Shown: positions 1-64,000 of the stretch, piece after piece
How positions within the stretch are numbered: the stretch's first letter is position 1
How the letters are laid out: every line of letters begins with the position of its first letter
Origin: Candidatus Palauibacter irciniicola
Lineage (GTDB): Bacteria; Gemmatimonadota; Gemmatimonadetes; Palauibacterales; Palauibacteraceae
Direction: 5' to 3'
NCBI GenBank assembly: GCA_009836005.1
Contig: VXWG01000010.1
Span: forward strand, 69,675 to 133,674
Length of the DNA stretch: 64,000 bases
Notes under the pieces: generated by a model
What the model was told of the DNA's origin: nothing
The model's database searches: none
Seen by the model: only the letters and a program-made list of their open reading frames with translations
Program-made: the position numbers and the translations under genes

Positions 1-1385
1 ATACCGCGGGCGCGGTGACGGACCTCATGTACCAGCCCGACGCGATGCGCTTCCGCGGCCTCACGCTCTATACGAACACCCCACCGCGCGCGGCGCAGCG
101 GGCGCCGGGCGGCGCGCAGATCGTCGCCATGCTGGAGCCGCTCGTCGACAAGGCGGCGCGCGAACTGGGCATCGACCGGGTGGAGATCCGGAAGATCAAC
201 GCCCCCACGCACGACTCGGAGTTCGGGCCGCAGCGGGCCACGACGACGAGCGCCTTCGTGCGAGAGGCGATCGATGCGGGCGCGGCGCAGTTCGACTGGG
301 CCGGCAAGCAGGCGCTCAGCGGACAGCGGAACGGGACGAAGGTCACGGGCGTCGGCGTGGGGCTGAGCCCGTACGTCGGCGGTTCGTCGGGGTTCGACGG
401 ACTCCTCCTCATCCGCCCGGACGGCAAGCTCTACATCCACCAGGGGATCGGGAACCTCGGGACGCACTCGATGGCGGACACGGCCCGGGCCGCGGCGGAT
501 GAACTCGGCCTCGAGTGGGACGACTGCGCGGTCATCTGGGGCGACAGCTCGCAGCACCACCCGTACAGCGCGGTGCAGGCGGGAAGCCAGACGATCCACG
601 CGCACACGCGCGCCAACTACGCCGCCGCGCTCGACATGAAGCGCAAGCTGCAGGAGGTCGCGGCCGCCGCGCTCGGCGGCGCGGCGAGCGCGTACCGGGT
701 CGAGGGCGCCCGCGTGACCGGACCGGGAGGCTCCATGGGCTTCGCGCAGGCCGCGGAGCGCGCCATCGCCATGGGTGGCGAGTACTCCGGCCAGGAGTTG
801 CCGGAGGACATCAACAACTACACCCGGGGGTCCGCCACGCAGCTCGCGGGCCAGGGCCTGATGGGCGTCGCGCGGGACAACTTCTCGCACGAGGGCTCGA
901 CGTGGTCGTGGGTCGTGGGCTTCGCGGTCGTCGAACTCGATACCGAGACCGGCGACGTGGTACTCGTCGACTACACGGGCTCCGCCGACTGCGGGGTCGT
1001 CGTGCACCCGCGCAGCCTCGCGGCGCAGATCCACGGCGGCAGCGTGCAGGGCTTCGGACAGGCGCGCAGCCAGAAGTGGGTGTACGACCCGAAATGGGGC
1101 GTGCCTTTCGCCCACCGGCTCTATACCGCGAGACCTCCCGGCATCCTCGACGTGCCGCTCAGCATGGACTGGGCGGCGGCGGGCGAGCCGGACCCGCAGA
1201 CGCCGATCGGCGCCAAGGGAATCGGAGAGCCCCCGGTCGGGGCGGGATCCGCGGCGGTCACCTCCGCGATCGCGGACGCGCTCGGCGGGCGCTGCCTGTG
1301 CCGGATCCCGCTGACGACGGACGTGATCCTGGCCGAACTCGAGGGCCGGGCGCAGCCGCACGCACTCACCGAGATCCACAGCTAG
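1..1385 (+). CDS. xanthine dehydrogenase / CO dehydrogenase-family molybdopterin-binding large subunit, C-terminal ~456 aa; the 5' end lies upstream of the window
   Basis: Translation (ORF 15..1385) has the C-terminal hallmarks of molybdenum hydroxylase large subunits: GVGVGLSPYVGG, a GIGEPPVGAGSAAVTSAIADALG-type active-site loop and IDRVEIRKIN. It is followed directly by the FAD subunit. Confidence 0.8.
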   Translation, partial: TAGAVTDLMYQPDAMRFRGLTLYTNTPPRAAQRAPGGAQIVAMLEPLVDKAARELGIDRVEIRKINAPTHDSEFGPQRATTTSAFVREAIDAGAAQFDWAGKQALSGQRNGTKVTGVGVGLSPYVGGSSGFDGLLLIRPDGKLYIHQGIGNLGTHSMADTARAAADELGLEWDDCAVIWGDSSQHHPYSAVQAGSQTIHAHTRANYAAALDMKRKLQEVAAAALGGAASAYRVEGARVTGPGGSMGFAQAAERAIAMGGEYSGQELPEDINNYTRGSATQLAGQGLMGVARDNFSHEGSTWSWVVGFAVVELDTETGDVVLVDYTGSADCGVVVHPRSLAAQIHGGSVQGFGQARSQKWVYDPKWGVPFAHRLYTARPPGILDVPLSMDWAAAGEPDPQTPIGAKGIGEPPVGAGSAAVTSAIADALGGRCLCRIPLTTDVILAELEGRAQPHALTEIHS

Positions 1386-1398
1386 GGGAGATAGGACG

Positions 1399-2397
1399 AT
1401 GGCCGTGATTCGCGACATGATGCCCGCGTTCGAGCTCTTCCAGCCGACGAGCGTGGACGAGGCGCTGGACGTGCTCGAGCGCCACGACAACACCTGGGTC
1501 CTGGCCGGCGGCCTCGACTCGATGGACTGGTTCAAGGACCGCATCAAGCGGCCCGACGTCGTCGTCGAGCTGGGCTCCGTGAGCGAGCTGACCGGCATCC
1601 GCGCGAGCGGGGACGGGCTCGAGATCGGCGCCATGACCTCGCTGCGCGACGTGGTGGCGAACGAGGACGTGCGGTCCCGCTTCGGACTCCTCGCCGACGC
1701 CGCCGCCCAGGTGGCGACGCCGCAGATCCGGAACCAGGGGACGCTGGGCGGCAACCTCATCCAGGACACGCGCTGCTGGTACTACCGCGGCGGGTGGCCG
1801 TGCTACCGCGCGGGCGGGAACATCTGCTACGCGGGGACGCCCCGCTCCATGAACCGGGAGCACGCCGTGACCGGGCAGAGCCGCTGCGTGGCGGTGAACG
1901 GGGCGGACACGGCCGGGGCGCTGGTCGCGCTCGGCGCGCAGATGCTCGTGCGGAGCGCGGGCGGCGAGCGCGTCTACGAGGCCGAGGACTTCTTCGTCGG
2001 CCCGGAGATCGACATCGAGCGCATGACCGTGCTGGAGCCGGGAGATCTCTTGACGCACGTGCACATCCCCGGCGACTGGGCGGGCGCGCGCTTCTACTGG
2101 GAGAAGGTCCGCGACCGGAAGTCGTGGGACTGGGCGCTGGCCAGCGTGGCCGCCGCGATCGTCGAGTCGAACGGCACGATCGAGCGCGCCCGGATCGCGA
2201 TCAACGGTGTGGCCCCGACGCCGGTGCGGCTGACGGACGTCGAGGACCTCATTCAGGGGATGCCGGCGAACGACGATACCGGCATGGCAGCCGGAGAACT
2301 CGCTACGCGCGGCTTCAAGCCGCTGCGCCACAACGACTACAAGGTGCCGCTCGCGCGGAATCTCGTCCGGCGCGCGGTGCGGGGAGACATGGCCTAA
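1399..2397 (+). CDS. molybdopterin dehydrogenase FAD-binding (medium, CoxM/XdhB-like) subunit
   Basis: 332 aa. It has the N-terminal PAFELFQPTSVDEALDVL and VLAGG.D start and a QIRNQGTLGGNL motif typical of CO_deh_flav/FAD_binding_5. It sits 14 nt after the large subunit. Confidence 0.8.
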   Translation: MAVIRDMMPAFELFQPTSVDEALDVLERHDNTWVLAGGLDSMDWFKDRIKRPDVVVELGSVSELTGIRASGDGLEIGAMTSLRDVVANEDVRSRFGLLADAAAQVATPQIRNQGTLGGNLIQDTRCWYYRGGWPCYRAGGNICYAGTPRSMNREHAVTGQSRCVAVNGADTAGALVALGAQMLVRSAGGERVYEAEDFFVGPEIDIERMTVLEPGDLLTHVHIPGDWAGARFYWEKVRDRKSWDWALASVAAAIVESNGTIERARIAINGVAPTPVRLTDVEDLIQGMPANDDTGMAAGELATRGFKPLRHNDYKVPLARNLVRRAVRGDMA

Positions 2398-3273
2398 ATG
2401 GAGATCCTCAGAACGGCGCCGAATCCCTGGGGCCAGGAGGTACTCGTCGGCGTCGCCTGGGATCTGCTCTGGGCCGCCGCCATCGCCGGCTTCGTCTTCG
2501 TCGTCGGGCACCATCTGTACGTCTGGATCATGGCGCCCAAGGCCCCGAAGACCGCGCCGGAGCCGGCTCAGGAAGTGCCCGAGCGGGTGGAGCGCCACTC
2601 ACAGGCGTCCCGGACCTTCCACTGGCTCATGGCGGCGACGATGCTCACGCTGCTGGTCACGGCGTTCTTCCCCGTGATCGGCGTCCAGTTCGCCTGGGTC
2701 ACCATTCACTGGATCGCCGGCATCGTCCTCACCCTCCTCATCATCTGGCACATCATCCACGCCTCGACGAAGCAGGACTTCTGGTCCGTGTGGACCGGGG
2801 CGAAGGAGATCGGGCAGGCCTTCCAGGCGGCGGGGAAGTTCCTGCGCCGCCAGCCGGCCAAGGAGGAGCGGTCCGGCAAGTACCCGCTCGACCAGCGGGC
2901 CTACCACAACGCGGTAACGCTCGTCTCGCTCGGAGTCATCGTCACGGGGATCCTCATGATGGTGGGGGTCGACACCTGGTTCTGGGCGAGCAACCCGTAC
3001 TTCCTCTCCGACTCCACATGGGGCCTCGTGTTCGTCCTGCACGGGCTGTGCGGGGTCGTGCTCGTCACGATGGTCATCGCCCACGTCTACTTCGCCATCC
3101 GCCCGGAGAAGCGCTGGATGACCCGCTCCATGATCAAGGGCTGGATCACGCGCGAGGAATATCTCGAGCACTACGACCCGGACCTCTGGAAGCTGGGCAC
3201 GGAGCCGGCCGGGGCCGAACTGGCCGGGGGGAGCGCGTCGTCCGCGGATCCCGACGGGGTCGTGCCCGCTTGA
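2398..3273 (+). CDS. b-type cytochrome membrane subunit (Ni/Fe-hydrogenase / formate dehydrogenase gamma-like cytochrome b family)
   Basis: 291 aa with about 4-5 hydrophobic helices and conserved His residues in helices (HHLYVW, WHIIHAS, IAHVYFAI). The ATG abuts the TAA of the FAD-subunit gene, which suggests translational coupling. Confidence 0.65.
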   Translation: MEILRTAPNPWGQEVLVGVAWDLLWAAAIAGFVFVVGHHLYVWIMAPKAPKTAPEPAQEVPERVERHSQASRTFHWLMAATMLTLLVTAFFPVIGVQFAWVTIHWIAGIVLTLLIIWHIIHASTKQDFWSVWTGAKEIGQAFQAAGKFLRRQPAKEERSGKYPLDQRAYHNAVTLVSLGVIVTGILMMVGVDTWFWASNPYFLSDSTWGLVFVLHGLCGVVLVTMVIAHVYFAIRPEKRWMTRSMIKGWITREEYLEHYDPDLWKLGTEPAGAELAGGSASSADPDGVVPA

Positions 3274-3656
3274 GCCGCGAGGAGCTGAAGGCTCACATCG
3301 AGGTCCTCGAAAAGGCGTACGAGTTCTCCCTCTCCTACGCCGCGCTCGGCGCCGAGCGGGAGGAAGCCTCGAAGGTCGGGGGCCAGTTGCGGGAATACCT
3401 GAGCCGGGCGGATGCCGCGCTCCGGGCGCTGGCGGACGACCTCGGCGGGCTGGTCGCAGCCGAGGGGCTGGAACCGGCGGGCCCCTACCGCGAGATGATC
3501 GACGTGACGTCGGCCGACGCCGCGCGGGCCGGGGCGGCGGTCCGGATCGTCCTCGCCCAGGAGACGATCAGCTCGCAGTTGATCGACAACCTCAACGCCT
3601 CGTCCCACCTGCGGGCGCTCCTCACCGACCTCTTCCTCCTCGACGACGTCGTCTGA
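3270..3656 (+). CDS. hypothetical small protein (about 128 aa; start uncertain, TTG at 3270 overlaps the stop of the upstream gene)
   Basis: A non-Arg-rich, helical-looking stretch (EELKAHIEVLEKAYEFSLSYAALGAEREEASK...) is embedded at the 3' end of an otherwise spurious 620-aa frame. No recognisable family. Confidence 0.3.
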   Translation: MSREELKAHIEVLEKAYEFSLSYAALGAEREEASKVGGQLREYLSRADAALRALADDLGGLVAAEGLEPAGPYREMIDVTSADAARAGAAVRIVLAQETISSQLIDNLNASSHLRALLTDLFLLDDVV

Positions 3657-3671
3657 CCCGGACGGGCCCGG

Positions 3672-4415
3672 CTACGAATCCGTCCGGGTGAAGGTGAAGG
3701 TGCCGATGGGTTCGTCGGAGAAGGGGCTCTCGCCCCTCAGACTGCGGATCGGTTCCTGCGGCTGGGTGTCGTCGTTGGCCGACGTGTACAAGGGCCCGCT
3801 GTCCGTCCCCGCGTCGTAGGGGTAGAGGACGACCTCGAGTTCCTCGATCCAGTTTCCCTCGTCGTCCCGTAGCGGGAGTCCCGACACGCCCACGAACCAG
3901 TCCGGGCTCGGGGCGATCATCGTGACGAGGGTGACGAGCGGGAAGTCGGCGCGCAGCGCGATCGCCTGAATCGTCGTGCTCCCGGGGCTGCGGATCCCGG
4001 ACCCATTGACGACCGCCAGCGCGGCTCCCGGGATTTCGGCCTGTATTTCGGCGGCCAGCGTGGACGTGCCGCCCGTCTCGGCCATGCTCTCGATCCCCGG
4101 CGTGGCGGTGCCGTCCCGAGCCCAGAAGGTCACGCCGGCGTTGTGCACGGCCCCGATGAGCGGCGAGAAGTGCGCGCCGCCCGGAAAGTTCGTCGGGTGC
4201 GTCGAGGCGCCCCACGTCGCCTCGAAGACCGCGCGGTACGTCGCCGTGGTCGCCGCAGCGGGTGGCGGCTCGGGCTCCGGGTCCGGTATCGAAACGGGCT
4301 CGGTCCCTGAATCACCGCATGCGGCCACGACGACGAGCGCAACCGTGAGCGTCAGCAGACCGAGCCGGGTCTCGAGAAAGCCGTTGAATGTCGGAGTCAT
4401 GATGACTCTAACCAC
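3672..4415 (-). CDS. spondin_N-domain lipoprotein (secreted)
   Basis: There is a signal peptide plus lipobox (LTVALVVVAACGDS). The mature part matches the Spondin_N pattern (TYRAVFEATWGASTHP..NFPGGAHFSPLIGAVHN...FPLVTLVTMIAPSPDWFVGV). Confidence 0.75.
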   Translation of the reverse strand: MVRVIMTPTFNGFLETRLGLLTLTVALVVVAACGDSGTEPVSIPDPEPEPPPAAATTATYRAVFEATWGASTHPTNFPGGAHFSPLIGAVHNAGVTFWARDGTATPGIESMAETGGTSTLAAEIQAEIPGAALAVVNGSGIRSPGSTTIQAIALRADFPLVTLVTMIAPSPDWFVGVSGLPLRDDEGNWIEELEVVLYPYDAGTDSGPLYTSANDDTQPQEPIRSLRGESPFSDEPIGTFTFTRTDS

Positions 4416-4439
4416 CGGACGCCGGACAAGGTTCCAGAG

Positions 4440-5564
4440 CTAGCCGGAACTGGCGTGCCAGGCGGCGAGGACCTCGGTTTCCAACTCTGCCGGGAGGCCC
4501 GCGCGTGGCTCGGCGCGGCGATCCTCGGGGAGCGAGTTCCACCACTCGACCGTGTCGCGGGCGGTGTCGGCGAGCGGGCGGAACGTGAGCCCGGCCTGCA
4601 CGGCGGCGGCGACCGAAACCTGGTTCATGCCGACCGTTTCGCCTGCGGGCGGCGTCCAGTTCGTCATGTGCATCCAGGGCGCCACTTCCTGCTCCGCCAT
4701 GAACTCCGTCGGCACCCAGGTGAACGTGGCGTCGGAGCCGAGCGCGCCGCGAATCTCCTCCAGCATGTCGCCGAACTGCTGTATCTCTCCCGTGGCGTTG
4801 TACGTGCCCCCGTTTCCCGGAGTCTCGACGAGGCGCACGATCCACTCGGAGAGGTCGCGGGCGTCGACGTTCTGCACCGGGTCGGCAGGGGTGTTGGGGG
4901 CGAGCACCTCCCCTCCGCGGTCGACCCGGACCGGCCAGTACGTCCAGCGGTCCGTGTTGTCGCCGGGCCCGATGATGAGCCCCGGACGCACGTTGATCGC
5001 GTTCTCGCCGAAGGCGTCGCGCGCGTACTGCTCGCAGCGCGCCTTCCTGGGGCCGTAGCCTCCGTCGTCCTCGGCCTCGTCGGGCGACAACTGCCCGACG
5101 TGATAGTCCTCGTCGATCCCGACCTGGGCGAAGTCCGCGTAGGCGGAGATGGAGGAGACGAAGAGGTAGCGGTCGACCTGGTCGCGCAGGAGTTCGGTCG
5201 TCGATGCGACCCAACTCGGGTAGGAGGCGGAGTTGTCGATGACGGCATCCCACTCTCTGCCCTCGAGTGCCGACAGATCGCTCGTCCGATCACCGATCAG
5301 GTGCTCGACACGCTCGAAGTAGTCCTGGTAGAACGGCGGCTCGGTCTGCCCGCGCGTGAAGATCGACACCTCGTGGCCCCGGTCGAGCGCGTACTTCACC
5401 TGGTGCGGGCCGATGAAGCGCGTCCCGCCGAGGATGAGGATGCGGAGCGGGCCGGCCTCGCCCCCCGCGCAGGCGGCCGAGCCGAAGGCGCCGAGCACGC
5501 CGAGCGCCCCACCGGCGCGGGCGGATGTCTTCACGAACTCTCGTCGGGTCTGGTTCCACGCCAT
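4440..5564 (-). CDS. Tat-exported NAD(P)-binding epimerase/dehydratase-family (SDR extended) protein
   Basis: The twin-arginine motif TRREFVKTSARAGGALGVLGAFGSAA is followed by a Rossmann motif ILILGGTRFIGPH. Confidence 0.7.
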   Translation of the reverse strand: MAWNQTRREFVKTSARAGGALGVLGAFGSAACAGGEAGPLRILILGGTRFIGPHQVKYALDRGHEVSIFTRGQTEPPFYQDYFERVEHLIGDRTSDLSALEGREWDAVIDNSASYPSWVASTTELLRDQVDRYLFVSSISAYADFAQVGIDEDYHVGQLSPDEAEDDGGYGPRKARCEQYARDAFGENAINVRPGLIIGPGDNTDRWTYWPVRVDRGGEVLAPNTPADPVQNVDARDLSEWIVRLVETPGNGGTYNATGEIQQFGDMLEEIRGALGSDATFTWVPTEFMAEQEVAPWMHMTNWTPPAGETVGMNQVSVAAAVQAGLTFRPLADTARDTVEWWNSLPEDRRAEPRAGLPAELETEVLAAWHASSG

Positions 5565-5570
5565 CGTAAT

Positions 5571-6797
5571 CTACTCCCTTTCTGTGCCTTCCTCGCCCGG
5601 CGCCCTCTCTTCGGCGCGGGGTCCGGACCAGCCGTACGCGTGCGCCACCGTGATCGCAATCTCCGCCGCGAGCTCGCTCCCGGAGTCGGAGTTCGTCATC
5701 ACGAAGACGCCGTCGTCGCCGTCGATGTATGCCGCAAACGTGCAGCGGAAACCCTGGTTCGAGCCGCCGTGCCGAAAGCGTTCACCGTCCTCGGAGATCG
5801 CCGGGCCCAGCCCCCAGTCGTCCGCGTCGGGCGTCAGCATCTCCCGGGCGAGCGCTTCTCCCAGCACGCGGGTCGACTCGCCCTTCCAGGCATGCTGCAT
5901 CTCCCGGGCGTAGAGCGCGAGTTCGCTCGGCGTCGTCCACAGCCCGGCGGCCGCCTGTTCCGGATAGGTGTGCCACCCGCCGGGGACCCGGTCGCCGTTC
6001 GGCCGGTAGCCCGTCGCAATGTCGTCCCGGCGCTCGGGGGAGATCGGCTGCTCGTACGTCGAGCGCGCCATGCCGATCGGGTCCAGCACCTCCTCGCGCA
6101 TGACCTCGGCGAACGGCTTGCCGTGGAGGTCCGCCACGAGTTGCTGCATCACGGTGTAGCCGCCGCCGGAGTAGCGCCAGCTCTCCCCCGGCGCCTTGTA
6201 GACGCGCACGGGGTCCGTGTTGCCGTGGCCGTCGAGGACGCCCGGCCCGTCCGGCGCCTCCTCGTCCGGCCCGTACCCGGGGAAGCCCCAAACGGTGAGG
6301 CCGGCTCGGTGCGTGAGGAGCCCCCGCAGGGTAACCGGCGCCTGCTCCGTGAACTCGTTCCCGGGCACTTGCCAACTCGTGAGATGGGCGTTGACGTCGC
6401 CATCGAGGTCGACGCGGCCCGACTCGACGAGCCGCAGCGCGGCGAGCGCGGCCACGGGTTTGGAGATGGAGGCCGCCTGGAAGAGCGTGTTCGGGGTCAC
6501 GGGCCGGGCCGATTCGACGTCGGCGAGCCCGTAGCCCCGGGCCCAGGCGATCTCGCCGTCGACCAGGACCGCGATGCTGACGCCGGGCACGCCCAGTTCG
6601 GCCATGCGGTCCGCAAGCGAGGACCGTACGACGGGCTCGCCTCGAACCGTGAAGGCGGGCATTAGCGACGACTCGACGAGCGCCTGGGGGGAGCCGTCCG
6701 CGACCCCCTCCGGCACGGAGCTGTCGGGCGTGGGCGGCGGCGCGCACGCGAACGCGGCCGAGGTCCAGGCGATGAGGACGGTCCGGGCTTTGTTCAC
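5571..6797 (-). CDS. serine hydrolase, beta-lactamase/penicillin-binding-protein family (class C-like)
   Basis: It has an SxxK active-site motif (FQAASISKPVAALAAL) and a YSGGGY (YxN-like) element. The ATG overlaps the polA stop (ATGA), and a 6-nt gap separates it from the downstream SDR gene. Confidence 0.8.
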   Translation of the reverse strand: MNKARTVLIAWTSAAFACAPPPTPDSSVPEGVADGSPQALVESSLMPAFTVRGEPVVRSSLADRMAELGVPGVSIAVLVDGEIAWARGYGLADVESARPVTPNTLFQAASISKPVAALAALRLVESGRVDLDGDVNAHLTSWQVPGNEFTEQAPVTLRGLLTHRAGLTVWGFPGYGPDEEAPDGPGVLDGHGNTDPVRVYKAPGESWRYSGGGYTVMQQLVADLHGKPFAEVMREEVLDPIGMARSTYEQPISPERRDDIATGYRPNGDRVPGGWHTYPEQAAAGLWTTPSELALYAREMQHAWKGESTRVLGEALAREMLTPDADDWGLGPAISEDGERFRHGGSNQGFRCTFAAYIDGDDGVFVMTNSDSGSELAAEIAITVAHAYGWSGPRAEERAPGEEGTERE

Positions 6798-9601
6798 GAT
6801 CCCTTCCCGAATTTGCAGTCGTACCAGCTGCGGCCGATCCCGAGGTCGACGCGCAGGGGAACCGACAACTCGATGGCCCCCTCCATCTCCTCGCGCACGA
6901 TCCGGCCGATGGCTTCAACATCGGACTCCGGGGCCTCGATGAGCAACTCGTCGTGCACCTGCAGCAGCATGCGGGCCCCGGTCCCCGCGAGACGCTCGTG
7001 CAGCCGGATCATCGACACCTTGATGAGGTCCGCCGCGGATCCCTGGATCGGGGAGTTCGTCGCGGTCCGCTCGCCGTATCCGCGAATCCCGGGGTTCCTG
7101 GACCGGATCTCGGGGATGTAGCGGCGGCGTCCGAACAGCGTCTCGACGTAGTTCCGCTCCCGCGCCACTTCCTTCATCTCCTCGAGGTAGGCCGCGACGC
7201 CCGCGAACCTCTCGAAGTATCCGGCGATGAACTCGCTCGCCTGCGCCCGCGCGATGCCGAGCTGCTGCGCGAGCGCGAACGGGCCCTGGCCGTAGATGGT
7301 CGCGAAGTTGATCGTCTTCGCCTGCTCGCGCATGGTCGGCGTGACGTCAGCCGGCTCGACCCCGAAGATGCGGGCCGCGGTCTCGCGGTGGATGTCGCGC
7401 TCCGCGCGGAACGCTTCCACGAACGCCTCGTCCCCGGAGAGATGGGCCATGACCCGGAGTTCGATCTGGGAGTAGTCCGCTCCCACGAAGAGGTGATCCG
7501 GGGCGGCGATGAACCCCTTCCGGATCTCGCGCCCCAGCGCCCGCCGGATCGGGATGTTCTGGAGGTTCGGGTCGGAGGAGGAGAGTCGGCCCGTCGCGGC
7601 GATGGTCTGGTTGAAGCGGGTGTGGATGCGTCCCCGGTCGTCAATGAGCCGCGGGAGCACGCTCACGTACGTGCCGTCCAGCTTGTCGAGTTCCCGGTGT
7701 TCGAGGATGAGGCGCGGGAGGTCGTGGCCCATGGTGGCGAGTTGCTCGAGCACGGATTCATCCGTCGAGGGGCCGGTCTTCGTCTTCTTGAGAACGGGCA
7801 GCGCGAGCCGGTCGAAGAGAAGCGCCCGCATCTGCGGCACGGAGCGGAGGTTGACCTCGGTGCCGGCGATCTTGTGGATCTCCGACCGCACGGCGTCGAG
7901 ATCGCGGCGCAGGCGGGCTCGCAGGTCGCCGAAGAAATCGAGGTCGATCGCGATGCCGGCCCGCTCCATGTTCGCGAGGACCGTGACGAGCGGCATTTCC
8001 ACCTCGCGGAAGAGGCGGCGCATGCCCGTGCGTACGAGATCGGCCTCGTCGACCTTCGCGAGGCGGTGCAGGAGGGCGGCGCGCGGCCCGGCCCACTCGA
8101 CGACGCGCTCGGGCTCGATCGATGCCAGCGGAAGACGGTTTCGTCCGGTGCCCGTGATGGCGTCGCCCGTCTCGAGGGCGACGTTCAGGCGGTCGGGGCC
8201 GAGCGTCGAGAGGGCGCGGTCGCGGCGGGCCGGATCGAGGCAGTACGAGGAGATCTGCGTGTCGAACGCGACGCCGCCGTCGAGGCCCCCCAACTCGACC
8301 CCGTGCCGGCGCAGGAGCTGGGCGGCGTACTTGAGATCGTGCCCGAGTTTCGGCGTGTCCGAGGCCAGCAGGTCGCGCAGGCCTCGCATGTCGGCCGACG
8401 CCAGCCCCGGCAGGCCCACCGGCTCGCCCGCATCGAAGGCGAGCGTCGGGTTTCCCGCCGCGTCGTGCTGGACTTTCGGTGCCCGGTGCCCGAGGGGCAG
8501 GTAGAAGGCTTGGTCCTCGGAGGCGGCGAGCGCGAGGCCGACGAGGTCGGCGGCGACCGGATCGTCCGAGCTGCCCGCGGCGAAGAGTGCGATGCGCGGA
8601 GCCCGGGAGCACTCGGCCAGCACGGCGCCCAGCCGATCCGTGTCGGCCACCACGTCCACCTCGGGGGCGAAGCGCTCGGCCTCGGTGGCCGGGGCTTCCA
8701 GTTCCCTCAGCAGATTGTGGAACTCCAGGTCGCGGAACACGGACTCGGCTTTCCCGGCGTCCAGCGGCCGTGACCGGAGGCCCTCCAGATCGAGGTTCAC
8801 GGGCGCATCGGTGCGGATCGTCACCAGTTGCCGCGAGCGCCGGGCGTCATCCGCATGCTTGAGAATCGCGTTTCGGGCGCGGGCCGCCGTGATCTCCTCG
8901 GCTCGCGTGAGGATGGACTCCAGGTCGCCGAACTGCCGGATGAGGGCGGGCGCGATCTTCTTTCCGATGCCGGGCACGCCGGGGACGTTGTCGGACGAGT
9001 CGCCGAGCAGCGCGAGGAAGTCGGTCACGCGCTCCGGGGGCACGCCGAACCGCTCCTCGGCGTTTTCCGGCGTCACCCACACCTGATCGACTCCGGCGGG
9101 TCCCCCTCGGCCCGGATTGAGCAAGGCGGTGCGATCGTCCACGAGCTGGTGGAAGTCCTTGTCTCCGGAGACGATGACGGTGCGCAGCCCCTGGTCCGCG
9201 GCTTTCTGCGCGAGGGTCCCGATCACGTCGTCCGCCTCCCACCCTTCCGCTTCGATGACGGGCACCCGGAAGGCGTCGAAAATCTCCCGGCATCGGGGGA
9301 GGGATGCCCGGAGTTCGTCGGGCATCTTCTCTCGCGTGGCCTTGTACTCCGGGTAGATGTCGGTGCGGAAGCTGTCGCCGGCGTCGAACGCGACGCCGAG
9401 ATAGTCGGGTGCGTGATCGGCGATCAGTCGCATGAGGAAGCGGGCGATGCCGTAGGGGGCGGACGTGTTTTCGCCGCTCGAGGTGGTGAGCGGGCGGTTG
9501 ATCATGGCGAAGAACGCGCGGTAGATGAGCGCGTAGCCGTCGAGCAGGAAGAGCGACGGACGAGCAGCCTGTGAGGGCTTCACCACGTCGGGCGCCGCCA
9601 C
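6794..9601 (-). CDS. polA: DNA polymerase I
   Basis: 935 aa. The N-terminal 5'-3' exonuclease region (LFLLDGYALIYRAFFAM) is followed by a 3'-5' exo-like region, and then a C-terminal palm with RRxAKxxNFGxIYG and VHDELLxE motifs (RREQAKTINFATIYG; LLQVHDELLIEAP). Confidence 0.95.
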   Translation of the reverse strand: MAAPDVVKPSQAARPSLFLLDGYALIYRAFFAMINRPLTTSSGENTSAPYGIARFLMRLIADHAPDYLGVAFDAGDSFRTDIYPEYKATREKMPDELRASLPRCREIFDAFRVPVIEAEGWEADDVIGTLAQKAADQGLRTVIVSGDKDFHQLVDDRTALLNPGRGGPAGVDQVWVTPENAEERFGVPPERVTDFLALLGDSSDNVPGVPGIGKKIAPALIRQFGDLESILTRAEEITAARARNAILKHADDARRSRQLVTIRTDAPVNLDLEGLRSRPLDAGKAESVFRDLEFHNLLRELEAPATEAERFAPEVDVVADTDRLGAVLAECSRAPRIALFAAGSSDDPVAADLVGLALAASEDQAFYLPLGHRAPKVQHDAAGNPTLAFDAGEPVGLPGLASADMRGLRDLLASDTPKLGHDLKYAAQLLRRHGVELGGLDGGVAFDTQISSYCLDPARRDRALSTLGPDRLNVALETGDAITGTGRNRLPLASIEPERVVEWAGPRAALLHRLAKVDEADLVRTGMRRLFREVEMPLVTVLANMERAGIAIDLDFFGDLRARLRRDLDAVRSEIHKIAGTEVNLRSVPQMRALLFDRLALPVLKKTKTGPSTDESVLEQLATMGHDLPRLILEHRELDKLDGTYVSVLPRLIDDRGRIHTRFNQTIAATGRLSSSDPNLQNIPIRRALGREIRKGFIAAPDHLFVGADYSQIELRVMAHLSGDEAFVEAFRAERDIHRETAARIFGVEPADVTPTMREQAKTINFATIYGQGPFALAQQLGIARAQASEFIAGYFERFAGVAAYLEEMKEVARERNYVETLFGRRRYIPEIRSRNPGIRGYGERTATNSPIQGSAADLIKVSMIRLHERLAGTGARMLLQVHDELLIEAPESDVEAIGRIVREEMEGAIELSVPLRVDLGIGRSWYDCKFGKGS

Positions 9602-9681
9602 ATGGGGGTCACGGGCTGTCTGGGCTGGTCAACATGGCATCCAGTATGGCCGGGGGGCTGTCCGCGGCAAAGCCCGGCGAC

Positions 9682-9712
9682 GAAAAAGCGCCCCGCCGGG
9701 GGGGCGGGGCGC
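9682..9712 (-). terminator. intrinsic terminator downstream of cspA
   Basis: Perfect 10-bp GC stem GCGCCCCGCC/GGCGGGGCGC with a 5-nt loop. On the minus strand it is followed by a U-run (plus-strand AAAAA at 9683-9687). Confidence 0.7.
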
Positions 9713-9742
9713 GTGAAGCTCCGGCTCGGCTACGGTGTTCGG

Positions 9743-9949
9743 TCAGGCGGTGCGCACGACGCGGGTCGCGTGCAGGCCCTTGTCCCCCTGCGTGAACTCG
9801 AAGTCCACTTCCATCCCTTCAACGAGCGTCTTGTACCCGTCCATGTCGATGGATGAGTAGTGGACGAAGACGTCATCGCCGCCGTCGGGTTGCTCGATGA
9901 AACCGTACCCCTTGGAGTCGTTGAACCACTTTACCGTACCTGATGGCAT
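9743..9949 (-). CDS. cspA: cold-shock protein (CspA family)
   Basis: MPSGTVKWFNDSKGYGFIEQPDGGDDVFVHYSSI contains the RNP1/RNP2 motifs. The start is taken at the internal Met of ORF 9743..10033, leaving a long 5' leader, as is typical of csp genes. Confidence 0.9.
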   Translation of the reverse strand: MPSGTVKWFNDSKGYGFIEQPDGGDDVFVHYSSIDMDGYKTLVEGMEVDFEFTQGDKGLHATRVVRTA

Positions 9950-10095
9950 CCTGCCTCCTGCGTACCTCGGTGATGGGTGTTGCGGGCGCTCCGCGCAGCT
10001 GGTTGTGCGTCGTTTTTTCGCGCCGCTGGACACGAGACGTTGCTATGCTATGCGAGCAATTTGGACCCGTCAACACGCCATCGGGAACGACCGTA

Positions 10096-12420
10096 TCAGG
10101 GGTTCGGAACGCCCAGGTCCGGGTACAGCAAGCGGTAGATTTCGGCCAGTTCCGTGACCGCCCGGACGTACTCGCGCGTCTCCCGGTAGGGGATCCGCTC
10201 GACCAGTTGTTCCTCGTCCGAGAACTCCGGGAAGTCGCGCCAGCGCGTGTAGCGATGGGGGCCGGCGTTGTACGAGATCATCCCCGCGATATCGAAGCCG
10301 TCGAAGCGGCCGAGAACTTCCGCCAGGTACCGGGTCCCGAGCATCAGGTTGACCTGCGGGACCGTGAGCTGGTGACGGCGATAGCCTGCGAGTCCGGCGC
10401 GGGACGAGACGTTGCGGGCCGTCTCCGGCAGGAGTTGCATGAGACCGATGGCATTGGCGACGGAACGGATTTCGGGGTCGAACATCGACTCGCGACGCGA
10501 GAGGCCGGCGACGAAGTGCGGCGGGAGTCCGTTCCGCTCGGCCGCGGCGACGAGGGCCTCGCGGAAGGGCAGCGGATAGATCGCTTCGAGGAGCGGGCGG
10601 GTCCAGCGGCCGCGAATCGCCTGCGCCCTCCACCCCTCGCGAATCCCCTCCCGCGTCCATTCCGCCGCGTTCAGGGCGTGCGCGAAGGCAAGGATCGCGC
10701 CGTAGGTCGACGGTCCGCGCGCGCTGGCGCGTCGGTATTCCCGGCGCGCGCGTTCGGGCCACCCGACCTCTCGCAACTCGTTCATGCGCCGGAGCGCGGC
10801 CGCGTGGATGGGATCGAGGTCGGGCAACGGCTCGGCGTCCCCGAGTCCGACCGCGGCCAGGCGATCCGTGCCGGTGCGCGGCTCCGCGAGGATGGCGTAG
10901 TAGTCGAGCGGGTTGTACCTGAGGGCGCGGGCGTAGAAGGCGCTCGCGCCCTGGGTGTCGTCCAGCGCTTCCGCGACCTTGCCGCCCCAGTAGATCGCTC
11001 CCTGGATCCACTCGCCCTCCGGGTAGCGCTCGCGGTATTCGGCCAGGAGCGAGCGCGCCTCCTCGTAACGGCCCTCGTGGTACGCGAGGAGAGCGAGCCG
11101 TTCCAGCGACCGCATCCCGTAGCTCGCTCCCGGGAACGCGCGGTACGAGCGTTCGAAGCCCTCCGCGGCGATGTCGGGGCGACCGGCATCGTGCTCGAGG
11201 TCCGGCAGGAGGTAGGCGGCGCGGGCGGCGACATCGCCCGAGCCCCGGGCGGCCGTCTCGTGCGCCTCCTCGGCGTCGCCGTGGCGCCCGAGCGCGCGGT
11301 AGATGCTGGCGGCGAGCATCCACAGCGACGCGCGGGGCGCGGTGACGGAAGCGGGGTCGCCGGTCCACGGGGCCAGCGCCTCCGCCGCCCGCCCGGGAGC
11401 GCCCAGCGCCATGTACGCCGATGCGAGGGATTCGGCGATGCCCGGGCGTTCGGCCGCCGGTGCGAGTTCCAGCGCCTCCGCCAGGTAGCCGGCGCCGCGC
11501 GAGTGACGCCCGGCGCGGGTGTCCGAGCGCCCGACATCGCGCAGCGTCCGCCAAGATCGCGTGAGTGCGAGGAGGGCGGGTCCCGTCTCCGGCGTCTGGA
11601 GGCCTCTCCTGATCGCATCCGCGAAGGCCGACGCGGCCGAGGCGGAGTCCCCGGTCGCCAGGTAGTGCGGTCCGAGGTGCCGGGCGGCGAGGACGTTCCG
11701 GACGCCCTGGCCGCCGCGGCTCGCGAGCGCGGCCCCGCGTTCGGGATCCTCCAGCTCGAACGCCAGGCGGGCTGCCGGGAGGAGCGCGGAATCCGCCGGC
11801 ACGCGGGCCTCGCGCACGATCGAATCGGCGAGGGCGAAGGCGTCTCGGTCCTCGGCCTCCGCCACGGCGTAGAGGCGTGAGAGCCGCAACCACGGAGCGA
11901 GTTCCGGGTGTTCGCCCTCCGCGAGCGCGAGCTGGTCCCGCGCTTCGTACCACTGGTAGCGCCGGTAGGACACGCGGGCGAACTCGACCCGCGCACGGAG
12001 CGGAGGCGTCCCGTCGATCCCGTCCAGATACGCGCGGTAGTGCGCCGCGGACCGGGTCAGGCTGTCGAGCCCCGCGTACGCCCGCGCCAGGAGGAGCGTG
12101 GCCTGCGACCGCGCGGCCGGCGTCGAGCCGTCACGCTCCGAGAGGAGGCCCAGCACGGAAGCCCATGCCCGCTGATCCGCGAGGGCCCGTGCCGCCAGCA
12201 GCACGGCCTCGTCGCCCTCCAACTCGCCCGCGGCGAGCGCGGGCGCCAGGAGAGCCGATGCCGAGACCGGCATCCGGGCATCGAGAAGGTGCCGCGCCCG
12301 TTCCAGCACATCGGGGCCGGGCGTGCGTGCCGTGTTCCCGGCCTGCGCGGCGAGCGCGGACGCCAGGACCAGCGTCAGTAGCGACCCCAGCCAGGGACCG
12401 CGTACCCGGTGGATGCGCAC
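10096..12420 (-). CDS. slt: soluble lytic murein transglycosylase (Slt70-like: superhelical TPR-like domain plus C-terminal SLT domain)
   Basis: C-terminal SLT catalytic motifs (GLSRRESMFDPEIRSVANAIGLMQLLPETA...MISYNAGPHRY) follow a long Ala/Leu-rich helical repeat region. The likely start is GTG near 12420 or 12450, just before the signal peptide RVRGPWLGSLLTLVLASALAAQA; the upstream Arg-rich extension is probably not translated. Confidence 0.8.
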   Translation of the reverse strand: MRIHRVRGPWLGSLLTLVLASALAAQAGNTARTPGPDVLERARHLLDARMPVSASALLAPALAAGELEGDEAVLLAARALADQRAWASVLGLLSERDGSTPAARSQATLLLARAYAGLDSLTRSAAHYRAYLDGIDGTPPLRARVEFARVSYRRYQWYEARDQLALAEGEHPELAPWLRLSRLYAVAEAEDRDAFALADSIVREARVPADSALLPAARLAFELEDPERGAALASRGGQGVRNVLAARHLGPHYLATGDSASAASAFADAIRRGLQTPETGPALLALTRSWRTLRDVGRSDTRAGRHSRGAGYLAEALELAPAAERPGIAESLASAYMALGAPGRAAEALAPWTGDPASVTAPRASLWMLAASIYRALGRHGDAEEAHETAARGSGDVAARAAYLLPDLEHDAGRPDIAAEGFERSYRAFPGASYGMRSLERLALLAYHEGRYEEARSLLAEYRERYPEGEWIQGAIYWGGKVAEALDDTQGASAFYARALRYNPLDYYAILAEPRTGTDRLAAVGLGDAEPLPDLDPIHAAALRRMNELREVGWPERARREYRRASARGPSTYGAILAFAHALNAAEWTREGIREGWRAQAIRGRWTRPLLEAIYPLPFREALVAAAERNGLPPHFVAGLSRRESMFDPEIRSVANAIGLMQLLPETARNVSSRAGLAGYRRHQLTVPQVNLMLGTRYLAEVLGRFDGFDIAGMISYNAGPHRYTRWRDFPEFSDEEQLVERIPYRETREYVRAVTELAEIYRLLYPDLGVPNP

Positions 12421-12669
12421 GAGGCGCCGGATTCGCCGCTGAACATGCACAGGAAGGCCTCCTTCCACGTCGTCCCCACCCCATTTCGCGCCGGGGCCTG
12501 GCACTGCTGGCCTGCGGCCCGACACCGAACTTCGACGCTCTGGTGCCCTCGATGCAAGCGGAAGGCCCCCGGCCTCCACACGAAAAACGGCCCGCCGGGA
12601 TGGCGGGCCGCTTGTTCGGAACCCCTCGTGCGCGCCGGGAACGCCCCGGCGACCGGCTTTTCCCTTCTT

Positions 12670-13344
12670 CTAGCCGGCCGCGCGCTCGTGCAGCGCGTCG
12701 ATGAGACGCTGGGCGCTCTCTTCCATGTCGATGACGAGGCGGTCGATCTTCGTCACGAAGTAGTTGTGGAAGATGTTGATCGGAATCGCGATCGTGAGAC
12801 CCGTGGCGGTCGTGATGAGCGCCACCTTGATCCCGCCGGCGACCAGCGTGGCTTCCACCTCGCCCGCGATCTCGATAGCCTGGAAGGCCATGATCATCCC
12901 GATCACGGTCCCGAGGAAGCCGAGGAGCGGAGCGACGTTGGACAGCGTCGCCAGCCACACGAGACCCTTCTCGAGCCCCGCGACTTCGATGGCGCCGGCG
13001 TTCTCCACCGCCTGCGTCGCGCGGTCGGTCCCTTCGTTGTAGCGCGAGAGCCCCGCGCTGAGGACGTTCCCCGCCGGAGCGCCGGACTCTGTGCAGACTT
13101 CGAGCGCCTCATCGAGGTTACCGGCGGCGATCTGTTCGTCGGCTTCCCGGAGAACGGTCTTGTTCTTGCCGCCCTTCAACTGCAGGTCGACGAGCTTCCA
13201 GAGGATGATGAGGACTCCAATGGCGAGCGCGGCCCCCAGCGGCCACATCATCCAACCCCCGGCCTCCCAGATCTCCGCCAGATTGAGCGTCTGACCCTCA
13301 CCCAGCGTCAGTGTCTCCTGCAACCAGAGTTTGGACGCGATCAA
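12670..13344 (-). CDS. MotA/TolQ/ExbB-family proton-channel protein
   Basis: 224 aa, three transmembrane segments, and the family signature region LSNVAPLLGFLGTVIGMIMAF. No ExbD/TolR partner is adjacent. Confidence 0.8.
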   Translation of the reverse strand: MIASKLWLQETLTLGEGQTLNLAEIWEAGGWMMWPLGAALAIGVLIILWKLVDLQLKGGKNKTVLREADEQIAAGNLDEALEVCTESGAPAGNVLSAGLSRYNEGTDRATQAVENAGAIEVAGLEKGLVWLATLSNVAPLLGFLGTVIGMIMAFQAIEIAGEVEATLVAGGIKVALITTATGLTIAIPINIFHNYFVTKIDRLVIDMEESAQRLIDALHERAAG

Positions 13345-13475
13345 GGTGGTCCTCCCGGTAAGCGGTAAGGTTCATCGATTGACTGACTCGCAACGTCCGG
13401 CGCGGATGCGCCCGAGTACGAGCGGAACCAAGCTAGAAGCGGTCTGCGGGACCGTCAAGCGGCAGAACGGGACCG

Positions 13476-14315
13476 CTACCGGCGCCAGAGCCAGGCGCCG
13501 GAGCGGTGGACGCGCTCGTAGCGTGTCGCCAGGCGGATCAGAGCCGTGGAGGTCGCGATCGCGGCCGAAGGGTTCGCCGGGGCGGCGGCGGGCGCGGCGG
13601 GCGCACCGAACGCGCGGGCCACGTGGTCCGCGAGGCGCTCGACGATGAGGCGGCCGTCGGGCAGCGGGTCGAGCAACTCGTTCAGGCCGATCGCGGGTCC
13701 CTTCCCGGAGACCTCGGCCTCGGCGCGCTCATGCGGCCCGACATCGCGTCCGTCCAGGTCGCCGAGGCGCTGCCTGTCCTCCAGAAGGATGGACCCGTGC
13801 TGAAGCAGGCCCCCGTGGCGGCGGCACTGGGCGCTGCCCACGAGCTTGCGGCCGCGCGCGGTGAGTTCTTCCGGGGCGGGATCGCGAAAGCAGCTCGCGG
13901 CGGAGATGCGGGCGGCCTCGGCGACACTCGCCTCCGCATCGTCGCCCCGAACCGCGTCGAGCGGGACGCCCAGGGCGCACAGCCCCTCGGCCAGTGCACG
14001 GTGCACGGCTTGCAGCACGGCCCGGGGCCCGCCCCACGCCCGCGCCGGACACGAGAAGGCGTACGTAATCTCGGGTCCGTGAAAGACGGATCGGCCGCCC
14101 GTCGGCCGCCGAACGGCGTCGACGCCGGGGCGGAGGTCGTCGGGAGAACGCCCGAGCAGCCGGTCCGGCGCCTCCTGATGCCGCCCGAGCGACAGGCACC
14201 AGGGGTCCCAGCCGTAAAACCGGAGGAGCGTCGAACCGCCCGCGGCGAGTTCGAGCATCGCCTCGTCCACGGCCATGTTGCGGGCGCCGTCCGCCACGGC
14301 GTAGGGGAGTACGAC
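13476..14315 (-). CDS. lplA: lipoate-protein ligase A-family protein (BPL/LPL catalytic domain)
   Basis: GRKLVGSAQCRRHGGLLQHGSILL matches the LplA lysine motif (GRKxSGSA...HHGTLL). The N-terminal region NMAVDEAMLE...LLRFYGWDPWCLSLGRHQ also fits. The true start is uncertain, around 14276-14320; the ORF's Arg-rich N-terminal extension is discounted. Confidence 0.7.
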   Translation of the reverse strand, partial: VVLPYAVADGARNMAVDEAMLELAAGGSTLLRFYGWDPWCLSLGRHQEAPDRLLGRSPDDLRPGVDAVRRPTGGRSVFHGPEITYAFSCPARAWGGPRAVLQAVHRALAEGLCALGVPLDAVRGDDAEASVAEAARISAASCFRDPAPEELTARGRKLVGSAQCRRHGGLLQHGSILLEDRQRLGDLDGRDVGPHERAEAEVSGKGPAIGLNELLDPLPDGRLIVERLADHVARAFGAPAAPAAAPANPSAAIATSTALIRLATRYERVHRSGAWLWRR

Positions 14316-14356
14316 GCACGGAGATCCCCGGGGCCGGGCAGGGGCGCCCCGCGCGG

Positions 14357-15049
14357 TCACAACTCCAGAGCCTCTCCGGGCTGGAGGATCACGACCTCGG
14401 CGGTGTCGCCCACGGCGTCCACGAAGCGGGCCGGATCGACGTCGATCAATTCCCATGTGCCGTAGTGGTTCGGAACGGCGATGCGGGGCTCGATCATCTC
14501 GATCGCGCGCGCGGCGTCCTCGGGGCCCATCGTGAAGTTGTCGCCGATCGGCACCAGCGCCACGTCCACCTCCCCGTTCAGAAGCTCCATGTCGCGCGTG
14601 AGCCCCGTATCTCCGGCGTGGTAGACGCGCGTGCCGTCCACGGTGAGGAGGATGCCGGCGGGCGTCGTCGTGTACGCCTCCGCGCCCGGCGCGTCGATCT
14701 TCCCGCCGTGGAGGGCCACGGTGAGCTTGACGCGCCCGAACGGGAACTCGTGGGCGCCGCCGATGTGCATGGGGTGGGCGTTCGCGTGCCCCTGCACCTC
14801 CCCGGCGTACGACACGATCTCGTACGTGGCGATGAGCGTCGCGTCCGTCGCCTCGAGGATGTCCCAGGCGTCCGCGATGTGGTCGCCGTGCCCGTGCGTG
14901 AGGAGGAGATAGTCGAGGCGGTCCGTGAAGTGCTCCGGTCCGACGACCGCCACGGGATTCCCGGTCAGAAACGGGTCGATGAGGATCCGCGTGCCGTCCG
15001 CCGTTTCGATCTCGTAGCAGCTCTGGCCGTGAAAGACGAGTCGCGCCAT
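14357..15049 (-). CDS. metal-dependent hydrolase, MBL fold (UPF0173 family)
   Basis: 229 aa starting MARLVFHGQSCYEI, with a LLTHGHGDHI motif. A GGAGGG RBS lies upstream of the ATG at 15049. The ORF track's 651-aa extension is Arg-rich and spurious. Confidence 0.8.
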   Translation of the reverse strand: MARLVFHGQSCYEIETADGTRILIDPFLTGNPVAVVGPEHFTDRLDYLLLTHGHGDHIADAWDILEATDATLIATYEIVSYAGEVQGHANAHPMHIGGAHEFPFGRVKLTVALHGGKIDAPGAEAYTTTPAGILLTVDGTRVYHAGDTGLTRDMELLNGEVDVALVPIGDNFTMGPEDAARAIEMIEPRIAVPNHYGTWELIDVDPARFVDAVGDTAEVVILQPGEALEL

Positions 15050-15075
15050 TCGCTTCCCTCCTGGATCCTGTTGTC

Positions 15076-17973
15076 CTACTCCGCTGTTTCGGCGGCCTCG
15101 TAGCTCTCGATCGGCGGACACGCGCAGATGAGGTTCCGGTCGCCGTACGCGTTGTTCACGCGGCGCACGGGCGGCCAGAACTTCCACTCCCGGGTCGAAG
15201 GCGCCGGCCAGGCGGCTTCCCGCCGCGTGTAGGCGTGGTCCCATGCATCGTCCGTGACCATCTCCGCGGTGTGGGGCGCGTTCTTCAGCGGATTGTCCTT
15301 CGCATCCAGCGTCCCCTCCGCGATCCTCCGAATCTCCTCGCGAATCGAGACCAGGGCGTGGACGAGCCGGTCCAGTTCCCGCTTCGACTCGCTCTCCGTG
15401 GGCTCGATCATGATGGTTCCCGCGACCGGGAAGGACATCGTGGGCGCGTGGAATCCGTAGTCCATGAGCCGCTTCGCGACATCCTCGTCCGTCACGCCCG
15501 TCCCCCGCCTGAGCGGACGCAGATCGAGGATGAACTCGTGCGCGACGCGCCCGTGCTCGCCCTGGTAGAGGACGTCGAAGTGCTCGCTGAGAAGGCTGGC
15601 CATGTAGTTCGCGTTGAGGACGGCCGCCTCCGTCGCCGCGCGCACGCCGTCGCGGCCGAGCATGGCGATGTAGGCCCACGAGATGAGCAGAATCGAAGCG
15701 CTCCCCCACGGCGCCGCCGACACCGGTGGGATCGCGGTTTCGCCGCCGACATCGACGAGCGGGTGTCCCGGCAGGTACGGCGCAAGTTCGTCGGTGACGC
15801 AGATCGGGCCCATCCCCGGGCCCCCGCCGCCGTGCGGAATGGCGAACGTCTTGTGGAGGTTGATGTGGATGACGTCGGCGCCGTAATCGCCCGGCCGGCA
15901 GAGGCCGACCTGGGCGTTGAGGTTGGCGCCATCCAGGTACACGAGTCCGCCGTGCTCGTGGACGATGTCCGTCACCTCGCGGATCGCCGACTCGAACACG
16001 CCGTGGGTGGAGGGATAGGTGATCATCGTCGCCGCGAGCCGGTCGGCGTGTTTCTCCGCCTTGGCGCGCAGATCCTCGACGTCGATGTTCCCGTTCTCGT
16101 CGCAGCGGACGACCACGACCTTCATCCCGGCCATGACCGCGCTCGCGGGGTTCGTCCCGTGCGCCGACGATGGGATGAGGCACACGTCCCGGTGTCCCTC
16201 GCCCCGGTCCTCGTGTCGGGCCGCGATCACGAGCAGGCCGGTGTATTCGCCCTGCGCCCCGGAGTTCGGCTGCAGCGAGCAGGCGGGCAGTCCGCTGATC
16301 TCGCACAGCCACCGCTCCAGCTCGTCGAACAGGCGCCGATAACCCTCGGCCTGGTCCACGGGGGCGAACGGGTGCAGCGACCCGAACTCCGGCCAGGTGA
16401 CGGGGATCATCTCGGAGGTCGCGTTGAGCTTCATCGTGCAGGATCCGAGCGGGATCATGCTCGTGTTCAGCGACAGGTCGCGGGTTTCGAGCCGATGGAT
16501 GTAGCGCAGCATTTCGGTCTCGGAATGGTACCGGTTGAAGACCGGGTGCTCGAGGTAGTCCGAGGTGCGCGCGAGTTCCGCGGGATAGACGGGTTCCGGA
16601 ATGTCCGCAGCGACGTCTCCGGCGCCGAGTTGCGGCCCGCCCTCGCTCCCGAAGACGGCGAACAGGTCATCGAGATCCTCGCCGCGCACCGTCTCGTCGA
16701 GCGCGATCCCGACGGTCCCATCCTCGAAGTCCCGCAGGTTGATGCCGCGTTCGCGCGCCCTGGCGAGAATGTCGGCGGAGGTGAAGCCCGAGGGGATGAC
16801 CTGCAGGGTGTCGAAGAACTGCTCGTGAACGATCGTGTGCCCGAGCCGCTCGAGTCCACGGGCGAGGGTCCACGTCAACTTGCGGACGCGGGTCGCGATG
16901 GCGCGGATGCCCTCCGGACCGTGATACACGGCGTACATCCCGGCCATGATCGCGAGCAGCACCTGGGCCGTGCAGATGTTCGAGGTCGCCTTCTCCCGCC
17001 GGATGTGCTGCTCGCGCGTCTGCAGGGCCATGCGGAGCGCCGGGTTCCCGTCCGCGTCGACCGAGACCCCGATGATCCGCCCCGGCATCTTGCGCTTGAA
17101 CGCGTCGGTGGCCGCGATGTAGGCGGCGTGCGGTCCCCCGTAGCCCATGGGTACGCCGAACCGCTGGGAGTTGCCGACGGCGATGTCCGCGCCGAACTCG
17201 CCCGGCGGCACGAGCAGGGCGAGGGCGAGCAGATCCGCCGCGACCACGACCCCGGCGCCGTGCTCGTGAAGCGCGTCGCAGAGCCCCCGATAGTCGAGGA
17301 CGGCGCCTTCGGTGGTCGGGTACTGCAGGAGCGCGCCGAAGGCGTCGTCCGGATCGTGCGCCGCGATGTCGCCGTGCTGGAAGAGCCGGACCTGGATGCC
17401 GAGCGGCCGGGCGCGGCCGTGGACTACAGCGACGGTCTGGGGGTGGCAGGCCTCGGAGACGAGGAAGACGTTCCGTTCGTCGCTCCCCCTGCTGCCCCAG
17501 AGCATGAGCATCGCCTCCGCCGCGGCGGTTCCCTCGTCCAGGAGCGAGGCGTTCGCGATCGGAAGCCCCGTGAGGTCGATGACCATCGTCTGGAAGTTGA
17601 GCAGCGCCTCGAGGCGCCCCTGAGAGATCTCGGCCTGATAGGGCGTATACTGTGTATACCAGCCGGGGTTCTCCATGATGTTCCGGAGGATGACGCCGGG
17701 TGTCAGGGTCCCGTGGTACCCCAGGCCGAGATAGGAACGGAAGGGGCGGTTGAGGCTGGCGAGTTCCGCCGCGCGATCGAGGAGCCTTCTCTCGGTGATC
17801 GCTTCCGGAAGGTCGAGGTCGCGACGCAGGCGGATCGGCTCCGGAACGGTCTCGTCAACGAGTTCGCCCAGGCTCTTCGCGCCGGTCACCTCCAGCATCG
17901 GACCGATATCCGAGGGCGCCAGTCCTGTGTGGCGCCCGGCGAACTCGCCGAACGGCTCCATCTCGAACTGCAT
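15076..17973 (-). CDS. gcvP: glycine dehydrogenase (decarboxylating), single-chain P-protein
   Basis: 965 aa with tandem PLP-fold halves and an N-terminus typical of GcvP ([45 protein letters not shown]). Confidence 0.95.
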
Positions 17974-17989
17974 GTTCAGGAGCGGGCCG

Positions 17990-18391
17990 TCAGATCTCGT
18001 CCGCGTCGGCGACGAGAGCGGCGTATTGTTCGGCGGTGAGGAGGTCGTTGAAGTCCTCGGGCGCTTCCAGCTCGAGCCGGATCATCCATCCTTCACCGTA
18101 GGGATCGCTGTTGACGAGACCGGGGTCGGCCTCCAGCGCGTCGTTCACGGCCACGATCGCGCCCGCCGCGGGACAGAAGAGTTCGGAGACGGTCTTCACG
18201 GCCTCGACGGTGCCGAAGGCCTCCATCTGGCCGAACTCGTCGCCGGGCGCGGGGAGTTCGACGTAGACCACATCGCCCAGTTCGCCCTGGGCGTAGTCCG
18301 TGATCCCGATCAAGACCTCGCCGTCGACATCGGTTTCCCGCACGTATTCGTGCTCGGGCGTGTATCTGAGGTCTTCCGGAATGTCCGACAT
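17990..18391 (-). CDS. gcvH: glycine cleavage system H protein
   Basis: 133 aa with the lipoyl-lysine motif region [12 protein letters not shown]. It lies 16 nt upstream of gcvP. Confidence 0.9.
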
Positions 18392-18496
18392 GCGTACCTT
18401 GCCTTGCTTCGGATCGAGCGTCTCTGGGGTGGCGGCGGTGGAGACTATATCCGAGCCGCGAGCCGGGCGTCAAGCAACTCCGCGCCAGGGTCGACA

Positions 18497-19174
18497 CTAG
18501 TCGCCCGAAGCGAGTCTTCGCCGGGCTTTGCGATCCTTTCTGATCCGCTTCCGCGCCTCCCGCGCGCTCTCGCCCGGGTGCCGCTCGACGACGTCGACCC
18601 CGCCCATGCAAACGAGACCGCTGAGGCGGATGACGGGAGCGTCCTGGGCCGGGGGCGTGACGGGTTCGGGCATCGTGACGCCCCCCATCAGCGCGATGCC
18701 GCCCCACTCGACGCGGACCCCGGGAGGGACGACGATGTCGACGCCTCCCATGAGCGCGAGGAGCCGGACCGAAACCGTCTCGGTCGCGAATGCCGCCTGC
18801 CGAAAATCGAGATCCGTACCCCCCATCACGGTGACGGCGGTGAGCTGGCGGGGAGGCACCCAACTGCCCTTGCGTTCCGTCGCCCCCCAGATCGAGACGA
18901 TGAGGTCGTGCTCCTGGACGGGTCGCGCCGGATCCACCGGCACGGAGGCGGTCGGCGGAGGCTCGGGGGCCGCCGGGCGGGTTTCGCCCCGGAGTGACGG
19001 GAGGTCTCGCTCGAGCGCGACGAGTTCCGCCCGGGTGCGCGCGGCGTACGCGATATCCAGGCGGCGTTCCAGTTCCGTGGTGTTCATGGCGTCGCGCGCG
19101 AAATGCGCGCAGAGACGGTCCACCGTCGCCTGCCGCTCCTCCGGCGACAACGCCCTCTTTTCGCTGTCCTTCAT
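18497..19174 (-). CDS. DUF1707-domain protein with a C-terminal LiaF-like repeated MGG(V/T)D motif domain
   Basis: The N-terminus SPEERQATVDRLCAHFARDAMNTTELERRLDIAYAARTRAEL matches the DUF1707 pattern. The C-terminus carries four MGGxD(I/V)VV-type repeats. Confidence 0.55.
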   Translation of the reverse strand: MKDSEKRALSPEERQATVDRLCAHFARDAMNTTELERRLDIAYAARTRAELVALERDLPSLRGETRPAAPEPPPTASVPVDPARPVQEHDLIVSIWGATERKGSWVPPRQLTAVTVMGGTDLDFRQAAFATETVSVRLLALMGGVDIVVPPGVRVEWGGIALMGGVTMPEPVTPPAQDAPVIRLSGLVCMGGVDVVERHPGESAREARKRIRKDRKARRRLASGD

Positions 19175-19329
19175 CTCCTCCTCGCCGTCTGGCCGGCATG
19201 ATTCTCACGCAAGGTGACGGGGCCGGCAGGCCGCGGCAAAACTTGCCGCACGGGCGAGCGCACGGCATCATGGCGCACAGCAGGTGTTTTCGTGCCCTAT
19301 CGGTGAACCCCTTGGAAGGAGGTGATCTA

Positions 19330-19395
19330 GTGTCTGCAGGATGTAGAACCGGGTCTGACTCGGCACGGGCAAGCGATCGCCTCGAGGCTGCGTAA
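19330..19395 (+). CDS. candidate small ORF / leader peptide (21 codons, GTG start)
   Basis: It is preceded by GGAAGGAGGTGATC at 19315-19328, of which 12 nt are perfectly complementary to the 16S 3' tail, with a 1-nt spacer to GTG. It encodes V/M-SAGCRTGSDSARASDRLEAA and lies in an otherwise gene-free 377-nt intergenic region. Confidence 0.3.
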   Translation: MSAGCRTGSDSARASDRLEAA

Positions 19396-19491
19396 CCGGT
19401 CCTGAACCGGTGGCGCTCGAGACATGCGCCGACCTGAAAGCTGCGGTGCCTCGCCGGCGTCGCGTCGAGTCAGGTTTCGGTTGAGACAAGA

Positions 19492-19531
19492 GCCGGCCGC
19501 GGGCTTCACGCTCGCGGCCGGCTTCCTTTTC
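19492..19531 (+). terminator. intrinsic-terminator-like hairpin 20 nt upstream of the dapF start
   Basis: GCCGGCCGCG(GG)...(CT)CGCGGCCGGC forms a 10-12 bp GC stem, followed by TTCCTTTTC. There is no plus-strand protein gene upstream, so this is an orphan terminator/attenuator. Confidence 0.5.
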
Positions 19532-19551
19532 ATCCCCCCTCTGCTCTGAAA

Positions 19552-20355
19552 ATGTCGTTATTCAGCAAATACACCGGAGCCGGCAACGACTTCGTGATCG
19601 TCCGCGGCGAAGAACTGGGGCTCCGGGATGCGGGGGCCCTGGCCGCCGCGTTGTGTCCCCGCGCGACGGGCGTCGGCGTGGACGGGTTGATTACGGTCCG
19701 GAGCCTGAGCGAAGAGGTCGTCCGCCTCCGGTTCTTCAATCGCGACGGCTCCGAGTTTTCCACCTGCGGGAACGGGTCGCGCTGCGCGGCGCGCTACGCG
19801 GTGGACCGGGGACTCGTACCTCCCGATCACATCCTCGTGACGGACGACGGTGAGATCCTGGCGCGGGTGCGCGAGGACGGCGTGGCGCTGGAATATGCGC
19901 TCGACGCCCGCGTGGAACGCGAGTTGCGTGCGGCCCTCGGAACCGGGAAGGGGCGGGAACGGGACGCCTGGCTGGTGCGGATGGGGACGGGGCACCTCGT
20001 GATCCCCGTCCGGTCCGTGGACGTGGAGGACTTCGACGACCTCTGCCGACCCCTGCGGTGGCGGGAGGATCTCGGTCCGGGAGGGGCGAACGTGCACCTT
20101 GTCGCCCGCGACGGAGGGATGGTGCTCATCCGCACCTTCGAACGGGGCGTGGAGGGGGAGACGCTCGCCTGCGGCAGCGGCTGCATGGCGGCCGCGTTCG
20201 CGCTCCGGGCCGCGGGCGAGGCGGGGGACCGGGTCGAGTTCCTCGTGCGGTCCGGGGCCGCGTTGACGGTGGAGTTCCTCGAGGCGGGGCGGATCCGGCT
20301 CAGCGGCCCGGCGGTGTTCATCTTCGATGGCGTCTTCCCCGAAGCCGCGCGCTGA
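19552..20355 (+). CDS. dapF: diaminopimelate epimerase
   Basis: Both active-site Cys motifs are present (TGAGNDFVIV....FFNRDGSEFSTCGNGSRCAARY and ETLACGSGCMAAA). Confidence 0.9.
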   Translation: MSLFSKYTGAGNDFVIVRGEELGLRDAGALAAALCPRATGVGVDGLITVRSLSEEVVRLRFFNRDGSEFSTCGNGSRCAARYAVDRGLVPPDHILVTDDGEILARVREDGVALEYALDARVERELRAALGTGKGRERDAWLVRMGTGHLVIPVRSVDVEDFDDLCRPLRWREDLGPGGANVHLVARDGGMVLIRTFERGVEGETLACGSGCMAAAFALRAAGEAGDRVEFLVRSGAALTVEFLEAGRIRLSGPAVFIFDGVFPEAAR

Positions 20356-21409
20356 CCCCGGGGCGTCCGCGGTGGCGGCGCCGCTGCTGGAATGGTTCGA
20401 CGCGCGGCGGCGGGACGCCGTCGCCTGGCGCGGAGAGCGGGACCCCTACGCGATCCTCGTGGCCGAAGTCATGACGCAGCAGACGCGCGTGGAGACGGCG
20501 GCGCCGTACCATCGGCGGTTCATGGATCGCTTTCCCGACGTTCGGACGCTCGCGGAAGCGGAGGAGGACGAGGTCCTCGGCCTCTGGGAGGGATTGGGGT
20601 ACTACGCGCGGGCCCGCAACCTGCGGCGGGCGGCGCGGCGCGTGGTGTCGGAGTACGGCGGCCGGATCCCGGGGGCGGTGTCGGAGCTGCGGACCCTCCC
20701 GGGGGTGGGCCCGTATACGGCGGGCGCCGTCGCCAGCGTCGCCTTCGGGCTGCCGGAACCCGCGGTCGATGGGAACGCCCGCCGCGTTCTGTCGCGCCTG
20801 GGCGATCTCGAGACGGCCTCTCCCTCCGAGCTCGACCGGGCCGCGCGAACCCTTCTCGGCGAAGCCCCGGAGCGGCCGGGCGATGTGAACCAGGCGCTGA
20901 TGGACCTCGGGAGCACGGTCTGTACGCCGCGCCGTCCGCGGTGCGGAGCGTGCCCGCTATCGAATCGGTGTCTGGCGCGGCTTCGGGGCACGGTCGGGCA
21001 GCGGCCGCCGCTGAAGAGGCGCGCTCGATGCCCCGAGCGGGTCGAGGCGGCGGCCGTGGTCCGCCGCGGCCGACGGGTGCTGGTGCTGCGGCGGCCGTCG
21101 GACGGGCTCCTCGGCGGCCTGTGGGATTTCCCCTCCGTCCGGCTGTCCTCGCCGACTCCGCCCGCGGCGGCGCTCACGAGCGCCCTCCGGGAACGGTTCG
21201 GCCTCGACTGTCGGGTGGGTGAGGAGATTCGCGTCCTGCGGCACACGTTCAGCCACTTCCGTCTGCGGCTCGCGGTGCACTGGGCCTGTTGGCGATCCGG
21301 TGAGGTCGAGCAGCGGCGGCATCGCTGGGTGGGCGCCGGGGAGTTCGGCGATCTCGCGTTTCCCGCCTATCTCCGACGGCTGATCGACGAGGACGTCTCT
21401 CCAATATAG
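20327..21409 (+). CDS. mutY: A/G-specific adenine DNA glycosylase
   Basis: HhH-GPD core (VAEVMTQQTRVETAAPYHRRFMDRFPDVRTLAEA; LPGVGPYTAGAVASVAFG) with a 4Fe-4S Cys cluster CTPRRPRCGACPLSNRC and a C-terminal NUDIX-like domain. The start overlaps the dapF 3' end; GTG alternatives exist. Confidence 0.85.
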   Translation: MASSPKPRADPGASAVAAPLLEWFDARRRDAVAWRGERDPYAILVAEVMTQQTRVETAAPYHRRFMDRFPDVRTLAEAEEDEVLGLWEGLGYYARARNLRRAARRVVSEYGGRIPGAVSELRTLPGVGPYTAGAVASVAFGLPEPAVDGNARRVLSRLGDLETASPSELDRAARTLLGEAPERPGDVNQALMDLGSTVCTPRRPRCGACPLSNRCLARLRGTVGQRPPLKRRARCPERVEAAAVVRRGRRVLVLRRPSDGLLGGLWDFPSVRLSSPTPPAAALTSALRERFGLDCRVGEEIRVLRHTFSHFRLRLAVHWACWRSGEVEQRRHRWVGAGEFGDLAFPAYLRRLIDEDVSPI

Positions 21410-22125
21410 GCGAGGTAGGCGCGGAGCGTGAGGTCCGCCGCCGCGTGGTGCGAGACGGGAAGATCCCCGTAGACCGCGGCCCGGATCCCTTCCGGAGTCC
21501 GGGCGCCGGCCTCCAGCGCCCGCCGGACCGACGCCACGCGTCGGAGCCGGTGCGCGCGGCATTCTTCGAGGCGTGCGAGCGCGTCCTCGACCGGGGGGCC
21601 GTGTCCCGGCAGCAGGCGTTCGGGACGGAGGGCCGCGAGGCGCGCGAGACTCGCGAGGTAGGCCCCCACGGACCCGTCCGGGTGCGCGATCATGGTACTC
21701 CCTTCTCCGAGCACGAGGTCGCCCGTAAAGAGGGTGCGCGAGCGTTCGAGCAGGTAGCAGAGGTGGTCGGCGGAATGACCGGGCGTCGCGATCGCCCTCA
21801 GGCGGAACCCCTCTCCGGGCTCCAGCGCTTCGTCATCCGCCAGCGCGCGGCCCGCCGACCCCACGCGGTCGAGGGTGGCGGCCGAGGCGCGGAGTTCTCC
21901 CCAGCGGGCGGCGGCGTCCGCCGCGGCCGCCGAGTGGTCCGCGTGCGCATGCGTCAGACAGACGGCCGCCACGGGCCTTCCGGCGATCACGTCATCGACG
22001 CGGCCGAGGTGCGCTTCGTCGTGCGGTCCGGGGTCGAGAACGATCAGCGGCCCGGTCCCGATCACGTAGGTCTGCGTCCCCGCCAGGGTGAGTGGCCCCG
22101 GGTTGTCCGCGCGAACCGCGGTCAC
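21367..22125 (-). CDS. MBL-fold metallo-hydrolase (glyoxalase II / hydroxyacylglutathione hydrolase-like)
   Basis: 252 aa from GTG at 22125, with THAHADH and HTPGHSADH-type metal-binding motifs. Its 3' end overlaps the mutY 3' end by 43 nt (convergent). The 443-aa ORF upstream extension is Arg-rich and spurious. Confidence 0.7.
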   Translation of the reverse strand: MTAVRADNPGPLTLAGTQTYVIGTGPLIVLDPGPHDEAHLGRVDDVIAGRPVAAVCLTHAHADHSAAAADAAARWGELRASAATLDRVGSAGRALADDEALEPGEGFRLRAIATPGHSADHLCYLLERSRTLFTGDLVLGEGSTMIAHPDGSVGAYLASLARLAALRPERLLPGHGPPVEDALARLEECRAHRLRRVASVRRALEAGARTPEGIRAAVYGDLPVSHHAAADLTLRAYLAYIGETSSSISRRR

Positions 22126-22172
22126 GCCCGGGCCGGGCCGGGAGACGTGCTTCCGGGACGCGACGCCGGCGG

Positions 22173-22892
22173 TCACCGGACTTCGTCGTATCCCGGGTCC
22201 CCGGGCGCGAGCGGCGTCACCCCATCCTCGCCGACGCCGAGCCGGACCAGCGCGGGTTCCACCTGCACATCGCTCAGCGCCGCCATGGCCTCCTCGACCG
22301 ACCGGAAGCCGGCGAGGCGCTCGATCGTCCTTGCCGTCGGGAACATCATGGGCAGCCGGCCGGCGGAGAAGCGTCGGAGGGCCGCGGCGGGCGTCGTCCA
22401 GATGGCCGCCTCGTGTTCCGGCGTGAGACGCACGCGACGCGGCCGCTCCTCCAGCGAGAGGAGGAAGAAACGGGTGTCGAACCGCAGCGCCGCACCGCGC
22501 GGTGTGATCCAGCGTGCGAAGTACGCCATGCGCGCGGACGAAAAGTCGAGTTCGAGCCGCTCCGCCACCTGCGAGAAGGGGATGCTCTCCGCGAGCAACG
22601 CCCGGCGAGCCCCGGCGAGCGCGTCCGATCCGACGCGGCCCCGCGACGCCGGCACGATGCCCGTCTCCTCGAACAGTTCCCGCAGCGCCGCCACGCACGC
22701 CGCGGATTCACCTACGCCCGGGAGACGGTCCGCCCAGGTTGCGCGGGCGTCATCCGCGTCGATCGCTCCTCCCGGAAACGCCCACGCCCCGGCTCCGAAC
22801 CTGGCGTCCGCGGGGCGCTGAAGCAGGAGGAAATCCAGCCCGGTGCGCGCCTGGGTCGCGACGACGACCGTGGCGGCAGGCCGTGGAATCAA
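22173..22892 (-). CDS. NUDIX hydrolase (CoA pyrophosphatase-like)
   Basis: It carries a NUDIX box (GAWAFPGGAIDADDARATWADRLPGVGESAACVAALRELFEETGI). A TTG start at 22892 overlaps the TGA of the upstream membrane-protein gene (TTGA). Confidence 0.65.
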   Translation of the reverse strand: MIPRPAATVVVATQARTGLDFLLLQRPADARFGAGAWAFPGGAIDADDARATWADRLPGVGESAACVAALRELFEETGIVPASRGRVGSDALAGARRALLAESIPFSQVAERLELDFSSARMAYFARWITPRGAALRFDTRFFLLSLEERPRRVRLTPEHEAAIWTTPAAALRRFSAGRLPMMFPTARTIERLAGFRSVEEAMAALSDVQVEPALVRLGVGEDGVTPLAPGDPGYDEVR

Positions 22893-23458
22893 ACTCCGCT
22901 TGCCACGCGGGCGATGACGAGCAGGATCCCCAGCAGGACGAAGGCGATCGGCAGGGCGGCCGCAAGCAGCCATGCCGCGAAGGCTCTTCCGGTCGTGGTC
23001 CGGTGCGCTTCCCGCAGGCCGATCACGGTCAGCACGATTCCCCAGATGCCCGCCACCCAGCCGCCGATGAACGGGACGATGGCGAACACGCCGGGGCCGC
23101 AGGCATAGCAGATGGTGCGAACGGTTGCCGTGATGCTTCGACGCCGGGGGACCAGCACCAGCACGAACACATGGAGGACCAGGCTCGCGATGATGAGGTA
23201 CAGCACCGCCCATAAGGGGGCGAGGAAGAAGTCCGCGAGCCTGCCGATGGCGCCGGCTGTTCCCGCCCCTGCCGGCAGGGCGACGTTCATGATCTCGGCG
23301 AGCGTCTCGACGAAGCCCGCTTGCGTCGCCGGCAGCAACGCACCCCAGGTCAGCGAGAGCGCGGCTGTGAGAACGCTGATCACCAGATAGTAGAGGACCG
23401 GGCGCACCGCGGCGTGCTCGAAGGGCCCGTCGGCGAAGAAGGCGCCGGGCTCGAACAC
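22889..23458 (-). CDS. integral membrane protein (Yip1-like, 5 transmembrane segments)
   Basis: 189 aa, strongly hydrophobic, with normal amino-acid composition in contrast to the overlapping frames. Confidence 0.55.
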   Translation of the reverse strand: MFEPGAFFADGPFEHAAVRPVLYYLVISVLTAALSLTWGALLPATQAGFVETLAEIMNVALPAGAGTAGAIGRLADFFLAPLWAVLYLIIASLVLHVFVLVLVPRRRSITATVRTICYACGPGVFAIVPFIGGWVAGIWGIVLTVIGLREAHRTTTGRAFAAWLLAAALPIAFVLLGILLVIARVASGV

Positions 23459-23605
23459 GCTCCGGCGCTACGTCTCGACCAGGTTGAGCGGGAAGGATAC
23501 CGCCGGATCCTCCCATGCGGGCAGGTTGACTTCTCCCATGCCTTCGTCGCTACCGGCCCGCTCCTGGTCGGCTATCGCCACATCCTCTCCACTTCGCGTC
23601 TGGAC

Positions 23606-24733
23606 TCAGTCGAGGATGCGCAGCGGCATGACAAGGCAGAGATAGTCGGGTTCGCCGCTCGCGGGAGAGAAGGTCGCCGCTCGTTCCGGCGCCTTGAACG
23701 TCATTCGAACATCCTCCTCCGGCATGTGACGCAGTACCTCGAGGAGGTACGTCGCATTGAAACCGATCTGGATGTCCTCGCCCTCGTAGTCCAGCGACAG
23801 CGCGTCCTCCGCCTCCCCGAGATCCGGCGTCTGAACCTTGAAACCGAGATCGCCGGCCTTGAAGGAAAGCCGTACCCGCCTCGTCGAGTCATCCGCCATC
23901 ACCGCGACGCGCCGCACCGCCGTCTCGAGCGCCGCGCGGTTCACGGTCGCGACCTTGTCGTTGTCCTTCGGGATGACCTGTTCGTAGTTCGGATACGGCC
24001 CCTCGATGAGCGAAGTGAAGACCTCCCGATCCTCTGACCGGAATGCCAGGTGGTTCTCCGAGCGCGCGACCTGAAGCACCGTGTCGGCCGAATACAGCTT
24101 CTGCACCTGGTTCAGTGCCTTCGGCGGAATGATGAGATCCGCCTCCGCCGGCGACCCGCTGACGTCCAGTTCGCATGACATCTTCGCGAGCCGGTGGCCG
24201 TTTGTCGCGACCATGACGGTCGCCGCTTCACGCAACTGCCACAGGATTCCGTTCAGAATCGGGCGGCTGTCCTCCGTGGAAACGGCGAAGCTCGTGCGCT
24301 CGATCAGCGTCTGCAGCTCGCCGGCGGACATCTCCCAGCCGCCGGCGAAGTCGACATCCGGGAAGTCCGGGAACTCGTCCGGGGCCTGCCCGTAGAGGCG
24401 GAACTTGCTCCTGCCGCACTCGATGTCCACTCCGGTCGCGGACGCGTCGCCATCGCCACCGGCAGCCGCGAACTTCACCGGCGCGTCGTCGAGCACGCGC
24501 GAGATCTCCAGGAGTTGTCTTGCGGGCAGCGCAACGACCCCGGCTTCCGAGACTTCGGCTGCCACGGACAACGAGACGAAGATGGACATGTCCGTGCCAC
24601 TCAGCCGCACGGCATCGTCCTCCGCATGGATCAGGATGTTCGAGAGAACCGGGAGCGCGGCTCGCGTCGGGACGGCGGCGGCGCTCGCCGCCAGCCCCTG
24701 CTGAAGCGCCTCTCGGGTGATCGAGAATCTCAT
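23606..24733 (-). CDS. dnaN: DNA polymerase III beta sliding clamp
   Basis: 375 aa. The N-terminus MRFSITREALQQGLAASAAAVPTRAALPVLSNILI is canonical for DnaN. It lies immediately downstream of dnaA. Confidence 0.95.
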   Translation of the reverse strand: MRFSITREALQQGLAASAAAVPTRAALPVLSNILIHAEDDAVRLSGTDMSIFVSLSVAAEVSEAGVVALPARQLLEISRVLDDAPVKFAAAGGDGDASATGVDIECGRSKFRLYGQAPDEFPDFPDVDFAGGWEMSAGELQTLIERTSFAVSTEDSRPILNGILWQLREAATVMVATNGHRLAKMSCELDVSGSPAEADLIIPPKALNQVQKLYSADTVLQVARSENHLAFRSEDREVFTSLIEGPYPNYEQVIPKDNDKVATVNRAALETAVRRVAVMADDSTRRVRLSFKAGDLGFKVQTPDLGEAEDALSLDYEGEDIQIGFNATYLLEVLRHMPEEDVRMTFKAPERAATFSPASGEPDYLCLVMPLRILD

Positions 24734-25015
24734 TTCAACTCCGGCGATATCGGTTCGGGTTTTCCACCGTGGGTTCTACGGTTGCGTATGATATGTGTCT
24801 CAACGGAGTAGTAGTAGAGCCTGTCGAAGTGTCGAAAACTCGGGGTTCCCCGTGTTTCTCGCCGCCTGGGACGCCGCGCCCGCTGTCGACACGCCGACAC
24901 GGTTGTCGAAGCTCCGGCGAAACCCTGGCGCCGCGGCGGAGACCCGGCGCCCGAGGGTGTGCGCGAGCAGCAACTCTTCGTCCGATTTTGCACACGTTAA
25001 TGGACGAACGCGACA

Positions 25016-26398
25016 TCAGGTTCGAAACAGCTCTTGCTGCAGCTGGCCGACGCGTCCGCGAAGGGTGGGGTCGGAGGCCATGTCCGCCTCGACCTTGTTG
25101 ACGGAGTGGATGACGGTCGAGTGATTCCGGCCGCCGAAGAGGTGGCCGATGTCGGAATAGGGCAGGTCCAGATGCATCTTGATGAGGTACATGGCGACCT
25201 GCCGGGGCACCGTCACGGTGCGGTTCCGCCTTTTCGACGTGAGTGCTTCCACGGAGACGCCCCAGGAGGCGGCGATGCGGGCACGGACTTCCTCCGCGGA
25301 CACTTCGATCACGTGCTCGTCCGCCTCGTTGCCTTCGGGCCCCAGTGCGTCGCGCGCCATGTCGAGCGATATCTCGCGTCGCGTGAGCGAACTGAAGGCG
25401 AGGAGCTTGATGAGAGCCCCCTCGAGTTGCCGGACCGAGGTACGCCGACTCCGCGCCACGTACTCGATGACATCGTCTCCGATTTCGATCCCGTCCTCAT
25501 CGGCCTTCTTGCGCAGGATGGCGGAACGCGTCTCCAGGTCGGGGGGCTGGATGTCGGTGACGAGACCCCACTCGAAACGGGAAACGAGACGTTCCTGGAG
25601 CCCGGGGATGTCCTGCGGGGGCCGGTCGCTCGTGATGACGATCTGCTTCTTGGCGTCGTAGAGCGCGTTGAACGTGTGGAAGAACTCCTCCTGCGTCCCT
25701 TCCTTGTTGGCGATGAAGTGGACGTCGTCGATGAGCAGCACATCGATACGGCGATATCGTTCGCGGAAGAGGGCAGTCTGCCCGGTCCGGATCGCGTCGA
25801 TCATCTCGTTGGTGAACTGCTCCGAGGGGACGTAGGCGACCTGGCAGTCCGGGAGGCGGTCGAGAATCGTGTTTCCGATCGCGTGCATCAGGTGTGTCTT
25901 GCCGAGACCGGTGCCGCCCCAGATGAAGAGCGGGTTGTACGTGGTGGCGGGCGCGGCCGCCACGCGGTCGGATGCCGCGGCGGCGAGTTCGTTGCTGCCG
26001 CCAATGACGAAGCGCGCAAAGGTGTAGCGTTCGTTCAGCGCCGCGGCCGCCGGAAGGCCTCCGCGATTCGGCGTCTGCGCGGCCAGCGCGTGACCGGGGT
26101 CTCCGGGGTAGGGTTCGGTGATTTCCGGGAAGTCGAGACGTTCCTCGGCTCCCTTGTGCTCGAAGCGGAGCCGGAGCCGCGCGCCGAGCTCTCGCTCGGA
26201 GATGTCCCGCAGGAGAGTTCCGTATTTGTCCTCGACCCATTCGACGGCGAACCTCGTGGGCGCGGACACGACGAGCGTATCGTCGGAAAGGGAAACGGCC
26301 TCGGTCGATCCGAGCCAGGTACGGTAGGTCTGCTCCGGGAGCACGAGCTTCGCCGACGCGCGAATCTTGATCCAGGCCTCGTGTGCAGTCAGCTCCAT
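25016..26398 (-). CDS. dnaA: chromosomal replication initiator protein DnaA
   Basis: Walker A GGTGLGKTHLMHAIGN, Walker B DVLLIDDVHF and the C-terminal DNA-binding helix-turn-helix RQVAMYLIKMHLDLPYSDIGHLFGGRNHSTVIHS are all present. Confidence 0.97.
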   Translation of the reverse strand: MELTAHEAWIKIRASAKLVLPEQTYRTWLGSTEAVSLSDDTLVVSAPTRFAVEWVEDKYGTLLRDISERELGARLRLRFEHKGAEERLDFPEITEPYPGDPGHALAAQTPNRGGLPAAAALNERYTFARFVIGGSNELAAAASDRVAAAPATTYNPLFIWGGTGLGKTHLMHAIGNTILDRLPDCQVAYVPSEQFTNEMIDAIRTGQTALFRERYRRIDVLLIDDVHFIANKEGTQEEFFHTFNALYDAKKQIVITSDRPPQDIPGLQERLVSRFEWGLVTDIQPPDLETRSAILRKKADEDGIEIGDDVIEYVARSRRTSVRQLEGALIKLLAFSSLTRREISLDMARDALGPEGNEADEHVIEVSAEEVRARIAASWGVSVEALTSKRRNRTVTVPRQVAMYLIKMHLDLPYSDIGHLFGGRNHSTVIHSVNKVEADMASDPTLRGRVGQLQQELFRT

Positions 26399-26552
26399 CC
26401 GTGACGCCCGGCATGAGAAAAAAGACGGTGGGATCGGGGCCCTGATCTTAGGCGAATCCGCCGGCGAGTGTCAACGACGGGAACCGCTCCGCGACGCGGG
26501 CGGGCGGATCGCGGGAAAGGAGGGGCGCGCAGTCCGGTGGGGACGGGCCGAA

Positions 26553-26581
26553 TTGACACTATCCCGCATCAGGTCTAGACT
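26553..26581 (+). promoter_or_regulatory. sigma70-like promoter candidate for rpmH (TTGACA -17 nt- TAGACT)
   Basis: A perfect -35 hexamer at 26553-26558, a 17-nt spacer, and TAGACT at 26576-26581, about 55 nt upstream of the rpmH ATG. Confidence 0.4.
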
Positions 26582-26636
26582 TCCGGGCTGACCTCGAAAG
26601 CCTGTGAGATGACCGGAAAGCCTCGGGTGATGTGAG

Positions 26637-26810
26637 ATGGGGAAGCCCACATACAGCAAGACAACCAACAGGAAGCGCGTTCGCGATCATGGATTCCGGG
26701 CGCGCATGAAGACGAAGGCGGGCCGCCGCACGCTGTCGCGCCGCAGAAGGAAGGGTCGACGTCGGCTCACCGTCAGTGACGCGTTCCGTCGCAAGCGACG
26801 AAGCCGCTAG
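26637..26810 (+). CDS. rpmH: 50S ribosomal protein L34
   Basis: Hand-translated 57 aa: [57 protein letters not shown], which carries the L34 signature HGFRARM...GRxxLxxRRxKGRxxL. It is absent from the ORF track, presumably because of a length cut-off. Confidence 0.9.
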
Positions 26811-27180
26811 CGGGCCTCCGCCGGAAGGCTTTCGACGGCCTCGCGCGGCTCGGCTGCGCACAGCGCGGGAGATTCGCCAAACCATCCGTGCCGGCCGTCG
26901 CCGCCGCGGCCCCATCGTGGACGTGTTCGTCGCTCCGTCGCCCTCGGGCCGCTCCAGAGTCGGAGTCGTGACGCCTCGCCACGGTCGCGGCGCGGTCGCG
27001 CGAAACCTTGTCCGTCGGCGTCTGACCGAGATCGCCCGCATCGACGTATTGCCCGCCCTTGAAACCCGCAGGCTCGAACTGGACCTGGTCGTGAGAGCGA
27101 AACCGGCCGCCTACGACGCCTCGTATCAGAGGCTTCGAGTAACGTTGATGGATTCGCTGGAGGCCGTATGCGAAGAGTGA
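26776..27180 (+). CDS. rnpA: ribonuclease P protein component
   Basis: It has the RnpA basic motif ([27 protein letters not shown]...[23 protein letters not shown]). The start is uncertain: the ORF start overlaps rpmH by 35 nt and an internal start is possible. Confidence 0.8.
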
Positions 27181-27389
27181 TCATCGGAGCGATTCGCGGC
27201 TACCAGCTCGTCGTTTCTCCCTGGTTGCCGCCCGCCTGCAGGTACGAGCCGAGCTGCTCGGAATACGCCCTGACCGCGGTGCGGCGCTTCGGCGCCGTGC
27301 GGGGCGGCTGGCTGGGCGTTCGGCGCCTGCTTCGCTGTCATCCCCTCGGGTCGTGCGGTTACGACCCGGTTCCCGCCCAGGAGCGCTGA
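27168..27389 (+). CDS. yidD: membrane protein insertion efficiency factor YidD
   Basis: 73 aa with the signature CRYEPSCSEYAL...HPLGSCGYDPVP. Confidence 0.9.
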   Translation: MRRVIIGAIRGYQLVVSPWLPPACRYEPSCSEYALTAVRRFGAVRGGWLGVRRLLRCHPLGSCGYDPVPAQER

Positions 27390-29108
27390 ATGGAGCGTCG
27401 TCTGCTTCTGGCCATCGCGCTGATGGTCGGCGTGATGATCCTCTCGAACGTGTTCTTCCCGCCGGCCGAGAGGCCCGTGGCGCCGGCGTCGGCCGACAGC
27501 GCGCAGACGCCGGAGACCGCGGACGCGGCGGATGAGCTGACCCGCCTTTCCGCGGAGGAACGAGCGGCGCAGGAGGTGGCGGCGGTGCTGGCCGAAGCGG
27601 AGGATACGCCCGCGGTTGCGGAGGAGACGGAGGAAACCGCTGCGGCCCGCGAGAGCTCGATCGTCACGGTCCGGTCGGAACTGTACGAGTACCGGTTCGA
27701 CACGCGGGGCGCGCGACTCGTGGGCGCGACGATGCTCGCGCACCGGAACTTCGCCGAGGGCGGACATGGCGGCCCCAACGTCGAACTGGTGCGGCCCGAC
27801 GATTCGATCCTGGCGTACGCGCTGACGCTGCGTGGCGACACGGTTTCCCTCGGGTCGATCGCCTTCACGGCGTCGACGTCCACGCTCGAGGTGCGGGATG
27901 GGCCCGCGGAACTGCGCTTCGAGGCCGCGATCGGAGAGGTCACATTCGATGTCTCGTATCGCTTCCACCCGGACGATTACCGCATCGACGTGAGCGGCGG
28001 GCTGCGCGGTCTGGGGGATGTGGGGCACGTCGTTCTCGTGGGCCTCGGCCGCGGGATCGAACGCAACGAGGCCGTGCCCCGGGAGGACCAGGCCGCGATG
28101 TCGCTCGTCACCCGGAGCCGCTCCGGGCAGATCGCGGCCGAGCGGCTGGACCGCGTGGACGACGGCGAGATGAGGCCGGCCTCCGGCGGTCCGTTCAGTT
28201 GGGCCGCATCGAAATCGAAGTACTGGCTGGCCGCCGTCGTCGCGCCGCCGGGAGGGCCGGGCATCGGGGGCGTGATGCTGCGGGGTGTGCCCGAGGAGGA
28301 GGCGGCGGAGATGCAGGCCGCGCTGCCGGTACCCGCCGGCAGCGCCGGCTTCGAGTACGTGGCCTACATCGGACCGCAGGACTTCGCGCGGCTGCAGGCC
28401 GTGGGGCAGGAACTCCACAATGTGAACCCCGTCGGCTGGCGCTGGCTCCGGTGGTTTACCCGACCGTTCGGGAACCTGATCGTCGCGATCCTGATCTGGA
28501 TGCACGAGTCGTTCTCGCTGGCGTACGGCTGGGTCCTGATCCTGTTCGGCGTCGGGTCGCGGATCATCCTGTCGCCGCTGTTCCACATCTCGGGCCGCGC
28601 ACAGATGAAGCAGATGGCGCTGCAGCCGGAGATCAAGAAGCTGCAGGAGCGTTACAAGGGCGACCCGCAGCGCCTGCAGCAGGAGCAGATGAAGCTCTTT
28701 CGGGAACACGGGGTCAACCCGCTGGGCGGCTGTCTGCCCATGTTTCTGCCGCTCCCGATTCTGATCACCCTCTTCTTCGTGTTCCAGAACACGATCGAGT
28801 TCCGCGGCGTGCCCTTCCTGTGGCTGCTGGATCTCTCCCTCAGGGATCCCCTCTTCATCGTGCCCATCCTGATGGGCGGATCGATGCTGCTGCTGAACTG
28901 GATCACGCAGCGGGGCATGCAGACGAACGCGCAGATGAAGATGATATCCTACGTGTTGCCGGTCGTCTTCACCTTCTTCTTCGCCAACTTCGCGGCCGGG
29001 CTGAACCTGTACTACACGGCCTCCAACGTCATGTCGCTGCCGCAGCAGATGTACCTCTCCCGGGAACGCAGGAAGGCACAGCCGGCGCCCTCCCGACAGA
29101 AGGAGTAG
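27390..29108 (+). CDS. yidC: membrane protein insertase YidC
   Basis: 572 aa with an N-terminal transmembrane segment, a large periplasmic domain, and the C-terminal 60Kd_IMP core (SPLFHISGRAQMKQMALQPEIKKLQERYKGDPQRLQQEQMKLFREHGVNPLGGCLPMFLPLPILITLFFVF). Confidence 0.95.
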   Translation: MERRLLLAIALMVGVMILSNVFFPPAERPVAPASADSAQTPETADAADELTRLSAEERAAQEVAAVLAEAEDTPAVAEETEETAAARESSIVTVRSELYEYRFDTRGARLVGATMLAHRNFAEGGHGGPNVELVRPDDSILAYALTLRGDTVSLGSIAFTASTSTLEVRDGPAELRFEAAIGEVTFDVSYRFHPDDYRIDVSGGLRGLGDVGHVVLVGLGRGIERNEAVPREDQAAMSLVTRSRSGQIAAERLDRVDDGEMRPASGGPFSWAASKSKYWLAAVVAPPGGPGIGGVMLRGVPEEEAAEMQAALPVPAGSAGFEYVAYIGPQDFARLQAVGQELHNVNPVGWRWLRWFTRPFGNLIVAILIWMHESFSLAYGWVLILFGVGSRIILSPLFHISGRAQMKQMALQPEIKKLQERYKGDPQRLQQEQMKLFREHGVNPLGGCLPMFLPLPILITLFFVFQNTIEFRGVPFLWLLDLSLRDPLFIVPILMGGSMLLLNWITQRGMQTNAQMKMISYVLPVVFTFFFANFAAGLNLYYTASNVMSLPQQMYLSRERRKAQPAPSRQKE

Positions 29109-29157
29109 CGGTTCGGGGACGACTGGCGCCGTCGACCGCCGGCGAGGCGCCGCCTCG

Positions 29158-29991
29158 TCACCTTACGTGGGAGACGGAGAGCCCGATCAGGCGTTCGGAC
29201 TGCCGGAAGAACTGCTCGGCGCGGGAAGGGCCGAAGCCGAGGAGCAACCCGACCCGCGTTCCTCGGGCCAGCCCGGCCCCGAGTTCCGCCGCGATGGCGG
29301 GCTCCCACCCCAGTTCCGCCCAGCCGAAGTAGTCGACCGAGGCGTGGAAACGCACGCGCGCTCCCGGCGGGGACTCCCAGGCGGCGCCCGCGCGCAGCGA
29401 AAGGGGCTCGAAGTCGGGGGTGGCGCGCAACAGCACGCCCGGACCTCCGTAGACGGTGAGCCCCGATGCCGGAGACCCCTGCAGCATGAGTTCCAGTCCC
29501 TCCCGGCTCGTGCTGATCGGACGGGCCCCCGTGTCCAGGAGGAATTCGTCTCCGAGATGCGAACTCAGGTGATAGAGTTCGGCACGAGCCGCAACCGCCC
29601 CGAAACGCGCGCGAAACAGGACTCCGATTCGGTAGTGCACTTCGATGAGGGCCTGATCCGGACCTTCGAGATCGAAGCGGGAAAACGCCCCTCCGTGAAT
29701 CGCTCCCGCGTATTCCACCTTCCCGCCCGGATCGCGCCGGATCCAGAACCCGAGCCGGTCGCCGATGTCGGCGAGGGCAATGCCGTCGCGGAGGGAGTCG
29801 CGCGTCGCCCTCAACAGCGCGAGACGATGTACGGGCTCGACGGGAGAGCCCGCGGGCGTGCGGAAGGGATGACCGTTCCGGTCGCGGATGCCGGTTGTGG
29901 CCGCGTCGCTTGCCTGCGCCACGAGGGGACCCGCCGCGGTGACGGGCACCGCCAGGAGGAGGCAGACCGCGAGGCCGCGCACGCGACGCAT
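29158..29991 (-). CDS. hypothetical exported protein (signal peptide; beta-rich, possibly outer membrane)
   Basis: The start is taken at MRRVRGLAVCLLLAVPVTAAGPLVAQA. Aromatic residues recur and the protein ends in aromatic-x-aromatic-like motifs. The family is not confidently recognised. Confidence 0.5.
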   Translation of the reverse strand: MRRVRGLAVCLLLAVPVTAAGPLVAQASDAATTGIRDRNGHPFRTPAGSPVEPVHRLALLRATRDSLRDGIALADIGDRLGFWIRRDPGGKVEYAGAIHGGAFSRFDLEGPDQALIEVHYRIGVLFRARFGAVAARAELYHLSSHLGDEFLLDTGARPISTSREGLELMLQGSPASGLTVYGGPGVLLRATPDFEPLSLRAGAAWESPPGARVRFHASVDYFGWAELGWEPAIAAELGAGLARGTRVGLLLGFGPSRAEQFFRQSERLIGLSVSHVR

Positions 29992-30035
29992 CCGGAGACG
30001 CACCGCCCGGACGCCGTCCACGCTGCGCTGGACCT

Positions 30036-30833
30036 TCAAGCGGCGCGCTGACACCTCGGACAGAGCACGGTCTTCCGGCCGGTCACGCGGACGGATGTCA
30101 ACGCATGTCGGCACCGCGGGCAGGGGCCGCCGGATGAGCGTGAGTTGATCAGCCACCCCGGATCGGAATGGGCGGCACTCCAGTGAAGCGTGGCCCGCCT
30201 CAGAACCCGCTTCAGGTAGCGGTGAAGCCGATCGAGCTGCTCCGGCTCCAGCTGACCCACGCGAAGGTCGGGACGTACGCCGGCCTGGAAGCAGATCTCG
30301 TCCGCATAGTCGTTGCCGATCCCGGCAATCGCTTTCTGGTTCAGAAGAAAGCCCTTGATGCTGGAACGCGCGTTCCCCTGCGCCAGCGCTTCGAAGCGCT
30401 CAAGAGTCAGGTCGTCGCTCAGCGGGTCCACCCCGAGGCTCTGGAGCGACCCTTTCTCGTTGAACTCGCTCCCCGGCACGGCCTGGACCGTGCCCTGGGA
30501 GCCCGACGACGAGAAACGCAGTTCCCTGCCGGCCGCGAACTGGAACCGGATGCGGGTCCGGTCCGTCGGAGGCGCGGTCTGCGATTCGAGCCGCAGGAGG
30601 CCGTCATCCCCCATGTCGAACATGAGGCTGTAATCGGAACGGAAGCGGAGGACGACGTAGCGACCGTGGCGTTCAACGGAATCCACGGCGTGGTTCTCAA
30701 GATGATTCTCGACGATATCGCGCTCAATTGAAGCGACGTCCGGGTCGTCGATCCGGATTATGGAGATCGTCTTACCGGTTGTGTAACCGGCAATGCGGTC
30801 GATCATCCGCTCAACATCGGGAAGCTCTATCAT
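30036..30833 (-). CDS. Fpg/Nei-family DNA glycosylase (H2TH plus C-terminal CxxC..CxxC zinc finger); the N-terminus is MIELPDVE, lacking the canonical Pro2
   Basis: The H2TH region GIGNDYADEICFQAGVRPD and the zinc finger CPRCRH...CPRCQ are present. The start is taken at the internal Met (ME/IELP-EVE-like); the upstream extension of the ORF is discounted. Confidence 0.7.
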   Translation of the reverse strand: MIELPDVERMIDRIAGYTTGKTISIIRIDDPDVASIERDIVENHLENHAVDSVERHGRYVVLRFRSDYSLMFDMGDDGLLRLESQTAPPTDRTRIRFQFAAGRELRFSSSGSQGTVQAVPGSEFNEKGSLQSLGVDPLSDDLTLERFEALAQGNARSSIKGFLLNQKAIAGIGNDYADEICFQAGVRPDLRVGQLEPEQLDRLHRYLKRVLRRATLHWSAAHSDPGWLINSRSSGGPCPRCRHALTSVRVTGRKTVLCPRCQRAA

Positions 30834-31037
30834 TGCATCACGGCTCCGGTGGGCAAGACTGGGTGCAGTTGAACATACCCCCGTACGAACAAAAGGTGCC
30901 CCGTGCTTCACGGGGGGTGGAGAAGCGGAACGCGAACCGAGTATCGCCACCGGGTCTCAACGCGGCGTCAAGGCAGCGACGAGACATCGGTCCCGCCGAG
31001 CGGCGGCAGCGACCATAACACTATGCTATATAATGGT

Positions 31038-31865
31038 TTACAGAAGCGGCCGCGTGACGTCCGGGGCGGCGTCGACGTGCCGAAACCAGGCCGCTATTCT
31101 CTCCTGAACGGACGCTGCGGCCCGCGCGGGATCCGGAGCGTTTCGGATAGGTCGTCCCATGACGATGTAGTCGGCCCCGGCCTCGAACGCGGACTCCACG
31201 TCGACCGTCCGTTTCTGGTCATCGGTCCCGGCTTCCCTCGCCGCACGGATACCGGGGACGACAATGCGAAACCGGCGGGACACCGCGGCGCGAACTCGAG
31301 CGGCCTCGTGGCCGGAACTGATGACGCCGGCGCAGCCGATGCCCTCCGCCCTGCGGGCTCGCGAGAGGACGACGTCCCCGATGTCCGCTTCAAAGCCGAG
31401 GTCTTCCATGTCCGCTCGGTCGAGACTGGTGAGAACGGTCACGGCCAGGATCCCGAGATCGCCCGCGGCAGCGTCGCAGGCGGCACGGAGGATCGCATCG
31501 TTGCCGTGCACCGTGACGAAGTCCACGTCCCGGGTCCGCAGTTGTCGGACCGCGGAGCTGACCGTCTGTGGAACGTCGAAGAGCTTGAGGTCGGCGAATA
31601 CCTTCTTGTCCCTGGAGCGAAGCCAGTCGGCCAGCTCGAAGTATCCCCCGGAAAGGAAGAGTTCCAGGCCGATCTTGTAGAAGGAAACGGTATCGGCCAG
31701 CGCGTCGACGGTCTTCCGCGCTTCCGAGGCGGTTGGAACGTCCAGCGCGAGGATCAGCCGGTCGGTCGCGGGGATCGTTGCGGAGATCGTCGCCTCCCGA
31801 AGTTGTTGCCGTTGCGAGCCCGGCGGTCGGAGTTCCGCTCGGTCGTTGTGGCTCCCGGTGAACAT
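31038..31865 (-). CDS. pyrF: orotidine-5'-phosphate decarboxylase
   Basis: The region DRLILALDVPTASEARKTVDALADTVSFYKIGLELF includes the catalytic Lys. The start is uncertain (31865 or nearby). Confidence 0.8.
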   Translation of the reverse strand: MFTGSHNDRAELRPPGSQRQQLREATISATIPATDRLILALDVPTASEARKTVDALADTVSFYKIGLELFLSGGYFELADWLRSRDKKVFADLKLFDVPQTVSSAVRQLRTRDVDFVTVHGNDAILRAACDAAAGDLGILAVTVLTSLDRADMEDLGFEADIGDVVLSRARRAEGIGCAGVISSGHEAARVRAAVSRRFRIVVPGIRAAREAGTDDQKRTVDVESAFEAGADYIVMGRPIRNAPDPARAAASVQERIAAWFRHVDAAPDVTRPLL

Positions 31866-31947
31866 GAGCCGACGCGTGGCGAGTGGACGACGAAGCTCTT
31901 TGCGGGCGCGCGTGCCCGCAAGAGACCGACCGTCGATGTCGAGCCAT

Positions 31948-31963
31948 CGTTTCACGTGAAACG
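31948..31963. promoter_or_regulatory. parS centromere-like site (CGTTTCACGTGAAACG, perfect palindrome)
   Basis: It matches the tGTTTCACGTGAAACa consensus in the central 14 positions. It lies upstream of parA. Confidence 0.8.
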
Positions 31964-32017
31964 TCAGGTTTCGTTCGGCCGCGCGCGGAAGTGGCTTTCG
32001 TCACCACCGTCATCACA

Positions 32018-32033
32018 TGTTTCACGTGAAACA
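32018..32033. promoter_or_regulatory. parS centromere-like site (TGTTTCACGTGAAACA, exact 16-mer consensus)
   Basis: It matches the canonical parS sequence exactly. It lies 70 nt from the first site and about 145 nt upstream of parA. Confidence 0.9.
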
Positions 32034-32176
32034 CGGGGTCCCGCGGGATCTGATCCGGCAGTCCGTAGCCGAACCCTGCTTCGGCCGCGAAGCGGACTCC
32101 ACACCCGGTCGCCCGGGTCACGAGAGCGCCATATATTTTCGGATTCACTGGAAGTGTTGTCGGTTCATGCCGCCGG

Positions 32177-32980
32177 GTGCGGCGATCAGCGAGGGGTGGA
32201 CTGATTTTGGGTCGGGTGATCGCGATTGCGAATCAGAAGGGTGGGGTCGGCAAGACCACGACGGCGATCAACCTCGGCGCCTCGCTGGCGATCGCGGAGC
32301 GCAACACGCTCGTGATCGATTGCGACCCGCAGGGGAACGCGACCTCCGGGTTCGGGCTGCGCAAGGACGGCGACGTCCCCAGCGTGTACGACTGCCTTGT
32401 AAACGGACAGCCGCTTCAGGCGGCGGTGCGGCCGGAAGTCCACTTCCCGTGCCTGTCCGTGGTGTCCGCGAGTCGGGACCTGACCGGCGCCGAAGTGGAA
32501 CTGATCGATCGATCGGACCGCCAGCGAATCCTCGGCCGGAAGATCGAGGCTCTGCGGGGCGACTTCGAGTATATCCTGATCGATTCACCGCCGTCCCTCG
32601 GGCTCCTCACGCTGAACGCACTGGCGGCCGCCGACGCCGTGCTCATCCCGATTCAGTGTGAGTTCTATGCGTTGGAGGGGCTCAGCCAGCTCCTGAACAC
32701 CGTGCGGCTGGTGCAACGCAGCATCAACCCGGAACTCGAAATCGAGGGAGTGCTGCTGACGATGTACGATTCGCGCCTCAACCTGGCCAAACAGGTAGCC
32801 GCCGAGGCGCGCGAGTACTTCGGGGGCAAGGTCTTCGACACGATGATCCCCCGGAACATTCGGCTCGCCGAAGCCCCGAGTTTTGGAGAGCCGATCGCTC
32901 TGTACGATGTCCTGTCGAGCGGGGCCCGCGGATACCTGAGCCTGGCCCGGGAGCTGATCGATCGGCACAGGGGTTCATAG
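32177..32980 (+). CDS. parA: chromosome partitioning ATPase ParA (Soj)
   Basis: Deviant Walker A KGGVGKTT (IAIANQKGGVGKTTTAINLG). Its 3' end abuts the parB ATG. Confidence 0.95.
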   Translation: MRRSARGGLILGRVIAIANQKGGVGKTTTAINLGASLAIAERNTLVIDCDPQGNATSGFGLRKDGDVPSVYDCLVNGQPLQAAVRPEVHFPCLSVVSASRDLTGAEVELIDRSDRQRILGRKIEALRGDFEYILIDSPPSLGLLTLNALAAADAVLIPIQCEFYALEGLSQLLNTVRLVQRSINPELEIEGVLLTMYDSRLNLAKQVAAEAREYFGGKVFDTMIPRNIRLAEAPSFGEPIALYDVLSSGARGYLSLARELIDRHRGS

Positions 32981-33868
32981 TTGCCCAGGAACGAGCGCCG
33001 TCTCGGGAAGGGGCTTGCGGCCCTGTTGGGCGAAAACCTCGGGACGGATCGCGTCGCGGCGGAAGCGGAGATTCCGGTCGAAGCCATCCAGGCGAATCCG
33101 TTCCAGCCCCGCGGCGACTTCGACCCGGCCCGCCTCGCGGAACTCGCGGACTCCATCCGCGAGAACGGCCTGCTGCAGCCGGTCGTCGTCAGGCCCGTGG
33201 GAGACGCGTTCGAGATCGTCGTGGGCGAGCGGCGATTCCGGGCGGTTCAGAGTCTCGGCTGGACATCGGTTCCGGCTCTGGTGCGGCCGCTGGACGACCA
33301 GCAGATGCTTGTCGTCGCGCTCGTCGAAAACTTGCAACGTCATGACCTGTCAGCACTTGAAGAAGCCCGAGGATATCGTCGCCTGATGCGGGATTTCGGT
33401 CTGACGCAGGAAGAGGTAGGACGGCACGTGGGGAGGGACAGATCGACCGTGGCGAACGCTCTTCGACTGCTCGCCCTGCCGGAGGCGGTGCTGGGCCTGC
33501 TCGCCAGGGGGAAGCTGTCCGCAGGTCACGGCCGCGCCCTCCTGATGTTGTCCACCCCCGACGAGCAAACCCGTGTCGGGCTGGAGGCGGCGAAGCGGGG
33601 GTGGTCCGTGAGGGAGACGGAACGTCGTGTCCGCCCCGCACAGCGCGGGCGACGGAAGACCCGTGGAAAAGAGCGGACGAGGGCGGGCGATCCCGTGGTG
33701 AGGCGCGTCGAACTGGGGCTTGAGCGAGGGTTCGGGACCCAGGTGCGGATCCGGACGCGATCGGACGGAGCGGGCGAGGTCGTCGTGCGTTTCCACGATA
33801 CCGATGATTTTCTGCGGCTCGTTGCCCTGATGGGAGGGGACGAACTCGCTGCGGAGCTTCGCGAATGA
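32981..33868 (+). CDS. parB: chromosome partitioning protein ParB (Spo0J)
   Basis: The ParB box GERRFRA is present together with RGLGKGLAALLG-like N-terminal and HTH regions (LTQEEVGRHVGRDRSTVANALRLL). Confidence 0.95.
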   Translation: MPRNERRLGKGLAALLGENLGTDRVAAEAEIPVEAIQANPFQPRGDFDPARLAELADSIRENGLLQPVVVRPVGDAFEIVVGERRFRAVQSLGWTSVPALVRPLDDQQMLVVALVENLQRHDLSALEEARGYRRLMRDFGLTQEEVGRHVGRDRSTVANALRLLALPEAVLGLLARGKLSAGHGRALLMLSTPDEQTRVGLEAAKRGWSVRETERRVRPAQRGRRKTRGKERTRAGDPVVRRVELGLERGFGTQVRIRTRSDGAGEVVVRFHDTDDFLRLVALMGGDELAAELRE

Positions 33869-34677
33869 CCTTCCTCCGGCGATGGACCCTGCAGTTGGTC
33901 CGACGGGATGGCCGGGAGGTACGATCCCTGCCCCTCGGCGGTGCCCGGCCGCTCGTCTCGGTGGCGGGTACGATCATCGCCTTGTTGGGCCTGGGGTTTC
34001 TGGGGGGTCTCCTGACGGCCTGGCGGACGGAGTCCGGTCGAGTCCTCGAACTGGAGGCGGAAGTCGCCGCGCACGAGAGGGAGCTCGAGCGGATGAACCG
34101 GTTGGCGAGTCGTTTGAACGAACTCGAGGAAGAGTTCGGTTTCCTCCAGGCTGCCGTAACCGCCGGAAGGCCTGCCGAATCGCCGCCGGTAAACGTCGTC
34201 CTCAGGGAAGGCATGGAGGTCAGGTCGCCGGGCCCGGCAGAGGCGACGACCCTCGCCTGGCCTCTCACGCAGCGCGGCTTCATCACCCGTCACTTCGGCT
34301 CACGGCCGGCCGATTCGCGCGAAGGACATCCGGGATTGGACATTGCGGTTCCGACGGGGTCGTACGTGCGAGCGATTCAGGCGGGGAGGGTCGAGGAGGC
34401 GGGCGAAGACCCGATCTACGGAAAATTTCTGCGGATTGCGCACCCCGATGGGCTAACGTCATTGTATGGCCACAACGCGTGGCTATTCGCTGAGGCCGGC
34501 GACGAAGTGGAGCGACTCGAGGTCATCGCCCTCACGGGAAACACGGGAAGATCCTCGGCTCCCCATCTGCACCTGGAACTCGCCCGGAACGGCGCACTAT
34601 TGGACCCACTCTCGCTGGTGGCGGACCACGGCGGTCGGGACAACGCGGGAGCCCCGGCGGAGAGGCAACCGGAGTAA
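33865..34677 (+). CDS. M23-family metallopeptidase (LytM-like) with an N-terminal transmembrane segment and a coiled coil
   Basis: The M23 motifs HPGLDIAVPTGSYVRA...GNTGRSSAPHLHLEL are present. The start overlaps the parB stop (ATGA). Confidence 0.85.
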   Translation: MTFLRRWTLQLVRRDGREVRSLPLGGARPLVSVAGTIIALLGLGFLGGLLTAWRTESGRVLELEAEVAAHERELERMNRLASRLNELEEEFGFLQAAVTAGRPAESPPVNVVLREGMEVRSPGPAEATTLAWPLTQRGFITRHFGSRPADSREGHPGLDIAVPTGSYVRAIQAGRVEEAGEDPIYGKFLRIAHPDGLTSLYGHNAWLFAEAGDEVERLEVIALTGNTGRSSAPHLHLELARNGALLDPLSLVADHGGRDNAGAPAERQPE

Positions 34678-34690
34678 GGATTGGAGCGAA

Positions 34691-35143
34691 ATGGCTAGAG
34701 ATTCTCGACATGGCGGGCACACCCGTGAACTGAGCGACGTCGTTTCGGTCGTCGCGCCCGGGATGACGATCCTCGGGGACGTAATGTGCGATGGCACGGT
34801 CCGGGTCGAAGGCAAGATCGAAGGCTCGGTCAAGGCGACGAAATCCGTGGTCGTCGGCAAGGACGGACGTATTACCGGGGACATCGACACGCAGGATGTC
34901 GTGATCGCCGGCACCGTGACCGGGACCGTCGTGGGAGCCAGTCGCGTGGAACTGCAGGAAACCTGCAAGATCGAGGGCGACATTCGGAGTCGCCGAGTGA
35001 AGCTCGAGGAAGGCGGCCAGATCGAGGGCCGTCTCCACATGACGGCAAAAGCAGCGGACCAGAAGCCCGCCGCTCCTCCGCGCAAGAGCGCTTCACCCTC
35101 GATCCAGCCTCAGAAGCCTCAGCGCGCGGCCGGGCCCAGCTGA
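34691..35143 (+). CDS. bactofilin (DUF583) cytoskeletal protein
   Basis: Beta-helical repeat pattern (ILGDVMCDGTVRVEGKIEGSVKATKSVVVGKDGRITGDIDTQDVVIAGTVTGTVVGASRVELQETCKIEGDI). A GGAG RBS lies upstream of the ATG at 34691. The ORF track's N-terminal extension is Arg/Trp-rich and spurious. Confidence 0.8.
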   Translation: MARDSRHGGHTRELSDVVSVVAPGMTILGDVMCDGTVRVEGKIEGSVKATKSVVVGKDGRITGDIDTQDVVIAGTVTGTVVGASRVELQETCKIEGDIRSRRVKLEEGGQIEGRLHMTAKAADQKPAAPPRKSASPSIQPQKPQRAAGPS

Positions 35144-35233
35144 AGCGAGGCTTCCGCCCGCCCGGCCTCCCGACCGCGGAGGTCGCGCCGTGCCGCGCCG
35201 TGCGATCCGCTTGACGGAATGCCGTAACCGCGG

Positions 35234-36220
35234 ATGAGGGACACCCTCCTCTTCGCGTTCGCGTTCCTGCCCCTGACGCTCGGTGCGGACTGGCTCGTTC
35301 GCGGCGCCGCCGGCCTCGCGCAGCGATTCGGTGTCAGTCCGCTCGTCGTCGGCCTGACCGTGGTCGCCTTCGGCACCTCGGCCCCGGAGCTGGTCGTCAG
35401 CGCACTTGCGTCGCTTGAGGGCCAACCGGACGTCGCCGTCGGCAACATCATGGGATCCACGGCCGCGAACGTGGGCTTGATCGTGGGCGTCGGCGCCCTG
35501 ATTCGACCGATCGAGGTCCACCGGCGGGTCATCGTGCGCGAGACGCCGCTCGTCATCATCGTTCTCTCGCTCGTGATGGTGCTGTCGCTCAACGATGCCG
35601 TCGGACGCCTCGACGGGCTCGTGCTCGTATCCGGCTGGGCACTCTACCTGTTCTTTCTCCTGAAGTGGGAGCGAGTGGGCCTGTTCGGGAAGTCGGATGG
35701 CGCGTCCGATTCGGACGCGCCTCTGCCGGGGGCCGGAACCGATCCGCAACAGACCGATATCGCGGCGCCCGGAGTCTGGTGGTCGCTCGTACGGATCGGC
35801 CTCGGCCTGCCCTGCCTTACGTACGGGGCGCGTTGGCTGCTGGAGGGCGCCGAGGGGATCGCAAGGTCGCTGGCCGTGCCGGAGGCGGTGATCGCCGCCA
35901 CGATGATCGCGGTCGGCACCTCGCTGCCGGAGTTGGCTTCTACGCTCGTGGCCGCCTTCCGGCGAATGGGAGACATCGCGATCGGGAACGTGATCGGCTC
36001 GAACGTGTTCAACCTCGGCCTCGTACTCGGGACCGCCGCGCTCGTTCGCCCCCTCGTTCTCCATCCGACCATCGTTGTCGGCTACGTGCTTCCGGCCCTG
36101 GCCTTCTCCGTCATCCTCATCCCCCTCGCCCTGCACCGCGGCACGGTCCAAAGGGCGGAGGGCGGGCTCCTCCTGCTCCTCTATCTCGCCTACATCGTGA
36201 TGGTCTGGCTGTTCAACTGA
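35234..36220 (+). CDS. Ca2+/cation antiporter (CaCA family, YrbG-like)
   Basis: Two alpha-repeat motifs, GTSAPEL and GTSLPEL, in a 10-transmembrane-like hydrophobic protein. Confidence 0.85.
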   Translation: MRDTLLFAFAFLPLTLGADWLVRGAAGLAQRFGVSPLVVGLTVVAFGTSAPELVVSALASLEGQPDVAVGNIMGSTAANVGLIVGVGALIRPIEVHRRVIVRETPLVIIVLSLVMVLSLNDAVGRLDGLVLVSGWALYLFFLLKWERVGLFGKSDGASDSDAPLPGAGTDPQQTDIAAPGVWWSLVRIGLGLPCLTYGARWLLEGAEGIARSLAVPEAVIAATMIAVGTSLPELASTLVAAFRRMGDIAIGNVIGSNVFNLGLVLGTAALVRPLVLHPTIVVGYVLPALAFSVILIPLALHRGTVQRAEGGLLLLLYLAYIVMVWLFN

Positions 36221-36304
36221 CCTGACCCGATCCTGACATTCCCCCCACCTTCCCCCCGGGTCCGCCGCTTGCAAAGCGATAAAGTAAAGCGTTAGGGTTG
36301 GCGT

Positions 36305-36526
36305 ATGGTCGTTTCCGTAAAGATGAGCAGCAAGAACCAGATCGTGGTTCCAAAAGCCGCGCGGGAGGCACTTGGCCTCAGGCCCGGCGACCGGCTCGCG
36401 GTGTCGGTGGACGGTGAAACGGTACGGATGGAAAAGCTGCCGCCGGACCAGGAAGATCGTCTACGGGGCGTGCTGCGGGATGTCGCCGATGCCGGGGATC
36501 TCTGGATCGAACTCGAGGACGCCTGA
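36305..36526 (+). CDS. AbrB/MazE/SpoVT-family type II antitoxin
   Basis: 73 aa. SSKNQIVVPKAAREALGLRPGDRLAV is a swapped-hairpin AbrB-like DNA-binding domain. Its TGA abuts the GTG of the downstream gene. Confidence 0.7.
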   Translation: MVVSVKMSSKNQIVVPKAAREALGLRPGDRLAVSVDGETVRMEKLPPDQEDRLRGVLRDVADAGDLWIELEDA

Positions 36527-36994
36527 GTGGCGGACGACGCGAGCCGGGCAAGTCTCGCGGAGCATCTGGCCGGGGCCGGTCTCGTCCACGTCGACGCTCG
36601 CGTATTCGCGCTTCACCTGACCGACACGGGCCCGACGAGACAAACGGAACTCGCCTTCTCGGGCATCGCGAGCGGCAGCATCAAGGCCCAGACGTCGAGC
36701 CTGACTCTCTACCAGGTCCTCGTGGAAGTGTACCGGCAGGGAAAACCGACATTGGCTCGCGATGTGGCGCGGCACATGCGGCTCTACCCTCGATTGGGCA
36801 TCGTGGCCGCCAGCTCCGAAATCGCCATTCAGGCCGCCGAAGTACGAGCCCGGCTCGGAGGTCGGCCGGAACGGGCCCTGCAGATCGCGACGGCGCTGGT
36901 TTCGGGCGCCGAGGTGTACCTCACCTCCGGCTCGGGACTCCGCCGGATTGCCGGGATGCGCGTGTTGAACGTCGAAGACTTGAGCGAGGAGTAA
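36527..36994 (+). CDS. putative PIN-like (VapC-family) toxin partner
   Basis: 155 aa. It is genetically coupled to the antitoxin (TGAGTG) and has an N-terminal acidic motif VHVDARVF, but the remaining PIN acidic residues are not all identifiable. Confidence 0.45.
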   Translation: MADDASRASLAEHLAGAGLVHVDARVFALHLTDTGPTRQTELAFSGIASGSIKAQTSSLTLYQVLVEVYRQGKPTLARDVARHMRLYPRLGIVAASSEIAIQAAEVRARLGGRPERALQIATALVSGAEVYLTSGSGLRRIAGMRVLNVEDLSEE

Positions 36995-37007
36995 GCGACA
37001 CGGTCCG

Positions 37008-37748
37008 CTACCGTCTCCGGACGAGCCTCACGAGCGCCTTCAGCGGGTCGTAGAAGCGGTCCACGACCCGCTCCTTTAGTGGAATGATCGCGTTGTCCGT
37101 GATGGAGATGCTCTCGGGGCATACCTCCGTGCAGCACTTCGTGATGTTGCAGAACCCGATGCCCCCCGACTCCTTGAGAAACGCGCTCCGGTCCTCCACG
37201 TCGATCGGGTTCAGGCTGTATCCGGCCGTTCTCACGAGGTACGTGGGGCCGATGAACTCCGCGTGCTTTCCGTGTGACCGGAGGACGTGGCACACATCCT
37301 GACAGAGGAAGCACTCGATGCACTTCCGCATTTCCTGTGCCCTCTCGATCTCGAACTGCTTCATTCGCCAGCCGTCCTCCGCATCGCGGGGACGCGGTCT
37401 GAAACGCGGGATGGATGCGTTGTTCCGGTAGGCCTGAGACACGTCGGCGACGAGGTCCTTGATGACGGGAAACGCCTTCATCGGCGTGACCGTGATCGAC
37501 TCGCCCTCCTCGTAGTCGGAGAGGCGGGTCATGCACGTCAAGCGAGGCCGCCCGTTGACCTCGCAGCTGCAGGATCCACACTTGCCGGCCTTGCAGTTCC
37601 AGCGCACCGCGAGATCCGGCGCGTGTTCCGCCTGGATCCGGTGAATGGCGTCCAGCACGACCATGCCCTGATCGATCTCGATCGTGTAGGATTCGAGTTG
37701 CCCGTCGTCGCCGGACCCGCGGTAGACCTGGAAAGTTCGTTCCGCCAC
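37008..37748 (-). CDS. sdhB: succinate dehydrogenase / fumarate reductase iron-sulfur subunit
   Basis: Three Cys clusters are present: CKAGKCGSCSCEVNG (2Fe-2S), CIECFLCQDVC and CNITKCCTEVCP. Confidence 0.9.
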   Translation of the reverse strand: MAERTFQVYRGSGDDGQLESYTIEIDQGMVVLDAIHRIQAEHAPDLAVRWNCKAGKCGSCSCEVNGRPRLTCMTRLSDYEEGESITVTPMKAFPVIKDLVADVSQAYRNNASIPRFRPRPRDAEDGWRMKQFEIERAQEMRKCIECFLCQDVCHVLRSHGKHAEFIGPTYLVRTAGYSLNPIDVEDRSAFLKESGGIGFCNITKCCTEVCPESISITDNAIIPLKERVVDRFYDPLKALVRLVRRR

Positions 37749-37752
37749 CTCG

Positions 37753-39549
37753 CTACACCCCTTCCTCGATGAGCTGCCTCAGTTCGGCCGGCGGCTCCGA
37801 TACCCGTTCGGTGTCGGTCACCATCTGCCCCTCGGATGATCGGATGACGACATTGACCCGCCCGAGCGAGGCGTCGGAGTCCGGATAGTCGATGCGGGTA
37901 TGCGCACCGCGGCTCTCCCGACGCTCGAGCGCCGAGAGGACGACCGCCTCGGCCACGGTGAGCATGACCCCGAGGTCGAGCCAGGTGTGCCATCCGGGGT
38001 TGAAGGCTCGCCCCCCGTGAACCGAGCAGGTGTCGAGCTCCCCGCGCAGTCGGTGGACGTCCTCGAGGGCCTCGCGCAGCGCCCCCTCCGTACGGGCGAT
38101 TCCGACCTTGTCCTGCATGATCTGCCGCAATTCCTCCTGCAGGCCGAAGGGATTGCGTCCACCCTCTCGCGCGAAGGGCGCCGTCGCGCCCGCGACGGCC
38201 GCGGACAGTTCGGATGCCGGGATCTCGGCGAAGGATGCATCTCTCGCCTCTTCGGCGGCCGCGACGCCGGCGCGCTGCCCGAACACGATAAGGTCGGAGA
38301 GCGAATTGCCGCCGAGGCGATTGCCGCCGTGGAGGCCCGCGGCCACTTCACCCGCCGCGTACAGCCCGGAGACGCAGGTCGCCGCCGTTTCCGGGTCTAC
38401 CTTCACTCCCCCCATCGCGTAGTGGGTCGTCGGCCCGACCTCCATCGCGTCGGTCGTGATGTCGACGCCCGCGAGTTCCTTGAACTGGTGATACATGCTC
38501 GGGAGCTTGGCCTTGATGTACTCGGGACTCCGCTTCTCCGAGATATTGAGGAAGACGCCGCCGTGCGGACTCCCCCGCCCGGCCTCCACCTCCGCGACGA
38601 TCGCCTTTGCCACGACATCCCGGGTGAGCAGTTCCGGCGGGCGCCGGTTGGCCACGCGGTCGCCTTCCACCCACCGGTCGGCCTCCTCCTCGCTCTCCGC
38701 GTAGTCCCCCTCGAACATCTCCGGGACGTATCGGAACATGAAGCGTTCGCCGTCCCCGTTCGTGAGCACGCCTCCCTCGCCACGGACGCCTTCCGTGACG
38801 AGCGTGCCCCGCACGCTGGGCGGCCACACCATGCCCGTGGGGTGGAACTGGACGAACTCCATCCCCATGAGTTCGGCCCCCGCGTCATAGGCGAGCGCCA
38901 CACCGTCGCCGGTGCACTCCCAGGAATTGGAGGTCACCTTCCAGGCCTTGCCCAATCCCCCCGTGGCGAGGATGACTGTCCGGGCGCGGAAGAGCACGAA
39001 CTCGCCTGTCGGCCGCCAATACGCGAGCGCTCCGGCCACGCGCCCGTCCACGAGGATCAACCGGAACACCGTGCACTCCATGAAGATGTCGGCCCCTTCG
39101 TGCACGGCGTGATCCTGCAGCGTCCGGATCATCTCCAGGCCCGTCCGGTCGCCGACGTGCGCCAGCCTTCCGTAGGTGTGTCCGCCGAACGGACGCTGGT
39201 TCATGCGTCCGTCCTCCGCCCGGTCGAAGAGGGCGCCCCACGCCTCGAGCTCCCTCACGCGGTCCGGGGCCTCCTCGGCGTGCGCCCTGGCCATCCGCCA
39301 GTCGCACAGTCCCTTCCCGCCCCGCATCGTGTCGCGGAAATGGACCTGCCAATTGTCTTCGGGACGGTTGTTGCCGAGCGCGGCCGCCATCCCGCCCTCG
39401 GCCATGACCGTGTGCGCCTTGCCGAGCAGCGACTTGCCGACGAGTCCGACGGATGCGCCGGCCTCGATGGCCGCGATCGCCGCGCGGAGCCCGGCGCCCC
39501 CGGCTCCGATCACGAGGACGTCATGCTCGTGGCGTTCTGAAATCTCCAT
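37753..39549 (-). CDS. sdhA: succinate dehydrogenase / fumarate reductase flavoprotein subunit
   Basis: FAD-binding N-terminus DVLVIGAGGAGLRAAIAA, the covalent-FAD His region (HTVMAEGG), and the active-site region RxxxHY...GANRLG (AGGLHGGNRLGGNSL). Confidence 0.95.
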   Translation of the reverse strand: MEISERHEHDVLVIGAGGAGLRAAIAAIEAGASVGLVGKSLLGKAHTVMAEGGMAAALGNNRPEDNWQVHFRDTMRGGKGLCDWRMARAHAEEAPDRVRELEAWGALFDRAEDGRMNQRPFGGHTYGRLAHVGDRTGLEMIRTLQDHAVHEGADIFMECTVFRLILVDGRVAGALAYWRPTGEFVLFRARTVILATGGLGKAWKVTSNSWECTGDGVALAYDAGAELMGMEFVQFHPTGMVWPPSVRGTLVTEGVRGEGGVLTNGDGERFMFRYVPEMFEGDYAESEEEADRWVEGDRVANRRPPELLTRDVVAKAIVAEVEAGRGSPHGGVFLNISEKRSPEYIKAKLPSMYHQFKELAGVDITTDAMEVGPTTHYAMGGVKVDPETAATCVSGLYAAGEVAAGLHGGNRLGGNSLSDLIVFGQRAGVAAAEEARDASFAEIPASELSAAVAGATAPFAREGGRNPFGLQEELRQIMQDKVGIARTEGALREALEDVHRLRGELDTCSVHGGRAFNPGWHTWLDLGVMLTVAEAVVLSALERRESRGAHTRIDYPDSDASLGRVNVVIRSSEGQMVTDTERVSEPPAELRQLIEEGV

Positions 39550-39576
39550 GGAAAAGTCCGCTGTGCTCCGTTGGGT

Positions 39577-40359
39577 TCAGAAGAGTCGGGGATCGTCGAA
39601 CACCCGCATCGCCACCAGCCGGATGTACAGATCCGTCATGCATACGAAGACGAGGCTGAACCAGGCCCAGCCCATGTGTCGCTTGTTGAACCAGCTCACG
39701 CCCTTCCACGCCTTGTGGCGCGCCTTCCCCGCCAGCGCGCAGGAATAGCAATCGACGTCGCCGCCGATGAGATGGCGGAGCGAGTGGCAGCCGAACCAGT
39801 ATCCCGACAGCAGCACGAGGTTGATCAGGAGGACGATGGATCCGACTCCGACGCCGAAGCCGTCCTCGAAGAAGAACCCGTGAATCGTGTCGTACGTCAG
39901 GAAAAGCCAGATGATGATCGAGGCGTACAGGAAGTAGCGGTGAAGGTTCTGGAGGACCCACGGCAGCCGCGTCTCGCCCGCATACCTGTCGCCGCGGAAC
40001 TCGCCCACCGCACAGGCGGGCGGGTCGAGGAAATAGGCGCGGTAATACGCCTTCCGGTAGTAATAGCACGTTCCCCGGAACCCGAGGATCACGCCCATCA
40101 TCAGTATCGCCGGAGAGAACGGCCACCACTCGATTCCGAACAGCCGGATCTGTTCCGGGCAACTGGCGGCGATGCACGGCGAGTACAGGGGCGACAGGTA
40201 GGGGTCGGCAAAATAGTTGCCGCCCTGCAGGACCGCCCAGGTGGCGTAGCCGCCGAAGAGGCCGAGCCCCAGTGCTACGCTCAGGGGCGGTACCCACCAC
40301 CGATCCCTGCGGAGGGTCTTGCCGAAACCGCGATCTCGAACCGCGACCGAGCTTTCCAT
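39577..40359 (-). CDS. sdhC: succinate dehydrogenase / fumarate reductase cytochrome b membrane anchor (single-subunit type B-like, 5 transmembrane segments)
   Basis: A 260-aa hydrophobic protein with heme-ligand His residues in transmembrane segments, sitting immediately upstream of sdhA and sdhB. Confidence 0.7.
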   Translation of the reverse strand: MESSVAVRDRGFGKTLRRDRWWVPPLSVALGLGLFGGYATWAVLQGGNYFADPYLSPLYSPCIAASCPEQIRLFGIEWWPFSPAILMMGVILGFRGTCYYYRKAYYRAYFLDPPACAVGEFRGDRYAGETRLPWVLQNLHRYFLYASIIIWLFLTYDTIHGFFFEDGFGVGVGSIVLLINLVLLSGYWFGCHSLRHLIGGDVDCYSCALAGKARHKAWKGVSWFNKRHMGWAWFSLVFVCMTDLYIRLVAMRVFDDPRLF

Positions 40360-40430
40360 GGTCTTTCGTCGACTCTTCGTGGAGTGGGGGGTGGGAACGC
40401 GGCCAGCCTACCGGGCCGTCAGGATGACTG

Positions 40431-41918
40431 TCAAGCGGCGTCGTCCGGGAAACCCTCGAGGTATTCCTGGACCCGGTTGAGGAAGAACGCCGCCATGGCG
40501 CCGTCGACCACGCGATGGTCGTAGGAAAGACCGAAGTAGGCCCGGTTGCGGATCGCGATCACGTCATTGCCGAGTCCGTCCTGAACGACGACCGGACGCT
40601 TCTCGATCACGCCGGTTCCCAGGATGGCGACCTGGGGCTGGTTGATGATCGGGGTCCCGAACAGGTTTCCGAAGACTCCTACGTTCGTGATCGTGAACGT
40701 CCCGCCTTGGATGTCGTCGAAGTCGAGCGCTCTGTTCCGAGCCTTCTCGGCGAGTTCGTTCGAGCGCTGCGCGAGGCCCAGCAGACTGAGTTGATCCGCG
40801 TCCTTGAGCACGGGCACGATGAGTTCGCGGCCGTCGCTGATCGCCACCGCGATCCCGAGATTGATGTTGCCGTGATACACGATGCGCGATCCGTCGACGG
40901 ACGAGTTGAGGATCGGGTATTCGCCCAGGGCCTCGATCACGGCGCGATAGATGAAGGGGCCGTAGGTGAGCTTCACCCCCTGGTCGGCGAAGCGCGACTT
41001 GAGCGACCGCCTGAGTTGAACGATCCGCTCGAAATCCACCTCGATGACCGATGTCACGTGCGCGGAAACGCGCTTGGACATGAGCATGTGTTCCATCGTC
41101 CGCAGGCGGACTCTGCTCATCTCCTCGACGCGGTCGCGCTCGCGAATCGGCACGGAGCCGAGCCGCACATCCAGCGTCGCCCCGTGGATCGGGATCCGGA
41201 GCGTGCCGGGCGCCGCCGGCCTGGGCGCCGCCGGCCTGGGCGCCGCCGGCTCGGGGAGCGCGGGCTCCGGCGCCTTCACGTCGGAGGCCGGGACCGGCGG
41301 CGGGACCACGGCGGGGGCCGCAACGGCGACGGGAGCCGCCGTGGGAGCGGGAGCCGCCGCAGGAGCAGGCGCCGCCGCCCCGCCGGCCGAGATGAACGCA
41401 AGAATGTCATCCCGCGTCACGCGCCCGGAGGTGCCCGTCCCGGGCACCTGCTGGATGTCGACGCCGTGTTCCGCGGCGATCTTCCGCACGAGCGGGGTCG
41501 ATCGAGTCCTCAGGCGCTCGCCGCGACTGGAGGGCGACGCCTCGACCGCCGGGGCCGGGGATGCGGGAGTGGCGCCCGCCGAAGCGACCGCGGGGACTGC
41601 CGCCGCGGGATCGGGCGCTGGCGGATCGTCCACGGGCGCCGAAGGTGCGGCGGGTGCGGCGGGTGCCGCGACCGTCGCATCCGTCTCGATGCGGGCGACG
41701 ACCGTGTCGACCTCGACCGTCTCCCCGTCCTGCACGAGAACTTCGGCCAGCACCCCCGCCGCCGGCGACGGAATGTCCGCGTCCACCTTGTCCGTGGAAA
41801 TCTCGAACAGATCCTCGTCACGCTCGACCGCATCCCCGACCTTCTTGAGCCAGCGCGTCAGCGTCCCCTCCGCGATGGATTCCCCCATCTGCGGCATGAT
41901 GACATCCACTTTGGACAT
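40431..41918 (-). CDS. 2-oxoacid dehydrogenase complex E2 dihydrolipoamide acyltransferase
   Basis: A lipoyl domain (FEISTDKVDADIPSPAAGVL), an Ala/Pro-rich linker, a peripheral-subunit-binding domain, and the catalytic domain with the DHRVVDG motif. Confidence 0.9.
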   Translation of the reverse strand: MSKVDVIMPQMGESIAEGTLTRWLKKVGDAVERDEDLFEISTDKVDADIPSPAAGVLAEVLVQDGETVEVDTVVARIETDATVAAPAAPAAPSAPVDDPPAPDPAAAVPAVASAGATPASPAPAVEASPSSRGERLRTRSTPLVRKIAAEHGVDIQQVPGTGTSGRVTRDDILAFISAGGAAAPAPAAAPAPTAAPVAVAAPAVVPPPVPASDVKAPEPALPEPAAPRPAAPRPAAPGTLRIPIHGATLDVRLGSVPIRERDRVEEMSRVRLRTMEHMLMSKRVSAHVTSVIEVDFERIVQLRRSLKSRFADQGVKLTYGPFIYRAVIEALGEYPILNSSVDGSRIVYHGNINLGIAVAISDGRELIVPVLKDADQLSLLGLAQRSNELAEKARNRALDFDDIQGGTFTITNVGVFGNLFGTPIINQPQVAILGTGVIEKRPVVVQDGLGNDVIAIRNRAYFGLSYDHRVVDGAMAAFFLNRVQEYLEGFPDDAA

Positions 41919-41951
41919 TGGTGTTCTTCCCCGGCGTACAGCCGCGTGGGT

Positions 41952-42926
41952 TCAGTAACTCAGTTGCAGGCGGGCCATCGAGACGATGTCCGCCACCTGG
42001 GGTAGATGGGCCTCCTCCAGCTCGGCCGCGTACGGTACCGGCGTGTCGAGTGCGGCCACCCGCCGGATCGGAGCATCAAGCCACTCGAACGCGCGCTCGC
42101 ACACCAACGCCGCCACCTCGCCGCCGAAGCCGCCGAACCGCGGCGCTTCGTGCAGGACGAGAAGTCTCCCCGTTTTCTTCACGCTCTCGAGGATCGCGCC
42201 GCTATCGAGCGGTTGCAGCGTCCGCAGATCAATAATCTCGATCTGCGCACCATCCTCCTCCGCCACCTGCTCCGCAGCCTCGTGCGCAGTATGGACCATG
42301 GCGCCATACGTGACCAGCGTGAGGTCCGTTCCTCCGCGGTGCGTTCGGGCCTTCCCCAGCGGAGTCACGAACTCCTCGCCTTCCTCAAGCTCTTCGCGAA
42401 GTCTGCGATACAGGTACTTGTGCTCGAAGAAGAGGACCGGGTCCGGGTCCCGAATCGCGGCCTTGAGCAACCCTTTCGCATCCCTCACCGTGGCCGGAGC
42501 CACCAGCTTGAGACCCGGCACGTTGGCGAAATACGACTCCACGTTCTGCGAGTGAAAGGGCCCCGCGCGCACGCCCGCGCCGCAGGGTCCCCGAATCACC
42601 AGCGCGGCCCCCACGCCCGTCCGGTAGCGGACCTTGGCGGCGAAGTTCACGATCACGTTGAAGGCCGGGGCGATGAAGTCGATGAACTGCATCTCGCACA
42701 CGGGCTTCAAGCCCATCTGCGCCGCCCCGATCGCCGCGCCCACGATCGCCGCCTCGCTGATCGGAGTGTCGATGACGCGATCTTCGCCGAATTCCGCGAG
42801 CAGCCCCTCCGTGACCCTGAAGGCGCCGCCATAGGCGCCAATGTCCTCGCCCATGATGAAGACGTCGGCGTCCGCTCGCATCTCCTCACGGATCGCCTGT
42901 TGAATCGCTTCGAGATAGGTAGCCAC
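41952..42926 (-). CDS. 2-oxoacid dehydrogenase E1 component beta subunit (transketolase-like)
   Basis: 324 aa typical of E1beta (FIMGEDIGAYGGAFRVTEGLLAEFGEDRVIDTPISEAAIVGAAIGAA). Confidence 0.9.
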   Translation of the reverse strand: MATYLEAIQQAIREEMRADADVFIMGEDIGAYGGAFRVTEGLLAEFGEDRVIDTPISEAAIVGAAIGAAQMGLKPVCEMQFIDFIAPAFNVIVNFAAKVRYRTGVGAALVIRGPCGAGVRAGPFHSQNVESYFANVPGLKLVAPATVRDAKGLLKAAIRDPDPVLFFEHKYLYRRLREELEEGEEFVTPLGKARTHRGGTDLTLVTYGAMVHTAHEAAEQVAEEDGAQIEIIDLRTLQPLDSGAILESVKKTGRLLVLHEAPRFGGFGGEVAALVCERAFEWLDAPIRRVAALDTPVPYAAELEEAHLPQVADIVSMARLQLSY

Positions 42927-42981
42927 GGCGCAAAGAATAACCGCGCGCCGTCCGCATCGGCAACGCGTCGAGGGTTGTGCT

Positions 42982-44064
42982 TTACTTACACGTAAAGGGC
43001 AGTTCCGTAACGTGCAGCGCGACCCCGGGATGGTCCATCGACTCCAGCACCGCCCCGAGGGCGACCTCCCGCCGGACGTAGCCCAGGCCGATGGGTCCGA
43101 AACGCGGAGAATGAACTGCGGAAGTGATGAGGCCGACCGGTTTCGCGCCGCCGGTCCCGGAGGGCACTCGAAGTTCGGCGCCGACGAGGTTGCGTGCCTG
43201 GTGGAGGGCGTTCGGAGTCCAGCGAAGCCCGCGCAGGTGGCGGTTCACATGGCCCCGGTAGTGAATGCGAGCGACGACTTCCTGGCCCGTGAAGCATCCC
43301 TTGGCAAAGCTGATCGCCCGGTCATCCTGTCCCGCCTCCTGGGCCAGCCGATCCGCGCCCAGCTCGGACCCGAAGACCGGCAACCCCCGCTCCAACCGCA
43401 AGATCTCCCAGTCTCCGCCGCCGGCGACGGCTCCGCCTGCCCGCGTGACGGCGCCCTCGAGCTGCCTCGAAAGCCTTTCCGCGTCTCGTGCCCGGCCGGT
43501 GCGGTCTACGTACAGGTCGAAGCCGGGGCCCTCGATCTCCTCCCTGCAAACCACGAGGGCCGGAATGCCGCCGATACGCACGGTTGTCGCCTCGAGAGGG
43601 GCCAGTTCGCCGGGCTGCCGCACAAACGAGATTCCCGCGGCGGCTTCCCATTGTTCGAGCGCCTCGGCGGCTCGCGGTCCGATGAGCGTATGCACGGAAA
43701 CGCTCGCCTCGCGGTATTCCGCGAACATCGGAGGCACGTATGTCCGAAGGTGATCCATCAGAGAGGGCAGGGCCTCACCCGGCGCGTCGAGCCAAACGGT
43801 CTCCGTTCCCCCTCCGGCGTCGCGCTCGAAACCCGCCACGGGCAGAATCCGCAGATCGACGACGACGCGACCGCGGCGATCCAGGAGAAAGGAGTAGATG
43901 CCCCGCCCCAACGGGACATCCGTCACATCGTTCGAGGCGAGGCCGTTCATGACTCGTAGCGCCCCGGAACCCGATACGGCGACGACGACGCGCCCAACGT
44001 TCGCGAACAGCCCGACGCGCTCGACGGCGGCACGATAGCCGTCGGACCCGGCACCCTCCGGCAT
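42982..44064 (-). CDS. YgfZ/GcvT-fold folate-binding protein
   Basis: It carries the KGCFTGQE motif (AISFAKGCFTGQEVVARIHYRGHV), diagnostic of the YgfZ branch of the aminomethyltransferase fold. It sits where E1alpha would be expected. Confidence 0.65.
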   Translation of the reverse strand: MPEGAGSDGYRAAVERVGLFANVGRVVVAVSGSGALRVMNGLASNDVTDVPLGRGIYSFLLDRRGRVVVDLRILPVAGFERDAGGGTETVWLDAPGEALPSLMDHLRTYVPPMFAEYREASVSVHTLIGPRAAEALEQWEAAAGISFVRQPGELAPLEATTVRIGGIPALVVCREEIEGPGFDLYVDRTGRARDAERLSRQLEGAVTRAGGAVAGGGDWEILRLERGLPVFGSELGADRLAQEAGQDDRAISFAKGCFTGQEVVARIHYRGHVNRHLRGLRWTPNALHQARNLVGAELRVPSGTGGAKPVGLITSAVHSPRFGPIGLGYVRREVALGAVLESMDHPGVALHVTELPFTCK

Positions 44065-44100
44065 CAGGTCGACGTGGCCCGCCGAGCAGTCCGTGGCGGC

Positions 44101-44131
44101 AAAAAAAGCTCCCGGGCCGAAACCCGGGAGC
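44101..44131 (-). terminator. intrinsic terminator downstream of the OmpA-domain lipoprotein gene
   Basis: Stem GCTCCCGGG / CCCGGGAGC with loop CCGAAA, followed on the minus strand by a U7 run (plus-strand AAAAAAA at 44101-44107). Confidence 0.7.
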
Positions 44132-44168
44132 CTGGCTCCAACCTGGCCATCAAGCGCAACTCAGGGCA

Positions 44169-44807
44169 CTAACTCGAGCCCGGTCCGGCCCACTCGACGA
44201 CGAACGTCGCACGACGGTTCTCGATCCCGGTCTGGCGGTCTTCGACGCCGGTGTCCTGGTTCACGAGGCGCGACTCACCGATGGCCACAACGCCGATGTT
44301 GTCCGCATTCATCCCCGCGGTCTGCACGAGGTAGTCCCTCACGCTCTCGGCGCGCGCCAGGGACAACGTCATGTTGTATGCCTCGGATCCGGCACTGTCG
44401 GCGGAGCCTTCCACGGTGACCCGGGCCTGAGGGAAGGATCCCAGGATGGTGGCCGCGAACGCGTCCAGAATCGGGCGGTCGACGGCCCGCACCTCGGCGC
44501 TGTTGAAGTCGAAGTGCACCGGCAGGGAAACAGCGAGTCCCGCGCCGTGCATGTCGTCGTCGCTGACGTGACCTCCGAACTCCTGCCGCAGACGATCAAG
44601 CCCGCTCCGCAACTCCTCTATATCGCCCTGAAGCGCCTCTACCGCAGCCGTATTCGCGGAGATGCGAGCCTCGTGGTCCGCGAGCTGCCCGTTCACGGGC
44701 TCCATGACGCGATCGAGTTCCCACTGGCGCACGAGCTGCATGCAACCCGCAGACAGGAAGGCTAGAGTCACCACAACCATCGACACCCACACCCTGTTCT
44801 GGCGCAT
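44169..44807 (-). CDS. OmpA C-terminal-domain lipoprotein (peptidoglycan-binding)
   Basis: Lipobox LAFLSAGC, a coiled-coil region, and then the OmpA_C motif NMTLSLARAESVRDYL. The start is taken at MRQNRVWVSM. Confidence 0.8.
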   Translation of the reverse strand: MRQNRVWVSMVVVTLAFLSAGCMQLVRQWELDRVMEPVNGQLADHEARISANTAAVEALQGDIEELRSGLDRLRQEFGGHVSDDDMHGAGLAVSLPVHFDFNSAEVRAVDRPILDAFAATILGSFPQARVTVEGSADSAGSEAYNMTLSLARAESVRDYLVQTAGMNADNIGVVAIGESRLVNQDTGVEDRQTGIENRRATFVVEWAGPGSS

Positions 44808-44832
44808 CCTGACTACTCCTCCTTTTCGCGGC

Positions 44833-45504
44833 TTACGGGAAGTTGACGCGGAGGCCAACCGAGAGCGGGATTTCCATTATGGAGCTGAACCCGTGCACGT
44901 TGTTGAGTTCGCCGTACACGTGCGTCTCTTCCTCATCCGTCATGATATAGCGGAGGTCGAGTTGGGCGAAGAGCGTGACCATCGGGACGTCCGTATCCGC
45001 ATGGCGGGCGAAGTTGAGCCCCGCCTTGATTCCGGCGTTGCCGGAAAAATACGACCCGTTCACCAGGGCCACCGTGTGGAGTCCCGGACGCGGATGGTTT
45101 CGCAGCAGGAACGCGTCGGAATCGAGCGTCGAGGCGCCCAGGCCGAAATCGACCGCGACGGTGGCATTGCCCATCGGGTCCGTGAGGTGATACTCGATCC
45201 CGCCCGTCAGATGGAAGATCTGAAAGTTCGGGTCGATCGACCCCTTCGTGCCGAGCATGTCGAGCGCTCCCTCGACCCGCAGCGCCAGACGCGGGCGCAG
45301 GAAGTAGGATGCCGCGCCCGAGAAGGACGGACCCGCCTCGGCGGCATCGGCGATCTCGCCCATGGGGACGGCCATCCCGACTCCGCCCTCGAACGACCAG
45401 AACATCGGAGAATAGGGACTCTGGGCCTCGGCCCGCGCGGGCAGAAAAGCGAACGCAGCCATCGCGCCAACCACCAACACCAGCTTTCTGAACACATCCT
45501 TCAT
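44833..45504 (-). CDS. outer-membrane beta-barrel protein (OmpA-like 8-strand barrel/porin family) with a signal peptide
   Basis: 223 aa from MKDVFRKLVLVVGAMAAFAFLPARAEAQ, with a GGAGG RBS. The pattern of alternating hydrophobic residues suggests a beta-barrel and it ends in a terminal aromatic (VNFP). The upstream ORF extension is spurious. Confidence 0.7.
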   Translation of the reverse strand: MKDVFRKLVLVVGAMAAFAFLPARAEAQSPYSPMFWSFEGGVGMAVPMGEIADAAEAGPSFSGAASYFLRPRLALRVEGALDMLGTKGSIDPNFQIFHLTGGIEYHLTDPMGNATVAVDFGLGASTLDSDAFLLRNHPRPGLHTVALVNGSYFSGNAGIKAGLNFARHADTDVPMVTLFAQLDLRYIMTDEEETHVYGELNNVHGFSSIMEIPLSVGLRVNFP

Positions 45505-45748
45505 ATCGACCTCCTGCGAGTTATGAGGCTGCCGAGGAACGCGCGGGCTGTCTGATTCGCCACGCAAACCACGCACGAACGTCCAACTGCAACCGGCGGC
45601 ACCCGGCCTCCGATGTCGCCGGAAAAATCGATGCAAGCTAAGCCCGATGTCGAATAACATGCAAGAGATACAACGTGTGCTCCAGCGCGTGCGGAAACCT
45701 CGTTCCAGAGAGGCCGAACAGGCTCTCGAATACGCGAAGATCCGCGGT

Positions 45749-46660
45749 TCAGGCGCGGGAGACGTACGCCGCCAGGCCCGTCGCGAGATCGCGCGGTCGA
45801 AACGCCGGAAAGCGGCGACGGGCCAGGTCGGAATCGGCGATTCCATCCTGGGTTGCGAAGTCCACGGCGTCGCGCGACAGGATCTGGCCCGGGAGACGCT
45901 CCGCACATCCCGCGACGAGCTTAACGAGCCCTTCCGGGACGTGCAGAATCACCCGGCGACGGCCGAGCGCCGCCATGGCCGTCCGCACGACGTCGTCCAG
46001 CGACAGGACATCCGGGCCACCCGCCTCGAGAGTGAGCCCGTCTCCCGCCGAACCCAGCGTAGCCTCGCACACCAGGTCCGCCAGATCATCCACATGTATC
46101 GGGGTAATGCGCCCGGAGCCGTCCCCCAGTTGGGGAAAGACGAACGGAATCGTGCGAATGAGCGCGATGAAGCGGTTCAGGCTTCGGTCTTCGGGGCCGT
46201 AGACCCATGAAGGTCGAACGATGACGTGGGCGAGGCCCGAGTCCCGCACCGATGCCTCCGCCAACCCCTTGGCGCGATACCAGGTACGCGCGGAGCCGGG
46301 ATCGGCCCCGACCCCGGACAGGTAGACGAGCTTGCGTACTCCCGCCTCCACCGCGGCCTCCACCAGGGCGGCGGTGCCGCGGGCGTCGACCTCCATGAAC
46401 GTCCGGCCGCGGGCGGGCGCCTCCACCGGATAGCCCGGGAACTGGACGGAGAGAATGGCCGCGTCCACCGCGTCCATCGCCCGGACGAGGGTCGCGGGCC
46501 GACGCACATCTCCCGCGACGTATTCCGCCGGGAGCCCGAGACGCCCGGCGCCGGCGGGGTTCCGGGTCAGTACGGCAACCCGCGCCCCGCGACCGTGCAG
46601 CCCCCGGACGAGGGCACGCCCGAGAAAGCCTGTTCCACCCGCGACGAGGACCCGCTGCAT
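45749..46660 (-). CDS. NAD(P)-binding SDR / NmrA-like epimerase-family protein
   Basis: Rossmann motif VLVAGGTGFLGRAL at the N-terminus. Confidence 0.75.
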   Translation of the reverse strand: MQRVLVAGGTGFLGRALVRGLHGRGARVAVLTRNPAGAGRLGLPAEYVAGDVRRPATLVRAMDAVDAAILSVQFPGYPVEAPARGRTFMEVDARGTAALVEAAVEAGVRKLVYLSGVGADPGSARTWYRAKGLAEASVRDSGLAHVIVRPSWVYGPEDRSLNRFIALIRTIPFVFPQLGDGSGRITPIHVDDLADLVCEATLGSAGDGLTLEAGGPDVLSLDDVVRTAMAALGRRRVILHVPEGLVKLVAGCAERLPGQILSRDAVDFATQDGIADSDLARRRFPAFRPRDLATGLAAYVSRA

Positions 46661-46788
46661 GACTTCACCTCCCGACTGGCGCCGGGGCGCGCATCACCTG
46701 AACATCCCCCGGATGACATCGTAGCCGTCGTCGGATGCCAGACCAATGTCACCCCGATCTTCTGGCCCGGTCAGGGCGGGAGTACAAC

Positions 46789-48813
46789 ATGCTGGAACAT
46801 CTGCTGGAGACCGAGGTGGCCAAGCGTCCGCCGACCGTGCGCTTCAAGGGCCGGATTCTCTTTCTCACCGAAGATCCGGACCTCATCCGCCGCCAGCTCG
46901 CGGGGGAGGACCTCGACTGGGATCCGTCGATCCCGCTGCGCGACGACATTTCGACCGATGAGATCACGCCCGGCTGGGTCTGCTACCACTTCGACGAGAA
47001 GTTGGGGGAATACCCCTACGTGGGACTTCTTTGCGGCGACGAACGCCCGATCGGCCGCAACGACATCCGGAAGGGCGGCTTCGTGTGCTCCGTGTCCGGG
47101 AAGAGGCGCGGGAAGGGGTCGAGCCGGGAGGCTTCGCCGTATGCCGAGCGCGCCGCCGGCCTCCGCGTCGTCATCGGGGAGAACATCGAGCGCATCTACG
47201 GTGAGAATTGCGCGAACATCGGCCTCCTCGCATCGACGGATTTCTCCCTCATCGAGAAGATCCGGCGCGGGGAGGAAATCCCGCTCGACGCGTTCATCGG
47301 AGACGCGGGGCGCATTCAGCGCGACATTATCGAGTACGGCGGGCTGCTCGACTACGCCGTGGCGAGGCTGAAAGGACTCGTCACCCTCCCGGGCATCACG
47401 ACCCCGGCGGACCGCCCGCAGACGATCGCGGAGAAGATCATCGCCCGGCACTGGGTCACCGACGCGGCCTCGGGCGCGCTGGGCGTTCCGGCCGTGGAAC
47501 CGGGCGACACCGGTTTCCTCCGGGCGGATCTTCGCTTCTCCCACGAGTACGTGACCCCGATGGCGTCGACGTTCTGGGAGGACTTCGCGGGCGACGCGGG
47601 ACTGAACCATACCGAATCCATCGTCTTCTTCCGGGACCACCTCGCGTTCCTCGACGAAGTCATCACGGAGGAGAGGAAGGCGGCCGGCCTGCTCGACGCG
47701 GCGCATGCGCTGCACGACCGGCAACGAGAGTTCGCGGCCGCGAAGGGCGTGCGCCTGCACGGCGAACTGCCCGACCGCACCGGGAGCGAGGGGATCTGCC
47801 ACATCATGGTGCAGGACCGCTACGCGCTCCCCGGCCAGATCATCATCGGCAGCGATTCGCACACCCCGCATGCAGGCGCGCTGGGATGCGTGGCCTTCGG
47901 CGTGGGGACGTCCGCGATCGTCAACGCCTGGGCGACCCGCGACGTTCGGCTGGAAGTGCCGGAGTCGATCCGGGTGAACATCACGGGCGCGCCGCCCGCC
48001 GGCGTCGTGGCGAAAGACCTGATCCTCGAACTGCTGCGTCACCCGACCGTCAAGAGCGGCGAGGCCATCGGCCGCATCATCGAATTCACGGGGGAGGCCG
48101 TGGAGGCGCTGTCCATCGACGAACGCGCGACGCTGACGAACATGGCGGCGGAGGTCGGGGGCTTCACCGGAATCATCGCCCCGGATGCGAAGACGGTGGC
48201 GTGGATCGCCGGACGGCGCGGCTTGGCGGTGGACGAGGTCCGGGCGCTGTGCGACGGACTGTACAGCGACGCGGGGGCGGACTACGCGGCGACGATCGAG
48301 ATGGACGCGGGCGGTATCGAACCGATGGTCGCGACCCCGGGCGATCCCGGAAACGGCGTGCCCGTCTCGGCCCTCGAAGGAGACGTGAGTCTGGACACCG
48401 TGTTCGTCGGGGCCTGCACCGGCGCGAAGCGGGCGGACTTCGAGATGTATGCCGCGGTGGCGCGGGAGGCGGTGGCGGCGGGGAAGCGCGTGCCCGCGTC
48501 CGTCCGCGCCTATGCCCAGTACGGTTCCATCGACGTGGAGGCGTGGAGCCGGGAACAGGGCCACGACCGGGCGCTCCGGGATGCGGGATTCGATGTCCTC
48601 GCTCCCGGCTGCGGAGCCTGCATCAACGCGGGGCCCGGGGTGTCGACGACGAAGGAGCAGGTCACGGTCAGTTCCATCAACCGGAACTTCCCCGGCCGCA
48701 GTGGACCGGGGCAGGTGTACCTGGCAAGTCCGTTGACGTGCGTGGCCTCGGCGATCGAGGGAAGAATCGTCGCGTACGGGAATCAGGCGTGGAGCCGCGG
48801 GGCCGCCCGCTAG
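46789..48813 (+). CDS. aconitase-family hydratase with an N-terminal swivel (LeuD-like) domain followed by LeuC/aconitase catalytic domains (AcnB-like domain order, no HEAT domain)
   Basis: The N-terminal half contains GKGSSREASPYAERAAGLRVVIGENIERIYGENCANIGLL (swivel-domain signature). The C-terminal half contains IIGSDSHTPHAGALGCVAFGVGTS and the Fe-S ligand cysteines (CTGAKRAD; CGACINAGPG). A GGGAG RBS precedes the ATG at 46789; an alternative ATG at 46735 exists. Confidence 0.75.
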   Translation: MLEHLLETEVAKRPPTVRFKGRILFLTEDPDLIRRQLAGEDLDWDPSIPLRDDISTDEITPGWVCYHFDEKLGEYPYVGLLCGDERPIGRNDIRKGGFVCSVSGKRRGKGSSREASPYAERAAGLRVVIGENIERIYGENCANIGLLASTDFSLIEKIRRGEEIPLDAFIGDAGRIQRDIIEYGGLLDYAVARLKGLVTLPGITTPADRPQTIAEKIIARHWVTDAASGALGVPAVEPGDTGFLRADLRFSHEYVTPMASTFWEDFAGDAGLNHTESIVFFRDHLAFLDEVITEERKAAGLLDAAHALHDRQREFAAAKGVRLHGELPDRTGSEGICHIMVQDRYALPGQIIIGSDSHTPHAGALGCVAFGVGTSAIVNAWATRDVRLEVPESIRVNITGAPPAGVVAKDLILELLRHPTVKSGEAIGRIIEFTGEAVEALSIDERATLTNMAAEVGGFTGIIAPDAKTVAWIAGRRGLAVDEVRALCDGLYSDAGADYAATIEMDAGGIEPMVATPGDPGNGVPVSALEGDVSLDTVFVGACTGAKRADFEMYAAVAREAVAAGKRVPASVRAYAQYGSIDVEAWSREQGHDRALRDAGFDVLAPGCGACINAGPGVSTTKEQVTVSSINRNFPGRSGPGQVYLASPLTCVASAIEGRIVAYGNQAWSRGAAR

Positions 48814-48831
48814 ACGAGGGCGAGGTTCGGG

Positions 48832-51556
48832 CTAGACCGGCTCGACCCTCACGGGGCAGACCTTCAACTCGGCCGTGTGCGTGATCGGGTCGTAGCCGCC
48901 TCCGGTGAGGAAGTTCACCGGCACGTCGTTGAAGCTGAATGACGCGAACACGGTCCCGGGCGGGGATCGGTCGTTCGCCTCGACCTTGATCCGCACCTCG
49001 CCGCGCGGGCTCGACATCATGGCCCAGCCGCCGTCCTCGAGACCCCATTTCGACACGTCGGTCGGGTGCATCTCGAGGCGCTCTTCCGACAGCAGGTACT
49101 CGATCCCCGCCGCACGCCCCGTCTGCGTTCTCGTGTGATAGGCCGGCAGTCGGCGCCCCGTCGTAAGCCAGATCGGGTATTCCTCCGAGATCGTCTCCGC
49201 CGGATCCCGGTACCGGATCAACTGGAAGATCCCGCGCCCGTTCTCGAACTCGCCCTGGTGAAGGATGGGCGTGCCGGGGTGACCCCGCTCCGGCACCGGC
49301 CAGTGGTACTCGCCGTGCTCGATGACGTCCCAGTCCAGGCCGGCGTAGATCGGCGAGAGCGAGCAGAGTTCGTTGAACACCTGCTTGGCCGACTCGAACT
49401 CGAAGCCCTTCAACCCCATGCGCTGCGCGATACGGGACACGCACCACCAGTCGGGCTTCGCCTCGCCCGGCGGGTCCACCGCCTTCCGCAGACGCTGAAC
49501 GCGCCGCTCCGTGTTGGAGCACACGCCGTCCGTCTCCGCCCACGCGGTGGCCGGGAGCACGACATCGGCCAGCTGCGCCGTCTCGGTGAGGAAGATGTCG
49601 ATCACCACGAGGTGGTCGAGACTCCTGAGCGCATGCTCGCAATGCTCCCGGTCGGGGTCCGTGACGACAGTGTTCTCGCCGTTGATGATCATGGCGCGGA
49701 TCCGGTCGCCGCACATGTCGAGTGCCGTGACCTTCGTGGGCCCCAGTTCCAGGTCGACCTCCCGACCGTAGGCGGCGGCGAACTTCGCCTGGTACGCCGG
49801 GTCGAGTACGTCCTGGAAGCCGGGGTAGTTGTTCGGCAGCGCCCCGGAGTCTCCCGCGCCCTGGATGTTGTTCTGGCCGCGCATCGGATTGATCCCGGTC
49901 CCCTCGCGGCCGACGTTGCCGGTCATGAGGGCGAGATTGCAGAGACTCTGCACGTTGTCCACGCCGCAGATGTGCTCCGTGATCCCGAGCGTGTAGTAGA
50001 TTGCTCCGCGTTCGGCCTTCGCATACCAGCGCGCCGCCTCCGCGATCAACTTCGCGTCCACCCCGGTGATGGACTCGGCCCATTCCGGCGGGTATTCCAG
50101 GACGTGCTCCACGAAGTCCCGGCCTTCCGTCGTGCGCGCGGCGACGAAGTCCTCGTCCATCAGTCCCTCGCGCGCGATCACGTGGGCCATGCCGAGCAGG
50201 AGCGCGACATCGGATCCCACCCTCAGCGGCAGGTAGATGTCGGCCATCTCGGCCAGCGCAATCCGTCTCGGATCGGCAACGATGAGCTTGGCGCCCTGGG
50301 CCACGGCGCGCTTGATACGGGTGGCCGCAACGGGATGGCACTCGGTCATGTTGGTCCCGATACAGAAGATCACATCGGGCTTATCCATGTCCGCGAGTGG
50401 ATTCGACATCGCCCCCCGTCCGATAGAGGCCGCCAGACCGGCGACCGTGGGAGCGTGTCAAGCACGGCTGCAGTTGTCGATCTGGTTCGTACCGAACGCG
50501 CCTCGGATGAACCGCTGCATCATGTAGGCGGCTTCGTGCGGCGCACGTCCGGAGGCGACGCCGTACACCGAATGCCTGCCGTGATTCTCCACCGCCGCCG
50601 TGAACCCCGCCGCCGCGCGGTCGAGGGCCGTGTCCCAGTCGGTTTCGTGGAGTTCGCCGTCCTCGCCCCGCACCATCGGATAGGCCAGCCGGTCGGGGTG
50701 CTGCACGAAGTCGAACGCGAACTGCCCCTTGACGCAGAGCGCGCCCTCGTTGGCGGGCCCATCCATCGCCGGCTGGACGCCGATCAGCTTGTCGCCCCGC
50801 GACATCAGGTCGACGGCACACCCGACGCCGCAGTACGGGCAGACGGTCCGCGTCTTCTCGGTCTCGCCCGGCACGTCCGCGTTCGCGAGCGCCTTGATGT
50901 CGGCGAGGGCTCCGGTCGGGCAGGTCTGCACGCACTGCCCGCAGAACGTGCACGCCGAGTCTCCCAGCAGGCCCTCGAACTCCGTGGTGATCTGCGTCTC
51001 GAATCCGCGGTTCATGACCGAGATCGCGTAGTCGCCCTCCTGCTCGGCGCACACCCGCACGCAGCGGTAGCAGGAGATGCAGTTCTCGTAGTCTCGGAGG
51101 ATGAAGGGGTTGTCGTCGTCCGGCCGGCTGCGGCCGGACCTGGCCCCGGCGAAGCGGCCCGTCCGGGCGTCGTAGCGGTCGAGCAGGACCGCCATCTCCT
51201 GCGAGGCGTATCCGGAGAGCGGGTCGACATCCATGTCGCGGTTCTCGGAGGCGACCATCTCCATCAGCACGCGGCGGTGCATGTCGAGCCGCGCCGATCG
51301 GGTCGTGATCCGCATCCCGGGCTCCGCCCGCATGGTGCAGGAGGCGACCGGGTTGCGGGCGCCGTCGAGTTCCACGATGCAGAGGCGGCAGCCGCCGAAG
51401 GCTTCCAGGCGCGGATCGTAGCACAGCGTCGGGATCTCCTTGCGGTGCCGCTCGGAGACCTCGTACAGGCTCTCGCCCCGACGGACGCCGACCTTCTCGC
51501 CGTCGAGCGTGATCTCGAAGTCGAAGCCCGTGCCGTTGCCCGAATTGTCGCTCAAA
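48832..51556 (-). CDS. fdhA: NAD-dependent formate dehydrogenase catalytic (alpha) subunit, a selenoprotein: in-frame TGA (Sec) at 50458-50460
   Basis: The N-terminal part (2Fe-2S and 4Fe-4S domains, ...GTNQIDNCSRA) ends at a TGA. The downstream ORF continues in the same frame (HAPTVAGLAASIGRGAMSNPLADMDKPDVIFCIGTNMTECHPV), aligning with E. coli FdhF CARV-U-HGPSVAGL....DLVFVFGYNPADSHPI. The likely start is TTG at 51556 with a GGAGG RBS; the ORF upstream of that is Arg-rich. Confidence 0.8.
50413..50457 (-). other. bacterial SECIS-like element immediately 3' of the UGA-Sec codon
   Basis: mRNA: UGA CA[CGCUCCC]ACG[GGUCGCC]GGUCU[GGCGGCC]UCUAUCGGAC[GGGGGCG]. This is a two-tier hairpin with an apical GGUCU(G) loop like the E. 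coli fdhF SECIS, starting 2 nt after the UGA. Confidence 0.6.
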
Positions 51557-51680
51557 CCCACCTCCGGAGGCAGGTGTCGTGTCCCGACCCCGCACCGCTG
51601 GAAACTGCCGGGCCCACTAACATGATGCGCCGCGCGCGCGGCGACAAATCCGGTCGCCGCCCCCCTGTCCGGAATCTCCG

Positions 51681-53381
51681 CTAGACGGACTGAGCGACGT
51701 GCCGGGAGACGCGATCCGGGAAGTAGCGGATCAGGCTCTCCGTGATGAGCGGGGCCGCCTGTCCGAGGCCGCACGCGCTCGTCTGCATCATCGTGTCGCC
51801 CAGATCGTGCACCTCGTCGATCCAGGCGCCGATGTCGGGCGGGCCGTCGCCGTGCAGGCGCTCCGTCAGGCGCTGCGTGCCGATGCGGCAGGGGAAGCAC
51901 TTGCCGCAGGATTCCTCGGCGAAGAACTCCATGGCGGAATGCGCGACCTCGATCATGTCCCGCGAGTCGTCGAACACCATGATGCCGCCCGCCCCCAGAA
52001 AAGACCCCTTCGAGCGGATGTCGGGCTCGTCCAGCGTGACGTCGAGCGCCTCGCCCGCCAGGAAGCCGCCCGAGAGCCCCGCCATCGTCACCGCCTGGAT
52101 CTTCCGTCCGCCCGGCACGCCGCCGGCCCAGTCGTCGATCAGCGTCATCAGCGGGAAGCCCATCGGTACTTCGTAGTTGCCGGGGCGGGCGACGTCCCCG
52201 GAGAGCGAGATCACCTTCGTGCCCGCGTGGTCGCCGATCCCGAGCCCGCGGTACCAGTCGGCGCCGTGCACGAGGATATGGGGCACGGACGCCAGCGTTT
52301 CGACGTTGTTCACGACCGTGGGAAGGTCTTCGTACCCGTGCGTCACCGGGAAGGGCGGCCGGTTGCGCGGGAACGGGTGCTTGCCCTCGAGGCTGTTGAG
52401 AAGAGACGTCTCCTCGCCGCAGATGTAGGCGCCCGCGCCGCGGCGCACCCAGAGGTCGAACGGTCGTCCGGGCCCCAGGGCATCCGGCCCCAGCAGCCCG
52501 GCGTCGCGGGCCTCTTCCAGGGCCGTCTCCAGGATGTGCAGCGTATCCGGATATTCGTAGCGAAGGTAGATGAATCCCCGCATGGCGCCCGTCGCGAAGC
52601 CGGCGGCGATCATCCCTTCGATCACCGCGTGCGGGTCGTAGTCCATCAGCGCCCGGTCCTTGAAGCAGCCCGGCTCCCCCTCGTCCGCGTTACAGACGAT
52701 GGTCCTGGGCTCGCCCGCGGCCTCCGCCACCGCCCGCCACTTGCGTCCGGTGGGGAAGCCGGCGCCGCCACGCCCCGCCAGGCCGCTGGCGTCGATGATG
52801 TCGAGGAGCGCATCGGGCCGCCCGCGGAGGGCGTTCTCGAGGCCGGCATAGCCGCCCGACGCCCGATAGCCCGCCAGCGTCGCGCGTCCGGGAGTCCGAA
52901 TGTGCGCGAACACGCATTCCTCAACGTCCGGGTGTGGAGCGGGAGGGAGAGGCGAGGGTCGGGAGGCGAGTTCCGCGACCGTGGTTCCGCAGAGGACGCG
53001 GTCCCGGTCCAGGACCGGAATCGGCTCATCGCAGCGGCCGGGGCAGGGCATCGCCTGGGCGTTCGGCAGCCCGGCCAGCAGTTCGTTCGCCCCGGCCAGC
53101 GCGCAGATCGGCCCCGTGCAGACGCGGGCGCGAGCGTAGCCGTCGGGGTCACGGGAAAAGTGGTGGTAGAAGGTTATCGTCCCGAAGAGATCGGCGATCG
53201 GAATCCGCAGGTCCTCGGAGATGGCTCTGAGGGACTCCTCGGAGAGAAACCCATCCCTCTCGTGGAATTCGTGCAGCAGCGGAAGCAGGGGAGCCGGTCG
53301 TGCCCGCCATTTCGCGAGCAGATCCGCGTCCGAGGGCATGTTCATGCCGTCATAGTTACCCGCAGACGCGAATAGCGGCAA
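51681..53381 (-). CDS. NAD-dependent formate dehydrogenase diaphorase subunit, fused NuoE-like (2Fe-2S) plus NuoF-like (FMN/NADH, 4Fe-4S) (FdsGB fusion)
   Basis: The N-terminal thioredoxin-like 2Fe-2S motif is CTGPICALAG...CPGRC. The C-terminal 51-kDa motifs are GRGGAGFPTGRKW and ESCGKCFPCRIG. Confidence 0.9.
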   Translation of the reverse strand: MPLFASAGNYDGMNMPSDADLLAKWRARPAPLLPLLHEFHERDGFLSEESLRAISEDLRIPIADLFGTITFYHHFSRDPDGYARARVCTGPICALAGANELLAGLPNAQAMPCPGRCDEPIPVLDRDRVLCGTTVAELASRPSPLPPAPHPDVEECVFAHIRTPGRATLAGYRASGGYAGLENALRGRPDALLDIIDASGLAGRGGAGFPTGRKWRAVAEAAGEPRTIVCNADEGEPGCFKDRALMDYDPHAVIEGMIAAGFATGAMRGFIYLRYEYPDTLHILETALEEARDAGLLGPDALGPGRPFDLWVRRGAGAYICGEETSLLNSLEGKHPFPRNRPPFPVTHGYEDLPTVVNNVETLASVPHILVHGADWYRGLGIGDHAGTKVISLSGDVARPGNYEVPMGFPLMTLIDDWAGGVPGGRKIQAVTMAGLSGGFLAGEALDVTLDEPDIRSKGSFLGAGGIMVFDDSRDMIEVAHSAMEFFAEESCGKCFPCRIGTQRLTERLHGDGPPDIGAWIDEVHDLGDTMMQTSACGLGQAAPLITESLIRYFPDRVSRHVAQSV

Positions 53382-53463
53382 ACGACCGTGCAGCCTCGGC
53401 GTCGAGTGCGACGGTCGACGGAGCGCTTGCTACACCTGGCGGTCGACACCGTAACTTTGGCCC

Positions 53464-54300
53464 ATGATTACGCCCCGAAGAAACACCGCCCGGGTCGACA
53501 TCGATCGCGTGTCCAAAGCCTCGAGCCGGAGGCGGCGCGACGCCGTCGCGGTCGAAGAACCGCTCGAGATCCGGATCGCGCCCGCGGACGGAGGAGAACA
53601 CCAGGTGGCCGTGACGATGCGCACGCCGGGGGATGACTTCGACCTCACGGCCGGGTTCCTCTTCTCGGAGGGGCTGCTCGGACAGCGGTCCGATATCGCC
53701 GACCTGCGGTACTGCGTCGACGTGGAGACGCAGGAATACAACATCGTCACCGCGCATCTGAGCGAGACGGCGCGCTTCGACCCGGCGGAGCTGACCCGGA
53801 ACTTCTATACGACATCGAGTTGCGGCGTCTGCGGAAAGGCGTCGCTCGAGGCGATCGAGATTCGCGGCTGTGCGCCCGTGCCGGCCGAGGGTCCGACGAT
53901 CGCGGCCGAGACTGTGCGCAGCCTCCCTGGAGCGCTTCGCCGCCGCCAGCCGGTGTTCGAACGGACGGGCGGGCTGCACGCGGCCGGCCTGTTCGACACG
54001 GCAGGTGAACTGCGCCTCCTGCGCGAAGACATCGGGCGCCACAACGCGCTCGACAAGGTGATCGGCGACCGGTTCCTCCAGGAAGCTCTGCCCCTGGGCG
54101 ACACGGTGCTGGCCGTGAGCGGCCGGGCTTCCTTCGAGATCATGCAGAAGGCGCTCGCGGCCGGAATCCCGATCGTCGCGGCCGTGGGCGCCCCCTCGAG
54201 CCTCGCCGTCGACGTGGCCGGAGAGTTCGGTATGACGCTGATCGGCTTCGCGAAGCCAACGGGATTCAACATCTACACCGGGCGTCACCGCGTCGACTGA
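53464..54300 (+). CDS. fdhD: formate dehydrogenase accessory sulfurtransferase FdhD
   Basis: It has the SCGVCGK active-site cysteine motif and the GGLHAAGLFD region. It is divergent from the fds operon. Confidence 0.9.
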   Translation: MITPRRNTARVDIDRVSKASSRRRRDAVAVEEPLEIRIAPADGGEHQVAVTMRTPGDDFDLTAGFLFSEGLLGQRSDIADLRYCVDVETQEYNIVTAHLSETARFDPAELTRNFYTTSSCGVCGKASLEAIEIRGCAPVPAEGPTIAAETVRSLPGALRRRQPVFERTGGLHAAGLFDTAGELRLLREDIGRHNALDKVIGDRFLQEALPLGDTVLAVSGRASFEIMQKALAAGIPIVAAVGAPSSLAVDVAGEFGMTLIGFAKPTGFNIYTGRHRVD

Positions 54301-54342
54301 GGAACCGCATCCACCCCGGTCCCCTCCCGCGGGGGCCGATCC

Positions 54343-55830
54343 TCAGGGCGGCAGCGCGCGCCCGATCCGGAGCGCGAGGTCGACGGCCGACTTCCGCCAT
54401 CCCGTCAGCGTCGACCGGCGGTAGGCGTCGGCGGTACGCTTCACCCCCTCGCTCATCGTCGGGTACGGATGGACCAGCGACGCGAGCGTCCCCAGCTTCA
54501 CCCCCGCCTTCATCGCGAGCGAGATCTCCGCAATCATCGTCCCCGCGTCGGGCGCCAGGATGTGCCCGCCCAGAATCCGGCCTCCCTTTCCGACGACGAT
54601 CTTCACGCGGCCCATGGCGGCGCGCTCGGCGATCGCCCGGTCGAGGTTCCCGATGTCGTAGACGTGGGCGGACACCGAGTCCCCGTGCCGGTCGCGCGCC
54701 TCGGCTTCGGTGAGGCCGACGTGCGCGAGTTCGGGGTCGGTATAGGTGCACCACGGAATCACGCGGTAGTCAATGTTCGCGCGGACGGGGAAGAGCGCGT
54801 TCTGGACCACGGTGCGCGCTTCGTGGTCGGCGACGTGCGTGAACAGGAATCCGCCGGTCACATCGCCGGCCGCGAAGATGTGCTTGCGGGAGGTGCGGAG
54901 TCTGGCGTCGACGGTGACCCAGCCTCCGGCCGTCTCGACCCCCGCGGCGTCCAGCCCCAGATCCTCCGTGTTGGGCGCGCGCCCCGCGGCGACCAGGACC
55001 TCGTCGACTTCGAGCGTCTCCGCACGCTCCTCCGCGCTCCGCCCTTCCTCCGCGGTCGCGGGGGGCGCGATCGTCACCCGCCGACGGTGCCCCGTGCGGT
55101 CGACACGCGTCACGATACGACCCGTCCGGATGCGGATACCTTCTTCCCGCAGCCTGCTCGTCAGCAGGTCCGCGAGTTCGGGCTCCTCGCGCACCATGAG
55201 CCGGTCGAGCAGTTCGACGACCGTGACCTCGGTCCCGAGACGGCGATACGCCTGCGCGAGTTCGACGCCGATCGGCCCGCCGCCGACCACCGCGAGCGAG
55301 GCGGGGATCGTGTCCCGGTCGAACGCCTCCGCATGCGTGAAGTAACCCGCCTCCTCGAGTCCCGGAATCGGAGGCACCGCGGCTCGGGAGCCGGTGGCGA
55401 TCACGAAGCGCCGCGCGCGGAGGCGCCGGCCATCCACCTCGACTTCATGCGGAGAGACAAAACGCGCCGCCCCCTCGACCACATCGACGCCCATGGCGCG
55501 AAAACGCTCCGGATCGTCGTGCGGCTCGATCTGCGCGCGGACGTCGCGGACGCTCGAGAGCACGTCGGTGGCTTCGATCTCCTGCCGCGGTATCCCGAGC
55601 CCGAAAGAGGCCGCGTCGCGAACGTGCCGGGCCACCCGGGCCGAGCCGATGAGCGCCTTGGAAGGCACGCATCCCGTCCACAGGCAGTCGCCGCCCAGGC
55701 GGTCGCGCTCGATCAGGGCCACGCTCGCGCCCAGCCCCGCGCTGCCGGCCGCCGTCACGAGACCCGCGGTACCTCCGCCGATGGCGACGATGTCGAACGT
55801 CCGGTCTCGAACCACGTTGCTCCTCCCCAT
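54343..55830 (-). CDS. class I pyridine nucleotide-disulfide oxidoreductase (dihydrolipoyl dehydrogenase / mercuric reductase-like)
   Basis: FAD motif DIVAIGGGTAGL, the redox-active disulfide GGDCLWTGCVPSK, an NAD motif VVGGGPIGVELA, and a C-terminal dimerisation His-Pro-E region (HPYPTMSE). Confidence 0.85.
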   Translation of the reverse strand: MGRSNVVRDRTFDIVAIGGGTAGLVTAAGSAGLGASVALIERDRLGGDCLWTGCVPSKALIGSARVARHVRDAASFGLGIPRQEIEATDVLSSVRDVRAQIEPHDDPERFRAMGVDVVEGAARFVSPHEVEVDGRRLRARRFVIATGSRAAVPPIPGLEEAGYFTHAEAFDRDTIPASLAVVGGGPIGVELAQAYRRLGTEVTVVELLDRLMVREEPELADLLTSRLREEGIRIRTGRIVTRVDRTGHRRRVTIAPPATAEEGRSAEERAETLEVDEVLVAAGRAPNTEDLGLDAAGVETAGGWVTVDARLRTSRKHIFAAGDVTGGFLFTHVADHEARTVVQNALFPVRANIDYRVIPWCTYTDPELAHVGLTEAEARDRHGDSVSAHVYDIGNLDRAIAERAAMGRVKIVVGKGGRILGGHILAPDAGTMIAEISLAMKAGVKLGTLASLVHPYPTMSEGVKRTADAYRRSTLTGWRKSAVDLALRIGRALPP

Positions 55831-55908
55831 GGAAGGTGATCGATTTCACCGGGCCACCATGGCCGTTTTTCCTTGCCGGGCGTCCCGATTCCCGCTTAGC
55901 TTCGCTTC

Positions 55909-57156
55909 GTGCAGAATCCTACATCCCAAGCTGCGGTGTCCCGGTCGGGCTCAATGAAAAGCCGCGTCCAACCGCCTTCGATCCTTGCCAAGTGTCGTGA
56001 ACTAGCGACCGTGCACGACCTCCGCGAGGCCGGTCTCTATCCGTACTTCATGCCCATCGAGGCTTCTCATGACACTTGGGTCGTCATCGACGGCGCCCGC
56101 AAGATCATGGTGGGCTCCAACAACTACATGGGACTCACGCACGATCCGCGCGTTCTCGAGGCGGCCCGCGAGGCCCTCAACAAGTTTGGAAGCGGCAATA
56201 CGGGCAGCCGCTTCCTCAACGGCAACCTCGATCTTCATGAGCAACTCGAGGCCGAACTCGCCGAATTCACCGGCATGGAGGCCGCGCTCGTATTCTCGAC
56301 CGGCTACCAGACGAATCTGGGCACGCTGGGCGCGTTGATCGGTCGCGCGGACACCGTCTACATCGACAAGCTGGACCACGCCAGCCTCCAGGACGGCGTA
56401 CGCCTGGGGCTCGGCCGCACGCGCCGCTTCAACCACAACGACTTCGCGACCCTGCGCCGCATGCTCGAGGCCGAGACGCCCTCGCGCGGCAAGCTCATCG
56501 CGGTGGACGGCGTGTACAGCATGGAAGGCGACATCGCCGATCTGCCCACGCTGGTCGAACTGAGGCGAGAGTACGACGCGGCCATCCTGGTGGATGACGC
56601 GCATGCCGTGGGCGTTCTGGGCGAGACCGGGGCCGGGACCGCCGAGCACTGGGGGCTCACCGATGAGGTGGACCTGATCCTCGGCACGTTCTCCAAATCC
56701 TTCGCCTCGATCGGCGGCTTCGTGGCGGGCCGCGCCGATGTGATCGACTACCTCCAGCACAACGCCCGCGCCCTCATGTTCAGCGCGAGCATGCCTCCCG
56801 CCTCCGCCGCCACCGTGCTGAAGGCGCTGGAGATCATCCGCGATGAACCGGAGCGCCGGGAGCAGCTCTGGAAGAACACGCACAGGATGATGGAGGGCTT
56901 CAAGTCGATCGGGTTCGACATCGGGCCGACCGAGACCCCGATCGTCCCCATTCTCATCGGGCCCATGGAGAAGACCTTCGTGTTCTGGCGCGCTCTGTTC
57001 GAAGCGGGCGTCTTCACGAACCCGGTCGTCCCCCCCGCGGTGCCCGAGGGGAGTTGCCGCCTGCGCACGAGCTACATGGCCACGCACTCGGACGACGACC
57101 TCGATTTCGTGCTCGAACAGGTGGAGCGCGTGGGGAAGAAGCTCGGCGTCGTCTGA
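55909..57156 (+). CDS. spt: serine palmitoyltransferase (alpha-oxoamine synthase family, Spt-type)
   Basis: It is near-identical in key blocks to Sphingomonas Spt: IMVGSNNYMGLTHDPRVLEAAREALNKFGSGNTGSRFLNG, VFSTGYQTNLG, VDGVYSMEGDIADL, and the PLP-Lys motif GTFSKSFASIGGFV. BioF and Kbl instead have GTLSKA / GTLGKA. FSASMPPASAA is also present. Confidence 0.85.
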   Translation: MQNPTSQAAVSRSGSMKSRVQPPSILAKCRELATVHDLREAGLYPYFMPIEASHDTWVVIDGARKIMVGSNNYMGLTHDPRVLEAAREALNKFGSGNTGSRFLNGNLDLHEQLEAELAEFTGMEAALVFSTGYQTNLGTLGALIGRADTVYIDKLDHASLQDGVRLGLGRTRRFNHNDFATLRRMLEAETPSRGKLIAVDGVYSMEGDIADLPTLVELRREYDAAILVDDAHAVGVLGETGAGTAEHWGLTDEVDLILGTFSKSFASIGGFVAGRADVIDYLQHNARALMFSASMPPASAATVLKALEIIRDEPERREQLWKNTHRMMEGFKSIGFDIGPTETPIVPILIGPMEKTFVFWRALFEAGVFTNPVVPPAVPEGSCRLRTSYMATHSDDDLDFVLEQVERVGKKLGVV

Positions 57157-57172
57157 ACCGGCGCCTCCCATC

Positions 57173-58303
57173 ATGACGAGTCTCGCCCCCTCCGTGCGCG
57201 TCGTCCCCGTCGAGAGCCGCGCCGATCTCAAGCGCTTCATCGACCTGCCGTGGTCCATCTACCGGGGCGATCCCGACTGGGTGCCCCCGCTGAAGAGAGA
57301 CGTGCGGGCGGCGTTCGATCCGACGAAACACCCGTTCCACCAGCACTCCGAAGTCCAGCCCTATCTCGCCTTGCGCGATGGCCGGGCCGTGGGCCGGATC
57401 TGCGCGATCCGGAACCGGAATCACGAGCGGACGCACGACGAATCCGTGGGGTTCTTCGGCTGGTTCGAATGCGTCGACGACCCGGGGGTGGCCGCGGCGC
57501 TGCTCGACGCGGTCCGGGCCTGGCTGCGGGAACGCGGGCTTACCGCGATGCGGGGTCCCACGAGCTTCTCGACCAACGAGACCTGCGGACTGCTCATCGA
57601 CGGGGATCCCGGGCCTCCGGTCGTCCTCATGGCGTACAACCCGCCGTACTATCCCGCCCTGATGGAGGCCGCGGGGCTGCGGAAGGTCAAGGATCTCTTC
57701 GCCTGGCTCATGAAGAAGGGCGATTGGCCGCCGCACCTCTTCCGCGCCGAAAAGGTCGTGACCCGAAGGTACGGCATCCGGGTCAAGACGATGGACATGT
57801 CGCGCTTCGACGAAGAACTCGGACGCGTCCAGCGCCTGTACAACGCCGCGTGGGAGAAGAACTGGGGTTTCGTCCCCATGACCGAGGCCGAGATGGATCA
57901 CATGGCGGCCGAACTCAAGCCCATACTCGACCCCGAACTCGCGCTCTTCGCCGAGACGCCGGAGGGCGAGACGGCCGGCTTCGCCCTTGCCCTCCCGGAC
58001 TTCAACCAGGTGCTGCGCCGGATGAATGGCCGACTCTTCCCCTTCGGGATTCTCAAGGCGCTCATCCACAGGCGAAAAATCACGTGCATGCGCGTGATCA
58101 TCCTCGGGCTCGCCGAGGAATGGCGGGGCAAGGCCGTCGATGTCCTCCTCTACCTGTGGCTGTTCAGGAACGGGATCGCCGCCGGGATGACGTCCGCCGA
58201 ACAGTCCTGGATCCTCGAGGACAACCAGAAGATGAACCAGGCCATCGAGCGTCTCGGCGGCAGGATCTACCGGACCTACCGGCTGTACGAAGCGGCCCTT
58301 TAG
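57173..58303 (+). CDS. tandem-GNAT-fold N-acyltransferase (candidate bacterial ceramide synthase-like)
   Basis: 376 aa with an acyl-CoA N-acyltransferase-like C-terminal half (GFALALPDFNQVL...RVIILGLAEEWRGKAVDVLLYLWL). It lies 16 nt after spt and ends in TAG overlapping the next GTG. Confidence 0.55.
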   Translation: MTSLAPSVRVVPVESRADLKRFIDLPWSIYRGDPDWVPPLKRDVRAAFDPTKHPFHQHSEVQPYLALRDGRAVGRICAIRNRNHERTHDESVGFFGWFECVDDPGVAAALLDAVRAWLRERGLTAMRGPTSFSTNETCGLLIDGDPGPPVVLMAYNPPYYPALMEAAGLRKVKDLFAWLMKKGDWPPHLFRAEKVVTRRYGIRVKTMDMSRFDEELGRVQRLYNAAWEKNWGFVPMTEAEMDHMAAELKPILDPELALFAETPEGETAGFALALPDFNQVLRRMNGRLFPFGILKALIHRRKITCMRVIILGLAEEWRGKAVDVLLYLWLFRNGIAAGMTSAEQSWILEDNQKMNQAIERLGGRIYRTYRLYEAAL

Positions 58304-59256
58304 TGGCATCGGTCTTTTTGACGGGGGGAAGCGGGTTCCTCGGCGGCCATCTCGCCGAGGCCCTCGTCGCGGCCGGACACCGGGTCACCGCGAGCGTGCG
58401 GCGAACGAGCGACACGCGCCGTCTCGATCGGCTCGAGTTGACGAAGACGGAACTCGACCTCGGCGGGGAGGGCAGGCCGGAAGCGGCCGCGGCACTCGCG
58501 GATTGCGCCGCCGTCGTGCATTGCGGCGCGCTCACGCGGGCCCGCGATGAGTCGGAGTTCATGGCCGTGAACGCGGCCGGCACGCGCAAGCTCGCGAGGG
58601 CGGCGGCGGAGGCGGGAGTTCGACGGTTCGTTTTCATCAGCAGCCTCGCCGCCCGCGGTCCGGACGGCGCGGACGGACCCGTGAGCCCGTACGGTCGGTC
58701 GAAGGCCCAAGCCGAGGCGGCGCTCGCCTCCGTCCGCGGGTCGATGGAGGTCGCCGTGCTCCGGCCGGGGGGGGTCTACGGCCCGCGCGACTCCGACCTG
58801 TTGCCGCTCTTCCGGCTCGCGGCGCGAGGGTGGACCGCGATTCCGCGCAGCCACGCGCCCCTGCAGCCGGTGTACGTCGCCGATGTCGTCTCGGCCGTCC
58901 TGTCGGCGCTCGACGCGGCGCCGGCGCCGCTCCCGCTCCCCATCGCCGGGGCGGAACGCCCGTCCTGGGGCGCGGTGGCGCGCGCGCTGATGGCCGCCGT
59001 GGACCGTCCCGGCCGCGTCCTGCGGTTGCCGCCCGCGCTCTTTCTCGCGGCCGGGGCGCTGTCGGAACTCGCCGGCCGCCTGACGGGGAGGGCTCCCGCG
59101 TTCGACCGGCGACAGGCGCGGGACCTGTCCGCGTACGGTTGGACCTGCGACATCGAGCCGAGCCGAAAGGTTCTCGACCCCTGGCGTCCGAGGGTCGGCA
59201 TCGAAGACGGGCTCGCGCGCACCGCCGAGTGGTATCGCCGAAGGGGCTGGCTGTGA
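58303..59256 (+). CDS. NAD-dependent epimerase/dehydratase-family SDR (candidate 3-ketosphinganine/oxidised-ceramide reductase, CerR-like)
   Basis: A GTG at 58303 overlaps the upstream TAG. Rossmann motif FLTGGSGFLGGHL and a catalytic YxxxK (SPYGRSK). It is the 3' part of the ORF-track frame 57250..59256, whose 5' part is an alternative-frame artefact. Confidence 0.65.
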   Translation: MASVFLTGGSGFLGGHLAEALVAAGHRVTASVRRTSDTRRLDRLELTKTELDLGGEGRPEAAAALADCAAVVHCGALTRARDESEFMAVNAAGTRKLARAAAEAGVRRFVFISSLAARGPDGADGPVSPYGRSKAQAEAALASVRGSMEVAVLRPGGVYGPRDSDLLPLFRLAARGWTAIPRSHAPLQPVYVADVVSAVLSALDAAPAPLPLPIAGAERPSWGAVARALMAAVDRPGRVLRLPPALFLAAGALSELAGRLTGRAPAFDRRQARDLSAYGWTCDIEPSRKVLDPWRPRVGIEDGLARTAEWYRRRGWL

Positions 59257-60140
59257 GCGCCGGCCGCGGCGGAGGGCTCCTTCCCGTCGATCACGTAGCC
59301 ATCGGCTACTTCGGTTGCACGGGCCTCATTTCGCTGGCGTTCGGCGGCCTGTCCGGCGCCGGCATCGCGGCGGCCCACGCGATCGCCGTCTTCGGGATCA
59401 CGCGCCTTGCGGCCTGGCAGCCCCGCGGCGGCCTCGCCGCGATCGCGCGGGCGGCGTACGCCGTGCTCCTCACGCCCCTCCTGTACGCGGAACTCGCGAT
59501 CCTCAACCGCTTTTTCACGCAGCGGTACTTCGACGGGACGGTGCAGGCGTGGGATGCCGCCATGTTCGGCGGACAGCCGAGCATCGGCCTCAGCGCGTCG
59601 CTCCCCTGGCTCCCCTTCTCCGAGGTGTTGCACCTGGGCTACTTCGCCTACTACGCCATCATCCCCGCCGCCATCCTGGGCGTGTTCGCGACGCGGGGGT
59701 TCGAGGCCATGCAGCGCACCGCCCTCGCCGTGGCCGCCGCCTTCTTCGTCTCCTATCTCATCTTCATGTTCTTCCCGGTCGCCGGCCCCCGATACGAGTT
59801 CGCGCAGATCGGCGGCGAGATCGGCGAAGGGACGCTGTTCGGGATCGTGCACGGGATCCTGGAGGCCGGCTCGTCGAAGGGCACGGCCTTCCCCAGTTCC
59901 CACATCGCCGCCTCCCTGGCCGGGGTCTTGGCCGCCGGGCGCGAGGATCGGCGCTGGTTCTGGCTCCTCATCATCCCGGAACTCGCGTTGACTGCGGGGA
60001 CGGTGTACGGTCGCTTCCACTATGCGGCCGACGCCCTCGCGGGCCTCCTGCTCGGGCTGCTGGTCTGCGTCGTACTGCGCGCGGCCGACGCCGGGGCCCA
60101 CGGCCCCCGGGCCGCCGCAGACGGGCAACCCGCGGGCTGA
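59253..60140 (+). CDS. PAP2-superfamily membrane phosphatase
   Basis: A GTG overlaps the upstream TGA (GTGA). Multiple transmembrane segments. The PAP2 motifs are PSSH (FPSSHIAASLAG) and SRxxxxxHxxxD-like (RFHYAADALAG). Confidence 0.7.
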   Translation: MSAGRGGGLLPVDHVAIGYFGCTGLISLAFGGLSGAGIAAAHAIAVFGITRLAAWQPRGGLAAIARAAYAVLLTPLLYAELAILNRFFTQRYFDGTVQAWDAAMFGGQPSIGLSASLPWLPFSEVLHLGYFAYYAIIPAAILGVFATRGFEAMQRTALAVAAAFFVSYLIFMFFPVAGPRYEFAQIGGEIGEGTLFGIVHGILEAGSSKGTAFPSSHIAASLAGVLAAGREDRRWFWLLIIPELALTAGTVYGRFHYAADALAGLLLGLLVCVVLRAADAGAHGPRAAADGQPAG

Positions 60141-60166
60141 ACCGCGCATCAAAGCGGTGGATCCGG

Positions 60167-60747
60167 AAGGTGACCTTCAGAGGGATGACGTGGACGAACG
60201 CGACCTGATCGCCTGCGCCAAAGCGGGAGAGCGATCCGCGATGGGGGAGTTGTACGAACTCCACGCGCGACGCGTCTACACGGTGATTCGCCGCCTCGTG
60301 GGCGACGATCACCTCGCGGAGGACCTCTCGCAGGAAGCGTGGATCCGTGCGTTCGAGAAACTGCACCTCTTCCGGGGAGACGCGGCCTTCGGCACGTGGC
60401 TCTACAGGCTGGCGACGAACGTGGCGCTCAACCGGCTGCGCCGGTCGTCGAAACGACGTCCGGTGGAATCCGCCGCCGAGCTTCCGCGGGTGGTGCGGGC
60501 GCACGACGACGTGATCGTGACGCGGCGGGTCCTGACCAGGGCGCTGGACCAGTTGCCGCCGGGGTACCGGAGGGTCCTCGTGCTGCACGACGTGGAAGGC
60601 TGGACGCACAACGACATCGCCGAAGCTCTGGGGTGTTCGCCCGGCACGTCGAAATCGCAGTTGCACAAGGCGCGGGCGCGCATGCGGAAGCTCATCGCTC
60701 CGGAGGATTCCGGGAACGGCGGTGCGCGGGGCGAAGCGCGCCTCTGA
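60167..60747 (+). CDS. ECF (group IV) sigma-70 family sigma factor
   Basis: Region 2 (ELYELHARRVYTVIRRLVGDDHLAEDLSQEAWIRAFEKL) and region 4 (LPPGYRRVLVLHDVEGWTHNDIAEALGCSPGTSKSQLHKAR) are present. GTG start candidates lie at 60167 and 60191. Confidence 0.85.
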
Positions 60748-60761
60748 GAGGGATAGAAGAG

Positions 60762-61460
60762 ATGGCGAACCACATGGATGCCGAGCGCATCTCGGCACTG
60801 CTCGACGAGCCGTGGGCGGACCGGGACTGCCGGGCCCACCTCGAGACGTGCAGGGACTGCCAGGCGGAGTTCGAGAGGCTGAGCCGGATGCGCATGGCGC
60901 TGTCCGCACTTCCGGATGAGAAGGCGCCGGCCGGACAGTGGGCCAGCATCGAAGCCGCGCTCGATGCCGGTGAGGCGCGTGCCGGCGTCCGCCGGATCGG
61001 AGGAGGCCTCGCCGGCCGTCTCTTCGTCCGGGGACCGCTCCAGGCCGCCGCCGCCCTCGTGTTGTTCGCCGGCGGCGTCATCGCCGGCCTCCAGTTCACG
61101 GGCGGACGGTCCGCGAACTCGCCGGCGGCGGATCTCGCGGATCTCCCGTCCGTCGTCTCCACCGATGACGGTCGCGCCCTCGTGGACGGGCTCAGCCGGA
61201 TGGAATCGCTGCGGTCGCCGCTGAGACAGGTCGGAGAGGGGGGGATGGATCCCGCTTCGGAAGGCGGAGCGAGGGAGCGGGATCCCCTGGAGATGGCGCA
61301 GAGACTGGCGATGCTGGAGGGATATATTCGGGCACTGCGGGACGGTCTCGAGACGAGTCCCGACAATCCGTTCGCCAGCGCCTATCTGCTGGAACTCGTG
61401 GAGACGCGTGATCGGCTCGCGGAGGACCTCGGCCGCGCGAGCGGGACGCGAACCTGGTGA
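60762..61460 (+). CDS. anti-sigma factor (ZAS-like HxxxCxxC zinc motif, single transmembrane segment)
   Basis: CRAHLETCRDCQAEF is followed by a transmembrane helix LQAAAALVLFAGGVIAGL. It is immediately downstream of the ECF sigma gene. Confidence 0.7.
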   Translation: MANHMDAERISALLDEPWADRDCRAHLETCRDCQAEFERLSRMRMALSALPDEKAPAGQWASIEAALDAGEARAGVRRIGGGLAGRLFVRGPLQAAAALVLFAGGVIAGLQFTGGRSANSPAADLADLPSVVSTDDGRALVDGLSRMESLRSPLRQVGEGGMDPASEGGARERDPLEMAQRLAMLEGYIRALRDGLETSPDNPFASAYLLELVETRDRLAEDLGRASGTRTW

Positions 61461-62569
61461 CCCGGCTCCTCGCGCGGCCGCGTACGCCGCCGGCCTCGGC
61501 TCTGGCACTGGCTCTGGCCGCCCTGCCGTTCGCCGCTCTCGCCGGCGCCGCGCAGGAGGCCGGGACGGCGGAGTCCGCCGGCTGGATCGGGGTGCGGGTC
61601 GAGGAACGCTTCAACTGCGGCTGGGAGACTTCGGAGGACTGGAAGAACTGCACGCTCGTCCTCCGGATTCGCGAGATGCAGGAGGGCGGTCCGGCGGAGC
61701 GCGCGGGGCTCCGTGCCGGCGACCGGCTCGAGACGATGGACGGCGTGGAACTCACCCTCGCCAACCTGCCGGACAGGCTCGCATCGATTCGAGCGAGCGT
61801 TCCCGTTCGGCTCGAAGTGACCCGGGACGGAGTTCATCACACGTTCGAGGTCGTGCCCGACGTCCGGCCGCCGGACGCGGACAACCTTCCGATGGTGGGC
61901 CGCCGGACGGTGGTGGCCACGGCCGGTCCTCCGCAGCGGACCACCTTCGTCCTCTGGCTGACGGATCCGGCCGAGGGCGACGGCCCCGGCTTCGCCATCA
62001 CGGTCCGCGATACGGAGGATGTCGGCGTCGCCGTGGAACCCTCCGCCGTGCGGGTCGTCGACGGCCGGCTCAACGTACTTCCGGTGCGCGACCGGCCGGC
62101 CTCGGAGTTGCCGGCCGTCCGCCGGGAAGTGCTGAGCGATCTCCAGCGGGAATCGGAATCCGCGTATCGGGACTTCACGGTCGCGCTGGAGCGCGTCGGG
62201 GCGGTACGGGCCCGCCTCTCGCCGGTGGAGTTCCGGCGCCGCGCGATTCGCATCGCCGAACTGGCACTGGCGGAGACCGGACTCGCCGTCCGCTTCCAAC
62301 GCACGTTCGCCGGGGCCGAGTTCGAGCCCGTGCGCGACTTTTCCGACCGGCGCGGCCTCGACGGCCTCCTCGTGCTCAGGGTCGCCGGCGGGACGGTCAC
62401 GGACCGGCTCGGGCTCGGGCCGGGAGATCTCCTCGTGAGAGCGGGCGACCGTCCGATCCGCGACCTCGAGGATCTCGTCGCCGCGCTGGAATCGGAAGGG
62501 AACGAGGGTCTCGGGGTGGTGTGGGTTCGGGGAGGCGAAGAGATGAGCGGAGTCTGGCCCCGGCGCTGA
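61457..62569 (+). CDS. secreted double-PDZ-domain protein
   Basis: A GTG overlaps the anti-sigma TGA. There is a signal peptide (ALALALAALPFAALAGAAQ) and two PDZ cores (GGPAERAGLRAGDRLETMDGVEL; LGLGPGDLLVRAGDRPIRDLEDL). Confidence 0.7.
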   Translation: MTRLLARPRTPPASALALALAALPFAALAGAAQEAGTAESAGWIGVRVEERFNCGWETSEDWKNCTLVLRIREMQEGGPAERAGLRAGDRLETMDGVELTLANLPDRLASIRASVPVRLEVTRDGVHHTFEVVPDVRPPDADNLPMVGRRTVVATAGPPQRTTFVLWLTDPAEGDGPGFAITVRDTEDVGVAVEPSAVRVVDGRLNVLPVRDRPASELPAVRREVLSDLQRESESAYRDFTVALERVGAVRARLSPVEFRRRAIRIAELALAETGLAVRFQRTFAGAEFEPVRDFSDRRGLDGLLVLRVAGGTVTDRLGLGPGDLLVRAGDRPIRDLEDLVAALESEGNEGLGVVWVRGGEEMSGVWPRR

Positions 62570-63109
62570 TTGTGGCTCGCGAATTTCCGCGGCATCACAC
62601 TAGATTTGCCCATGGCTCGAAACTGTCCGGGACAGTGCATCCGCATCGCCGGTAGAGGACGACTACGCGTCCGAACGGATGCGTACGCCGTCATCGCGGC
62701 CTTCCTCCTCGGGATCGGACCGGGCACTGCCGTTCAGCCGTGCCCGAAGCATCGGATGGCGCACGGCGATGAGCCGGAGCCCCGGGCCGCCGCACTCCAT
62801 GAGACGCATGCAGACCAGGGGCATGCGGACCAGGGGCATGCGGACCACGGCCAGCCGGACCGCCATGCGGGGTCCTTCCATGCCGATGGCGCCGACGCCA
62901 TGGCGCCGCCGCATCACCATTCGGGAGGCCCCTGCGACTGCCTCGGCACCTGCCTCACGTGCTCCGGTTCGGCACATGTGGCGTCCGGCATGCCGGCGGC
63001 CCAGCCAACTTCGGCAAGCGGCGCGCCGCATGGCGTGCGGCCCGACTCCAGGCCGGTTTCCGACCCGACCGCCTATCTCAGACCGTTCGCTCAACCACCC
63101 CCCGCCTGA
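62570..63109 (+). CDS. His-rich hypothetical protein with HADQG tandem repeats and a CxC..CxxC cluster (start uncertain, possibly GTG around 62660)
   Basis: Tandem 15-bp DNA repeats encode HADQGHADQGHADHG. The HHHSGGPCDCLGTCLTC metal-binding-like cluster follows. The N-terminal part of the ORF looks non-coding. Confidence 0.35.
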   Translation: MWLANFRGITLDLPMARNCPGQCIRIAGRGRLRVRTDAYAVIAAFLLGIGPGTAVQPCPKHRMAHGDEPEPRAAALHETHADQGHADQGHADHGQPDRHAGSFHADGADAMAPPHHHSGGPCDCLGTCLTCSGSAHVASGMPAAQPTSASGAPHGVRPDSRPVSDPTAYLRPFAQPPPA

Positions 63110-63267
63110 CTCCTCGACAGAAGCCCGTATAAGTCGTCCGGGGTGCGAACCGCGTCGGCCGCGAACGCCGCCGCGCGCGCTCGTGCCCGTTGCCGAGTCG
63201 ATGCCGGCGCCCGTTGCCGCGCGCATCGATCGGCGGCGCATCCCTTATCGAACGAGGAGTCGAACGT

Positions 63268-64000
63268 TGAAGAACAGCACGATACTCGGCGCATTCGCGC
63301 TGCTGGCCCTTGCCGCACCCGTCGCCGCGCAGTGGAACGCTTCGCGCGCGGACAGCCACGCCCCCGTCGGAGTCATGGGCGATCACCGCCACGAGGCGGG
63401 CGAGGTGATGCTCTCCTACCGCTACATGGCGATGACCATGGAGGGGAGCCGCATCGGCACGGATCCCATCGCCGATGCGGATATCGTTTCCCCGGGCGGG
63501 GGGTTCATGGTCACACCGACCCGCATGCCCATGACGATGCACATGTTCGGGGCCATGTTCGCGCCGTCCGATCGCATCACCTTCATGGCGATGCTCCCCT
63601 TCGTCTCGAGTTCGATGGACCACATCACGCGCCACGGCGGGTCGTTCACGACCGAATCGGGCGGCATGGGCGACGTCAAGGTGGGCGCCATGATCGGCCT
63701 GGCCGACTGGGCGAACCAGTCGCTCCACCTGAACGCCATGGTCGGCCTGCCGACGGGATCGATCGAGGAGAGAGGCGTCCTGCCCATCAGTCAGGGGATG
63801 GAAGTGCAGCTCCCCTACCCGATGCAGATCGGGTCCGGCACGCTCGATCTGCGCCCCGGCCTTACGTGGCTGGGCCAGGCAGGCGACTGGTCCTGGGGAG
63901 CCCAGGGGAACGCCGTGATGCGCACGGGCCGGAACGAGCGCGACTGGGCGCTGGGCAACAAGGTGCAGGGGACCGCCTGGTGGGCGCGGGTGCTGGGGCG
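63268..64000 (+). CDS. outer-membrane beta-barrel 'transporter' (MetA-pathway/phenol-degradation-like) family protein; the 3' end lies outside the window
   Basis: Hand-translated from TTG at 63268 (GAGGAG RBS): signal peptide MKNSTILGAFALLALAAPVAAQ, then HAPVGVMGDHRHEAGEVMLSYRYMAMTMEG, typical of this barrel family. The frame is open to the window end. Confidence 0.6.

Follow-up and report, generated by a model that had tools for sequence, protein, structure and literature searches.

What does a run of four genes make, in a marine member of the Gemmatimonadota, if the first gene appears to encode a serine palmitoyltransferase (Spt)? The genes spt, bcerS, an SDR gene, and an Aur1-like gene follow each other on the + strand at 55909-60140 of a 64,000-nucleotide stretch of DNA from Candidatus Palauibacter irciniicola, which we will call the window. 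The initial annotation described a four-gene layout with two start/stop overlaps, and the sequence confirms it: bcerS and the SDR gene share one base (TAGTG, 58301-58305, + strand), and the SDR gene and the Aur1-like gene overlap at GTGA (59253-59256, + strand). The first overlap has equivalents in three relatives (L001-L003) and the second has an equivalent in another (L010), and translational coupling is kept in these relatives. The closest relatives that we found are all metagenome-assembled genomes. A promoter scan found no sigma-70-like promoter above what shuffled sequences give, and a terminator scan found four terminator-like sites versus 2.4 expected, also not above shuffles. We think it probable that the four genes together cover the whole path from serine to a phosphosphingolipid, although we infer the substrates, the order of the steps, the head group, and the orientation in the membrane.

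The first gene, for an alpha-oxoamine synthase, lies at 55954-57156 (+ strand; 400 amino acids, with a maximal open reading frame from a GTG at 55909). Its PLP-lysine lies within a GTFSKS motif that aligns with the GTFSKS of the Spt from Sphingobacterium multivorum (PDB 8guh). That enzyme (8guh/3a2b) is the nearest solved relative, at 450 bits with residues 13-396 aligned, as against 260 bits for Kbl, 249 bits for cysteate-C-fatty acyltransferase, and 225 bits for BioF. Among the NCBIfam models, SerpalmtaseCFB is the top match at 529 bits, which does not reach its equivalog cut-off of 640; the models for bioF (397 bits) and Kbl (380 bits) score lower. The protein is also 43% identical to Spt from a Caulobacter sp. 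These comparisons uphold the original call of Spt rather than BioF or Kbl, and we predict from them that gene 1 encodes an Spt, as it is closer to characterised Spt than to Kbl, BioF, or cysteate acyltransferase. The Sphingobacterium multivorum enzyme, from another phylum than our operon, is soluble, homodimeric, and of the acyl-CoA type. According to the survey literature of around 2024, the spt, cerS, and cerR genes of the Bacteroidota are not clustered.

Might the synthase use cysteate, alanine, or glycine instead of serine, in which case the product would be a sulfonolipid or a lipid of the 1-deoxy-ceramide type? Gene 1 does fall under the Spt equivalog cut-off, cysteate-C-fatty acyltransferase is a detectable relative, and 1-deoxy- and sulfono-ceramides have been reported from marine bacteria. 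But the Spt score is 200 bits above that of the cysteate enzyme, and Pfam scans of genes in the window found no cysteate synthase gene nearby. Also, an Aur1-type transferase, which is what we believe gene 4 encodes (see below), requires a C1 hydroxyl, and only a serine-derived base would supply it. So we consider a substrate other than serine to be quite improbable. Sulfonolipid (capnine) synthesis in particular is rejected, given how far the Spt score of gene 1 exceeds its cysteate-C-fatty acyltransferase score.

The second gene (57173-58303, + strand; 376 amino acids) encodes a tandem-GNAT N-acyltransferase that matches the genetically defined ceramide synthase of Caulobacter, bCerS (CCNA_01212), from end to end (38% identity, 376/384 residues aligned, E = 2e-82), and its structural model has a tandem-GNAT fold. 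The reference sequence was recovered via a published primer (PMC11087976 supplement), and its identity is backed by 'ceramide synthase' names. Thus, the proposal that the GNAT gene is bCerS holds. We view gene 2 as a true bCerS homologue, and we predict from its sequence that it carries out N-acylation.

The assignment of the third gene (58303-59256, + strand; 317 amino acids) is less certain. It encodes an NAD(P)-dependent extended SDR, without a signal peptide, with the motifs TGGSGFLG and YGRSK (YxxxK). We compared it with a single CerR reference, flanked by the AasR and ACP-Spt genes in a Caulobacter locus (L008) that we reached via the neighbourhood of a bCerS homologue. (The cerR reverse primer had no match in the metagenome contigs, and the 8-kb Caulobacter loci that the primer scan yielded stop short of cerR.) The two proteins are 31% identical over their full length, including the C-terminal WYR..GWL, with E = 4e-24, which is weaker than the threshold of 1e-30 used in PMC11334938 and was obtained with that one reference sequence. 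They have the same top match in the PDB, 9g83_P, along with NDUFA9 chains. The window has three SDR paralogues, and this one is the best match to CerR (95 bits versus 53 and 26 for the others). On the other hand, its scores with CerR (87-95 bits) are merely on a par with its HMM scores for HpnA (89) and OleD (85). So the description of gene 3 as an NDUFA9-like extended SDR and as the best CerR match in the window stands, while its similarity to CerR is modest, and its designation as a CerR orthologue rests largely on context. We describe it as CerR-like and as a predicted 3-oxo-ceramide/3-ketosphinganine reductase.

With that qualification, the first three genes match the enzyme types of the bacterial ceramide route (Spt, bCerS, and a CerR-like SDR), as had been suggested. 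In the ceramide pathway of Caulobacter crescentus, these are CCNA_01220, CCNA_01212, and CCNA_01222, respectively (Stankeviciute et al. 2022 and Olea-Ozuna et al. 2021, cited in PMC11324152 and PMC11087976). Both systems use the same three enzyme families, with identities of 43%, 38%, and 31%, and in both the ceramide genes are clustered with head-group genes. Nevertheless, there are several differences. The Caulobacter genes occupy about 10 kb and point in both directions, whereas the Gemmatimonadota genes form one compact operon with overlaps. Caulobacter has a dedicated ACP and an acyl-ACP synthetase, while we found no gene for either in our operon. And Caulobacter builds its ceramide phosphoglycerate head group with a kinase (DAGK_cat), a CDP-OH transferase, and a Metallophos protein, where the Gemmatimonadota operon has an Aur1-type enzyme.

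The fourth gene (59253-60140, + strand; 295 amino acids) had been interpreted as a PAP2 phosphatase. It belongs to Pfam family PF14378 (PAP2_3), with 49.3 bits against a cut-off of 27, and residues 38-313 of yeast Aur1, the inositol-phosphorylceramide (IPC) synthase, score 86.4 bits against the same model. A sequence profile and two structure methods all rank Aur1 as the best match to gene 4, and the alignment covers the full length. The relationship is remote (about 15% identity): in the PDB search, Aur1 was reached only by the broader profile of 106 sequences, and a narrow profile of 30 close PAP2_3 homologues had no PDB match at E <= 10. The third-best structural match is SMSr (PDB 8ijq), a ceramide phosphoethanolamine synthase with the same triad and with ceramide as its acceptor; both proteins would be lipid phosphotransferases. 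LpxE and PgpB are also among the structural and profile matches, but the PAP2 hydrolases align over the C-terminal core only (60-80 residues by sequence and about 160 by structure). Gene 4 has about eight predicted transmembrane helices, arranged as an N-terminal helix pair and a catalytic core of six, and this fold of about eight helices is found in yeast Aur1 as well (PDB 9ivc, 9vj3/9vj4), whose acceptor, ceramide, is the one that we predict for gene 4. No Kei1-like partner gene is present in the Gemmatimonadota operon. By Pfam family, profile search, and fold, then, gene 4 groups with Aur1 and not with the PAP2 hydrolases. The gene-4 subfamily of PF14378 is widespread (465 clusters at E <= 1e-30), and public annotations label its members 'phosphatase PAP2 family protein'.

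The catalytic residues give a similar picture. The putative triad of gene 4, H217/H256/D260, aligns with the catalytic triad of Aur1, His255/His294/Asp298 (PMC12122681), and the spacing of 39 residues between the two histidines is the same in both. In a set of 106 diverse family members, the only invariant residues are Y130, P179, P214, S215, H217, H256, and D260. PgpB, LpxE, and LPP1 have the catalytic core of the PAP2 clan in common with gene 4 (the PSxH and HxxxD motifs), but their phosphate-binding motifs, K-x6-RP and SR-x5-H, are not conserved in the gene-4 family. In particular, we looked for the phosphomonoester-binding motifs of PAP2 (K-x6-R-P and S-R-x5-H-x3-D) and found no invariant Lys or Arg across the 106 members. 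At position 180, 57 of them have Arg and 33 have Tyr or Phe, and the equivalent in Aur1 is Trp; 49 have Lys or Arg at position 209; and at position 254, Gly (52 members) outnumbers Arg (32). Because R180, K209, and R254 are so often replaced by neutral residues, the family has no conserved K-x6-RP or S-R-x5-H motif.

An alternative is that genes 1-3 make ceramide and that gene 4 is a PAP2 phosphohydrolase that acts on ceramide-1-phosphate, on a sphingoid-base phosphate, or on a phosphorylated head-group intermediate. Besides the public annotation and membership in the PAP2 clan, this would be consistent with the His-His-Asp triad, which hydrolases also have, and with the hydrolytic side activities that are described, in the part of the literature covered here, for related members of the SMS family. 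Also, R180, K/R209, and R254 are conserved inside the Gemmatimonadota subfamily and could bind a phosphomonoester there, so hydrolase activity is possible. However, these basic residues vary in the wider family, and the full-length similarity is to Aur1. Furthermore, neither the operon nor its conserved neighbours include a DAGK_cat-type ceramide kinase that would make the phosphomonoester, while the Caulobacter cluster does have one; the operon lacks a sphingoid kinase as well. We therefore consider a phosphohydrolase unlikely, and we do not support the idea of an added phosphatase step on a phosphorylated sphingoid intermediate. As predicted from its sequence, gene 4 is more likely to encode a ceramide phospho-head-group transferase than a phosphatase.

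Does gene 4 belong with the other three genes at all? We compared the gene neighbourhoods of its relatives, as had been proposed. Of 41 metagenome loci with enough DNA upstream of the Aur1-like gene, 36 have spt, bcerS, and the SDR gene just ahead of it in the same orientation, with bcerS adjoining spt and the SDR gene as it does here. In 53 of 57 loci, the SDR gene is the immediate upstream neighbour of the Aur1-like gene. The five informative loci that lack spt and bcerS upstream include three that retain the SDR gene alone (L066, L069, and L070) and two with none of the three genes (L079 and L082). These five loci, the similarity to LpxE and PgpB, and a conserved neighbour that encodes an ECF sigma factor might suggest that gene 4 acts on a lipid of the envelope that is not a sphingolipid (undecaprenyl-PP, lipid A, or a glycerophospholipid, for instance) and merely shares an envelope regulon with the sigma factor. 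But the start/stop overlap with the SDR gene and the recurring arrangement of all four genes favour a shared pathway, and the enzyme that gene 4 resembles over its full length uses ceramide. We find a role outside of sphingolipid synthesis very improbable.

The ECF sigma factor gene (60196-60747, + strand; Sigma70_r2 and Sigma70_r4_2 domains) begins 56 nucleotides past the operon, and in 46 of 58 informative metagenome loci, an ECF sigma gene follows the Aur1-like gene within 800 bp. It is followed by a gene for a putative anti-sigma factor (60747-61460, + strand), which has no Pfam match and in most related loci keeps its place behind the ECF gene, and by a gene for a PDZ-domain protein (61457-62569, + strand). 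The PDZ gene is a conserved neighbour, with tblastn matches in several related loci and with PDZ families at the syntenic genes of L001 and L010. The functional tie between the sigma factor and the operon is something that we infer from synteny alone. Other neighbours in the relatives, namely LuxE/LuxC, a thioesterase, and a 102-amino-acid protein, were not found by tblastn in the window, which ends 1.4 kb past the PDZ gene.

Taken as a phosphosphingolipid pathway, the operon would work as follows. Spt would condense L-serine with an acyl-CoA to give 3-ketosphinganine, the tandem-GNAT bCerS would N-acylate this product, and the CerR-like SDR would reduce the 3-keto group with NAD(P)H to yield dihydroceramide; we borrowed the order of these two steps, N-acylation and then reduction, from work on Caulobacter and B. 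fragilis. With its H217/H256/D260 triad, the Aur1-like enzyme would then move the phospho-head group of a glycerophospholipid onto ceramide, at the C1 hydroxyl, and set diacylglycerol free. We expect the triad to lie on the periplasmic side: the AF2 helices suggest this orientation under the positive-inside rule, as does the analogy with Aur1, whose active site is luminal. A phosphosphingolipid is the most likely product of the operon, and the candidates are ceramide-phosphoinositol, ceramide-phosphoethanolamine, and ceramide-phosphoglycerol.

What might the head group be? In Bacteroides thetaiotaomicron, phosphoinositol-dihydroceramide is lost when the gene for the Aur1 homologue BT_1522 is deleted, while PE-dihydroceramide persists (PMC9246714). 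An Aur1-type step after ceramide is therefore known in bacteria, and gene 4 falls within known schemes rather than outside of them, where the initial annotation had placed it; the other suggestion of that annotation for gene 4, a role in the head group, is closer to the evidence. By its published description, however, BT_1522 is part of a cluster for inositol lipids that also holds MIPS and PIP-synthase genes, outside the spt operon, while gene 4 is inside the ceramide operon. Pfam scans of 30 other genes in the window found no genes for inositol, CDP-alcohol, or other head-group metabolism. With no inositol genes near gene 4, the donor lipid may not be PI. A more speculative idea, which we put forward only tentatively, is that the Aur1-like enzyme is not an IPC synthase and uses PE or PG as its donor, and that the operon together with the sigma factor, anti-sigma factor, and PDZ genes forms an envelope-stress-controlled sphingolipid unit in the Gemmatimonadota. 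If the donor is indeed PE or PG, then this subfamily of PF14378 would be a candidate ceramide-phosphoethanolamine or ceramide-phosphoglycerol synthase. We know of no bacterial enzyme of either kind that has been identified so far.

Our literature search found no paper that links the Gemmatimonadota to bacterial sphingolipids. In a 2024 survey, Spt-like genes are reported from 38 phyla in the authors' own MAGs, or 40 if those known earlier are included, and its text does not name the phyla. The relatives of the operon include Palauibacterales from sponges, corals, and marine sediment. Our results predict the synthesis of phosphosphingolipids in a largely uncultured phylum. They also correct a systematic label, as the proteins known as 'phosphatase PAP2 family protein' in this family are more likely to be ceramide head-group transferases. 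The compact four-gene operon is a handy cassette with which to rebuild a bacterial phosphosphingolipid pathway in a heterologous host, and it could show which head group an Aur1-type enzyme chooses in bacteria without known phosphatidylinositol synthesis.

Four co-directional open reading frames at 55909-60140 of the window (GC about 69%) have Pfam matches, in order, to Aminotran_1_2, GNAT (weak), the Epimerase-family SDRs, and PAP2_3/PAP2. The initial annotation viewed them as a translationally coupled ceramide operon with an added phosphatase step, and the junctions that it quoted are exact: the stop codon of gene 2 (TAG, 58301-58303) shares one base with the start codon of gene 3 (GTG, 58303-58305), and genes 3 and 4 meet at GTGA (59253-59256). 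Genes 1 and 2 are separated by 16 nt. The earliest possible start for gene 1 is GTG 55909, but ATG 55954 is a better fit to the orthologs in two related Gemmatimonadota genomes (L001 and L010), which have 393 amino acids, and it also agrees with the point at which similarity to solved serine palmitoyltransferase (Spt) begins.

Gene 1 (55954-57156) was proposed to be an Spt rather than BioF or Kbl, and judging from its sequence, this assignment stands. Every Spt motif that had been quoted is present in its translation. Of the NCBIfam models, that for Bacteroidota-type serine palmitoyltransferase scores best, with 529 bits (below its equivalog cut-off of 640 bits), as compared to 397 bits for bioF and 380 for Kbl. 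In comparisons with solved structures, gene 1 scores 450 bits to Sphingobacterium Spt (residues 13-396, with few gaps), 260 to Kbl, 225 to BioF, and 249 to cysteate-C-fatty acyltransferase, which is an enzyme of sulfonolipid synthesis. Gene 1 is also 43% identical to a Caulobacter Spt.

Gene 2 (57173-58303) does not match any of the library models, so a genetically defined bacterial ceramide synthase (bCerS) was needed as a reference. Cloning primers for bcerS (ccna_01212) are given in the supplement of PMC11087976. We used the forward primer to fetch the protein of Caulobacter vibrioides from the genome collection, and the reverse primer agrees with its C-terminus. Gene 2 is 38% identical to this reference from end to end (E = 2e-82), which bears out its annotation as a bCerS-type GNAT. 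NCBI and UniRef give the name "ceramide synthase" to near relatives of this Caulobacter reference. Separately, one metagenome contig (L009, 7001-9323; protein P0099) encodes two tandem bCerS paralogs adjoined by a divergent epimerase-family SDR, with no spt within 7 kb; the first paralog was called as 602 amino acids and extends into the N-terminal half of the other.

For gene 3 (58303-59256), the CerR reference was the ortholog from a Caulobacter sp. contig that has a bCerS homolog 89% identical to the reference and the expected AasR-CerR-ACP-Spt block. Gene 3 aligns to this CerR from end to end (31% identity, E = 4e-24) and, at 95 bits, is clearly the best match among the window's three epimerase-family proteins; the others, at 45749-46660 and 4440-5564 (both minus strand), score 53 and 26 bits. 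The weak 53-bit similarity may indicate a second lipid-acting reductase in this genome. Gene 3 and Caulobacter CerR both have 9g83_P as their closest solved relative and also have the NDUFA9 family in common. The similarity to CerR is no stronger than the HMM scores of gene 3 to HpnA and OleD, so the proposed CerR orthology, although likely, rests partly on context.

The phosphatase step is the part of the annotation that we would replace. Gene 4 (59253-60140) belongs to PF14378 (PAP2_3), not to classical PAP2. Given its AF2 model (pLDDT 85), Foldseek ranks two structures of yeast Aur1, an inositol-phosphorylceramide synthase, at the top (TM 0.55-0.62), then the ceramide-phosphoethanolamine synthase SMSr, with phosphatases below. 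A profile of close homologs found nothing in the PDB. An exhaustive search identified 4098 family members (465 with E <= 1e-30), and a broader profile of 106 of these finds Aur1 at E = 2e-7, with positions 11-280 aligned to Aur1 residues 38-313; matches to phosphatases are limited to the last ~60-80 residues. In the alignment with Aur1, AFPSSH corresponds to AFPSLH (His255), GRFHYAADA to THHYFVD (His294 and Asp298), and FPVAGPRY to FPAAPPWY. That segment of Aur1 scores 86 bits against PF14378.

In PAP2 hydrolases, the K-x6-RP and SR motifs hold the phosphomonoester. These motifs are not a feature of gene 4's wider family, because neutral residues often occupy the basic positions 180, 209, and 254 among the 106 members; only Y130, P179, P214, S215, H217, H256, and D260 are invariant in all of them. 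On the other hand, the basic residues are kept within the Gemmatimonadota subfamily, which keeps alive the idea that gene 4 is a hydrolase. We still favor an Aur1-like enzyme. PMC12122681 describes the catalytic triad and how it works in Aur1 and SMSr. In Bacteroides thetaiotaomicron, phosphoinositol-dihydroceramide requires the Aur1 homolog BT_1522, while PE-dihydroceramide is still present when BT_1522 is absent (PMC9246714).

We propose that Spt would condense serine and acyl-CoA to 3-ketosphinganine, that bCerS would N-acylate it, and that the CerR-like SDR would then reduce the 3-keto group, with the last two steps probably in that order. The Aur1-like enzyme would transfer a phospho-head group, presumably from a glycerophospholipid, to ceramide and release diacylglycerol. 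In the AF2 model, the arginine-rich loops (53-59, about 149, and 229-235) share one side of the helices, opposite the conserved loops and the triad. Given the positive-inside rule and the analogy with Aur1, the active site is predicted to face the periplasm.

The arrangement is conserved. L001 and L010, at ~56% bCerS identity, share the order AOS-GNAT-SDR-PAP2_3-ECF sigma-(anti-sigma)-PDZ and the overlapping junctions. Scanning metagenomes with the PAP2_3 profile, we confirmed 478 stretches and kept 80 (34-86% identity). Of the 41 loci in which 3.7 kb or more of upstream sequence was available, 36 encode Spt, bCerS, and SDR upstream and on the same strand. The SDR directly precedes the PAP2_3 gene in 53 of 57 loci, and 46 of 58 loci have an ECF sigma gene shortly after the PAP2_3 gene. 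The exceptions, beside unrelated genes, are SDR-PAP2_3 pairs (L066, L069, and L070) or a PAP2_3 gene alone (L079 and L082). In the window, a gap of 56 nt separates the operon from the genes for the ECF sigma factor, a putative anti-sigma protein that matches no family, and a PDZ protein (60196-62569, plus strand). This module may reflect control of sphingolipid synthesis by envelope stress, or co-transcription. Beyond the PDZ gene, the two relatives encode LuxE-like (acyl-protein synthetase) and LuxC-like (acyl-CoA reductase) proteins (L001, 14066-16647; L010, 12902-15143), with a 4HBT thioesterase also in L010, which suggests that a lipid module for fatty aldehydes or fatty alcohols lies beside the sphingolipid operon. 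A search of the window, which reaches 1.4 kb past its PDZ gene, turned up none of these genes.

The window is core chromosome. Its replication-origin region (23606-32980) is marked by dnaN (23606-24733, minus), dnaA (25016-26398, minus), yidC (27390-29108, plus), and a parA-like ATPase (32177-32980, plus). The closest homologs of genes 2 and 4 are named as Candidatus Palauibacter, Gemmatimonadales, or Gemmatimonadota. Upstream of the operon are a divergent pyridine-nucleotide disulfide oxidoreductase, fdhD, and a formate-dehydrogenase cluster. A formate-dehydrogenase alpha-type gene (48832-51900, minus) consists of two open reading frames (50458-51900 and 48832-50409) that read as one gene across an in-frame TGA (50458-50460; QIDNCSRA-TGA-HAPTVAGL), which is the classic selenocysteine position. 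A stable hairpin that starts ~14 nt 3' of it (GGUCGCC-GGUCU-GGCGGCC; MFE -31.5 kcal/mol, z -2.65) is likely a SECIS element. Pfam scans of 30 other window genes found no head-group or inositol genes.

All four enzymes belong to known families, and the chemistry of every step has precedent. In Bacteroides, the sphingolipid genes are dispersed and BT_1522 lies in an inositol cluster, whereas here the Aur1-type gene is inside the operon. Caulobacter has ACP and acyl-ACP synthetase genes, which are absent from this operon. The sphingolipid region of a Caulobacter sp. (L008, 2847-10001) includes the published head-group genes (DAGK_cat kinase, CDP-OH transferase, and Metallophos) and two LptF/LptG paralogs directly 5' of bcerS, which agrees with the title of a 2026 preprint on Lpt homologs in sphingolipid transport; the Gemmatimonadota operon has no Lpt-like genes beside it.

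Three features appear to be new: the lineage, the placement of an Aur1-type gene within an spt-bcerS-cerR operon whose genes are translationally coupled, and the conserved ECF sigma neighborhood. A 2024 survey reported Spt-like genes in 38 phyla of its own MAGs (40 including those previously known), which go unnamed in its text, and the literature that we searched made no mention of Gemmatimonadota in connection with bacterial sphingolipids. Our analysis is chiefly useful for correcting the functional assignment of gene 4 and for the testable prediction that Gemmatimonadota make phosphosphingolipids.
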